A stretch of 35,215 nt of DNA from Deltaproteobacteria bacterium (GTDB lineage Bacteria; Desulfobacterota; Desulfobacteria; Desulfobacterales; C00003060). The stretch lies in contig DAOUZN010000003.1 of assembly GCA_030665585.1 (NCBI GenBank), forward strand, positions 1 through 35,215, read 5' to 3'. The translations under genes and the position numbers were made by a program. How positions within the stretch are numbered: position 1 is the stretch's first letter; each line of letters opens with the position of its first letter. This document shows, piece after piece, positions 1 through 35,215 of this stretch. Below the pieces are notes generated by a model. The model searched no databases. It had not been told where the DNA came from and saw nothing but the letters and a program-made list of their open reading frames with translations.

Positions 1-162
1 CGACATTGAACGTTTTGGGATAAAGGCACTTGAGATATTCTGCGTTAAAAAATGCTAACTGTTTGAGGGCGTTAGCCCGAGTTTTAGCATTTTAGCTGAA
101 TATCTTAAGGGCCCCCAAAATGTTCACGGAGTGAGTAAAATTGACTTTTTACGAAACCATCA
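1..162 (+). repeat. Copy 1 of ~190-nt palindromic interspersed element (MITE-like or structured RNA), left end cut by window edge
   Basis: Near-identical to 6928-7088 and to the reverse complement of 27110-27271; ends in GACTTTTTACGAAACCATCA; folds as one long imperfect hairpin around a GGGC-GTTA-GCCC loop. Confidence 0.93.
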
Positions 163-180
163 TATTTCCTTATTCAAAAA

Positions 181-1959
181 GTGAAATCCTACTCAAAACA
201 AGTGGATCAGCAATCTTCCGAAAAATACTCATTTTTCTATCGGTTAGTAACCAACGAACATGCCATAATGGCCATACTGGCGGCAATTGTAGGTCTGGCT
301 GGTGGTTTTGGGGCCATTGGTTTTCGCTATCTTATAGGCTTTTTTCAGACAGTCTCTTATGGATCTGCGGGCAATTTGCTTGAGCTGGCTCTGTCGACGC
401 CATGGTATTTCAGGGTGTGCATTCCCGCTCTCGGGGGTTTGGTGGTAGGGCCAGTTGTCTATTTTCTGGCCAGAGAGGCCAAGGGGCACGGTGTTCCAGA
501 GGTCATGGAGGCGGTTACGCTAAGAAGCGGGATAATAAGAAAACGGGTTGTTTTTATCAAGTGTATAGTATCTGCCGTCTGTATCGGCACGGGGGGCTCC
601 GTTGGAAGGGAAGGACCGATTGTCCAGATAGGATCCGCCATTGGTTCCAGTATAGGCCAGGTGCTCAGGGTTTCAGCCGATCGCATCAGGACCCTGGTGG
701 GCTGCGGGGCCGCAGCCGGTATTGCCGCTACCTTCAATGCCCCCATAGCTGGTTCCATGTTTGCCCTTGAGATCATCCTTGGTGATTTTGGCTTAGCTAC
801 ATTTAGTCCCATTGTTATCTCCTCTGTTGCTGCCACCGCTGTTTCGCGCCATTTCCTAGGGGATTCCCCAGCATTTATTGTACCTGCCTACCAACTCATC
901 AGCGCTTGGGAACTCCCTTTGTATGTAATCCTAGGTTTTTTCTGTGCTTTAGTTGCCGTAGCTTTTACCACCGCACTTTATCGGGCAGAAGACATCTTTG
1001 ATAAACTAAGAATGCCCGAACATCTGAAAGCTGTGCTGGGGGGATTGATACTGGGTGTTATGGGCCTTCTTTTTCCCCACATTTTGGGTGTCGGTTATCC
1101 AGCCATTGATCTGTGTCTCATGCAGAAGCTTTCTTGGTGGGTCCTATTCCTCTTAGTCGTGTTTAAGATCCTGTCAACATCCGTTACCCTTGGTTCAGGC
1201 GGATCTGGCGGTATCTTTGCTCCGTCACTTTTCCTGGGAGCCATGGCGGGCGGGTTCTTCGGGACTGCGGTTCACCATATCTTTCCTGAAGTGACAGCCT
1301 CTCCCGGGGCATACAGTATTGTGGGTATGGGAGCAGTGGTGAGCGGAACTACTCATGGACCCTTAAGCGCAATATTGATTCTGTTCGAGATGACTGGTGA
1401 CTACAAGATTATACTTCCACTTATGATCGCCTGTATTGTTGGCTGCTTGGCGAGTGGTCAGATATTGAAAGACTCTATCTATACTCTAAAGCTGGCAAGG
1501 AGAGGGGTAAACATTAAGGCAGGAAAAGAGGTGAGTGTTTTAAGGTCAATATCTGTTAAAGATGTCATGAATCCTGAAGTAGAAACCATACCTGAGAATA
1601 TAACTCTAGGAAAACTAGCCGAAAAGATATCTAGGAGCAAACATAACAGCTTTCCTGTTGTGAATAAGGACGGTCATCTAACAGGTGTTCTTACATTTTT
1701 CGATTATCATGATGTGGTCTTCGATGAGCATCTGAAAGATGTGGTGGTGGCCAGAGAGGTTGCCACTACAACGGTGGTTACAGTATCAGCTGATGACAAT
1801 CTCTACAATGCTATGGAAAAAATCGCCTTAAAGGATTTTTCTATTCTACCCGTTGTCTCCCCAAATAACCCATCCCTATTGTTGGGAGTTTTGAACCGCA
1901 GGGATATCTTTAGCGCATATAACAAGGCTGTGATCAAGAAGGCCATCTTTCCTGAATAG
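181..1959 (+). CDS. CLC-family chloride channel/transporter with C-terminal CBS pair
   Basis: CLC motifs GHGVPE, GREGP, GGIFAP and SIYT; many TM helices; two CBS repeats (VKDVMNPEV...FPVVN...GVLT; VSADDNL...LPVV...LLGVL). Start codon uncertain. Confidence 0.93.
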   Translation: MKSYSKQVDQQSSEKYSFFYRLVTNEHAIMAILAAIVGLAGGFGAIGFRYLIGFFQTVSYGSAGNLLELALSTPWYFRVCIPALGGLVVGPVVYFLAREAKGHGVPEVMEAVTLRSGIIRKRVVFIKCIVSAVCIGTGGSVGREGPIVQIGSAIGSSIGQVLRVSADRIRTLVGCGAAAGIAATFNAPIAGSMFALEIILGDFGLATFSPIVISSVAATAVSRHFLGDSPAFIVPAYQLISAWELPLYVILGFFCALVAVAFTTALYRAEDIFDKLRMPEHLKAVLGGLILGVMGLLFPHILGVGYPAIDLCLMQKLSWWVLFLLVVFKILSTSVTLGSGGSGGIFAPSLFLGAMAGGFFGTAVHHIFPEVTASPGAYSIVGMGAVVSGTTHGPLSAILILFEMTGDYKIILPLMIACIVGCLASGQILKDSIYTLKLARRGVNIKAGKEVSVLRSISVKDVMNPEVETIPENITLGKLAEKISRSKHNSFPVVNKDGHLTGVLTFFDYHDVVFDEHLKDVVVAREVATTTVVTVSADDNLYNAMEKIALKDFSILPVVSPNNPSLLLGVLNRRDIFSAYNKAVIKKAIFPE

Positions 1960-2077
1960 ACCCTGAAATTGGTGGAAGCTTGTCTTTTTCAAAGCAATTG
2001 CATTTTGATTCAATGTTTGGTACGGGATTCTTCGTTCAAGAGAAAAGCCTCAAACGAATAGATTAAGGAGGGTCATT

Positions 2078-3280
2078 ATGCTCATGTCCGAACGAATCAG
2101 GGCTATCAAACCGTCTCCGACCCTGGCGATCAACGCAAAGGCTGTGTCCATGCGTCAGGCAGGGGTGGATGTGATCAGCTTTGGTGTTGGAGAGCCTGAT
2201 TTCGATACGCCGAGACACATTCGGCAGGCCGCCGTGCGGGCTATCGAGGAAGGATTTACCCGGTACACGGCCGTCGGTGGTATCCCTGAACTCAAAGAGG
2301 CCATCATAGAAAAACTGCGGTGCGACCAGAACCTGAGCTACGAGCGTGAAGAGGTCATGGTCTCCTGCGGAGGCAAACACGTCCTGTACAACTTGGCCCA
2401 GGCGACCCTGAACCCCAACGATGAAGTCATCATTCCTGCACCTTACTGGGTCTCCTATCCTCCCATTGTGATCCTTGCAGGGGCAAGTCCTGTCATCGTG
2501 GAAACAAGGGAAGCCGAAGACTTTAAGCTATCTCCTGACGCCCTTGAAGAGGCCATCACGGCACGGACCAGGCTTTTGATTCTCAACAGCCCCTCCAATC
2601 CCACCGGATCGGTTTACAGCCAACAGGAATTGGAAAGGTTGGCCGAGGTTGTCCTGAGACATGATATCTCCGTGGTTTCAGATGAAATCTACGACAAACT
2701 CATCTTTGACGGCAAACCCTTTCGCAGTATCGCGCAGGTCAGCGAGGAGCTCAAAGGAAAGGTTTTCGTTGTCAATGGCGTGTCAAAAACCTACGCGATG
2801 ACCGGCTGGCGCATCGGATATGTGGCGGGAGCCCGCGAGGTGATTGCAGGGATGACAAAAATCCAGAGCCAGAGCACGTCAAACCCAAATTCCATAGCCC
2901 AGAAGGCTGCGATCGCTGCATTGACCGGCCCGCAGGATTCGGTCGGTAATATGGTCCGGGCCTTTGATGAACGGCGCAAATACCTCGTGGGACGATTGAA
3001 TGCCATGCCAGGGATCCATTGCAACATGCCGGCCGGCGCTTTCTATGCCTTTCCTGATTTTAGTCATTGTTTCAAGATAGATCAGGATGGGCGCGATATG
3101 AAAGGGTCCGGGAGTCTGTGTGATTATCTTTTGACCGAGGCTCGGGTCGCCCTTGTGCCGGGGATTGCCTTTGGCGCGGATGATTTTGTCAGGTTTTCTT
3201 ATGCAACAAGTCTCGAGGCCATCAGGGAAGGGGTCGATAGAATAGAGGAGGCACTCCAACGGTTGGTGTCTTCTGCCTAG
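2078..3280 (+). CDS. aspC: PLP-dependent class I aminotransferase (aspartate aminotransferase, subgroup Ib)
   Basis: GEPDFDTP, NSPSNPTG, DEIY, SKTYAMTGWRIGY (PLP lysine), GAFY; RBS AAGGAGG upstream. Substrate not provable from sequence. Confidence 0.88.
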   Translation: MLMSERIRAIKPSPTLAINAKAVSMRQAGVDVISFGVGEPDFDTPRHIRQAAVRAIEEGFTRYTAVGGIPELKEAIIEKLRCDQNLSYEREEVMVSCGGKHVLYNLAQATLNPNDEVIIPAPYWVSYPPIVILAGASPVIVETREAEDFKLSPDALEEAITARTRLLILNSPSNPTGSVYSQQELERLAEVVLRHDISVVSDEIYDKLIFDGKPFRSIAQVSEELKGKVFVVNGVSKTYAMTGWRIGYVAGAREVIAGMTKIQSQSTSNPNSIAQKAAIAALTGPQDSVGNMVRAFDERRKYLVGRLNAMPGIHCNMPAGAFYAFPDFSHCFKIDQDGRDMKGSGSLCDYLLTEARVALVPGIAFGADDFVRFSYATSLEAIREGVDRIEEALQRLVSSA

Positions 3281-3360
3281 TCAGTGGTCAGTGATCATCG
3301 GAATCAGGTAGCCAGTCATTCGGACTCGTGCCCCACGACTGACGACCAATGACCACTGAC
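3280..3360. terminator. Imperfect inverted repeat between convergent genes (possible bidirectional terminator), built from heptamer-like units
   Basis: GTCAGTGGTCA (3280-3290) pairs with TGACCACTGAC (3350-3360); no clear U-tract. Confidence 0.4.
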
Positions 3361-3371
3361 TGAGGCTGACA

Positions 3372-3650
3372 CTAGCGAGCACTTCGCTTGGATGCCTTGA
3401 GCGGATTGACTTTAGCAACTTCGCTCTTGGCTGTATCCCTTACATGGGTTGCAAGGTTGCATTGGCCGTTTTTCCACTTGAGTGCGGGGTCCGGACAAGC
3501 CGTGCAGTACCATCCAGAAGGAAATTTGGTGCTGCGGTTGCATCCGTCGCAGTGGTCGACCGTGTGATGGCAGGTGCCGCCGTTAAAGGAACAGCCCTTC
3601 TTGGTCATAAACACGCATTTCGCGCCCGGCTTTACGGTTGTACAGTCCAT
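3372..3650 (-). CDS. PxxKW-family cysteine-rich small protein (92 aa)
   Basis: 9 Cys including CxxC pairs, PALKW motif, CNLATH, basic tail KVNPLKASKR; ATG at 3650 with RBS GAAAGGGGG. Confidence 0.85.
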   Translation of the reverse strand: MDCTTVKPGAKCVFMTKKGCSFNGGTCHHTVDHCDGCNRSTKFPSGWYCTACPDPALKWKNGQCNLATHVRDTAKSEVAKVNPLKASKRSAR

Positions 3651-3833
3651 GGGAATCACCCCCTTTCTCAGTTCGTTATTGTATCCTCACCCGGTTTGGG
3701 AGGAATGAAAAGCACAACTCTATATAATCCTAGTATATGTACCTTTTGTCAACCACATTTTGCACCCGAATCCTTTTTGTGCATCCCTTTTTTCAGGAGC
3801 GCTGTTCGGCCTCTTGGCTCGAGTTTATGACAT

Positions 3834-3849
3834 TGGAACGTCTTTTGCA
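3834..3849 (+). promoter_or_regulatory. Putative sigma54 (-24/-12) promoter upstream of pilC
   Basis: TGGAACGTCTTTTGCA: GG-N10-GC with TTGCA, close to consensus TGGCAC-N5-TTGCA; ~85 nt before the pilC ATG. Confidence 0.55.
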
Positions 3850-3933
3850 TATTTTTCGAAAGTTCATGATACCTACACAACGATTTTAGGTATCCAGCTT
3901 CTGCAAATCCTCAACAGCAAGGAGAGGTGACCT

Positions 3934-5145
3934 ATGCCGGTTTATGTGTGGCAAGGACAAGACAGGAGGGGCACAAACCAAAAGGGCGAAATAGAGGCTA
4001 TTGACGAGGCGGCCGTGGGTCTCCAGTTGCGCCGCATGCAGATCAAGCCTGCCAAGATAAAGAAAAAGCCTAAGGATTTGTTTGAGAACGTCTCCTTCCT
4101 TCAACCCAAGGTACGCACCCCTGACGTGGTGGTGTTTGCCAGGCAGTTTTCAACGATGATCAATGCCGGACTTCCGCTCATTCAGTGCCTTGACATCCTC
4201 CAGGCCCAGCAAGAAAACAAGACCTTTAAGAAGATGTTGAAACGGATCAAGGAGACTGTGGAGGGTGGTTCCACCCTTGCCGATGCGCTGGGCAAGTACC
4301 CGAATGTATTCGATGACCTTTTTGTCAACATGGTTGCGGCAGGAGAAACGGGCGGCATCCTGGACACGATTTTGAACCGCCTTTCCGAGTACATGGAAAA
4401 GGCGATGAAGCTTAAAAAGCGGGTCAAGTCGGCTATGACCTATCCCATTATTATCCTTTGTATTGCCGTTTTGGTAATCGGGGTCATCATGGTCTTCGTC
4501 ATCCCTGTTTTTGAAAAAATGTTTGCGGACTTCGGCGGCGCCCTTCCAGCGCCCACCCAGATAGTCGTAAACGTGAGCGACTTTATCAGAGATAATATCC
4601 TTTATATGATCGGCGCTGTCGTGGTTTTCTTCTTTGTATTCAAGCGATATTACAAGACTGAAAAGGGGCGTGCCCTCGTAGACAATTATTTGCTCAAGCT
4701 ACCCGTTTTTGGCCTGCTCCTGCGCAAAGTCGCCGTGGCCAAGTTTACCCGCACCCTGGGCACGATGGTCAGTAGCGGCGTGCCCATCCTGGATGCGCTG
4801 GATATCACGGCAAGGACTTCAGGCAACAAGACGGTTGAGGCAGCTATTTACAGGGTGCGAGTGGCCATTAGCGAGGGTCGGACCATCGCAGACCCCTTGG
4901 CTGAGAGCGGGGTGTTTCCGTCCATGGTCTGTCAGATGGTGGCAGTGGGAGAATCCACGGGGGCATTGGATGCCATGCTGTCAAAGATCGCCGACTACTA
5001 CGATGATGAGGTGGATGCGGCCGTTGACAGTCTGACCGCCATGATCGAACCCTTTATGATGGTCTTTCTGGGTGTCACCATTGGTGGGTTGGTAGTTTCC
5101 ATGTATTTGCCTATCTTCAAGATGGCAGGCATGGTTGGCGATTAG
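3934..5145 (+). CDS. pilC: Type IV pilus inner-membrane platform protein PilC (T2SSF family)
   Basis: FARQFSTMINAGLPL, AGETGG.LD, KKRVKSAMTYP, VGESTGALDAML, SMYLPIF; RBS AAGGAGAGG. Confidence 0.95.
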   Translation: MPVYVWQGQDRRGTNQKGEIEAIDEAAVGLQLRRMQIKPAKIKKKPKDLFENVSFLQPKVRTPDVVVFARQFSTMINAGLPLIQCLDILQAQQENKTFKKMLKRIKETVEGGSTLADALGKYPNVFDDLFVNMVAAGETGGILDTILNRLSEYMEKAMKLKKRVKSAMTYPIIILCIAVLVIGVIMVFVIPVFEKMFADFGGALPAPTQIVVNVSDFIRDNILYMIGAVVVFFFVFKRYYKTEKGRALVDNYLLKLPVFGLLLRKVAVAKFTRTLGTMVSSGVPILDALDITARTSGNKTVEAAIYRVRVAISEGRTIADPLAESGVFPSMVCQMVAVGESTGALDAMLSKIADYYDDEVDAAVDSLTAMIEPFMMVFLGVTIGGLVVSMYLPIFKMAGMVGD

Positions 5146-6850
5146 CGCAGTGACTGGGGTCGCTTCCAACACGTTGGGTCCAAGGCAATACTTGTCTAAG
5201 AGACTCCAGTGGTTAATGTTCCTGCGAGTCATCTTCACCACCGTTCTGCTCGGCTCCACCATCATTGTCCAATTCAAGGGTCGGGAATCCCTCATCGCCC
5301 CCCCCTTTTTGGTCCTCTACGGCCTCATCGGAACCATTTACCTCCTTACCTTTGTCTACATCCTGGTTTTCAAGCGGTTTCGACCAGCACTGAGCTTTGC
5401 CTACCTGCAAATTGGCCTGGACACCGTGTTCGTAACGTTGCTTATCTATGTAACGGGCGGCATTGCGAGTGTTTTCTCTTTTCTCTATCTCGTGGTTATT
5501 GTTTACGCCAGTATGCTTCTTTACAAGAAAGGGAGCTTTGTCATGGCCATCCTATGCAGTATTCAGTATGGGGCCATGATGGACCTGGAGTACTATGGAA
5601 TTTTGAGACCCTTTTTTACCCAAGCCAACCTGAGTATTCACACCTATGAGCCGGCGTACGTTCTTTACAAGGTCGTGATGACCATGGTGGCCTGTTTCCT
5701 GGTTGCTTTTTTGAGCAGCCACCTTGCACAACAGACCCTAAAATCCGAGGCGGAGCTCGAAGCCAAACAGCAAGACCTCAAACAGTTGGAGGCTTTCAAT
5801 GCGAGCATTGTCCACAGTATGGACAGTGGACTTCTGACATTGGGTTCTTCAAATACGATCACCTCCTTTAACCGGGCCGCCGAACAGATAACAGGATTTG
5901 AGGGTGAAGAGGTTCTGGGCAAATCCTTGGCCGCCATATTCCCAGGCGTGGTTGAGCATCTCACCGCCCCCGGCGAGTTTTCGCAAAAGAGACTGCAACG
6001 TTACGATGTGGAGTTCAAGAAAAAGAATGGAGCCGTTGGTTACCTGGGGTTTTCAGTCTCTTCACTCATGGAGCCTGATGGAAGGGCCATAGGTAAGCTA
6101 CTCATTTTTCAGGATCTAACGGCCCTCAAGATCATGGAAGCACATATTAAGCGGGTGGACAAACTGGCAGCCGTAGGAGAGATGGCTGCCGGCATCGCCC
6201 ACGAGATAAAAAATCCGCTGGCCTCCATGACCGGATCGATACAGCTCCTGAAAGACCAGATCAGCGAGACATCCGTTACGCAGAAGCTGATGCGGATTGC
6301 CTTGCGGGAAGCTGATCGCCTGAATGGGTTAACGAATGATTTCCTCCTGTTCGCACGCCCCAATTCAGGCAAGGCGGAGGCTGTAGAGCTGGGTACCGCT
6401 ATTGATGAGACCTTGGAATTGTTTCAGCAAGACGCCGTGCGCCACAACGGCGTCAGGGTGGTCCGGCATGTTGCACCTGATATTTGGACAAAGATGGATC
6501 CTAAACATATACGTCAGGTCCTGTGGAACCTCCTTTTGAACGCGGCTGAGGCGATTGACGGCAAGGGCACGATTGAAGTATCGGCGCAAATCATAAGAGA
6601 CTCGGTTCAATTGGCTATCAGGGACGATGGCTGTGGCATACCCGAAGAGACGCAAAAGACTGTCTTTGATCCCTTTTTTACGACCAAAGCTCACGGTACT
6701 GGTTTAGGCCTTTCTATTGTCCACAGGCTTGTGGAATCATACGGTGGGCGCGTGGACGTCCAGAGTAAAGAAGGCCAGGGAACCACCTTCATCCTACACC
6801 TCAAGAGAATAGACCCGCCAGGCCGCGCCCAAGCAGGCCTTTTACCTTGA
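5135..6850 (+). CDS. pilS: PilS-like membrane sensor histidine kinase (TM region, PAS, HisKA, HATPase)
   Basis: N-terminal TM helices, PAS (FNRAAEQITG), H-box AHEIKNPL, N-box NLLLNA, DDGCG, FDPFFTTK, GTGLGL; directly after pilC. Start may be GTG at 5150. Confidence 0.85.
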   Translation: MAISAVTGVASNTLGPRQYLSKRLQWLMFLRVIFTTVLLGSTIIVQFKGRESLIAPPFLVLYGLIGTIYLLTFVYILVFKRFRPALSFAYLQIGLDTVFVTLLIYVTGGIASVFSFLYLVVIVYASMLLYKKGSFVMAILCSIQYGAMMDLEYYGILRPFFTQANLSIHTYEPAYVLYKVVMTMVACFLVAFLSSHLAQQTLKSEAELEAKQQDLKQLEAFNASIVHSMDSGLLTLGSSNTITSFNRAAEQITGFEGEEVLGKSLAAIFPGVVEHLTAPGEFSQKRLQRYDVEFKKKNGAVGYLGFSVSSLMEPDGRAIGKLLIFQDLTALKIMEAHIKRVDKLAAVGEMAAGIAHEIKNPLASMTGSIQLLKDQISETSVTQKLMRIALREADRLNGLTNDFLLFARPNSGKAEAVELGTAIDETLELFQQDAVRHNGVRVVRHVAPDIWTKMDPKHIRQVLWNLLLNAAEAIDGKGTIEVSAQIIRDSVQLAIRDDGCGIPEETQKTVFDPFFTTKAHGTGLGLSIVHRLVESYGGRVDVQSKEGQGTTFILHLKRIDPPGRAQAGLLP

Positions 6851-6897
6851 CACCCACAGGGGAAATAGGTTAGCAAAAATTTTCTGTTTCTGTAAGT

Positions 6898-7089
6898 TCG
6901 GCAGCTTCGTAAAAAGTGTTTTGCGAACGACATTGAACATTTTGGGATAAAGGCACTTGAGATGTTCAGCGTAAAAAATGCTAACTGTTTGAGGGCGTTA
7001 GCCCGAGTTTTAGCATTTTAGCTGAACATCTTAAGGGCCCCCAAAATGTTCACGGAGTGAGTAAAATTGACTTTTTACGGAACCATCAA
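6898..7089 (+). repeat. Copy 2 (full length) of ~190-nt palindromic element
   Basis: Terminal inverted repeats CGTAAAAAGT...ACTTTTTACG; inner stems TGAACATTTTGGG/CCCAAAATGTTCA, GAGATGTTCAGC/GCTGAACATCTT and AAAATGCTAA/TTAGCATTTT. Confidence 0.95.
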
Positions 7090-7110
7090 GTTTCGGCGAG
7101 GTGCCCCTGC

Positions 7111-8592
7111 ATGATGGACGGATCAAGTGAGGTTATTCGCCAACGACGAGAAAAAGCAAAGGCTTTGACTGATCGGGGTGTTGATCTTTATCCCAACGAC
7201 TTCAAGGTTTCTCACAGGGTGGAGGACGTAAGACAGTCTATTGCCAGACAAGGGGAGGGCGTTGACGATACGGCCCCTTTTGCCATGGCGGGCCGGATCA
7301 TCATGCTCAGGTCTTTCGGGAAGGCGGCCTTCCTCCATTTCAGGGACCACACCGGACAGCTTCAAGCGTATGTCAAGCAAGACGAGGTTGGGGAGGAAGC
7401 CTATGGGTTGTTCAAACAACTTGACGTTGGCGACTTTATTGGAATCAGAGGAACCCTATTTCAGACTAAAACAGGTGAATGGACTCTTTTGGCCAAGAAG
7501 ATTCGTCTGCTTTGCAAGGCGATGAGGCCGTTGCCCGAGAAATTCCACGGGCTAAGGGACCCTGAGAAGCGCTACCGTCAGAGGTACCTTGACCTCATTA
7601 TGAATCCAAGTGTCCGTAAAGTCTTTGTCACCAGGGCACGGATTATCCAAGCCTTCCGGGATTTCCTGCTCGAGCGCGGTTTTCTGGAGGTAGAGACACC
7701 CATGATGCAGCCCATTCCTGGAGGGGCTGAAGCCACACCTTTTCAGACCTTTCATAACGCCTTAGGTATGAATCTTTTCTTACGGGTGGCACCGGAGCTT
7801 TACTTAAAACGATTGGTCATAGGGGGGATTGATCGCGTTTTCGAAATAAACAGAAGTTTCAGGAATGAGGGGGTATCAACCCGGCACAATCCGGAATTCA
7901 CCATGCTGGAATTTTACCTTGCTTATGCGACGTATGAAGATCTGATGACCTTGACCGAGGAGACACTTAGATTCGTCACCCAGCAAGTTTTGGGGGTGAC
8001 TCATTTTTCGTACCAGGGAAGCAACATTAATATGGATGGACCCTGGGCCCGCCTAACGCTGGAGCAAGCCCTGAATGAACTGGGTGGTGTTGATCCCTCC
8101 TTGTTGAATGATCGGCAGGGATTGCTCGCTCTTGCAAAATCCAAAGGGATTGAGATCAAAAAAGGACGGCGGCGAGGCAAGATCCTCACGAAGCTGTTCG
8201 ATGCGTTGGTGGAGCCCAAGCTGATTGCCCCTACTTTTGTTGTAGACTATCCGGTAGAGGTCTCGCCCCTTGCTAGGAGGAGCCGTTTGGAGCCCGACAT
8301 GGCGGAGCGATTTGAGCTCTTCATCGCAGGGAGTGAGATTGCCAACGGGTTTTCGGAGCTGAATGATCCGGTTGACCAAAAGAGGCGCTTTTTGGATCAG
8401 GTTGCAGACCGTCAGGACGGTGATGAAGAAGCCCACTACATGGACGAAGACTACGTGACGGCTCTCGAATACGGCATGCCTCCCACAGCAGGTGAAGGTG
8501 TCGGCATTGACCGATTTGTCATGTTGCTGACCGATGCGCCTTCCATCCGGGAGGTGATCCTTTTCCCTCTACTGAAGAATATTCGTCATTAG
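7111..8592 (+). CDS. lysS: Lysyl-tRNA synthetase, class II
   Basis: [72 protein letters not shown]. Start moved to ATG 7111 (RBS GAGGTG) because the ORF-track start lies inside the repeat. Confidence 0.97.
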
Positions 8593-8714
8593 TTGGTGCT
8601 GCGGGTTACGTGGACAGGTGAAAATTTCGTATGTCATGAAAGCCGGTCGCCGACGCCTGCATCCACCTCAATGCACCAGACGCGCTCACCACGCCAAGTG
8701 GAGCAACTGCCATC

Positions 8715-9971
8715 ATGTCGTTTGAACTCTTTGTGGGCCTTCGGTACCTTCGGGCAAAACAGAGACAGGCCTTTATTTCAATCAACGCCTTGATATCTAT
8801 GGGAGGGGTCACGCTGGGCGTCATGGCTATGATGGTCGTGCTGGCGGTCATGACGGGGTTCAGCGTGGATATCAAATCAAAAATCCTGGGGATGAATGCC
8901 CATGTCCGCGTCATGAACCGAAGTGGCAAGCTGGAAGGGTATGGAGACGTCATGAGAAAAATTGAGGCCGTGGACGGCGTAGAGGCTGCAGCCCCTTTCA
9001 TTCACAGTCAGGTCATGCTTCGCAGCGGATCTTACGTTTCGGGCGCTATCTTGAAAGGCGTTGATCCTTCGCGGGCCGGACAGGTGTTGGATTTGGAAAA
9101 GAGTATGAAGGCAGGCGACTTACAAGCATTGGCGAACGGGAACGGGCCACGGACTGAAGGAGGCAAAGCCGTGCGTCCCGGGATTATCTTGGGAAAGGAG
9201 CTTGCCAGACTGCTCATGGCGAACCCAGGGGACGAACTATACGTGATCTCACCTTCGAGCGGAAGCCTTACACCGATTGGCGGTCGCGTCCCTCATATGA
9301 AAAAATTTAGAGTCGTGGGCCTTTTTGACTCGGGCATGTATGACTACGACACGTCTTTTGCCTATGTTTGCCTTGAATCAGCGCAGCAACTGTTAAGGCT
9401 CCCACGATCAGTCAATGGCATAGAAGTCAAGGTCAATGACATCTATGGTGTTCATCACATCTCTGAGGCCATCCTGGAGACCTTGGGGCCTGGTTACTGG
9501 ACTCAGGATTGGATGCAGATGAACAAGAATTTTTTTTCGGCCTTGAAACTGGAGAAGACGGTGATGTTTATTATCCTGGTGTTGATTATTCTAGTGGCTG
9601 CTTTCAACATTATCAGCACGCTGATGATGATGGTCATGGATAAGACCAAGGAAATTGCCATCCTTAAATCTATGGGTGCCAGGGGAAAGAACATCATGAC
9701 CATCTTCATGTTGGATGGTCTGATCATAGGCTTGGTGGGGACTGTGCTTGGCTTGATTGGGGGAGGCTTGCTTTGTTGTTTGTTGACGCGCTATGAATTT
9801 GTGAAGCTTCCGAGCGATGTCTACTACATTTCTACACTCCCTGTTAGAGTTCAATTGCTGGACGTGACTCTGATAGCCCTGTCGGCCGTAGCCATCAGCT
9901 TCTTGGCTACCCTCTATCCATCGTATCAGGCATCCAAGTTGGACCCAGCTGCAGCCATCAGATATGAATAG
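8715..9971 (+). CDS. lolC: Lipoprotein-releasing ABC transporter permease (LolC/E/F type)
   Basis: RYLRAK...FIS, VLAVMTGF, GMYDYD, VAAFNIISTL, EIAILKSMGA, LPSDVYYI, DPAAAIRYE; only one permease gene, so probably homodimeric LolF type. Confidence 0.9.
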   Translation: MSFELFVGLRYLRAKQRQAFISINALISMGGVTLGVMAMMVVLAVMTGFSVDIKSKILGMNAHVRVMNRSGKLEGYGDVMRKIEAVDGVEAAAPFIHSQVMLRSGSYVSGAILKGVDPSRAGQVLDLEKSMKAGDLQALANGNGPRTEGGKAVRPGIILGKELARLLMANPGDELYVISPSSGSLTPIGGRVPHMKKFRVVGLFDSGMYDYDTSFAYVCLESAQQLLRLPRSVNGIEVKVNDIYGVHHISEAILETLGPGYWTQDWMQMNKNFFSALKLEKTVMFIILVLIILVAAFNIISTLMMMVMDKTKEIAILKSMGARGKNIMTIFMLDGLIIGLVGTVLGLIGGGLLCCLLTRYEFVKLPSDVYYISTLPVRVQLLDVTLIALSAVAISFLATLYPSYQASKLDPAAAIRYE

Positions 9972-10653
9972 CCAGCAGCCATTGATCAGTGTGAGAGGCG
10001 TCCACAAGTCCTTCGTCACCAATGGCAACCGGGTGGACGTGTTGCGAGATGTGTCTTTAGATATTCAACAAGAGGAGATGGTTGCCATTGTCGGGGCCTC
10101 AGGGGTGGGCAAGTCGACCCTTCTGCATGTGCTGGGGACCCTGGAACGCCCAGACCGGGGAGAAGTCCTTTATCGAGGCAAGAACGTTTTCAGTTATGAT
10201 GATGAAAGATTGGCCTCTTTCCGCAACCAGACGATCGGGTTTGTATTCCAGTTTCACCACCTGCTGCCGGAATTTAATGCCCTGGAAAATACCATGATGC
10301 CCGCCCTGATCAAGGGCATGAGCGCTAAAGAGGCGTCTCAGCAGGCCGAAGCCATCCTGGTGCGGGTGGGCTTGCAGGATCGCTTCAGGCATCAGGTGGG
10401 CGAACTGTCAGGGGGGGAACAACAAAGGGTGGCGGTGGCTCGGTCTTTGGTGTTGAAACCGTTCGTCCTCTTGGCAGACGAGCCCACGGGCAATCTCGAT
10501 AGGAAGACCGGCGAAACCATCCATGATCTTTTAATGTCATTGAACCGTGATGACGGTATTACCGCTGTGATCGTGACCCACAACATGAAGTTGGCTGAAA
10601 GATTGTCCCGTCAGGTGACCCTGATTGACGGGCGGGCGGTGCCGGTGAATTGA
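9964..10653 (+). CDS. lolD: Lipoprotein-releasing ABC transporter ATPase
   Basis: GASGVGKST, GFVFQFHHLL (LolD motif), LSGGEQQR, LLADEPTGNLD. Confidence 0.95.
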   Translation: MNSQQPLISVRGVHKSFVTNGNRVDVLRDVSLDIQQEEMVAIVGASGVGKSTLLHVLGTLERPDRGEVLYRGKNVFSYDDERLASFRNQTIGFVFQFHHLLPEFNALENTMMPALIKGMSAKEASQQAEAILVRVGLQDRFRHQVGELSGGEQQRVAVARSLVLKPFVLLADEPTGNLDRKTGETIHDLLMSLNRDDGITAVIVTHNMKLAERLSRQVTLIDGRAVPVN

Positions 10654-10670
10654 GTAGGGGTGAACCGCAA

Positions 10671-10778
10671 AAGCGAGCGCTTTCCCCGTAGCTTGCTGCG
10701 GGGTTAGCGAGCGTATCTAAAAAAGTCAGCGTTCCTTACGGTCGAAGATTCCCTGTAGCTTGCTACAGGGAGCTTCAA
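10671..10778. repeat. REP-like double-hairpin element
   Basis: Two related hairpins, CCCCGTAGCTTGCTGCGGGG (10684-10703) and TCCCTGTAGCTTGCTACAGGGA (10750-10771); AGCGAGCG directly repeated around the first. Confidence 0.75.
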
Positions 10779-10794
10779 TTGTCATGAGGTGTCT

Positions 10795-13440
10795 ATGTTG
10801 AGGCGATGGTTGGTCCCTTTTCTGATCTTGTTGCCGTTCCCAACCAGTCTCATCGCCCAAGAGACTGTGGAAGTGGTTGTTCTACCTTTTGAGGTCCAGG
10901 CCCCTGAAAGGGTTGAGACCTTGAAAGTCCAGATTCAAACGCTGCTTGCAAATGAACTCAAAGAGGAGGGCATCGTCGTCCTGGAATCGCCGCTGCCCCA
11001 TGAACCGCTGCTCAAGGCCGCGGAAGACACTGGCCTAAAGCATTTCCGCCGATTGGGGTCGGCTGTGGGGGCTGATTTTGTCATATGGGGAAGTCTGACC
11101 CAGGTGGGTCAACGTTACAGCCTGGATGCCAAGGTTGCAGAATCGTACGGGGAGAGGCCTCCAGAGGCCGTTTCTGCAGAAGGGGAACAGCTTGAGAACT
11201 TGCCCGATGGTGTTCGACGACTCGGGCGGGATATCAGTATGAAGATACTCAAGAGGGAACGGGTGGCGGAGGTGGTGATCACAGGGAACAAACGGATAGA
11301 AGCCGATGCCATCAAAAGGATCATCAAGACAAAGAAGGGTGACACCTATTCAGCCAAGTCCATCCAGGATGATGTGAAGTCCATCCATAAGATGGGCTAT
11401 TTTGACGACGTCCGCGTGGAGGCTGTCAGCACCCCTGAAGGAAAGGTGGTCACTTTTCGGGTGGCGGAGCTAGACACGATTCGAAACATCAGGTTCAGGG
11501 GCAACAAAAAGTTTGATGATGAGAAGCTCCAAGAAATGGTTCATATCAGACGGGGATCGGTCTTGAACGTCAACACGCTGCGTGGGGACCTGAAGGAGAT
11601 TGAGAAGCTTTACAAACAAAAGGGATACCATCATGTTGAAGTGACCTACGAGATCAAGCCTGTGGAAGAGAATCATGCTGATGTTGATTTTGTCATCGAA
11701 GAGGGTGACAAGGTTTTTGTCAAGGCCATTTCTTTTGAAGGGAACAGGGCCTATGATGACGACACGTTGAAGGACCTGATGAAGACGGAGGAGAAGGGGT
11801 TCTTGTCATGGTTGACGTCATCAGGGAATTTGGATCGCGAGGTCTTGGATCAAGATATATCTAAGATAGCTGCATACTACCACAATCACGGATATATTCA
11901 GGCCAAGGTTGCTGAGCCACAGATCACCTATGAGGGAGAGCGGATTCATATTGCCATCAAGGTAGAAGAGGGTCCCCAGTTCAAGGTGGGCAAAGTTGAT
12001 TTGGAAGGAGATCTGATTCACCCAAAGGAGGTATTGCTAAAGATGGGGATAAGGATTAACAAGGAAGAGGTCTACAACCGGGAGGTGATCAGAGAAGATA
12101 TCTTGGCTCTGGGGGACGTATACTCCGCTTCGGGTTACGCTTACCCAGACATCTCGCCGCGCATCGATCAGGACCTTAAGGCGTTTAAGGCCGATGTGAC
12201 CTATGTCATCCACAAGGGGCCCCTCGTTTATTTTGAAAAGATTATCATAGCCGGCAACACCAAGACCCGGGACAAGGTCATTCGAAGAGAGCTCGCCGTG
12301 CATGAGCAGGAACTCTTTAGCGGGAAGCGTTTGAAGAGGGGGGCACGAAACCTCTATCGCCTTGATTTTTTTGAAGACGTCAAGATAAACAATACTAAGG
12401 GGAGCGCCGATGACAAAATGATTCTCAAGATCGATGTCACGGAAAAACCAACCGGCGCATTCAGCTTTGGCGGTGGCTACAGTTCTGTGGACGACGCGTT
12501 CGGCATGGCTTCCATTTCACAGAGAAACTTTCTGGGAAAAGGGCAGACCTTAAACCTCAGGGCTCAGGTGGGCGGGAGGACTACCACTTACACATTCAGC
12601 TTCACTGAACCATGGGTTTTTGATACGCGGCTTACAGGCGGCTTTGATCTTTACAATTGGAACCGGGACTATGATACCTATGACAAGGAGAGCGTGGGGG
12701 GAACCCTTCGAGGTAGCTATCCGATTTTTGATTATACCCGGCTTTCTTTGTCTTATAACTATGATGAGAGTGACATCACAAATCTTTCGTATGATGCCTC
12801 CTCGGCGATCCGGGACCTCGAGGGGAGCAACGTGGCCAACACGGTGACAAGCATTGTGCGACGAGATTCGAGGGACCGGGTTTTCCAGACTACACGAGGC
12901 TCGGATAACAGCATCACGGTGGAGCACGCAGGGACGCCTTTTGGTGGAGATATTGGGTTTACCAAGTATGTTGGGGATTCTGGATGGTATTTCCCCCTTT
13001 TCTGGGGTACGGTTGGCATGTTACATGGCCGCGTTGGCTTTATCCATGGAGACCCCGTTGGCGATGAGCCTGTGTGGGAACGTTTTTACTTGGGTGGCAT
13101 GGGCTCGGTGCGGGGTTATGAATGGCGAGACATCAGTCCCAGGGACCCGGAAACAGGGGATGAGATAGGCGGGAACAAGATGTTACAGTTTAATGTCGAA
13201 TTTCTGTTTCCCATCATAAAAAAGGCAGGACTGCAGGGTGTTCTTTTCTACGATACAGGAAACGCCTATGACAATGGAGAAGACTTAGAGCTCGGGGTGC
13301 TAAGAAGGAGCGCAGGCTATGGTGTCCGATGGTATTCACCGATGGGGCCTATCCGTATGGAGTACGGCTACATTTTGGATGATGAACAGGGTCAGAAAGG
13401 TGAAGGGGGCTGGGAGTTTACCATGGGGTCAGCGTTTTGA
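10795..13440 (+). CDS. bamA: Outer membrane protein assembly factor BamA with an extra N-terminal domain
   Basis: Signal peptide, POTRA repeats (ITGNKRI, FRGNKKF, FEGNRAY, IAGNTKTRDKVIRRE), SVRGY loop-6 motif, C-terminal WEFTMGSAF; ATG 10795 with RBS GAGGTG. Confidence 0.96.
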   Translation: MLRRWLVPFLILLPFPTSLIAQETVEVVVLPFEVQAPERVETLKVQIQTLLANELKEEGIVVLESPLPHEPLLKAAEDTGLKHFRRLGSAVGADFVIWGSLTQVGQRYSLDAKVAESYGERPPEAVSAEGEQLENLPDGVRRLGRDISMKILKRERVAEVVITGNKRIEADAIKRIIKTKKGDTYSAKSIQDDVKSIHKMGYFDDVRVEAVSTPEGKVVTFRVAELDTIRNIRFRGNKKFDDEKLQEMVHIRRGSVLNVNTLRGDLKEIEKLYKQKGYHHVEVTYEIKPVEENHADVDFVIEEGDKVFVKAISFEGNRAYDDDTLKDLMKTEEKGFLSWLTSSGNLDREVLDQDISKIAAYYHNHGYIQAKVAEPQITYEGERIHIAIKVEEGPQFKVGKVDLEGDLIHPKEVLLKMGIRINKEEVYNREVIREDILALGDVYSASGYAYPDISPRIDQDLKAFKADVTYVIHKGPLVYFEKIIIAGNTKTRDKVIRRELAVHEQELFSGKRLKRGARNLYRLDFFEDVKINNTKGSADDKMILKIDVTEKPTGAFSFGGGYSSVDDAFGMASISQRNFLGKGQTLNLRAQVGGRTTTYTFSFTEPWVFDTRLTGGFDLYNWNRDYDTYDKESVGGTLRGSYPIFDYTRLSLSYNYDESDITNLSYDASSAIRDLEGSNVANTVTSIVRRDSRDRVFQTTRGSDNSITVEHAGTPFGGDIGFTKYVGDSGWYFPLFWGTVGMLHGRVGFIHGDPVGDEPVWERFYLGGMGSVRGYEWRDISPRDPETGDEIGGNKMLQFNVEFLFPIIKKAGLQGVLFYDTGNAYDNGEDLELGVLRRSAGYGVRWYSPMGPIRMEYGYILDDEQGQKGEGGWEFTMGSAF

Positions 13441-13483
13441 GTTAGTGGTCCGTGAGACATGACAAAAAAAAGGAGGTTTTTTC

Positions 13484-14056
13484 ATGAAGATGCGTCGTAT
13501 GTTTTTGACCTTTACCCTTTGTCTGTTTGGTTTAAGCGGCGTTGTTTACGGGGCGGAGGTGGCGAAGATAGGAATTATCGATTTCCAGCGCGTGATCGAC
13601 ACGTCAAACCCCGGCAAGCGGTCTGCTGTTGAGATCAAGAGTCAAGGCAAGAAGATGGAAGAGACCCTGAAAAAGAAAGAAGCCGAGGTTCAAGAGCTAA
13701 AGAAGAGCCTGGAGCAGAAGGCCCTCGTCATGAGCAAAGAGGCCCGTGAGGAAAAGGAGCGGGAACTGCGGATCAGGGCCAACGATTTTCAATCTCTCAG
13801 AAAACGGTACCTGGACGCCTTAAAGGAGGTAAACCTTAAACTTTCCAATAGGATCAAGAAAGATGTTTTTGGAATCGTTGAAGAGATGGGAAAGGATGGG
13901 GGCTACTTACTCATCCTTGAACGCCGGGTGGGGGGTGTGGTCTATGCCCCCAATGCGATTGACATGACGGACAAGGTGATAGAAGCGTATAATGCCCTGG
14001 ATGCGAAACGTCTCAAGAAGGAGGCGTCAAAGTCAGGATCGAAGAACAAGCCATAG
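13484..14056 (+). CDS. skp: Periplasmic chaperone Skp/OmpH
   Basis: Signal peptide, KIGIIDFQRVI, long coiled coil, DMTDKVI; canonical position between bamA and lpxD; RBS AGGAGG. Confidence 0.92.
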   Translation: MKMRRMFLTFTLCLFGLSGVVYGAEVAKIGIIDFQRVIDTSNPGKRSAVEIKSQGKKMEETLKKKEAEVQELKKSLEQKALVMSKEAREEKERELRIRANDFQSLRKRYLDALKEVNLKLSNRIKKDVFGIVEEMGKDGGYLLILERRVGGVVYAPNAIDMTDKVIEAYNALDAKRLKKEASKSGSKNKP

Positions 14057-14117
14057 GGGGAACCGTGAAGGCGAATGGGGGATCAATCTGCAAGTGACGA
14101 ATGACGAATAAGGAAGC

Positions 14118-15140
14118 ATGGAACTGCCTATACATAAAATTGCAGCACTTGTTGATGGCGAGGTCGTGGGAGATGTCGATCGCGTCATTCGGGGTGTTGC
14201 TGGATTTGATGAGGCCGGCCCCGATGACATCACCTTTGCCACATCTCCAGAGTATAGGCAACGGATTGATGAGACCGGTGCCGCGGCAGTCATAGTCCCG
14301 TTTGAGGTTCGCCAATCCGAGAAGATCCTTGTGCGGGTTGAGAATCCCTATTTGGCCTTGGCAAAGGTGTCCAGCTTGTTCCATGGCGTTTTCCAGCCCG
14401 GGGCTGGTATCAGCCAACAGGCCTGGGTGGGCGACAACTTCAGGGGCGGCAAAGCCATCTCCGTATATCCGGGCGTGTTTATTGGAGACGACGTGACGCT
14501 GGGTGACCGTGTGACCTTGCATCCCGGCGTCGTGGTTGGTGAGGGCGTTGAGATGGGAGATGATGTCACGGTGCATCCCAACGCATCCGTTCTGGAACGT
14601 TGCCGAATCGGAAGCAGGGTTTTGATCCATGCGGGTTCTGTGATCGGCAGCGATGGCTTTGGCTTCGCGTCGGATGGAAATCAGTACCACAAGATTCCCC
14701 AGATCGGTATCGTCCAGATCGATGATGATGTGGAGATCGGGGCTTGTAACACGATCGACCGGGCCACGTTTGGACGAACCTGGATCAAGCGGGGTGTGAA
14801 GACAGATAATCTGGTTCACATTGCGCACAATGTGGTCGTGGGCGAGGATACGGTCCTTGTTGCCCAAGTAGGCATATCAGGCAGCGTGACGATTGGAAAC
14901 CGTGCCATCTTGGCGGGCCAGGCAGGGGTGGCACAACATGTCACCATTGGTCACCGTGTCACGGTCGGAGGCCAATCAGGGATTGTCAAGTCCATACCCG
15001 AGGGTCAGATTGTTTCCGGCTGTCCGGCCATGCCCCATCGGCTGTGGTTGAAAGCCTCGAATATCATACCCAAACTCCCGGATATGAAAAAGAAGCTGAA
15101 CGAGTTAGAGAGGCGAATTGAGAAACTGGAGAAGGCATAG
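14118..15140 (+). CDS. lpxD: UDP-3-O-(3-hydroxyacyl)glucosamine N-acyltransferase
   Basis: Hexapeptide repeats, GSDGFGF, KIPQIG, IDRATFG, DNLVHIAHN, C-terminal helix. Confidence 0.96.
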   Translation: MELPIHKIAALVDGEVVGDVDRVIRGVAGFDEAGPDDITFATSPEYRQRIDETGAAAVIVPFEVRQSEKILVRVENPYLALAKVSSLFHGVFQPGAGISQQAWVGDNFRGGKAISVYPGVFIGDDVTLGDRVTLHPGVVVGEGVEMGDDVTVHPNASVLERCRIGSRVLIHAGSVIGSDGFGFASDGNQYHKIPQIGIVQIDDDVEIGACNTIDRATFGRTWIKRGVKTDNLVHIAHNVVVGEDTVLVAQVGISGSVTIGNRAILAGQAGVAQHVTIGHRVTVGGQSGIVKSIPEGQIVSGCPAMPHRLWLKASNIIPKLPDMKKKLNELERRIEKLEKA

Positions 15141-15164
15141 AAAGTTGTTTGAGAGGAATGAGAC

Positions 15165-15611
15165 GTGGAAGTAGTATATGACATTCGAAAGATCATGGCG
15201 TTCTTGCCTCATCGGTATCCCTTTATTTTGGTTGATCGGATTGTGGAAATCGTACCCCATAAACGTATCGTCGGCCTCAAGAATGTGACCATGAATGAGC
15301 CGTTTTTCCAGGGACACTTCCCAGGAACGCCCGTCATGCCAGGGGTGCTGATTGTTGAAGCCATGGCCCAGGCAGGAGGTATCCTCGTTAATGTTTCTCG
15401 TTCGGAGGAGCAGCCGACAGAACTGATCTATTTCATGGGTATTGATAAGGCCCGTTTCAGAAAGCCTGTGATTCCAGGAGACCAACTCGTCCTTGATATA
15501 CTCTGGACTAAAAGGCGCGCAAACGTTTCCAAGATGAGCGGCAAGGCAACCGTGGATGGGACGCTGGTTGCGGAGGCTGAGGTCATGGCTATGACGGGAG
15601 AAAAGCCATGA
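15165..15611 (+). CDS. fabZ: 3-hydroxyacyl-ACP dehydratase
   Basis: [36 protein letters not shown]. Confidence 0.97.
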
Positions 15612-16381
15612 TACATCCCACGGCTGTGGTCGATTCCAGGGCTAAGATAGATTCTGATGTTGAAATCGGACCCTACGCTGTCATAGCCCGTGACGTCCAG
15701 ATACACGCCGGCACCATCATTGGTTCTCATGTGACCATTGACCAGGATACGACTATCGGTTCGGATTGTAAGATATTTCAGCATGCAGCCATAGGCGCCG
15801 TGCCTCAGGCTCTGAAATATCAAGGGGAAAGGACCTTCTTAAGGATCGGTCGTGGGACGACCATTCGAGAATTTGTGACGATTCACCGCGGAACCGCATT
15901 CGGCGGGGGGATGACCGAAATTGGAGAAGAGAATTTTCTGATGGCTTATACCCACATCGCCCATGATTGCTTTACGGGCCGAAAGGTGATCTTTGCCAAT
16001 GCGGCGAGCCTCGGTGGCCACATTAGGGTGGGAGATTGTGCGACGCTAGGTGCCTTTGTGGCGGTCCACCAATTTGTGCGAGTAGGAAATTATGCCTTTG
16101 TGGGAGCCATGAGCGGGGTGTCAAAAGACATTCCGCCCTACGTGCTTGCCTCGGGCTCACCCCGGGCAAAGCTTTACGGGCTGAACGTCATAGGGTTAAA
16201 GCGGCATGATTTTGTAAGGGAGACGATTGTTGCCCTCAAGAGGGCCTATCGTATCCTGTTTCGCTTTGGGTTGACCTTAAACGAAGCCATTGAAAGGGTC
16301 ACGGCGGAGGTGGATCAACTCCCAGAGATCGCTAATCTTCTGGCGTTTATCAAGTCCTCTGAGCGGGGGGTGACCAGATAG
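15608..16381 (+). CDS. lpxA: Acyl-ACP--UDP-N-acetylglucosamine O-acyltransferase
   Basis: IHPTAVV, PQALKY, IREFVTIHRGT, HIAHDC (catalytic His), HQF, DIPPY, GLN.IGLKR; 4-nt overlap with fabZ. Confidence 0.96.
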   Translation: MIHPTAVVDSRAKIDSDVEIGPYAVIARDVQIHAGTIIGSHVTIDQDTTIGSDCKIFQHAAIGAVPQALKYQGERTFLRIGRGTTIREFVTIHRGTAFGGGMTEIGEENFLMAYTHIAHDCFTGRKVIFANAASLGGHIRVGDCATLGAFVAVHQFVRVGNYAFVGAMSGVSKDIPPYVLASGSPRAKLYGLNVIGLKRHDFVRETIVALKRAYRILFRFGLTLNEAIERVTAEVDQLPEIANLLAFIKSSERGVTR

Positions 16382-16418
16382 TCCCTCATCCCTGACCACC
16401 GTCTACTGACGAGTGACC

Positions 16419-17222
16419 ATGATCGAACGGATTGGACTCATTGCAGGGAGCGGGCAGTTCCCCATCATTTTTTCAAGGGCGGCAGCGAGAAAAGGCCTGA
16501 GGGTCTATGTGGTGGCCCATGAGGGAGAAACAGAGGCTCGTTTGGAAACCCTTGTGGAGGCGACAAAGTGGATCAAGCTCGGTCAACTGAAGCAACTCAT
16601 TGCATTCTTTAGGCACCATGGCGTGAAGGATGCCGTGATGGCGGGGGCCGTAACCAAGACCAAGATGTTTGCCGACGTGAGGCCGGATCTTAAGGCCCTG
16701 AAGGTCCTGGCCACGATGGACCACACGCAGGATGACGGTCTTTTGCGCGCGTTTGCAGGGGAGCTGGAAAAAGAAGGCATCACGATTCATGCCCCAACCT
16801 TTTTGGTGCCGGGCCTGTTGGCTTCGCAAGGATGCTGGACACGGCGCAGACCCTCCGTGTCGGAAATGGCTGATGTTCACTTCGGATGGCGCATCGTCAA
16901 GGAGATCGGAAAGCTCGATATTGGCCAGGCCGTCGTCGTTCGCAACGGGTCGGTGATGGCGGTGGAGGCGATTGATGGCACGGACGCCACCATCCGGCGG
17001 GGCGGAAAGCTCGGCAAGGAAAAAACGGTCGTTGTGAAGGCAAGCAAGCCCGGCCAGGACATGCGATTTGACATGCCGGCCGTCGGTGTTAAAACCATTG
17101 AGATCATGCGCGATGTTGGCGCCTCGGTCGTGGCTGTTGAGGCAGGCAAGACGTTGGCCTTTGACAAGGAAGAGATGGTCGCCCTTGCCGATGAGCATGG
17201 CATTGCCATCATAGGACTATAA
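16419..17222 (+). CDS. lpxI: UDP-2,3-diacylglucosamine diphosphatase LpxI
   Basis: IGLIAGSGQFP, DIGQAVVV, AVEAIDGTD, KPGQDMRFDMPAVG; lies after lpxA. Confidence 0.93.
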   Translation: MIERIGLIAGSGQFPIIFSRAAARKGLRVYVVAHEGETEARLETLVEATKWIKLGQLKQLIAFFRHHGVKDAVMAGAVTKTKMFADVRPDLKALKVLATMDHTQDDGLLRAFAGELEKEGITIHAPTFLVPGLLASQGCWTRRRPSVSEMADVHFGWRIVKEIGKLDIGQAVVVRNGSVMAVEAIDGTDATIRRGGKLGKEKTVVVKASKPGQDMRFDMPAVGVKTIEIMRDVGASVVAVEAGKTLAFDKEEMVALADEHGIAIIGL

Positions 17223-17234
17223 TCTGGGCGAGCT

Positions 17235-18209
17235 ATGAAACCATTACGTGTCGGAGTCATAGGGGTTGGATATCTCGGAAAGTTTCATGCCGAGAAATAT
17301 GCCCGCATGAAGGGCGTTGAGCTCGTGGGCGCGGTGGACGTCGTCGCTGAAAGGGCAGAACGTGTTGGAAAACGATTGGGGACCGAATCGTTTACCGATT
17401 ACAGGGATCTCATCGATCAAGTCGATGCCGTAAGCGTGGTTGTGCCCACGCCCCTTCATTTTCCCATTAGCCGTGATTTCTTGGAACATGGTGTCGACGT
17501 ATTGATCGAAAAGCCCATAGCACAGACGCTTGAAGAGGCGGAGGTCCTCATAGAGGTTGCTGCTTCCCGTGGCTTGGTGATCCAAGTGGGCCACCTGGAG
17601 CGATTCAATCCTGCTGTTGTCGCCCTGACCAACGTGATAGACCGACCCTTGTTTATAGAGTCTCACCGCTTGAGTGTTTTTAAGGAACGGGGGACCGAAG
17701 TAGACGTGGTTCTGGATCTCATGATTCATGACATTGATATCATATTAAGCCTTGTGAAGTCCCAACTGCAGCACATTCACGCAGCCGGGGTTCCGGTCAT
17801 ATCTTCACGTGTGGACATCGCCAACGCACGCTTGACGTTTGAAAACGGTTGTGTCGCCAATGTGACTGCCAGCCGTATTTCACTGAAGAATATGCGCAAG
17901 ATACGCATCTTTCAGAAGGACACATACGTTTCCGTAGATTATTCAAACCGCGACATTACCATCATCCGCAAAGATGGCCAGGGAATCGACCTTCCCATCC
18001 CGGGGATGTCCATGGAACGATCAATCTTTGAAAAAGCCGATGCCCTAGAGGCCGAGATCGGGTCATTTGTGGACGCGGTGAGGACTCGGCAGGCTCCATT
18101 GGTCTCAGGGCACGATGGGCGAAACGCTCTTGGTGTTGCCTTGGATATCATTGATCAGATTGAGGCAAGCAGGAAGAAGGTTCTGACGGAAGAGAGCCTG
18201 TTGAGCTAG
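17235..18209 (+). CDS. gnnA: Gfo/Idh/MocA oxidoreductase, GnnA-like (UDP-GlcNAc 3-dehydrogenase)
   Basis: GVIGVGYLG, VPTPLH, LIEKP, QVGHLERFNP, DLMIHDID; position between lpxA/lpxI and lpxB matches gnnA. Confidence 0.75.
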   Translation: MKPLRVGVIGVGYLGKFHAEKYARMKGVELVGAVDVVAERAERVGKRLGTESFTDYRDLIDQVDAVSVVVPTPLHFPISRDFLEHGVDVLIEKPIAQTLEEAEVLIEVAASRGLVIQVGHLERFNPAVVALTNVIDRPLFIESHRLSVFKERGTEVDVVLDLMIHDIDIILSLVKSQLQHIHAAGVPVISSRVDIANARLTFENGCVANVTASRISLKNMRKIRIFQKDTYVSVDYSNRDITIIRKDGQGIDLPIPGMSMERSIFEKADALEAEIGSFVDAVRTRQAPLVSGHDGRNALGVALDIIDQIEASRKKVLTEESLLS

Positions 18210-18466
18210 TGCCGTGCGTGCCTCGTCTGTGGGTTGGGTCCTTTGTCAAGAATCTTTGCCGCAGACCGAACCTCGAAACAAGCCCCGAAACGACAACGAT
18301 TTCACGATACTGTTGCAGGTTCCAAGTTGGCTGCTCCCAGGGTTGGACGCACCCGAATGAATGCATTGAGACCTTTGAAAAACTGCTTCGCACTTATTCC
18401 TACGAACTTTTTGACCCATCTGCGGGCAGCCTTGGGCTCTTTACGGCCGGGCGAATCTACGGTTAG

Positions 18467-19606
18467 GTGATGGACGGAACACGAAAGGTCATGATTATTG
18501 CCGGAGAAGCGTCCGGTGACATTCACGGTGCGCGCCTGGTGAAGGCGATGCAGGCACTCAGTCCCGGGCTTGAGTTTTTCGGCATAGGTGGCAGTGTCCT
18601 TCGCCAAGCAGGCGTCCGCATAAGCGTTGATAATTCTCAAATCGCTGTCGTCGGGATTTCGGAAGCCCTCTCAAAGCTTAGAATACTTCTCAGGGCCCTC
18701 AAGATTGCCAAAGAAGATTTGAAAAGAATCCGCCCAGATCTTCTCATTGTTATCGATTTTCCAGATTTTAACCTGCGCGTTGCCACGGTGGCGAGGAAAC
18801 TGGGTATCCCGGTGATGTACTACATTGGCCCTCAGATATGGGCATGGCGCACCGGGAGGGTGAAAAAGATTAAGAAGGTGGTTGACCACATGGTGGTGAT
18901 CTTCCCTTTCGAGGCAGCCTTTTACAGGACAAACCATGTGCCTGTGACCTTTGCAGGGCATCCTTTGCTGGACGGCATGGTGCCCATAAGATCCGGACAG
19001 ACGAAGGAGAATCTTACGGCGAACGGCTCCCTGATAGGACTGTTGCCTGGAAGCCGAAATGAAGAGATTAGACGTCTCCTTCCGACGATGGTTCAGGTCG
19101 CCGATATTCTGTCTGAACACATGCCGGGTATCCGTTTTGCGATACCCGTGGCCTCTTCGGTGGACAGGGCATTGGTGGAGACCATTGCCGAGGGGGGGGC
19201 GACACGGTTTCTGATCCTGTCAGATAGGCTTCGAAACATCCTGGATGAGGCCACGTTGCTTATCACGGCTTCCGGGACGGTGACCCTGGAGGCAGCCATA
19301 GCCGGAACGCCCATGATCATCGTGTATAAAGTGTCTCATTTGAGTTATTGGCTTGCAAAGCGTCTGGTACGGGTCAAACACATTGGCCTGGCCAACCTGG
19401 TCGCTGGTAAGACGGTGGTGCCGGAATTGATTCAGCGCGAAGCCTCGGCAGAGAAGATTGCTGGCCAGGCATTACAGTTGCTCAGAGATGAGAACAGGCT
19501 TGCTGAGATGCGGCACCAACTGAACCGTGTTGCCCAGAGCTTGGGCCCGCCCGGCGCTTCCAAAAGGGCCGCACAGGTTGCGATGAACCTGCTTTCGGGC
19601 AACTGA
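18467..19606 (+). CDS. lpxB: Lipid-A-disaccharide synthase
   Basis: AGEASGD, IDFPDFN, PQIWAWR, FPFE, GHPL, LLPGSR..E, SGTVTLE. Confidence 0.97.
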   Translation: MMDGTRKVMIIAGEASGDIHGARLVKAMQALSPGLEFFGIGGSVLRQAGVRISVDNSQIAVVGISEALSKLRILLRALKIAKEDLKRIRPDLLIVIDFPDFNLRVATVARKLGIPVMYYIGPQIWAWRTGRVKKIKKVVDHMVVIFPFEAAFYRTNHVPVTFAGHPLLDGMVPIRSGQTKENLTANGSLIGLLPGSRNEEIRRLLPTMVQVADILSEHMPGIRFAIPVASSVDRALVETIAEGGATRFLILSDRLRNILDEATLLITASGTVTLEAAIAGTPMIIVYKVSHLSYWLAKRLVRVKHIGLANLVAGKTVVPELIQREASAEKIAGQALQLLRDENRLAEMRHQLNRVAQSLGPPGASKRAAQVAMNLLSGN

Positions 19607-19618
19607 TGGGTCTTTCAT

Positions 19619-20296
19619 ATGGTTGGAGAATCCAATGCAAGGTCCGGGTTGAAGTGGTGGCTGGCCGGCTGGCTGGGGAAAGGTCTGGTAGACTTGATTT
19701 GCGGCACGATGCGGATCCGCGTTGTCGACTTCAACAAGGCCCGGGCGGAGATCGAGTCAAAGAGATTTATCCTAGCCTTCTGGCATTCGAGGATTGTGGC
19801 GATCAGCTACCTTTACCAGGGCTGGGGGGCCGCAATACTGGTCAGCAGCTCTGAGGATGGGGAGATCATGGCACAGATCCTTCAACGCCAAGGTCACGAG
19901 ACCATCCGCGGATCGACGTCACGTCACGGCGTTCGCGCCATGGCCAAGCTTATTAAGACGCTCAATGAAACGATTCGTCCTGGAGGCGTCGTCCCGGACG
20001 GTCCAAGAGGACCGCGGTTCAGGGTTCAGCCCGGCGTCATCACCCTGGCTCAGAAGACGGGCTGTCCTGTTGTGCCGATCAGCTACAGCGCCAAGCGGAT
20101 CAAGATCTTTGCAAGCTGGGATCGGTTTATTCTACCGTATCCTTTCACCGAGGGTCGCCTCATCTACGGCAGGCCCATATCCATGCCTTCTAAACTTGAT
20201 GTGGAGGAACAAGAGGTTTATCGCGTCAGGCTGGAAGAAGAACTTAATCGCATTACAAGGAAAGTAGACCATTACTATGGTCACGAGATAGCGTAG
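19619..20296 (+). CDS. DUF374 lysophospholipid-acyltransferase-family protein (LpxJ-like late lipid A acyltransferase)
   Basis: AFWH, SSSEDGE, IRGSTSRHG, PDGPRGP, SWDRF.LP.PF; located between lpxB and msbA. Confidence 0.85.
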   Translation: MVGESNARSGLKWWLAGWLGKGLVDLICGTMRIRVVDFNKARAEIESKRFILAFWHSRIVAISYLYQGWGAAILVSSSEDGEIMAQILQRQGHETIRGSTSRHGVRAMAKLIKTLNETIRPGGVVPDGPRGPRFRVQPGVITLAQKTGCPVVPISYSAKRIKIFASWDRFILPYPFTEGRLIYGRPISMPSKLDVEEQEVYRVRLEEELNRITRKVDHYYGHEIA

Positions 20297-20310
20297 CGTT
20301 ACGGTCAAAA

Positions 20311-20348
20311 ATCCCCTGTCCGCCTGAGGCGGACTGCGGGGGATCTTC
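20311..20348. repeat. Short REP-like hairpin
   Basis: GTCCGCC-TGA-GGCGGAC stem, flanked by ATCCCC and CTGCGGGGGATCTTC, which resembles the reverse complement of the 10.7-kb element. Confidence 0.55.
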
Positions 20349-20379
20349 AGTCCTTTCCTATTTTTCGTGTGGTGAGGTT

Positions 20380-22164
20380 GTGAGTGACAGAGACAACAGA
20401 GATTTAACGAAGATATGCCACCGGATTTTGGCACTTGTCAAGTCACAGTGGCCTCGCCTCGTCCTGGCCATGTTCTGTATGATGCTGGTAGCAGCGCTTA
20501 TTGCTGCCACGGCCTATCTTGTGAAACCCGTTTTGGACGAGATCTTTGTCAATCGAGACAAGAGGATGCTGCAGCTCCTTCCCCTTGCCATCATCATCAT
20601 CTATGTCCTCAGAGGGGGTGCGTATTTTGGCCAGGCCTATTTGATGAATTATGTGGGGCGTTGTATTATCAAGCGACTCCGTGACGACCTTTACAGTCAC
20701 ATTCAGATGTTGCCCCTGTCCTTTTTCCAGAAACATGAGACCGGTGTCTTGATGGCAAGGATCATGAACGACGTTAACCTTGTGAAGGGGATGGTCTCTG
20801 ATGCGGTCACGGGGGTGTTAAAAGATTTCTTTTCAATCCTAGGCCTCCTGTTTGTCATCTTTTACCGAGACTGGGTCCTGGCCTTGATTGCGATCACTGT
20901 TTTACCAGTGGCTGTGATCCCCATCGTAAAGTTTGGCAGGCGAATGCGGAAGTTGAGCACCCGGTGCCAGGAGGCCATGGCGGATATGAGCTTCCTCCTT
21001 CATGAAACCTTTACAGGCACTAGAATCGTAAAAGCCTTTGGCATGGAAGCCCATGAAAACCGCCGTTTTTTTGAAAAAACCGCTCGTTTGTTTAAATACG
21101 AAATCAAGGCCGTCATCGTCAGGGCCATGTCTTCGCCTGTCATGGAACTGCTGGGCGGCATTGGCATTACGTTTATTATTTGGTACGGCGGACACAAGGT
21201 CATTACAGGCACATCGACACCAGGGACTTTCTTTTCCTTTATGGCGGCCCTGATCATGTTGTATGAGCCGATCAAAAGGATCAGCAGACTGAATAATGTC
21301 ATTCAGGAAGGGCTGGCTGCCGCTGTTCGAATCTATGATATCCTCGACACCGATTCGGACATCCAGGAGTCGCTGGACGCTGTCGCGCTTAAGGGCGGGC
21401 GGCATTCCGTGGTTTTTCGCAATGTTTCTTTCAAGTACGAGGACCAGATGGTCCTCAGAAACATCAACCTTAGGGTTAAGAACGGCGAAATCGTTGCCTT
21501 GGTGGGCATGAGCGGCGGGGGAAAGACCACCTTGGTGAATTTGATTCCTCGCTTTTATGATGTCACCGAAGGGGCGATCCTCATTGACGGGCAGGATGTC
21601 CGGGATGTGAGCATTGCCTCGCTTCGCAGCCACATCGGGATCGTGACCCAAGACCCCATGCTTTTCAATGATACCATTCAAAACAATATTGCCTATGGAA
21701 GACTTGATGCCTCCGAGTCGGACATCGTTGCAGCTGCTAAGGCCGCCTATGCTTATGATTTCATACAGAATTTTCCGGACCGGTTCGGTACTGTGGTGGG
21801 CGAAAAGGGCGTGAGGCTGTCCGGGGGGGAAAAGCAGCGCATCTGCATTGCCCGTGCGCTCTTGAAGAATGCACCTATCTTGATCCTGGATGAAGCGACT
21901 TCTTCACTAGATACTGAGTCGGAGTTAGCCGTTCAGGGTGCCCTCGAAAACCTCATGAAGGGTCGCACGACCCTTATCATCGCCCACAGGCTCTCCACGA
22001 TTCGACACGCTGATCGGATCATCGTGATTGTGAACGGAAGGATTGTAGAAGAGGGCAAACACGAAGAACTCTTGGCTCTCCATGGCGAGTATTTTAAACT
22101 TCACGACATGCAATTTGAAAACAACAACGATCAAAAGGCACATGAAAGTCAACAGCACGGTTAA
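20380..22164 (+). CDS. msbA: Lipid A/LPS flippase ABC transporter MsbA
   Basis: TMD plus NBD; GMSGGGKTT, LIPRFYD, LSGGEKQR, ILDEATSSLD, IAHRLST; lipid A gene context. Confidence 0.92.
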   Translation: MSDRDNRDLTKICHRILALVKSQWPRLVLAMFCMMLVAALIAATAYLVKPVLDEIFVNRDKRMLQLLPLAIIIIYVLRGGAYFGQAYLMNYVGRCIIKRLRDDLYSHIQMLPLSFFQKHETGVLMARIMNDVNLVKGMVSDAVTGVLKDFFSILGLLFVIFYRDWVLALIAITVLPVAVIPIVKFGRRMRKLSTRCQEAMADMSFLLHETFTGTRIVKAFGMEAHENRRFFEKTARLFKYEIKAVIVRAMSSPVMELLGGIGITFIIWYGGHKVITGTSTPGTFFSFMAALIMLYEPIKRISRLNNVIQEGLAAAVRIYDILDTDSDIQESLDAVALKGGRHSVVFRNVSFKYEDQMVLRNINLRVKNGEIVALVGMSGGGKTTLVNLIPRFYDVTEGAILIDGQDVRDVSIASLRSHIGIVTQDPMLFNDTIQNNIAYGRLDASESDIVAAAKAAYAYDFIQNFPDRFGTVVGEKGVRLSGGEKQRICIARALLKNAPILILDEATSSLDTESELAVQGALENLMKGRTTLIIAHRLSTIRHADRIIVIVNGRIVEEGKHEELLALHGEYFKLHDMQFENNNDQKAHESQQHG

Positions 22165-23317
22165 CAGATATATTTTTGGGGAGATGATACCGCCCTTTGT
22201 CATCAGCTTGATCTTGTTCACTTTCATTTTTTTGATGGCCAGGATACTCCGTATTACCGATCTCATCGTGAACTATGGCGTCAGTCTGTCGTCCGTCCTC
22301 CTCCTGTTGATTTACGCCACGCCTTCTTTCCTGATTTTTGTTCTTCCGATGTCCATCATGATGGGTGTGCTCCTGGGTTTCCTGAGGTTGTCTCACGACA
22401 ATGAGGTCATTGCCTTGAAAGCAGGTGGGTTTAGTGTCTACTGGCTTCTTCCTCCTGTTTTTGTTTTTTGTCTCATCGGGTGTTTGTTGACCGGCTTTGT
22501 CTCTATATACGGCTCTCCGCGGGGAAGACTTTCTTCCAAGGCCTTACTGCTTAAAACCGCAACATCGAACATTGACATAGGGTTAAAAGAGAGGACGTTC
22601 ATCGACCGTTTTAGTGGTGTTATGCTTTATGTGAGTCAAATCGATACGCAGGACAAGACCCTCATCGATGTCTTCATTGAAGACCGGCAAACGCCGGGAA
22701 TGGTAAACACGGTTATTGCGCCCAGGGGGAAGTTTCTCTTCGATGCGGAAAGCCTTACCTTCCAGTTGTCACTGTTCAATGGGATGATCAATGAAGTCGA
22801 TCAGAAGAATGGGACCGTACATTCTATTAGCTTCGACACCTATGATTTTAACCTTAACCTCGCCCGGGTTCTGTCTGCAAGAGAGCAAGGCCAAAAGGGC
22901 AGAAAAGAAATGAGTTTGGTAGAATTACGCCAGAGTCTAGAGGCCGCTAGCAGGAAAGATGCAAAATACTACTTGACCTTGATGGAATATCACAAGAAAT
23001 TTTCCATCCCCTTTGCGTGTTTTGTCCTTGGACTGGTCGCAGTTCCCTTGGGGATTCAATCAAGATCTGCAAAGAGGTCTTTTGGCATGGTTCTGGGTTT
23101 GCTCTTCTTTCTCATTTATTATGTGTTGATGTCCGTGGGCATGGTTCTTGGTGAGACCGGGGCGTGTCCGCCCGTTATCGGCATGTGGGGCCCCAACTTG
23201 GTGATGGGCACGATTGGTATGTACCTTCTCCTCTCGAGCGCAAAGGAGCGCCCCCTAAAGGCCATTTCACTATTGCCAAGGATATTCATGTCACCTAAAT
23301 CAGCGTGCATAGAGTAA
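22142..23317 (+). CDS. lptF: LPS export ABC permease LptF
   Basis: NRYIFGE, RLSHDNEVIALKAGG, EYHKKFSIPF, WGPN; ATG 22142 overlaps the msbA end. Confidence 0.9.
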   Translation: MKVNSTVNRYIFGEMIPPFVISLILFTFIFLMARILRITDLIVNYGVSLSSVLLLLIYATPSFLIFVLPMSIMMGVLLGFLRLSHDNEVIALKAGGFSVYWLLPPVFVFCLIGCLLTGFVSIYGSPRGRLSSKALLLKTATSNIDIGLKERTFIDRFSGVMLYVSQIDTQDKTLIDVFIEDRQTPGMVNTVIAPRGKFLFDAESLTFQLSLFNGMINEVDQKNGTVHSISFDTYDFNLNLARVLSAREQGQKGRKEMSLVELRQSLEAASRKDAKYYLTLMEYHKKFSIPFACFVLGLVAVPLGIQSRSAKRSFGMVLGLLFFLIYYVLMSVGMVLGETGACPPVIGMWGPNLVMGTIGMYLLLSSAKERPLKAISLLPRIFMSPKSACIE

Positions 23318-23468
23318 TTTTCATCTGCAAGGAGCCGCTTGTCCGTCCACGCGCTTTTCCACTCCGAGACATGACATATTCCAGGATGGTTTATATTGAG
23401 GCCGGTTTCACCCGTATGGACTGCATGGCCCGGTGCGAGCAGTTTTCGCTCCAACATGATCGGACAGG

Positions 23469-24566
23469 ATGGGGATTGCAAAAGTGAGTCTTTCGACCAT
23501 CCACAGGTACTTGACCAAGGAATTGCTGAAGTACTTCTGTTTTGTACTCATGGCTGTTGTGGGCATCTATCTTGCCGTCGATTTCTTTGAAAAGGTAGAC
23601 GATTTCTTGGACGCCGAGGTGCCCCTCTCGAAGCTCGTTGTCTTTTTCGCACTCAGGATTCCTTTCATAGTGGCCCAGGTAACGCCAGTGGGCGTTTTAC
23701 TGGCTGTGCTCATCGTCTTTGGCCTCATGGTCCGGAATAACGAGATAGTGGCCTTGAAAAGCGGCGGAGTGAGGATCTCTTCCCTGTTCAAGCCTGTCCT
23801 TGTGACGGGATTAACATTTAGTGTCCTTGTTTTTTTCTTTAGCGAGGTGTTGGTCCCGATGACCATGGTGAGGGCAAATAAAATATGGCAAAGCGACGTG
23901 AGGAAAGGATCCGCGGTGGCTTCCAGGAAGAAGAATATCTGGATCAAAGGCAACCACGCCATTTTCCATATTACCTATTTCAATCCCTCGGATAAAACCA
24001 TATTCGGCGTGACGCTGAATTATTTTGACGGGCGCTTCCGCTTAGTCGGACGGGTGGATGCTGAAAAGGGTATTTACACGGGAGATAGATGGCGCTTATT
24101 CAATGTGGTTGAACAGGATCTGTTGACAGAGGATGGAAGCTACAAGGTATCGTGTCTAGAAGAAATCTCTGTAAAGCTCGAGTTTGTGCCAGAAGATCTG
24201 CTTACGGTTGTCAAGAAGCCTGAAGAAATGAGTTACAGCGAACTGGCTGCCTATATACAGAAGGTTGAAGAAGAAGGATACGATGCGACAAGCTATCGGG
24301 TTGACCTCATGGCCAAAATATCTTTTCCATTTGTTTGTGTGATCATGAGCTTGGTGGGGACTAGTTTAGCCTTCTGGAGAAAAAAGAAAGAAGGGTTCGC
24401 TGGGAGTATTGTTTACGGTATTGGGATGGCATTTCTCTATTGGACCCTTCACAGCTTCTGTTTGTCCCTGGGATATGGCGCGATGTTGCCACCTATCATA
24501 GCAGCATGGCTAACCAATGTGCTATTTGTATGTTTCGGCGTCGTCACATTACTCAAGGCCAACTGA
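23469..24566 (+). CDS. lptG: LPS export ABC permease LptG
   Basis: IHRYLTKE, NNEIVALKSGG, PEEMSYSEL, KISFPF, AAWLTN; start may be GTG at 23484. Confidence 0.9.
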   Translation: MGIAKVSLSTIHRYLTKELLKYFCFVLMAVVGIYLAVDFFEKVDDFLDAEVPLSKLVVFFALRIPFIVAQVTPVGVLLAVLIVFGLMVRNNEIVALKSGGVRISSLFKPVLVTGLTFSVLVFFFSEVLVPMTMVRANKIWQSDVRKGSAVASRKKNIWIKGNHAIFHITYFNPSDKTIFGVTLNYFDGRFRLVGRVDAEKGIYTGDRWRLFNVVEQDLLTEDGSYKVSCLEEISVKLEFVPEDLLTVVKKPEEMSYSELAAYIQKVEEEGYDATSYRVDLMAKISFPFVCVIMSLVGTSLAFWRKKKEGFAGSIVYGIGMAFLYWTLHSFCLSLGYGAMLPPIIAAWLTNVLFVCFGVVTLLKAN

Positions 24567-24633
24567 GCGAACCTTAAGGCTTCGCCCCCATTGGAGCCAT
24601 GTCGTTTATGCAACATTAGGGTAGAGTCAGGTT

Positions 24634-25914
24634 GTGATTATTTTGTACAATATCTTGTTTTCGATAACCATCGTCTTGGCCCTTCCCTTCATTTTTGTGA
24701 AGGTACTGACCTCTGAGAAGAGGCAAAAAACGGTTATCCGGCGCTTGCGCCCGGAAGCTTGCATCAGGGCCTCTGGGGCAAGACCCGTCTGGATTCACGC
24801 CCTTTCCGTGGGTGAGGTTCTGGCTTCCTCGTCCCTAATAAAACAGATAAAGAAGATTTGCGCCCGGCGGCCAGTCGTACTTTCAGTTTCGACGCTTACT
24901 GGTCATGAGGTTGCCAAGAGGCTACTTAAAAGCGATGTGGATGCTATCTTCTTTTTTCCCTATGACTTGGTCTGGTCGGTTAGAAAGACCACTGGATCTG
25001 TCGACCCTGGCATATTCATCCTGGTGGAGTCAGATATCTGGCCAAATTTCACATATGAGATGAAACGACGGCAGATTCCCTTCATCCTCGTTAACGGGAG
25101 GGTCTCACCCAGGTCTTTTTCGGGATACATGCGGCTTTCTTTTTTTATGAAACGTGTGTTTTTTAATATCTCAAGCATTTGCGCTCAGACTGAGATGGAT
25201 GCCAGACGGTTTGTTGCCCTTGGTGCGGCGCCGGACAGGGTTCACGTGACCGGAAATATCAAGTTTGATCAGCCACTGATCTCTGTCTCAGAAGAGGAAG
25301 TCGGGGAGCTAAGAGCGTCCGTGAGGATTAGCCCAACGGCTCGGGTATTTGTGGCCGGAAGCACCCATGAGGGAGAAGAGGCGATTCTTTTGCGTTGCTT
25401 TGAAGCCCTGAAAAGGGACTACCCGGACCTCGTCTTGGTGGTGGTGCCGCGGGACCCCAGACGGGCTGGGAGCGTCCAAGGGATGTTTAAGCAGGCTGGA
25501 CTTTTTGCCCCTTTGAGAACAGAATTGGGCAAGATGGATGTCGGCTTTGCACCAGAAGCCATCATTGTCGATACGATCGGAGAGCTGAGAAGACTTTATG
25601 CTATAGCCCATGTCGTCTTTGTGGGGAAAAGTCTGATCAATCTCGGCGGGCAGAATCCTCTGGAGCCTGCGGCTTTGAAAAAACCCATCGTCTTTGGGCC
25701 GCATATGTTCAATTTTGGACTCATTGCCGAACGTCTTGTCCGACAGGGGGGGGCTTTGCAGGTGGCAAACGAGGAGGAACTGCTGCGAGCGGTCAAAAAC
25801 CTGTTGGCTGACCCCAAGCGTTCCAACGCCATGGGGAAGAAGGCATATAACGTGTTTCATATGAACCGAGGGGCGCTTGAGAAGACCCTCGCTGTGATTG
25901 AGGGCTTTCTATAA
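24634..25914 (+). CDS. waaA: Kdo transferase
   Basis: WIHALSVGE, FPYD, ESDIWPN, TGNIKFD, AGSTHEGEE, DTIGEL, GGQNPLEPA, GPHMFNF. Confidence 0.96.
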   Translation: MIILYNILFSITIVLALPFIFVKVLTSEKRQKTVIRRLRPEACIRASGARPVWIHALSVGEVLASSSLIKQIKKICARRPVVLSVSTLTGHEVAKRLLKSDVDAIFFFPYDLVWSVRKTTGSVDPGIFILVESDIWPNFTYEMKRRQIPFILVNGRVSPRSFSGYMRLSFFMKRVFFNISSICAQTEMDARRFVALGAAPDRVHVTGNIKFDQPLISVSEEEVGELRASVRISPTARVFVAGSTHEGEEAILLRCFEALKRDYPDLVLVVVPRDPRRAGSVQGMFKQAGLFAPLRTELGKMDVGFAPEAIIVDTIGELRRLYAIAHVVFVGKSLINLGGQNPLEPAALKKPIVFGPHMFNFGLIAERLVRQGGALQVANEEELLRAVKNLLADPKRSNAMGKKAYNVFHMNRGALEKTLAVIEGFL

Positions 25915-25916
25915 CC

Positions 25917-27062
25917 ATGCATTCTCTCCGACCCAAGATAGAGCGGGTCATGATTGAAGGAGACGCGGCTTCTCCAGCCTTTTCATCAGCTTTTGAATGG
26001 ATGCTTTACGCCTGTTCCCAGCTGTACCAACTAGCGGTAAGCGTTAGGATTTATCTATATGAGCGTGAGATTTTTAGCCAGAACAGCCTGCCGTGCAAGG
26101 TGGTATCCATAGGCAATATAACCGTGGGGGGCACTGGGAAGACCCCTATGGTGTCCTATGTGGCAAATCTGTTGAGTGGGCTTGGTCTCAAGGTGGCGGT
26201 TATCAGCCGGGGATACGGGGGCCATGCCCAACGGTCGGGAGGCATTGTTTCAGACGGCAAGACCACATTGATGGGACCCCGGGCCTCAGGGGACGAGCCT
26301 CAGCTTCTAGCTTCAAGGCTCAAGGGAATCCCTTTGCTTGTTGGAAAGGACCGCTATCTGGCCGGCAAACAGGCCATGAGCAGGTTCGGGGCATCCGTCC
26401 TGGTCCTTGATGATGGTTTTCAGCACCTGGCCTTGAAAAGGGATGTGGACCTATTGCTTATTGACAGCGCCCGGCCTTTTGGAAACGGTCATTGCGTGCC
26501 AAGGGGGCCACTGCGAGAACCTGTGAGCGGGATAAAGAGGGCCAGTGCTTTCGTCCTGACCCGATGGACAGGGGACAGCCCGTTGAACCGACAGCGCGAT
26601 GTACTCGAGGCCCATGCCCCGGGACGTCCGATTTTCAAATGTATGCATGTGCCTGAGACGCTGTTCGTGGCCGGACAAGAAAAGCCGATCGACTTAGCCA
26701 CCTTGAAGGGGCAAAGGCTTTTTGCATTTTCGGGCATTGCGAGAAACGAGGCCTTTCGTGAAACCGTTTCCAGCCTTGGAGGGGACGTCATTGGCTTCCT
26801 TGAGTTTTCAGACCATCATCGGTATACGAAGGATGATGTGGAATCCATTTGGAAAGGCGCCACGGACAAGGGCGTCGACGGCATCATTACAACGGAGAAG
26901 GATCTGGTCAATTTGGGCACCGACACGCCATCCATGCCGCTACTGTTGGTGCTGGGAATTCGCATCTCCTTTGGGGATGATGCAGAAGCGTTTGCGAGCT
27001 ACTTGAAGACCAAAATGATGGGGAACCCTCATATCGGGCGAGCCCTTCGCAAAAAGGGGTAA
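25917..27062 (+). CDS. lpxK: Tetraacyldisaccharide 4'-kinase
   Basis: SIGNITVGGTGKTP, SRGYG, GDEP, LDDGFQH, PRGPLRE, DHHRY, TTEKD. Confidence 0.96.
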   Translation: MHSLRPKIERVMIEGDAASPAFSSAFEWMLYACSQLYQLAVSVRIYLYEREIFSQNSLPCKVVSIGNITVGGTGKTPMVSYVANLLSGLGLKVAVISRGYGGHAQRSGGIVSDGKTTLMGPRASGDEPQLLASRLKGIPLLVGKDRYLAGKQAMSRFGASVLVLDDGFQHLALKRDVDLLLIDSARPFGNGHCVPRGPLREPVSGIKRASAFVLTRWTGDSPLNRQRDVLEAHAPGRPIFKCMHVPETLFVAGQEKPIDLATLKGQRLFAFSGIARNEAFRETVSSLGGDVIGFLEFSDHHRYTKDDVESIWKGATDKGVDGIITTEKDLVNLGTDTPSMPLLLVLGIRISFGDDAEAFASYLKTKMMGNPHIGRALRKKG

Positions 27063-27109
27063 CGAAGCCGCCCATGTTGAGCTGTAGGCTGCCGTGTATG
27101 CATAAAAGA

Positions 27110-27301
27110 TGATGGTTTCGTAAAAAGTCGATTTTACTCACTCCGTGAACATTTTGGGGGCCCTTGAGATATTCAGCTAAAATGCTAAAACTCGGGCTAA
27201 CACCCTCAAACAGTTAGCATTTTTTAACGCTGAATATCTCATGTGCCTTTATCCCAAAATGCTCAATGTCGTTCGCAAAACACTTTTTACGAGTCTGTCA
27301 A
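27110..27301 (-). repeat. Copy 3 (full length, inverted orientation) of ~190-nt palindromic element
   Basis: Begins TGATGGTTTCGTAAAAAGTC and ends CACTTTTTACGAGTCTGTCAA; its reverse complement aligns along its length with 6898-7089. Confidence 0.95.
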
Positions 27302-27327
27302 AGGTAGGCGGAGAAGGGGGGACAATT

Positions 27328-28269
27328 TTGAAGGCATTGGTGACAGGGGCAGCAGGGTTTATCGGGTCCCATCTGAGTGAATACCTGATTGAAAAGGGAT
27401 TGAGGGTCGTGGGTATCGATAGTTTTATGGATTACTATCCCAGATCTATAAAGGAAACAAATATTGCCGGGATGAGCAGCGATGAGCATTTTGAGTTCAT
27501 AGAAGGGAGTCTTCTAGACGTCGACTTGTCAAAGCTTTTAGATGGCGTTGATGTTGTGTTTCATCAAGCAGCTCAAGCCGGCGTGCGGGCGAGCTGGGGC
27601 CAGAGCTTCAAGATCTATACCGACAACAATATCCTTGCCACGCAGATGCTCCTTGAGGCGTGCAAAGAAAGCCCGGTCGAAAAATTCGTTTATGCCTCCT
27701 CCTCTTCCGTTTACGGAGATACAAGAGATCTGCCCATGAGGGAATCGTCCCTGCCGTATCCAGTCTCACCATACGGTGTTTCAAAGTTGGCTGCCGAACA
27801 CCTTTGCTGTCTATACTACAGAAATTTTGGGATACCAACGGTGTCACTCCGATATTTTACGGTCTATGGCGCCAGGCAGCGGCCGGATATGGCCTTCCAT
27901 CGTTTCCTGAGATGGGCGTTGGAGGGCAGCGCCCTTGAGGTATATGGGGATGGCCGTCAGAGCAGGGACTTCACTCATGTGGACGACATCGTGGAAGCCA
28001 ACTGGCTGGCCTTGGAAAAAGGTTTGCCTGGAGAAGTCTTCAATGTTGGAGGAGGCTCTCGGGTCACCTTAAACGAGGTCATCGAGATGATGAAAGCGAT
28101 GGTGGACCAGGAGCTTGAGGTACATTATGAGGGTGTACAAAAAGGGGACGTGCGACACACCTTCGCGGACATAACCAAGGCCGAGAACAAACTGGGCTAC
28201 AAGCCGAAGATGTCCATTCAGGATGGGCTCCAGAGGGAATATGAGTGGATTCAGAGTCTGGTCAAATAG
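27328..28269 (+). CDS. NAD-dependent nucleotide-sugar epimerase (extended SDR; UDP-glucuronate/UDP-glucose 4-epimerase-like)
   Basis: TGAAGFIG, HQAAQAGVR, ASSSSVYG, YGVSK, RYFTVYG.RQRPDMA, RDFT, GDV.HT.AD; TTG 27328 with G-rich RBS (the ORF-track start is inside the repeat). Confidence 0.9.
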   Translation: MKALVTGAAGFIGSHLSEYLIEKGLRVVGIDSFMDYYPRSIKETNIAGMSSDEHFEFIEGSLLDVDLSKLLDGVDVVFHQAAQAGVRASWGQSFKIYTDNNILATQMLLEACKESPVEKFVYASSSSVYGDTRDLPMRESSLPYPVSPYGVSKLAAEHLCCLYYRNFGIPTVSLRYFTVYGARQRPDMAFHRFLRWALEGSALEVYGDGRQSRDFTHVDDIVEANWLALEKGLPGEVFNVGGGSRVTLNEVIEMMKAMVDQELEVHYEGVQKGDVRHTFADITKAENKLGYKPKMSIQDGLQREYEWIQSLVK

Positions 28270-28366
28270 CTATGTGGTTGACTAGCTGCGTCGTCATTTG
28301 TGAATGGGCAATAGAGAATTTTGACCGCTCAACCAGTTAACGGTTTCTACGAAAGGAGGTCCAATC

Positions 28367-28540
28367 ATGACAATCAGCCAGGAGTTATTGGATATCTTGG
28401 CCTGTCCCAAGTGCAAAGGGGACATCTACCTGAATGAGACAAAAGATGGGCTTATCTGTGACAAGTGCAGACTCCTTTACGAAATCAAGGATGACATTCC
28501 CGTCATGCTCATCGATGAAGCAAAGCCGATAGAAAGTTGA
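28367..28540 (+). CDS. ycaR: Trm112/YcaR-family zinc-ribbon protein (57 aa), absent from the ORF track
   Basis: Manual translation MTISQELLDILACPKCKGDIYLNETKDGLICDKCRLLYEIKDDIPVMLIDEAKPIES; LACP.CK and Y.I.D.IPVML.DEA motifs; RBS AAAGGAGGT. Confidence 0.93.
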   Translation: MTISQELLDILACPKCKGDIYLNETKDGLICDKCRLLYEIKDDIPVMLIDEAKPIES

Positions 28541-28660
28541 GAGGGGCTGGCTGGAAAGCCCAAAACAAAATGGCTTGCGGGATGCTCGGTGTGGAAGGTT
28601 TTCTACAACGGTCCTGAATGCCTGGAAGGCCTGTGATTTTCAGAAAGGCATGGCATTTTG

Positions 28661-29269
28661 TCAGCTTAGATAACGCTTTTTGAGGCGGTTAAATTCACTT
28701 AACTCTTGGGTTGAGATTTCAAGGGTGTCTGAAGTTTCTTTCTCTTCTTTCGGCAGAGGCTCTTCTTGTTGCCCATCCTTTTCCATCGGCTCACCCTGGA
28801 TAAGTTTTTCAGGGGTCAAGGGCTGAAAATATACGGCTGGCTCGTCAAGGCCGTCGACTTGTAAGACGGCGTACTTGATCAGGTGGATTTTGGACTCCGT
28901 CCCCAAGACATGCATCAGGTTGCAGATTGAGGCGGAAAAGTCATGAGAGAAAAGATACATATCCAACCCTATCTTTCCATTGGCAAACATTTCACCCACC
29001 GTGACAAATTGCTTCAGCCAGACATAGTAAGACATTGACGAAATAATAAACTTTTCAGTCTCCTCTGCATCATTTAGCCTGGCAACGGTTAAGTGCGTTT
29101 TCCCCTGGTTGACAAATAATAAATCCGACGAACCAAACTGTGGAGAGGCAATGTTGTCTCCGAGAACGACGTCTTGACGGGACCCGGAATGCAGCAAAAA
29201 CTTCTTGGCGGCATCCATCAATTCCTCTTGCGGAACCGCCGTGGAAACAGCGTCATTGATTATTTTCAC
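28661..29269 (-). CDS. Hypothetical protein, probable degenerate NucS-like PD-(D/E)XK fold with acidic C-terminal tail
   Basis: GTG start with RBS AAAGGAG; overlaps the upstream gene by 17 nt. G.SDLLFV...LTV...Y..W...LF..DFS...I.LIKY pattern resembles the NucS C-terminal domain (fold is inference). Confidence 0.7.
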   Translation of the reverse strand: MKIINDAVSTAVPQEELMDAAKKFLLHSGSRQDVVLGDNIASPQFGSSDLLFVNQGKTHLTVARLNDAEETEKFIISSMSYYVWLKQFVTVGEMFANGKIGLDMYLFSHDFSASICNLMHVLGTESKIHLIKYAVLQVDGLDEPAVYFQPLTPEKLIQGEPMEKDGQQEEPLPKEEKETSDTLEISTQELSEFNRLKKRYLS

Positions 29270-30161
29270 CGTTGCCAGCTCCTTTCAGCAAAGTGTGATT
29301 TTTTTCGATCAGGCTGTCTGCCAGTTTCTTGATGGACTCAGAAAGGCGTGAATGTCCCGACTCCTGGAGCAAAGGTGTCTGTGTTAGGGTTGCCAGGGAC
29401 GGATGCGTCCCCTTGGGAATAGATCCCATGAAATGAATCTTGCACGAGAGAAACTTCTCGGCCATTTCCGACATGACCCTACACGCTGCCTCGGCCGGAG
29501 AGGAAACGTCTTCTTCCATGATCACGAGACCGACATCCGGACAAGACACATCTCGGGCGATTTGCTTGATGAGTTCATATGACTTCAAAAGGTCTTCTGA
29601 ACCCACGGTGGTGGGAACCACAAAAAAAGGATTGATAGCAGCGGTCACCTTCCCCGGGCCGAAGACGTCAGGAGATACGTTCATGATAAGAAAATCATTT
29701 GTACTCCTTAGTCTGTCCAAAATGGTCAAGAAATCTGCGGAATTAAGGTCTTTCTCCCAAAAGACGGCATTGATATTCTTGTAACCACCAAAGAGAAAGA
29801 AGGTGTTTGGGAGTCTGGCCGTCGTCTCAATGAGTCCTACGGAAAAGTCTCTTCTTGCCAATTCGAGGGCAAGATTGCAGGCAAGGAAGGACTTTTGCCC
29901 CGAAAGCCTCTTTGAAGCAGAAAAAAGGAGGCACAAATTCTCTTGGATTGGGGCCGTGCGGCCTGCGTTTTGGTGTGTTTCGGTTCGTGGAAGATCAACA
30001 GGCAATGGCGTGATGGCTTTACCATCAGCCTGGGCGACCTGCTTTCCGATGGCCTTTTCTCCTAGATTTTCGGGCCTTTCGCCGGACAGGAAGAAATGAG
30101 ACACTTCTTCCAGTGTCCTGCCCCTTTTTTCTCTATCTTCCATCGACGAGCAAGTAGACAT
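29253..30161 (-). CDS. Degenerate FlhG/FleN/MinD-like P-loop protein with N-terminal extension
   Basis: KSFLACNLALELA, LPN..FLFG, DFLIMN, VVPTT....L..SY.LIK, AEKFL.....GSIP and S..SESIKKLA follow the FlhG/MinD pattern, but Walker A and B are eroded; TAATG overlap with the parA stop. Confidence 0.75.
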   Translation of the reverse strand: MSTCSSMEDREKRGRTLEEVSHFFLSGERPENLGEKAIGKQVAQADGKAITPLPVDLPRTETHQNAGRTAPIQENLCLLFSASKRLSGQKSFLACNLALELARRDFSVGLIETTARLPNTFFLFGGYKNINAVFWEKDLNSADFLTILDRLRSTNDFLIMNVSPDVFGPGKVTAAINPFFVVPTTVGSEDLLKSYELIKQIARDVSCPDVGLVIMEEDVSSPAEAACRVMSEMAEKFLSCKIHFMGSIPKGTHPSLATLTQTPLLQESGHSRLSESIKKLADSLIEKNHTLLKGAGNGENNQ

Positions 30162-31240
30162 TACACGTTGATAACAGAATTTGTGCTCCCCAAGAGATTG
30201 TCCGCTCTTTTCTTGTTGCTCGGATCAGACACCCAACGGCCGTCAACCAGGTATTTGTATTGATAAAGGCCGGGGCTGAGGCGGATGGCTTTCTGCCACA
30301 CCGGTCTGCCATGGGAGTGAGTCAAATCAAGGCTCTCCGGTACCCAGTTATTAAAATCGCCAGCGATCTGCACCCCGGCGTCCTCGGGTGCCTCGATAAT
30401 GAACGCCACTTCTTTTTCCATGGGCTCTTTCACTTTTTCCTTGGCTTCCACAAAGGACTTCAGGGCGAAACCCTTGGCCTTCATCTTGGCTTCTTCCCTC
30501 AGGATCTCTTTCATCAACTGCTGATAATCCAGGAAGGCAGCGCAGTGTTGGTCGTATTCAGCTATGGGTTTCCCAGCGCTGGCAGCTTCTCTCAGGCGGG
30601 TGCATGTATTGATTTCGGTCTCAAAGCAGTTCCTGGGAAATCTGGCCCTGAGGGTCTCTACGACCCGGTTGCTGAAATTGGTCCTGCGGTCCATGTTGGT
30701 GGCCAGAATCCTGAAAGTGAGTTCGTGTCCAGCCTTGTCTTGAATGATCTGAATGGTTTCCAGAAGCTTTCCCAATCCGTTGAGAGAAAAGGAACTGGAA
30801 TCGACCGGAATGATGACCTCATCACATGCTATCAGCGCATTAAAGGTTAAGAGCCCCACGCTGGGAGGGCAGTCAATGATGAGGTAGTCGTAGTTGTCTT
30901 CAATCTCTTTAAGGCCCTGGGCAAGTGTAAATTCTCTCTCTGGGACGCCGGCCATGACTTGTTCAAAGGCGCTCAAGACGACGTTGCTGAAAACAGCATC
31001 AAGATTCTTTTCTAGGGTCTTTATGGCTTCAATTATTTGTATCTTACCTGACAAGACCTCATAGATGCTCTCTTCTATTTGATCAGGTTTCACGCCAAGA
31101 CCCAGCCCTGCATGCCCTTGGGGGTCTAGGTCGATCAGGAGCACCTTTCTGCCCTTTCCTGCTAGACAACTGGCTAGGTTTACCGCCGTGGTTGTCTTGC
31201 CGCACCCGCCTTTTTGATTAACGAGAGCCATTTTCCTCAT
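30161..31240 (-). CDS. Soj/ParA-family ATPase fused to a C-terminal CBM48 (AMPK-beta-like glycogen-binding domain)
   Basis: NQKGGCGKTT, IDLDPQG, IDCPPS, DRRTN, RLREA; C-terminal AGDFNNW, GLYQYKYLVDGRW, DPSN, LGSTNS; ATG 31240 with RBS GGAGG. Confidence 0.92.
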   Translation of the reverse strand: MRKMALVNQKGGCGKTTTAVNLASCLAGKGRKVLLIDLDPQGHAGLGLGVKPDQIEESIYEVLSGKIQIIEAIKTLEKNLDAVFSNVVLSAFEQVMAGVPEREFTLAQGLKEIEDNYDYLIIDCPPSVGLLTFNALIACDEVIIPVDSSSFSLNGLGKLLETIQIIQDKAGHELTFRILATNMDRRTNFSNRVVETLRARFPRNCFETEINTCTRLREAASAGKPIAEYDQHCAAFLDYQQLMKEILREEAKMKAKGFALKSFVEAKEKVKEPMEKEVAFIIEAPEDAGVQIAGDFNNWVPESLDLTHSHGRPVWQKAIRLSPGLYQYKYLVDGRWVSDPSNKKRADNLLGSTNSVINV

Positions 31241-31442
31241 GACGCTTTCCTCCCTTGTCATTGCTGGGCAGGAGAAAAAACCCCACATCTCCCCCCGGAT
31301 GGAGATTAGTTATCTAATATATTTGGGCACCTCCTCCTCGCGTATGATGGCTCAAACCGTTATGCGGCCCAGGTGACTGCCTACACCTCCCGATTGCCGT
31401 CTAAGCCCCTTGGGTTACAAGGATTGCAGCGAGAAAACGCTC

Positions 31443-31652
31443 TTATTTCGCTGTTCCATGGTTGTTGTTCAGCGATAGACAATCCCTTTTCCACAGGCAC
31501 GCTTGCTCCCCACAAGAGTCTACCCGCGTGGTGCCGAAGCAGTCGATATTGTTTTCTTTCCTTTGAATTGCCTGGATCATGTCCATCTTTTTCATTCTGA
31601 ACGTGTTAACGTCCATCTCTTTGGCCATTCTTTGAATCTCCTGAAATCTCAT
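31443..31652 (-). CDS. Small SAP/Rho-N-like helix-extension-helix protein with Cys motif (69 aa)
   Basis: MRFQEIQRMAKEMDV...MKKMDMIQAIQ..E.N.DCF......C....CLW..DC; RBS AAGGAGG. Confidence 0.85.
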   Translation of the reverse strand: MRFQEIQRMAKEMDVNTFRMKKMDMIQAIQRKENNIDCFGTTRVDSCGEQACLWKRDCLSLNNNHGTAK

Positions 31653-31817
31653 TTTGCCCTCCTTCACGTTGTAGGGTCATCGGCTATGGTATAACGCAAA
31701 AGTACAGGCCCCGATCCTCATAGGCCACTGACTTTTGTCGACATTTTCCCATTCAGCGACGAATCGAACAACAACCTCCTTTGTCTATATATTGCACCGA
31801 CTATTCTTTAGGCCACA

Positions 31818-31835
31818 ACATATGGCATATGTCAA
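31818..31835 (-). promoter_or_regulatory. Palindromic putative operator overlapping a TTGACA -35 box
   Basis: ACATATG-G-CATATGT (31818-31832); TGTCAA at 31830-31835 reads TTGACA on the - strand; -10 box is unconvincing. Confidence 0.35.
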
Positions 31836-31913
31836 GGGAAAAATGTAAAAAAACACCGGGAAGGGATCGCCTTGACGCCTTGCTTCGAACAAAGGCAAAA
31901 GCCTTGGAAAGGA

Positions 31914-34900
31914 TTATTGGGAAGGCTGTCTAGGTCCCAGGTATGTCTTCAGGTGGCGGGCTGTGTGAGAGCCATTCGGGTGGGCGATGAGTTCCACGGG
32001 TGAACCTGCTGCCACCACCCGCCCTCCCTCATCTCCCCCTTCCGGGCCAAGGTCAATGATGTGATCGGCCTCTTTGATGATCTCCATGTTGTGTTCAATG
32101 ACCGCTACGGTATTTCCTTCATCCGCCAAGGCCTGCAGCACCTTCAACAGCCTCTGCACATCGGCCAAGTGCAACCCTGTGGTCGGTTCATCCAGGATGT
32201 AAAGGGTGCGGCCCCTAGAGGGCTTGGCCAGCTCTTCTGCCAACTTGACGCGTTGGGCCTCACCCCCGGAGAGCGTGGGGCTGGGTTGTCCCAGGTGCAG
32301 ATACCCCAGGCCAATGTCACAAACAAACTGGACGGGCCGGCGAATCGATGGCACGGCAGCAAAAAAGCCAGCAGCCTCCTCAAAGGTGAGTTCCAGGACG
32401 TCAGAGATGTTTTGCCCTTTGTAGGTGACGGCCAGGGTCTCCTGATTGAATCGTCGGCCCCTGCAAACCTCACAGTGAATATACACGTCAGGGAGAAAAC
32501 TCATGCCCACTTTTAGACTGCCGTGTCCCTTGCACGCCTCACATCGGCCCCCTGCCACGTTGAATGAAAACCGGCCGGCCTTGTATCCTCGAGCCCTGGC
32601 CTCCGGGGTCATGGCAAAGCGCGTCCGTATGTCAGACAGAAATCCCACATAGGAGGCTGGCACAGAGCGAGGGGTGCGGCCGATGGGTTTGTGATCCACC
32701 TCGAGTACCCGGTCCAGGGACTCCCAACCCTTGATCGCGTCACAGCGGCCGGCATCACGCTGTTGCTTTAAGAGCCGGTTGCGGACGCCTTTGTACAGGG
32801 TTTCTTTAAGAAGCGTGGATTTGCCGGAACCTGACACGCCGGTGACGCAGATCAAGGTACCCAGGGGGAAATCAACATCGATCCCTTTCAGGTTGTGTTC
32901 CACCGCCCCTTGAACCGTGATGAAGAGGCCGTCCTTGGGAGACCTGAGGCGGGAGGTGATGTGGTGGGGATGTCCGTCAAAACAAGTGCCTGTGACAGAT
33001 GCGGAGACTTTCTTTAAATCGGCCAACCGACCACTGGCAACCACACGCCCACCTTCCCGGCCGGCTCCGGGGCCCAGATCGATGATGTAATCAGCGGCTC
33101 GGATCGCCTCTTCATCGTGCTCCACCACCAGGATCGAGTTTCCCCGCGCCTTGAGCTCACCCAGAGCCTCCAGGAGCAAGCGATGGTCCTTGGCGTGAAG
33201 GCCGATCGTGGGCTCATCCAGGATGTAGCAGACCCCTGCCAGATTCGATCCAAGCTGGGCTGCGAGCCGGACACGCTGGGCTTCCCCACCAGACAGGGTG
33301 TCACCGCTCCGACTGAGGGCGAGATAGGACAATCCGAGCCGATTGAGCAGGGAGAGACGTGTCCGGATTTCATCCAAAATCGGCTCGGCGACAGGGGATT
33401 GCCGTGGGCTGAAAGCGAATTGCTTGAGCGTTTCTTGCGTCTGATGAACCGGCTGTTGCACCAGGTCCCAGATGGAATAGCCCTCGATTTTTACGGCCAG
33501 GGCCTCCCCTTTCAAGCGACTTCCATGGCACTCTGGACACGTCTTGTGTCCGTTTCTGCCGGAAGCCTCTACCTCACCCAGTCCATCGCACACAGGACAG
33601 GCCCCATGTTTGCTGTTAAAGGAAAAGAGGCGAGGGTCCGAGGCCTTCAATCCTATGCCGCAGGCAGGACAGATGCCTTGCAGACTAAAAACCTCTTCAG
33701 TCCCCTTGGGGTCTACGATCAGCAGGCTGCCATGGCCTTCTTTCAAGGCGCGGCCCACCACATCGTCAAGGTCTGGTGTGGGAAACCGTCCCACCAGAAG
33801 GTCAATGGTGTGCTCATGGTAACGGCTCAGGGCCATGTTCTTCTTGAGCGTTGCCAGTCGGCCATCAATTCGGGCTTTTTGATAACCCCTGCGCAGAGAC
33901 TGGGCCAGGACGTCCTTATGGAAACCTTTTCGTCCGGCCACCTTTGGGGCCAGGACAAGGGCGTGCTTTCTCCCGTAGCGATGCCGAATCTGATCCACGA
34001 TCTGATCCTGCGTCTGGACTGTCAATTGGCGGTCGCAGCCGATGCAGTGCTGAGAGCCAAGCTTGCTGTAAAGAAGTCTGAGGAAATGATAGATCTCGGT
34101 CAGCGTTGCCACGGTGGACCGGCGACTGGCATGGCTGATGCGCTGTTCGATGGCCACGGTGGGCGGAAGGCCGGACACAACGTCCACGTCCGGCCGTTCA
34201 AGGATCTTGACATACTGTCTCACGTATGGGGCAAGGCTTTCCAGATAACGTCGCTGACCCTCTGCAAAGAGAATGTCAAAGGCCAGGGTCGATTTGCCTG
34301 AGCCAGACACACCCGTGAGCACCACAAGCTGGTTACGGGGGATGGAAAGACTCAGGTTCTTGAGGTTGTGTTCCCGGGCCCCCCTGATGGCGATGGCCTG
34401 TGAGAAACCCTCAGCTGGTTCGGAAATGCTTGGGGGTGACGCCTTGCCGGGCCTTAACCGGCCCGGGTCACTCAGATACGCTGCGAGAAACCGGCCGGTA
34501 TGAGATTGGCGATGCCTGGCCACCTCTTCTGGTGGGCCGGCCACCACGACCCGGCCTCCATCATCCCCACCCTCGGGCCCCAGGTCGATCACCCAGTCTG
34601 CTGTCTTGACCACATCCATGTTGTGCTCAATCAAGAGCACGGAATTTCCCGCGGCAACGAGTCTGTCGAGACAGGCCAGGAGTTTTTCTATATCGTCAAA
34701 ATGGAGTCCCGTGGTGGGTTCATCAAAGATAAAGAGTCGCGCGATGTGATCCCCGGCCTTGAGATATCGAGACAGCTTGAGCCGTTGAGCCTCCCCTCCT
34801 GACAGGGTATTGATGGGCTGGCCAAGCCGCATGTAGCCGAGGCCGACATCAGCCATGGGCTGAAGGGCCCTTTGCACCTTGGGTTGATCGTCAAAAAAGT

Positions 34901-35215
34901 CGATGGCGTGATCTACAGTCATGGAAAGGATGTCGTATATGGTCTGCCCCTTGTAGGTCACCTCCAGGATCTCTTTCTTGTAGCGCTTACCATCGCATTC
35001 GGGGCAGGTGATGAAGACATCGGAAAGAAACTGCATCTCCACCTTTTCAAACCCTTCCCCCCGGCATGTTTCGCACCGGCCTCCTGCCACGTTAAAGGAA
35101 AAATGGCCCGGCCCAAAACCCCTTGCCCGGGCATCCGCGGTGTCGGCCAGCAGTCGGCGGATGGGATCTGCGGCCTTGGTGTAGGTTAAAGGATTGGCCC
35201 TGGGTGTGCGGCCGA
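31914..35215 (-). CDS. uvrA: Excinuclease ABC subunit A, tandem-duplicated long form; 5' part lies outside the window
   Basis: Frame is open to the window edge (GRTPRANPLTY...FSFNVAGG). Contains three LSGGEAQR/DEPT sets, two GVSGSGKS motifs, GAREHNLKN and Zn fingers. Confidence 0.95.
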   Translation of the reverse strand, partial: GRTPRANPLTYTKAADPIRRLLADTADARARGFGPGHFSFNVAGGRCETCRGEGFEKVEMQFLSDVFITCPECDGKRYKKEILEVTYKGQTIYDILSMTVDHAIDFFDDQPKVQRALQPMADVGLGYMRLGQPINTLSGGEAQRLKLSRYLKAGDHIARLFIFDEPTTGLHFDDIEKLLACLDRLVAAGNSVLLIEHNMDVVKTADWVIDLGPEGGDDGGRVVVAGPPEEVARHRQSHTGRFLAAYLSDPGRLRPGKASPPSISEPAEGFSQAIAIRGAREHNLKNLSLSIPRNQLVVLTGVSGSGKSTLAFDILFAEGQRRYLESLAPYVRQYVKILERPDVDVVSGLPPTVAIEQRISHASRRSTVATLTEIYHFLRLLYSKLGSQHCIGCDRQLTVQTQDQIVDQIRHRYGRKHALVLAPKVAGRKGFHKDVLAQSLRRGYQKARIDGRLATLKKNMALSRYHEHTIDLLVGRFPTPDLDDVVGRALKEGHGSLLIVDPKGTEEVFSLQGICPACGIGLKASDPRLFSFNSKHGACPVCDGLGEVEASGRNGHKTCPECHGSRLKGEALAVKIEGYSIWDLVQQPVHQTQETLKQFAFSPRQSPVAEPILDEIRTRLSLLNRLGLSYLALSRSGDTLSGGEAQRVRLAAQLGSNLAGVCYILDEPTIGLHAKDHRLLLEALGELKARGNSILVVEHDEEAIRAADYIIDLGPGAGREGGRVVASGRLADLKKVSASVTGTCFDGHPHHITSRLRSPKDGLFITVQGAVEHNLKGIDVDFPLGTLICVTGVSGSGKSTLLKETLYKGVRNRLLKQQRDAGRCDAIKGWESLDRVLEVDHKPIGRTPRSVPASYVGFLSDIRTRFAMTPEARARGYKAGRFSFNVAGGRCEACKGHGSLKVGMSFLPDVYIHCEVCRGRRFNQETLAVTYKGQNISDVLELTFEEAAGFFAAVPSIRRPVQFVCDIGLGYLHLGQPSPTLSGGEAQRVKLAEELAKPSRGRTLYILDEPTTGLHLADVQRLLKVLQALADEGNTVAVIEHNMEIIKEADHIIDLGPEGGDEGGRVVAAGSPVELIAHPNGSHTARHLKTYLGPRQPSQ

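What the first reader, a model, noticed from the sequence alone, without database searches (positions are those of the whole stretch)
28661..31240. Three overlapping genes that may form a ParA-type positioning system for glycogen granules
Seen: three co-oriented genes joined by a TAATG overlap (30159-30163) and a 17-nt overlap (29253-29269). They encode an intact ParA fused to a glycogen-binding CBM48, a degenerate FlhG/MinD-like protein and a probably inactive nuclease-fold protein. No parB gene or flagellar genes are present in the window. Known: orphan ParA/MinD ATPases with a partner position non-DNA cargo (McdAB for carboxysomes, PpfA and ParC for chemoreceptors, PomXYZ for division site). 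Inference: the fused domain suggests alpha-glucan is the cargo, so this could distribute polyglucose granules over the nucleoid or link carbon-storage state to a spatial switch. I know of no characterised ParA system for glycogen.
Basis: partly seen in the sequence, partly recalled or inferred. Interest (0 to 1): 0.88.

Follow-up and report, generated by a model that had tools for sequence, protein, structure and literature searches.

The report
ParA ATPase fused to glycogen-binding module
A chromosomal three-gene unit encodes an intact ParA positioning ATPase fused to a glycogen-binding module plus two inactive-looking partner proteins; it may organise glycogen granules in the cell, but this gene set was already catalogued in a 2026 preprint that proposes an immune role, and neither role has been tested.

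Summary
Three overlapping minus-strand genes encode: an intact Soj-like ParA fused to an AMPK-beta-type CBM48; a MinD/FlhG-fold protein with degenerate Walker A and B motifs; and a restriction-endonuclease-fold protein.

The architecture is not new. A bioRxiv preprint of 22 Oct 2026 (10.64898/2026.10.19.760177) describes this "ParA-CBM" system, including the variant with an inactive second ParA and an inactive REase, and proposes immune sensing.

New here:
- The gene after ParA-CBM48 nearly always starts with a ParB-like N-terminal motif, (K/R)xxGRGLEEVSHFFLS. This motif sits on varied domains: pseudo-ParA, REase fold, HTH, PAS or receiver.
- The glycogen-contact residues of the CBM are invariant in 20 fusions.
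- All folded domains are under purifying selection.
- The fusion sits directly after a glycogen gene cluster in one lineage and beside glgB in another.
- Neighbouring genes are housekeeping, not defence genes.
- The host encodes glgA, glgB and glgC.

Best reading (about 0.45): a ParA-type system that couples glycogen granules to the nucleoid. Rivals are a glycogen-state switch and immunity. Function is untested.

The parts
30161..31240 (-). ParA-CBM48 fusion gene (359 aa; the ORF is open up to 31288, and the stop codon at 30161-30163 is included)
   Evidence: Best solved relative is ParA 8ray_B at E 7e-52. 120 listed homologues are 61-94% identical over 100% of the length.
30491..31240 (-). 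ParA ATPase domain (aa 1-250) with an intact deviant Walker A (KGGCGKTT), Walker A' (DLDPQG) and Walker B (IIDCPP)
   Evidence: These positions are invariant in 19 sequences. dN/dS is 0.07-0.20 against six orthologues.
30164..30385 (-). CBM48 / AMPK-beta-type carbohydrate-binding module (aa 286-359), joined to ParA by a variable linker of about 35 aa
   Evidence: AMPK beta1/beta2 CBM, E about 1e-8. The equivalents of W100, K126 and W133 are invariant in 20 fusions.
29253..30161 (-). P2: MinD/FlhG-fold pseudo-ATPase carrying an N-terminal motif and a disordered linker of about 50 aa
   Evidence: (7 of 27 members match CbiA).
30084..30119 (-). N-terminal motif RTLEEVSHFFLS of P2 (aa 15-26); consensus (K/R)xxGRGLEE(V/I)SH(F/L)FLS
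   Evidence: Present in 24 of 24 partner proteins inspected. It resembles the N-terminus of the canonical ParB in the same genus.
28661..29269 (-). P3: restriction-endonuclease-like fold (aa 1-155), a disordered acidic linker and a conserved C-terminal helix (aa 184-202)
   Evidence: The family has only 42 clusters among 1.84 billion representatives.
31443..31667 (-). Small Rho_N-like, Cys-rich protein (probably starting at the second Met, about 69 aa) just upstream; an optional companion
   Evidence: Rho_N at E 4.4e-4, below the cut-off. Conserved upstream of ParA-CBM48 in L013, L014, L015, L018 and L028. Not found by tblastn in the four two-gene loci (L020, L021, L022, L027).

Best explanation
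This is a glycogen-linked ParA system. The fusion protein is an active ParA that forms ATP-dependent dimers, binds nucleoid DNA non-specifically like its Soj relatives, and holds alpha-glucan (glycogen granules) through its C-terminal CBM48. The next gene supplies a ParB-like N-terminal peptide that stimulates ParA ATP hydrolysis and so releases ParA from DNA.

In this genome the peptide sits on a catalytically dead MinD/FlhG-like protein (P2). P2 works with an inactive nuclease-fold protein (P3). In sister genomes the same peptide is fused directly to P3.

Repeated cycles of binding and stimulated release would tether glycogen granules to the nucleoid and spread them over it, so that both daughter cells inherit them.

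What is shown: the domain architecture, intact catalytic and sugar-contact residues, conservation, and genomic context. What is inferred: DNA binding, glycogen binding, peptide-stimulated ATPase activity, the P2-P3 complex, and any effect on granule position.
For: - ParA motifs are intact and invariant. The closest solved relative is a chromosomal ParA, with HpSoj and TtSoj next. The Arg in TRLREA aligns with the VRLSE Arg of Soj-type proteins and is invariant; its role in DNA binding is recalled.
- The CBM aligns to AMPK beta1 so that W100, K126, W133, G147 and N150 are matched (chain numbering 91-155). W, K and W are invariant, and G and N nearly so, in 20 fusions of 35-61% identity. A review reports that W100G and K126Q abolish glycogen binding (PMC6274970, passages read).
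- The partner N-terminus (K/R)xxGRGLEEVSHFFLS occurs in 24 of 24 partners inspected. Among 77 fusion loci from several phyla it occurs in 24 by regex and 7 more by eye. It resembles the genus's own ParB N-terminus, MPKK.(A/V)LGRGLD(A/V)LIPD. PMC12462528 (passages read) states that this ParB motif is sufficient to stimulate ParA.
- The motif moves between P2 and P3 in the three-gene and two-gene forms.
- In G094 the trio lies 295 nt downstream of, and on the same strand as, genes for a debranching enzyme, a GT5 synthase, GH57 and a glycogen-synthase/phosphorylase fusion. glgB abuts the unit in L059, L060, L065 and L066.
- The host has glgA, glgB and glgC.
- All proteins are cytoplasmic by sequence (no signal peptide or TM segment seen by eye), so a sugar ligand would be intracellular.
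- All folded domains have dN/dS of 0.07-0.5.
- A canonical ParA-ParB pair exists elsewhere in 32 of 37 genus genomes, so this ParA is an additional one.
Against: - No experiment or structural prediction shows that the parts interact.
- Glycogen genes are adjacent in only two lineages (5 loci) out of roughly 90 loci examined. Among 150 neighbour ORFs from 32 loci, GH57 scored once.
- glgA co-occurrence (13 of 14) is hardly above the phylum background (310 of 401).
- The fusion was found in only 11 of the 25 genus genomes searched, and several genomes at least 90% complete lack it, so it is dispensable.
- The CBM sits on the ATPase rather than on the adaptor, unlike every characterised ParA cargo system, so the mechanism of positioning is unclear.
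- Partner domains include PAS, receiver and HTH, which fits regulation as well as positioning.
- The P3 fold domain is not consistently basic (median net charge -2).
- The only paper found on this system favours an immune role.
Confidence: 0.45

Rival explanations
1. Glycogen-state switch. The CBM48 acts as a sensor, as it does in AMPK. Glycogen occupancy changes ParA dimerisation or ATPase activity. The variable partners (pseudo-ParA/REase fold, HTH, PAS, receiver) relay this to another process such as nucleoid organisation, division timing or transcription. Granules themselves are not positioned.
For: Partner C-terminal domains are signalling or DNA-binding types in several lineages: Response_reg, PAS and HTH_17. 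The CBM is constant while the partner varies. A review reports that glycogen inhibits AMPK through this module (PMC6274970). The system is dispensable within the genus.
Against: No output domain or target is conserved. The ParB-like activating peptide and the intact Soj-like ATPase are the hallmarks of spatial ParA systems. Direct adjacency to glycogen enzymes fits both readings equally.
Confidence: 0.2
2. Anti-phage or anti-mobile-element sensor, as proposed in the preprint. The lectin-like CBM detects an infection-related carbohydrate change, ParA multimerises and limits the invader, and the inactive REase senses DNA.
For: The preprint places the ParA-CBM clade (ConB5) among immunity-associated branches and cites rapid CBM divergence (passages read). 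Here the CBM is somewhat less conserved than the ParA domain (59-66% against 72-76% identity). P2 and P3 diverge faster still. Presence within the genus is patchy.
Against: - No effector domain is present.
- PADLOC gives only weak P-loop hits for ParA and nothing for P2 or P3.
- The window context is lipid A, LPS export and uvrA genes.
- Of 150 neighbour ORFs from 32 loci, the 25 most-matched PADLOC families shown (of 140 matched at E<=1e-10) each hit only two members; most are PD-T4-6 models or are kinase-labelled, and I take them for the two Pkinase proteins. The commonest Pfam families are metabolic.
- dN/dS is 0.17-0.5 for the CBM, and the ligand residues are invariant.
- The locus keeps the same position after uvrA in 6 loci of the genus.
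- Taxon labels cluster on the ParA tree (11 changes against a shuffled mean of 26.3), as expected for mostly vertical descent.
Confidence: 0.15
3. A ParA system for another cargo. The CBM48-like module has been re-used for a protein contact or a different glycan, and the partner's variable domain defines the real cargo (a DNA site, the membrane, or a protein body).
For: In characterised systems the partner, not the ATPase, carries cargo specificity (established knowledge). A sister ParA without a CBM (ParA2) keeps a P3-like partner and nests inside the fusion clade, so the partner module can work without the CBM.
Against: The sugar-contact residues would not stay invariant across phyla if the sugar site were unused. 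Glycogen genes are adjacent in two lineages.
Confidence: 0.1
4. A chromosome or plasmid partition module in which P3 (or P2-P3) replaces ParB as the centromere-binding protein.
For: The partner carries a ParB-like N-terminal peptide on a fold that binds DNA in other families. No ParB_N was found in this 83%-complete genome.
Against: Canonical ParA-ParB pairs occur in 32 of 37 genus genomes, including genomes that carry the fusion. The locus is chromosomal with housekeeping neighbours. P3 is not basic. This reading gives the CBM no role.
Confidence: 0.04

Closest known systems
"ParA-CBM" system (clade ConB5), second variant, in bioRxiv 10.64898/2026.10.19.760177 (22 Oct 2026; passages read, not the whole text; supplements closed)
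   Same: The same three genes: ParA with a C-terminal AMPK1_CBM, a second ParA predicted inactive, and an REase-fold protein predicted inactive. The distribution across several phyla also agrees with what I found.
   Different: The preprint assigns an immune sensor role, and it is computational only. The passages I read do not mention the ParB-like N-terminal motif, the two-gene form, the adjacency to glycogen genes, or the invariance of the sugar-contact residues.
Chromosomal ParABS (Soj/Spo0J; M. xanthus ParA 8RAY)
   Same: The ATPase domain is most similar to these proteins (E 7e-52). The partner bears a basic-aliphatic N-terminal motif with the same GRGL(D/E) core as the ParB of the genus.
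   Different: The partner has no ParB/Srx CTPase domain and no HTH. The ATPase carries an extra CBM48. A separate canonical ParAB exists in the genus.
McdAB carboxysome positioning and other orphan ParA cargo systems (PpfA, ParC, PomXYZ)
   Same: An additional ParA with a small, fast-evolving partner encoded next to it, and a proposed non-DNA cargo. PomXYZ also uses activating proteins that act through an N-terminal peptide (title and abstract of PMC13170346 and PMC7993993 seen in the listing).
   Different: In those systems the adaptor binds the cargo. Here the presumed cargo-binding module is fused to the ATPase itself, and the partner includes a pseudo-ATPase.
AMPK beta-subunit CBM / CBM48 of GlgB, GlgX and SEX4
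   Same: The same module, with the glycogen-contact Trp/Lys/Trp retained.
   Different: It is attached to a positioning ATPase rather than to a kinase scaffold or a glucan-active enzyme.
PhaM of Ralstonia eutropha (PHB granule-nucleoid tether; recalled, not looked up)
   Same: The idea of coupling a carbon-storage granule to the nucleoid for inheritance.
   Different: PhaM is not an ATPase, so there is no ParA cycle.

Membership tests
ParA/Soj deviant Walker A ATPases | Deviant Walker A KGGxGK[ST] with the signature Lys, plus the Walker A' and Walker B aspartates | tested here: met
   KGGCGKTT, D37/D39 and D123 are invariant in 19 sequences. AAA_31 scores 190 bits against a cut-off of 27.
ParA/Soj deviant Walker A ATPases | ATP-dependent non-specific DNA binding through conserved basic residues | tested here: inconclusive
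   The Arg aligned to the VRLSE Arg of Soj-type proteins is invariant. The residue's role is recalled, and no binding was tested.
ParA/Soj deviant Walker A ATPases | A cognate partner with an N-terminal ATPase-stimulating peptide | tested here: inconclusive
   The motif is present and ParB-like, but stimulation cannot be tested with these tools.
CBM48 / AMPK-beta glycogen-binding module | Pfam match over the curated cut-off | tested here: met
   AMPK1_CBM 40.7 bits against 26.8; CBM_48 25.7 bits against 22.4.
CBM48 / AMPK-beta glycogen-binding module | Sugar-contact residues (AMPK beta1 W100, K126, W133) | tested here: met
   Aligned and invariant in 20 fusions. The mutagenesis is quoted from PMC6274970.
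ParA-CBM system, variant 2 (preprint) | ParA-AMPK1_CBM fusion followed by an inactive ParA and an inactive REase-fold protein | tested here: met
   The REase fold rests on Z 8.0-9.4, which is moderate.
MinD/FlhG (for P2) | SIMIBI fold | tested here: met
   Foldseek match to FlhG 4rz2 at E 3.6e-11, with 374 PDB matches at E<=0.001.
MinD/FlhG (for P2) | Functional Walker A and Walker B motifs | tested here: not met
   The P-loop reads SSxxLFAEKS with no glycines, and the Walker B Asp is an invariant Asn (N161).
PD-(D/E)XK nucleases (for P3) | alpha-beta-beta-beta-alpha-beta core fold | tested here: inconclusive
   The VIA-align wide list is headed by nucleases at Z 8.0-9.4, which the tool calls a common range. 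Foldseek found nothing at E<=0.001.
PD-(D/E)XK nucleases (for P3) | Catalytic D...(D/E)xK triad | tested here: inconclusive
   D49 is invariant, but the following strand reads (V/C)A(R/K)L with no acidic residue. E72 on the next helix is nearly invariant. This was read from the alignment and secondary structure, not from a superposition.
ParABS partition | An adjacent ParB with a ParB/Srx domain | tested here: not met
   No ParB_N was found in the own genome and none next to the fusion in any locus. Canonical pairs lie elsewhere.
Known anti-phage defence systems (PADLOC 2.0) | A match to a defence protein model, or a defence-island context | tested here: not met
   Only weak P-loop hits for ParA and none for P2 or P3. 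Among 150 neighbour ORFs, the 25 most-matched PADLOC families shown each hit only two members, which I take for the two Pkinase proteins.

The most novel reading that the evidence does not exclude
ParA-CBM48 and its partner with a ParB-like peptide form the first dedicated, ATP-driven partition system for a polysaccharide storage granule. The ATPase itself is the cargo-binding component, and a pseudo-ATPase/nuclease-fold adaptor, or in other lineages a signalling-domain adaptor, tunes its release from the nucleoid. This would be an inverted layout compared with every ParA cargo system studied so far, and it is present in at least six phyla.
Probability: 0.35. Interest if true: 0.85.

Novelty: new member of a known kind. 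Interest (0 to 1): 0.6.

Why it matters
How bacteria distribute and inherit glycogen granules is unknown. Active positioning has been shown for carboxysomes, chemoreceptor arrays and division sites, but not for polysaccharide stores.

This gene set is a concrete, widespread candidate. 77 of 80 loci recovered from genomes of several phyla carry the fusion. It has clear, cheap biochemical tests.

It also sets up a clean contest between two published or proposed readings, immunity and granule organisation, for a conserved ParA clade. The ParB-like peptide found on pseudo-ParA, REase-fold, HTH, PAS and receiver proteins would be a general handle for finding ParA partners.

If the immune reading is right instead, the system would be a defence mechanism with no recognisable effector.

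Tried and rejected
- Complex prediction (ParA 1-258 in two copies, 2 ATP, P2 1-50) returned no verdict (score 0.16, mark 0.32). It is not used as evidence either way.
- hhalign of the P2 family against the ParA-CBM family gave probability 1.1%. The ParA-like nature of P2 therefore rests on the fold search and on weak Pfam hits in 7 of 27 members.
- Foldseek against the PDB for P3 found nothing at E<=0.001. The Atlas gave only unnamed clusters and a NucS_C lead in 34% of one cluster.
- The promoter/terminator scan of 28200-32000 was uninformative.
- A search of the own genome for the motif outside P2 found only P2.
- The ParA2 locus in this genome has no P3-like neighbour.
- BLAST with eight glycogen proteins found no glycogen gene in most loci. 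It would miss families that I did not use as queries.
- The net charge of P3 did not support DNA binding.
- Chromosome partition was considered and set aside because canonical ParAB exists in the genus.
- A mobile-element origin was set aside because of the housekeeping context.
- Literature searches found no characterised ParA system for glycogen. Only the preprint describes the architecture.
- The preprint's supplementary data, which may list these loci, could not be seen because supplements are closed.
Full report
**What is in the sequence**

Three ORFs lie head to tail on the minus strand.
- The first runs 30161..31240 from an ATG preceded by GGGAGG; the frame is open up to 31288. It gives 359 aa.
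- The second runs 29253..30161 and gives 302 aa.
- The third runs 28661..29269 from a GTG preceded by AAGGAG, and gives 202 aa.

The first stop and the second start share TAATG at 30159-30163. The second and third genes overlap by 17 nt. The closest relative keeps both overlaps (L013).

**The three proteins**

Protein 1 matches AAA_31 (E 3.5e-56) and, at its C-terminus, AMPK1_CBM (40.7 bits, cut-off 26.8) and CBM_48 (25.7 bits, cut-off 22.4).
- Its best solved relative is a ParA (8ray_B, E 7e-52), followed by H. pylori and T. thermophilus Soj. The last 70 residues align to AMPK beta1/beta2 CBMs.
- In 19 homologues the Walker A KGGCGKTT, D37/D39 and D123 are invariant.

Protein 2 has only a sub-threshold CbiA hit (E 0.008); 7 of 27 family members match CbiA.
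- Its AlphaFold model (pLDDT 66.7) matches FlhG (4rz2, E 3.6e-11), FleN, MinD and ParF.
- The P-loop glycines are gone and the Walker B Asp is an invariant Asn.
- A profile comparison with the ParA-CBM family was not significant (probability 1.1%).

Protein 3 has no Pfam family.
- Its model (pLDDT 77.5) found no Foldseek hit at E<=0.001.
- The exhaustive VIA-align list is headed by PD-(D/E)XK nucleases at Z 8.0-9.4: N.BspD6I, NucS, XisH-like, Can2 and Card1. The tool itself calls this range moderate.
- D49 is invariant, but no (D/E)xK follows it.

**Already in print**

A full-text search found one relevant paper, bioRxiv 10.64898/2026.10.19.760177 of 22 Oct 2026. I read passages of it. [quoted passage not shown]
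- a ParA fused to a C-terminal AMPK1_CBM (clade ConB5);

The authors propose carbohydrate sensing that triggers ParA multimerisation to limit infection. So the architecture is catalogued, but by computation only. Other searches found no characterised ParA system for glycogen. The preprint's supplements could not be opened.

**Conservation**

Within the genus:
- Full-length ParA-CBM48 occurs in 11 of the 25 genus genomes searched, and in 0 of 16 genomes from other families of the order.
- P2 occurs in 11 of 37 genus genomes and P3 in 15 of 37.
- Of the 15 loci fetched, seven have the three-gene form. Four have a two-gene form in which P2 is absent and P3 is 250-282 aa long.
- uvrA lies upstream in six of these loci and in the window.

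Across the phylum:
- In an even sample of 400 genomes from the phylum, 14 carry a full-length fusion of 39-71% identity.
- The trio recurs in G365, G438, G094, G372, G166 and G260.
- The distant third proteins are homologous to P3 (hhalign probability 90.8%, E 1.2e-6).

Across phyla:
- A scan of one genome per GTDB species with the CBM alignment kept 80 loci. In 77 of them the CBM lies in one ORF with a ParA domain.
- They come from Desulfobacterota, Planctomycetota, Acidobacteriota, Gemmatimonadota, Omnitrophota, Sulfuricaulis and others.

Family sizes: the P3 family is small, with 42 clusters among 1.84 billion representatives, all at E<=1e-10. P2 has 61 clusters.

**A ParB-like handle on the partner (new here)**

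P2 begins with (K/R)xxGRGLEE(V/I)SH(F/L)FLS.
- In the two-gene form the same motif heads the long P3.
- It was present in 24 of 24 partner proteins inspected.
- Among the 77 fusion loci it heads the next gene in 24 by regular expression and in 7 more by eye. The Planctomycetota loci mostly lack it; there a secreted P_proprotein-like protein follows instead.
- The motif is attached to different domains: pseudo-ParA, REase fold, HTH_17 with a coiled coil and sometimes a TM helix, PAS, and Response_reg.

The canonical ParB proteins of the genus start MPKK.(A/V)LGRGLD(A/V)LIPD, which shares the GRGL(D/E) core. [quoted passage not shown]

I therefore read the motif as the ParA-activating peptide of this clade. 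This is an inference. The one complex prediction gave no verdict.

**Link to glycogen**

- The alignment to AMPK beta1 (chain residues 91-155) matches W100, K126, W133, G147 and N150. In 20 fusions of 35-61% identity the two Trp and the Lys are invariant, and the Gly and Asn nearly so.
- A review reports that W100G and K126Q abolish glycogen binding (PMC6274970).
- The host genome has two glgA genes, glgB and glgC, all over cut-off. It also has small stand-alone CBM48 proteins, one of them beside a glgA.
- In G094 (100% complete) there is no classical GlgA or GlgB. However, the trio lies 295 nt downstream of, and on the same strand as, genes for a debranching enzyme, a GT5 synthase, GH57 and a Glycogen_syn-DUF3417-phosphorylase fusion.
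- glgB abuts the unit, in convergent orientation, in L029/L059, L060, L065 and L066.
- These are two independent lineages out of roughly two dozen. By my rough estimate that is more than chance for immediate adjacency, but it is not a general rule.
- glgA is present in 13 of the 14 sampled carriers, against 310 of 401 genomes overall. This does not discriminate.

**Immunity or housekeeping?**

- PADLOC gives only weak P-loop hits for ParA and none for P2, P3 or the small upstream protein.
- The window holds lipid A synthesis (LpxD, LpxA, LpxI, LpxB, KdtA, LpxK), MsbA, LptF/G, BamA, Skp, LysRS and UvrA.
- Among 150 neighbour ORFs from 32 representative loci, no Pfam family occurs more than four times, and the commonest are metabolic. 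The 25 most-matched PADLOC families shown each hit two members; I take these for the two Pkinase proteins.
- Pairwise dN/dS against up to seven orthologous loci is 0.07-0.20 for the ParA domain and 0.17-0.51 for the CBM. It is 0.23-0.33 for the P2 fold and 0.20-0.39 for the P3 fold. Only the disordered linkers approach 1.
- The CBM is less conserved than the ParA domain (59-66% against 72-76% identity). That agrees in part with the preprint's remark on divergence.
- On a quick tree the fusion clade is split from canonical ParA (99 SH-aLRT), and a CBM-less sister (ParA2) nests inside it. Taxon labels cluster (11 changes against a shuffled mean of 26.3; Planctomycetota form one group at 100). 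This fits mostly vertical descent.
- ParB is present beside a canonical ParA in 32 of 37 genus genomes. The fusion is therefore an extra ParA. The lack of ParB in this 83%-complete genome is probably incompleteness.

**Reading**

The constant parts are an intact Soj-like ATPase, a CBM with a preserved sugar site, and a partner with a ParB-like activating peptide. The most economical mechanism has three steps: the CBM loads ParA onto glycogen, ATP-dimers bind the nucleoid, and the partner times their release. This would tether granules to the nucleoid and spread them over it.

Against this reading:
- the cargo module sits on the ATPase, unlike every studied system;
- the partners include signalling domains;
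- the unit is dispensable in many relatives;
- no interaction has been shown.

My odds are about 0.45 for granule organisation, 0.2 for a glycogen-state switch, 0.15 for immunity, 0.1 for another cargo and 0.04 for DNA partition.

**Verdict**

The locus is a new member of a system already catalogued in a preprint, and its function is untested and contested. The new elements here are the ParB-like motif, the two-gene and three-gene forms, the glycogen-gene adjacency and the selection data.

Noticed in passing
window 31443..31667 (-): A small Cys-rich protein with a sub-threshold Rho_N match lies just upstream of ParA-CBM48. It is conserved there in five related loci (L013, L014, L015, L018, L028) but was not found in the four two-gene loci. 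It may be a fourth, optional component.
   Followed up: partly
G000:C40:7083-7841 (L025 5012..6067); L023, L024: A paralogous ParA without a CBM (ParA2, about 45% identical, with an acidic C-terminal tail) exists. In G022 and G020 it sits next to a convergent P3-like gene bearing a variant motif (YG(I/L)D(R/Q)VAH(H/Y)FLS). In this genome it follows what look, read by eye, like methylmalonyl-CoA mutase genes and has no P3-like neighbour. On the tree it nests inside the ParA-CBM clade, which suggests loss of the CBM.
   Followed up: partly
L042 364..4689 (-) = G094:C5: A 1441-aa protein fuses a eukaryote-type Glycogen_syn domain (E 1.4e-107) to DUF3417 and an alpha-glucan phosphorylase. This puts a synthase and a phosphorylase in one polypeptide, in a genome that lacks classical GlgA and GlgB.
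   Followed up: no
G000:C6:58-285 and G000:C135:530-874; L029, L030, L031, L122: Small stand-alone cytoplasmic CBM48 proteins (95-122 aa) recur. They lie beside glgA (G000:C6), after GT5+GH57 (L122), and near ParA-CBM48 (L029, L030, L031).
   Followed up: partly
L029 4100..4996 (-), L052, L053, L056: In the clade where glgB is adjacent, the partner is an N-motif protein with an HTH_17/MerR-like domain and a long coiled coil, and in the longer forms a C-terminal TM helix. This is a possible DNA-to-membrane adaptor.
   Followed up: no
window 14118..27062 (+): A long co-oriented envelope cluster: LpxD, LpxA, LpxI, an oxidoreductase, LpxB, DUF374, MsbA-like ABC, LptF, LptG, KdtA and LpxK. BamA and Skp lie upstream of it. 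This is ordinary, but it shows that the locus is core chromosome.
   Followed up: yes
G000:C135:4016-4795 (-): A third, divergent ParA-like gene (259 aa) lies directly downstream of a 753-aa protein that looks dynamin-like by eye. No partner was identified.
   Followed up: no
L083, L087, L090, L093, L094, L097-L099, L104, L116, L117: In Planctomycetota the gene after ParA-CBM48 encodes a protein of about 200-240 aa with a signal peptide, a proprotein-convertase P-domain and a C-terminal PEP-CTERM-like anchor. It has no ParB-like motif, so that branch may work differently.
   Followed up: partly

Follow-up and report, generated by a model that had tools for sequence, protein, structure and literature searches.

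ATPases of the ParA/MinD group position chromosomes, plasmids, carboxysomes, chemoreceptor arrays, flagella and the divisome, and the specificity for the cargo is given by a partner protein, as set out in a 2023 survey (PMC10241942). The words glycogen and carbohydrate are absent from the survey. In two reports (PMC11229316, PMC12462528), peptides of ParB that carry a conserved Leu and Arg, or four hydrophobic residues and a central Arg, bind the ParA dimer at its edge. Here we describe a ParA ATPase fused to a CBM48 module of the type found in AMPK β, encoded in a window of 35,215 nucleotides (the whole stretch of DNA that was analysed) from an uncultured bacterium of marine sediment. Full-text literature searches brought up no published description of a ParA-CBM48 fusion. 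The reading towards which we lean is that three genes form a ParA-type system for the tethering or positioning of glycogen (α-glucan) granules on the nucleoid. The fusion gene and its domains are as follows.

30161..31240, minus strand: ParA-CBM48 fusion gene, 359 aa, with the stop codon TAA at 30161-30163
31249..31254, minus strand: Shine-Dalgarno sequence GGGAGG, 8 nt 5′ of the ATG at 31240
30491..31240, minus strand: ParA/Soj ATPase domain, residues 1-250 (AAA_31 match and Foldseek)
30416..30490, minus strand: charged flexible linker, residues 251-275 (pLDDT <50 at 258-273)
30164..30415, minus strand: CBM48/AMPK-β-type glycogen-binding module, residues 276-359 (Pfam, alignment and model)

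The original prediction placed a ParA part and a CBM48 part in one ORF, joined by a charged linker. Both parts were borne out by HMMER searches, in which the Pfam models AAA_31, AMPK1_CBM and CBM_48 all scored above their cut-offs, and the linker lies at about residues 250-275. The quoted motifs were all located, those of the ATPase at residues 10-17 (KGGCGKTT), 37-42 (DLDPQG), 123-127 (DCPPS), 184-188 (DRRTN) and 214-219 (TRLREA), and those of the CBM at residues 294-299 (GDFNNW), 326-330 (YQYKY), 332-336 (VDGRW) and 350-354 (LGSTN). The 83-aa span at 30164-30412 is predicted to form an all-β domain with strands over residues 276-358 and a pLDDT of about 91-93. In an alignment of 64 homologues (48% mean column identity) M1 and R2 are invariant; the linker length across the fusion family is 10-154 aa. 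Both domains are present in 66 of the 70 database matches to the C-terminal part of the fusion, which is therefore no chance or assembly artefact.

The sequence motifs that characterize the two domains are:

31190..31213, minus strand: deviant Walker A KGGCGKTT with the signature Lys K10, residues 10-17
30677..30691, minus strand: DRRTN; R186 (64/64) aligns with Thermus Soj R182
30584..30601, minus strand: TRLREA; R215 is the counterpart of R211 in Thermus Soj and of K230 in H. pylori Soj
30344..30361, minus strand: GDFNNW; W299 is the equivalent of AMPK β1 W100 (64/64)
30251..30265, minus strand: YQYKY; K329 is the equivalent of AMPK β1 K126 (63/64)
30233..30247, minus strand: VDGRW; W336 is the equivalent of AMPK β1 W133 (64/64)
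30179..30193, minus strand: LGSTN; L350 is the equivalent of L146 (varies in the family) and N354 of N150 (64/64)

AAA_31 matches residues 1-174 with E 3.1e-56 and 190.5 bits against a cut-off of 27. The best PDB sequence match to the ATPase is 8ray_B (E 7e-52), far ahead of the McdA structures (E 2e-16). In the structural comparison with Soj that had been proposed, Foldseek of the whole-protein model retrieved Soj/ParA structures with TM scores (target) of 0.89-0.94 and rmsd of 1.3-1.9. Residues K10, G11, G12, G14, K15 and T17 of the Walker A are each found in 64/64 sequences of the family alignment, as are the catalytic or water-activating aspartates D37 and D39 (DxDPQ, after strand 2) and the Walker B D123. 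The ParA-CBM48 protein does not reach the cut-offs of NCBIfam ParA_partition (NF041546; 119.6 vs 180 bits) and of the plasmid RepA equivalog (99.7 vs 348), nor those of the SopA-type equivalogs. On sequence and model, the domain is assigned to the Soj-type ParA/MinD deviant Walker A ATPases.

The suggestion that residues for non-specific DNA binding are retained held in part. Three of the four Thermus Soj DNA-binding arginines, as listed in PMC6393308, have equivalents (R182 is R186, R194 is R198, R211 is R215), but the fourth, R208, corresponds to T212, a position at which a basic residue is never found in the family. Among the four H. pylori Soj lysines only K230 is matched (R215), while K199, K227 and K247 correspond to N191, T212 and H232. 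Arg or Lys occupies position 198 in 56/64, position 215 in 51/64 and position 217 in 64/64 sequences; residues 191 and 231 are basic in most relatives and not in the ParA-CBM48 of the window. From this putative basic patch we infer that the ParA domain would bind DNA non-specifically.

The C-terminal module is matched by AMPK1_CBM over residues 290-359 (E 2.5e-10, 40.9 bits, cut-off 26.8) and by CBM_48 over residues 276-339 (25.8 bits, cut-off 22.4). In a phmmer search of the PDB, residues 289-359 align to residues 91-155 of human AMPK β1 (4zhx_B), and the glycogen-binding domains of AMPK β1/β2 are matched with E 1e-8 to 1e-7. The HMMER alignment confirmed the proposed counterparts of the β1 residues (W299=W100, K329=K126, W336=W133, L350=L146, N354=N150), with the qualification that the L146 position is not conserved in the family. 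The equivalents W299, W336, N354 and K329 are under strong purifying selection in the family, and the 27 loci that were fetched retain them at identities as low as 37%. The CBM model has eight strands with pLDDT >90; the Foldseek search with the whole-protein model returned ParA-domain matches only. The module would be expected to bind α-glucan.

The fusion is accompanied by further ORFs on the same strand.

29253..30161, minus strand: ORF2, partner gene, 302 aa; 1 nt of its ATG is shared with the ParA-CBM48 stop
30084..30128, minus strand: conserved N-terminal peptide of ORF2, residues 12-26
28661..29269, minus strand: ORF3, third gene, 202 aa, overlapping the end of ORF2 by 17 nt
28667..28711, minus strand: conserved C-terminal helix of ORF3, residues 187-201, with F193 and L196 nearly invariant
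31443..31667, minus strand: upstream 74-aa ORF with a weak Rho_N match; its membership in the module is uncertain

The fusion gene is translationally coupled to ORF2, which consists of an N-terminal ParB-like peptide followed by a MinD/ParA-like domain without a Walker A loop. The peptide is the best-conserved part of ORF2: R15, H22, F24 and S26 are invariant among 43 homologues, and R15 is flanked by L17, V20, F23, F24 and L25, an arrangement that resembles the ParA-binding motifs of PMC11229316 and PMC12462528. By a regular expression for the peptide, drawn up after viewing the data, a peptide-bearing ORF lies directly downstream of the fusion in 23 of 27 loci, against 1 of the 1379 other ORFs of these loci. 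In loci that lack the MinD-like domain, ORF3 homologues carry the peptide; loci of the L028 type have the peptide and then a different body, helix-turn-helix-like by eye.

Prediction of a complex of two ParA chains (residues 1-255), ATP and Mg with ORF2 residues 1-45 gave a score of 0.43 (best control 0.01), with at least 67% of the contacts shared between runs and a partner pLDDT of at least 46. The mark used is reached by 116/157 solved complexes and 2/215 mismatches; note that at scores of 0.60 or below it is reached by only 18/157 solved complexes and by both mismatches. The solved ParA-ParB peptide complexes are similar, and the pass may reflect memory. The model weakly supports docking of the ORF2 peptide on the ParA dimer.

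No ParB match, including the ParB/Srx CTPase domain and the parS-binding HTH, was obtained for ORF2 in Pfam and NCBIfam, and ORF2 has neither the glycine-rich Walker A nor the signature Lys. The ORF2 of the window stays below the Pfam cut-offs. We call its body MinD/ParA-like because the homologue at locus L036 passes the Pfam cut-offs for ParA, AAA_31 and CbiA, because the ORF2 HMM finds that homologue (E 9.7e-29), and because the ESM Atlas neighbours of ORF2 are MinD/ParA clusters (0.93-0.94). Direct comparison of ORF2 with the ParA family by hhalign was non-significant (probability 1.6%, E 0.031) and gives no direct profile link.

ORF3 has a core with a putative restriction-endonuclease-like fold and a conserved C-terminal helix. 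In distant loci, too, the third gene is an ORF3 homologue (96.3% probability and E 1.5e-9 by hhalign), and in many lineages ORF3 was not found adjoining the fusion. VIA-align matched the fold to NucS (2vld_B, Z 9.0, rmsd 3.1, 107 residues), 2okf_B (Z 8.7) and 1y88_A (Z 8.5); the range for PD-(D/E)xK nucleases is Z 8.5-9.4, and Z 8-9 is near the background stated for the tool. Most of the 50 matches listed are, by title, nucleases of that fold class. Foldseek against the PDB gave no match for ORF3 at E <= 0.001 (E 0.013 or weaker). Only G46 and W84 are invariant in an alignment of 35 ORF3 homologues, in which no (D/E)xK motif was seen. In 4 related loci the 74-aa ORF retains its place upstream of the fusion.

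The original prediction had also stated that a cargo-binding domain on the ATPase reverses the usual ParA/adaptor arrangement. Cargo binding by the ATPase is plausible, but the fusion gene is translationally coupled to a partner with a ParB-like peptide and to a third conserved gene; the adaptor arrangement is therefore altered, not abolished.

Promoter-like sites in 28200-32000 number 7 (2.9 expected) and terminator-like sites 3 (5.0 expected), none of them informative inside the module. Metatranscriptome library X20 has two contigs that are 90-95% alike, one of 187 nt at 29107-29293 and one of 551 nt at 29973-30517 that spans the ParA-CBM48/ORF2 junction. With a relative as the source of the contigs and possible DNA in the library, they are not counted as proof of expression, and a contig that spans two genes is not equal to proof of a single transcript. 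The remainder of the window is without RNA cover, an uninformative result.

The phylum sample has fusions in 10 families, and further fusions occur in records labelled as coming from five other phyla. Genes for standalone CBM48 proteins and for glycogen enzymes are repeatedly found next to the module. In locus L040 the genes that precede it on the same strand encode GH57 and a 1441-aa Glycogen_syn + Phosphorylase protein; in L036 it abuts genes for a GH57 branching enzyme, DUF4912, GH57 and GT4/5; in L028 it abuts GlgB and α-amylase; and in L031 it adjoins a standalone CBM48 gene. Glycogen genes were found neither in the window nor within the fetched stretch in 6 of 10 distant loci scanned. 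GlgA is encoded twice and GlgB once in the window's own genome. Among the other fusion genomes 26/29 have a GlgA above cut-off, against 256/401 in the phylum sample, counts that are not independent because the genomes are related. In the 3/29 fusion genomes without GlgA above cut-off, one of them 100% complete, GH57 is found in all three and GlgB in two. The glycogen-binding domain on the ATPase and its place in a conserved three-gene set suggest, but do not prove, that the carriers actively tether or distribute glycogen stores.

The chromosomal context of the module in the window is a lipid A gene cluster and UvrA, and throughout a genus the module keeps its synteny with housekeeping genes. 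All near-complete fusion genomes (5/5) have a canonical ParB, which adjoins an ordinary ParA in G009 and G022; the ParA-CBM48 module is therefore an extra system. The window's own genome gave no ParB_N match (assembly 83% complete). A ParA paralogue on contig C40 (351-aa ORF, 45% identical) was considered as a protein with a swapped cargo domain and rejected, its C-terminal tail being acidic and of low complexity by eye.

The tethering system that we favour might work as follows. The ATP-bound ParA domain would form a sandwich dimer and bind nucleoid DNA non-specifically via R186, R198, R215 and R217, while the two CBM48 modules of the dimer would hold α-1,4-glucan chains on the granule surface, so that the granule would be tied to the nucleoid by many weak links. 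The ORF2 N-terminal peptide would dock at the dimer edge, stimulate ATP hydrolysis and free the ATPase. Repeated cycles would spread the granules over the nucleoid, where they would be inherited by both daughters and kept from clumping. Localising or regulating the activator is probably the task of the Walker-A-less MinD/ParA-like body of ORF2 and of ORF3 with its putative nuclease fold. A point against the reading is that the classical diffusion-ratchet would have to be modified if the cargo stayed on the ATPase in all nucleotide states. A bolder version, to which we give slightly less than even credence, is that of a self-contained, energy-driven carbohydrate partition machine with a CBM48 grip, a Walker-A-dead ParA/MinD paralogue that bears a ParB-type peptide and acts as activator in place of ParB, and no centromere, present in at least six phyla by record titles, and the first case of active glycogen-granule positioning in bacteria.

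ORF2 and ORF3 could point to a different cargo, since in canonical systems the partner defines it. Glycogen would then be an anchor or regulatory input, with the CBM48 parking or sensing the ATPase, as the CBM of AMPK β does, and the true cargo would be a ligand of ORF2/ORF3 such as a protein complex or a DNA site. We consider this rather improbable, yet of some weight. A partner with a charged N-terminus is the cargo adaptor in known ParA/MinD systems (PMC10241942), both ORF2 and ORF3 have conserved bodies, the ORF3 fold appears nuclease-like and is possibly DNA-binding, and the L028-type loci carry a different, helix-turn-helix-like body (by eye) after the peptide. However, the largely kept DNA-binding arginines of the ATPase fit the nucleoid as matrix, the genes beside the module in L040, L036 and L028 encode glycogen enzymes and no other obvious cargo, and ORF3 is not found beside the fusion in many lineages. 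It is less probable still that the CBM48-like domain now serves protein-protein contacts or binds another glycan, and that the cargo has nothing to do with glycogen: in 64 sequences of 48% mean column identity, the equivalents of the four main glucan-contact residues are invariant or almost invariant, both Pfam glycogen-module models are above cut-off, and standalone CBM48 genes and glycogen enzymes recur nearby, even though the L146 equivalent varies, most loci lack glycogen genes in their vicinity and conserved aromatics can also be structural.

Two further explanations receive little credit. A variant chromosome or plasmid partition ParA with an incidental CBM48 is very improbable in view of the ParB in 5/5 near-complete fusion genomes, beside another ParA in G009 and G022, of an ORF2 without ParB domain, of the ParA_partition score (119.6, cut-off 180) and of the setting next to a lipid A gene cluster and UvrA; it draws on the closest solved relatives being chromosomal ParA/Soj and on the failure to find ParB_N in the window's own, 83% complete genome. 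That the genes form a module for defence or of a mobile element, in which P-loop proteins are joined by one of nuclease fold, scarcely deserves belief: the resemblance of ORF3 to PD-(D/E)xK nucleases (Z 8.5-9.4) speaks for it, but PADLOC was blank for ORF2 and ORF3 and returned only weak P-loop matches for the ATPase, no (D/E)xK was seen in the ORF3 alignment, and the synteny with housekeeping genes is stable across a genus. This reading was rejected.

If glycogen-granule tethering is correct, a polysaccharide storage granule joins the list of ParA/MinD cargos, with a different wiring in which cargo binding in cis is combined with a pseudo-ATPase activator, and the organisation and inheritance of glycogen in bacteria are open to direct test by a few mutants.

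Compared with ParABS (M. xanthus ParA 8RAY; H. pylori Soj 6IUB/8JMJ; T. thermophilus Soj 1WCV/2BEK), the locus shares the Walker A with signature Lys, the fold (TM 0.89-0.94), counterparts of most of the arginines for non-specific DNA binding and a partner with a short N-terminal Arg-plus-hydrophobic peptide. It differs by the C-terminal CBM48 of the ATPase, by an ORF2 whose Walker-A-less MinD/ParA-like body replaces the ParB/Srx CTPase and parS-binding domains, by a third gene of putative nuclease fold and by the separate canonical ParAB of near-complete relatives. ORF2 and its homologues look MinD/ParA-like, as do pseudo-ATPases and partners of the FlhG/MinD type, but ORF2 has no glycine-rich Walker A and signature Lys, lies below the Pfam cut-offs and is not linked significantly by hhalign. 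The AMPK β glycogen-binding domain (1Z0M/1Z0N, 2F15, 4ZHX) has its W100, K126, W133, L146 and N150 represented here, the L146 position varying in the family, in a module carried by a P-loop ATPase and not by a kinase scaffold. With McdA/McdB and the other ParA/MinD systems for protein cargos (PMC10241942), the module would share the proposed spacing of a non-DNA body on the nucleoid and the use of a partner N-terminus; in those systems the link to the cargo resides in the partner only, whereas here a cargo-binding module sits on the ATPase itself and the cargo would be a polysaccharide.

The gene for ParA-CBM48, which joins a Soj-type ParA ATPase through a charged linker to an AMPK-beta-type CBM48, is followed on the same strand by two overlapping genes:

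30161..31288 (−): ParA-CBM48 open reading frame, start most likely the ATG at 31240, product of 359 aa
29253..30161 (−): ORF2, the partner gene, 302 aa; its ATG overlaps the ParA-CBM48 stop codon by 1 nt
30084..30128 (−): ParB-like peptide of ORF2, residues 12-26
28661..29269 (−): ORF3, the third gene of the module, 202 aa; overlaps ORF2 by 17 nt

The ParA-CBM48 start is preceded by GGGAGG 8 nt 5′ of the ATG, and residues M1-R2 are invariant in an alignment of 64 homologues. The original prediction of a ParA and a carbohydrate-binding part was confirmed by Pfam, with matches to AAA_31 (residues 1-174, E 3.1e-56), AMPK1_CBM (residues 290-359, 40.9 bits; curated cut-off 26.8) and CBM_48 (residues 276-339, 25.8 bits; curated cut-off 22.4), and all the motifs it quoted lie in the 359-aa product where it had placed them. 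In an AlphaFold2 model computed from the alignment of 64 homologues (mean pLDDT 87) the ATPase part is Rossmann-like, its long C-terminal helix leads into the linker (residues 258-273, pLDDT <50), and residues 276-358 form an eight-stranded all-beta domain (pLDDT ~91-93). The anticipated structural likeness to Soj was also found: the modelled ATPase domain superposes on the chromosomal ParA/Soj structures 9a6n, 8ray, 6iub and 2bek with a TM (target) of 0.89-0.94 and an rmsd of 1.3-1.9 Å (Foldseek). Linker length ranges from 10 to 154 aa across the family, which fits a flexible tether.

Searches of the PDB with phmmer aligned fusion residues 289-359 with AMPK beta2 (2lu3, E 1.2e-8) and with residues 91-155 of human AMPK beta1 (4zhx_B). 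Counting along the alignment gives W299=W100, K329=K126, W336=W133, L350=L146 and N354=N150 (AMPK beta1 numbering), exactly the equivalences proposed by eye. Among 64 fusion proteins (mean column identity 48%), W299, W336 and N354 are each found in 64 and K329 in 63, and position 350 varies (Y33/F11/R8/L7).

The proposed retention of Soj-like DNA-binding residues holds in part. The non-specific DNA patch comprises K199/K227/K230/K247 in H. pylori Soj and R182/R194/R208/R211 in Thermus Soj, as given in PMC6393308, whose numbering agrees with that of the Thermus reference chain 1wcv. The corresponding residues of the window protein are R186, R198, T212 and R215 for Thermus (3/4 kept), but N191, T212, R215 and H232 for H. 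pylori, where only one of the four is matched. R186 is present in all 64 family members; R or K is found at position 217 in 64, at 198 in 56, at 191 and 231 in 52 each and at 215 in 51, and position 212 is basic in none. The basic patch of the window protein is thinner than the family consensus. The patch residues kept and their family conservation therefore make DNA binding plausible, not established.

The fusion is widespread. AAA_31 and AMPK1_CBM occur together in 66 of the 70 proteins retrieved with the C-terminal 105 aa as query. In a draw of relatives of the window's genome, full-length matches were present in 11/25 genus genomes (its own included) and in 0/16 genomes from other families of the order. 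From a sample of 401 genomes of the phylum, 20 matches in open frames of 357-484 aa were chosen, and 19 of the 20 fetched loci encode a full-length fusion (37-68% identity), covering 10 family labels; because only frames of that length were considered, 20/401 genomes (the window's own counted) is a minimum. When species-representative genomes were scanned with a pattern, 80 loci were retained, of which 71 carry the fusion, as one alignment in 54 and as one open frame with a 45-148 aa linker in 17 more. Depositor-written record titles name Desulfobacterales, Syntrophobacterales and "Deltaproteobacteria", and also Acidobacteria, Gemmatimonadota, Omnitrophota, Planctomycetota (Pirellulales, Phycisphaerae) and Gammaproteobacteria (Sulfuricaulis). 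One record (CP070739.1, locus L076) titled "Methanomassiliicoccales archaeon ... chromosome" has a fusion 65% identical to that of the window; sibling records of the series are titled Deltaproteobacteria, and its archaeal label or binning looks doubtful. Parts of the 3-kb module stretch occur in at least 20 sequencing runs from 14 studies (labelled as sediment, marine or other, and as marine and seawater metagenomes), and two DNA runs cover all of its 30 bins. Two contigs of a relative (90-95% alike) are present in an RNA library, and one of them spans the ParA-CBM48/ORF2 junction, which does not in itself prove transcription.

ORF2 has 61 relatives in the database, none with a precomputed Pfam domain. 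Its own Pfam scan gave a sub-threshold CbiA match (16.5 bits), its comparison with the ParA family profile was not significant (hhalign probability 1.6%), and in an alignment of 43 homologues the place expected for a Walker A is without the glycine-rich loop and signature Lys. A MinD/ParA-like body is supported by a homologue (locus L036) that is linked to ORF2 by the ORF2 HMM (E 9.7e-29) and scores above the Pfam cut-offs for ParA, AAA_31 and CbiA, and by the MinD/ParA clusters among the ESM Atlas neighbours of ORF2 (0.93-0.94). The best-conserved part is the N-terminus, where R15, H22, F24 and S26 are invariant and L17, E18, E19, S21 and L25 reach 90% or more in the 43 homologues. The order of basic residues, invariant Arg and then L, V, F, F, L looks like that of a ParA activator peptide. 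H. pylori ParB contacts ParA close to the dimer interface with its ten N-terminal residues, and its Leu7 and Arg9 show conservation across ParBs (PMC11229316); in M. xanthus ParB, a motif in which a central Arg is surrounded by four hydrophobic residues folds as a short helix, occupies a hydrophobic pocket on the edge of the dimer and stimulates ATPase activity as well as DNA binding (PMC12462528); and ParA/MinD partners generally address the ATPase with a charged N-terminus and cargo with the remainder (PMC10241942). A complex predicted from two ParA domains (1-255), ATP, Mg and ORF2 residues 1-45 weakly supports such binding, with a score of 0.43 (runs 0.43, 0.45 and 0.20) against 0.01 for the best control, contact agreement between runs of at least 67% and partner pLDDT of at least 46. 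The mark used is reached by 116/157 solved complexes and 2/215 mismatched pairs, and 18 of the 157 and both passing mismatches do so at 0.60 or under. ParA-ParB peptide complexes have already been solved, and the pass may therefore reflect likeness to them.

The ORF3 family is small (42 cluster representatives among 1.84 billion proteins). The ORF3 model (pLDDT 84.7) has no Foldseek match at E <= 0.001; among the 50 structural matches listed, most are, judged from titles, restriction-endonuclease-like nucleases. NucS 2vld_B has a Z of 9.0 (rmsd 3.1 across 107 residues), 2okf one of 8.7 and 1y88 one of 8.5, and scores of Z 8-9 lie near the tool's stated background. The predicted fold is only moderately like restriction-endonuclease-like folds, and a (D/E)xK motif was not seen by eye in the homologue alignment. 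A disordered spacer precedes a conserved C-terminal helix with nearly invariant F193 and L196.

Linkage was assessed in 27 loci (8 genus, 19 phylum) by looking for the peptide within the first 70 residues of ORFs starting −60 to +220 nt from the fusion end. Such an ORF follows the fusion in 23/27 loci (missing in L019, L031, L034 and L044) against 1/1379 other ORFs of the same loci, a contrast that is descriptive because the regular expression was made after the sequences had been seen. In the wider scan the peptide is present in 34 of the 54 single-alignment loci (the 17 long-linker loci not included), among them loci with the labels Acidobacteria, Gemmatimonadota, Omnitrophota and PVC group; every Planctomycetota or Gammaproteobacteria locus tested is without it. 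L032, L036, L038, L040 and L042 each have a distant homologue of ORF3 as their third gene (hhalign probability 96.3%, E 1.5e-9, 181 columns). The module therefore consists of ParA-CBM48, next a peptide-bearing partner and, often, ORF3 behind it. Many ORF3 homologues (250-270 aa) bear the ORF2-type peptide where the MinD-like body is absent (L014, L015, L018). In L028:4103-4996 (−) the peptide precedes a different body, as also in L051, L054, L056-L058, L060, L065 and L067-L070 (218-451 aa with L028); the start of this body is helix-turn-helix-like by eye, and partner bodies seem to exchange the activator peptide by shuffling. Just upstream of the fusion, window 31443-31667 (−) encodes a Cys-rich ORF of 74 aa whose Rho_N match is weak and under the cut-off (20.6 bits), kept at this place in L002, L013, L016 and L027 with 69-89% identity.

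Glycogen genes were sought in the window, in its genome and at 10 distant loci. The Pfam scan found none in the window, whose contents are a lipid A/LPS cluster, an epimerase and a long UvrA-like gene. The last (31914-35213, −) has at least 1099 aa, is open at the window end, repeats ABC and UvrA segments internally and is syntenic with the module in 6/8 genus loci (L013-L015, L017-L019). In the window's genome (G000), two GlgA and a single GlgB score above cut-off, and there are two small standalone CBM48 ORFs. The coordinates of these ORFs, of the lipid A cluster and of a gene at L040, in another genome, are:

Window 10789-27062 (+): complete-looking outer-membrane/lipid A cluster with BamA, Skp, LpxD, LpxA, LpxI, LpxB, MsbA-like ABC, LptF/G, KdtA and LpxK
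G000:C6:25-288 (+): standalone CBM48 ORF adjoining a divergent glgA
G000:C135:530-874 (+): standalone CBM48 ORF on a contig that also bears an ordinary ParA
L040:8067-12389 (−), genome G082: 1441-aa ORF with eukaryote-type Glycogen_syn (PF05693), DUF3417 and Phosphorylase, directly upstream of the module

At L040 a GH57 gene, this ORF and the three-gene module follow one another on a single strand. At L036 the module is followed on the opposite strand by GH57 + BE_C, DUF4912, GH57 and a GT4/5 glycosyltransferase, with a small CBM48-like stretch in between (tblastn); alpha-amylase and GlgB adjoin the module at L028, and a standalone CBM48 gene lies directly downstream at L031. In the fetched stretches of L029, L030, L032, L034, L038 and L045, Pfam found no glycogen gene. 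GlgA is above cut-off in 26/29 other fusion genomes versus 256/401 of the phylum sample, related genomes being non-independent. The three genomes without such a GlgA match are G280, G082 and G220, all of which have GH57, and two of which (G280, G220) have GlgB; G082 is the genome with the eukaryote-type Glycogen_syn gene beside the module.

The architecture, the residue conservation, the synteny and, in some lineages, the glycogen-enzyme neighbours are direct observations, and on balance we lean towards a system in which ParA-CBM48 and the ORF2 peptide spread glycogen granules over the nucleoid for inheritance by both daughters. ParA-CBM48 dimerized by ATP would bind the nucleoid, the two tethered CBM48 modules of the dimer would bind the glucan surface of the granules, and the ORF2 peptide would trigger hydrolysis and release; repeated cycling would keep granules spread, so that both daughter cells inherit them. 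That the fusion binds DNA and glucan, that the peptide stimulates it and that the module positions granules is what we infer. A conceptual difficulty remains, since a nucleotide-independent cargo link alters the classical diffusion-ratchet, and the module may work as a dynamic tether, not a spacing motor.

Four rival readings are less likely. Glycogen might be an anchor or sensor, with ORF2 and ORF3 defining another cargo, for which the different bodies behind the peptide speak and against which stand the glycogen enzymes next to some modules; or the CBM might be re-used for another role, in line with the loci where glycogen genes were not found but against its near-invariant ligand residues. 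The Soj-like fold speaks for a DNA-partition variant, and against it stands the finding that the module is extra to canonical ParA/ParB: ParB_N is present in 5/5 near-complete fusion genomes, in two of which (G009, G022) it adjoins an ordinary ParA ~37% identical to the query, and was not found in the window's own assembly (83% complete). The nuclease-like titles of the ORF3 matches speak for a defence module, the lack of any PADLOC match for ORF2 and ORF3 against one. Outside the window, G000:C40:7011-8066 (+) encodes another ParA, which shares 45% identity with the ATPase part of the fusion and has a ~75-aa tail, by eye acidic and of low complexity, in place of CBM48; it lies just downstream of ORFs taken by eye for methylmalonyl-CoA-mutase-type genes.

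Full-text searching of papers available without subscription found no literature in which a ParA bears a carbohydrate-binding module or in which glycogen is positioned by a ParA, and the words "glycogen" and "carbohydrate" are absent from the ParA/MinD survey PMC10241942. We assign the glycogen-spreading module proposed here to the ParA/MinD positioning systems. Its ATPase domain has, as modelled, the fold of chromosomal ParA/Soj; its ORF2 peptide, with hydrophobic residues and an invariant Arg, resembles the ParB motifs of PMC11229316 and PMC12462528; and its CBM48 keeps near-invariant equivalents of W100, K126, W133 and N150 of the AMPK beta glycogen-binding domain, whereas the L146 equivalent is variable.
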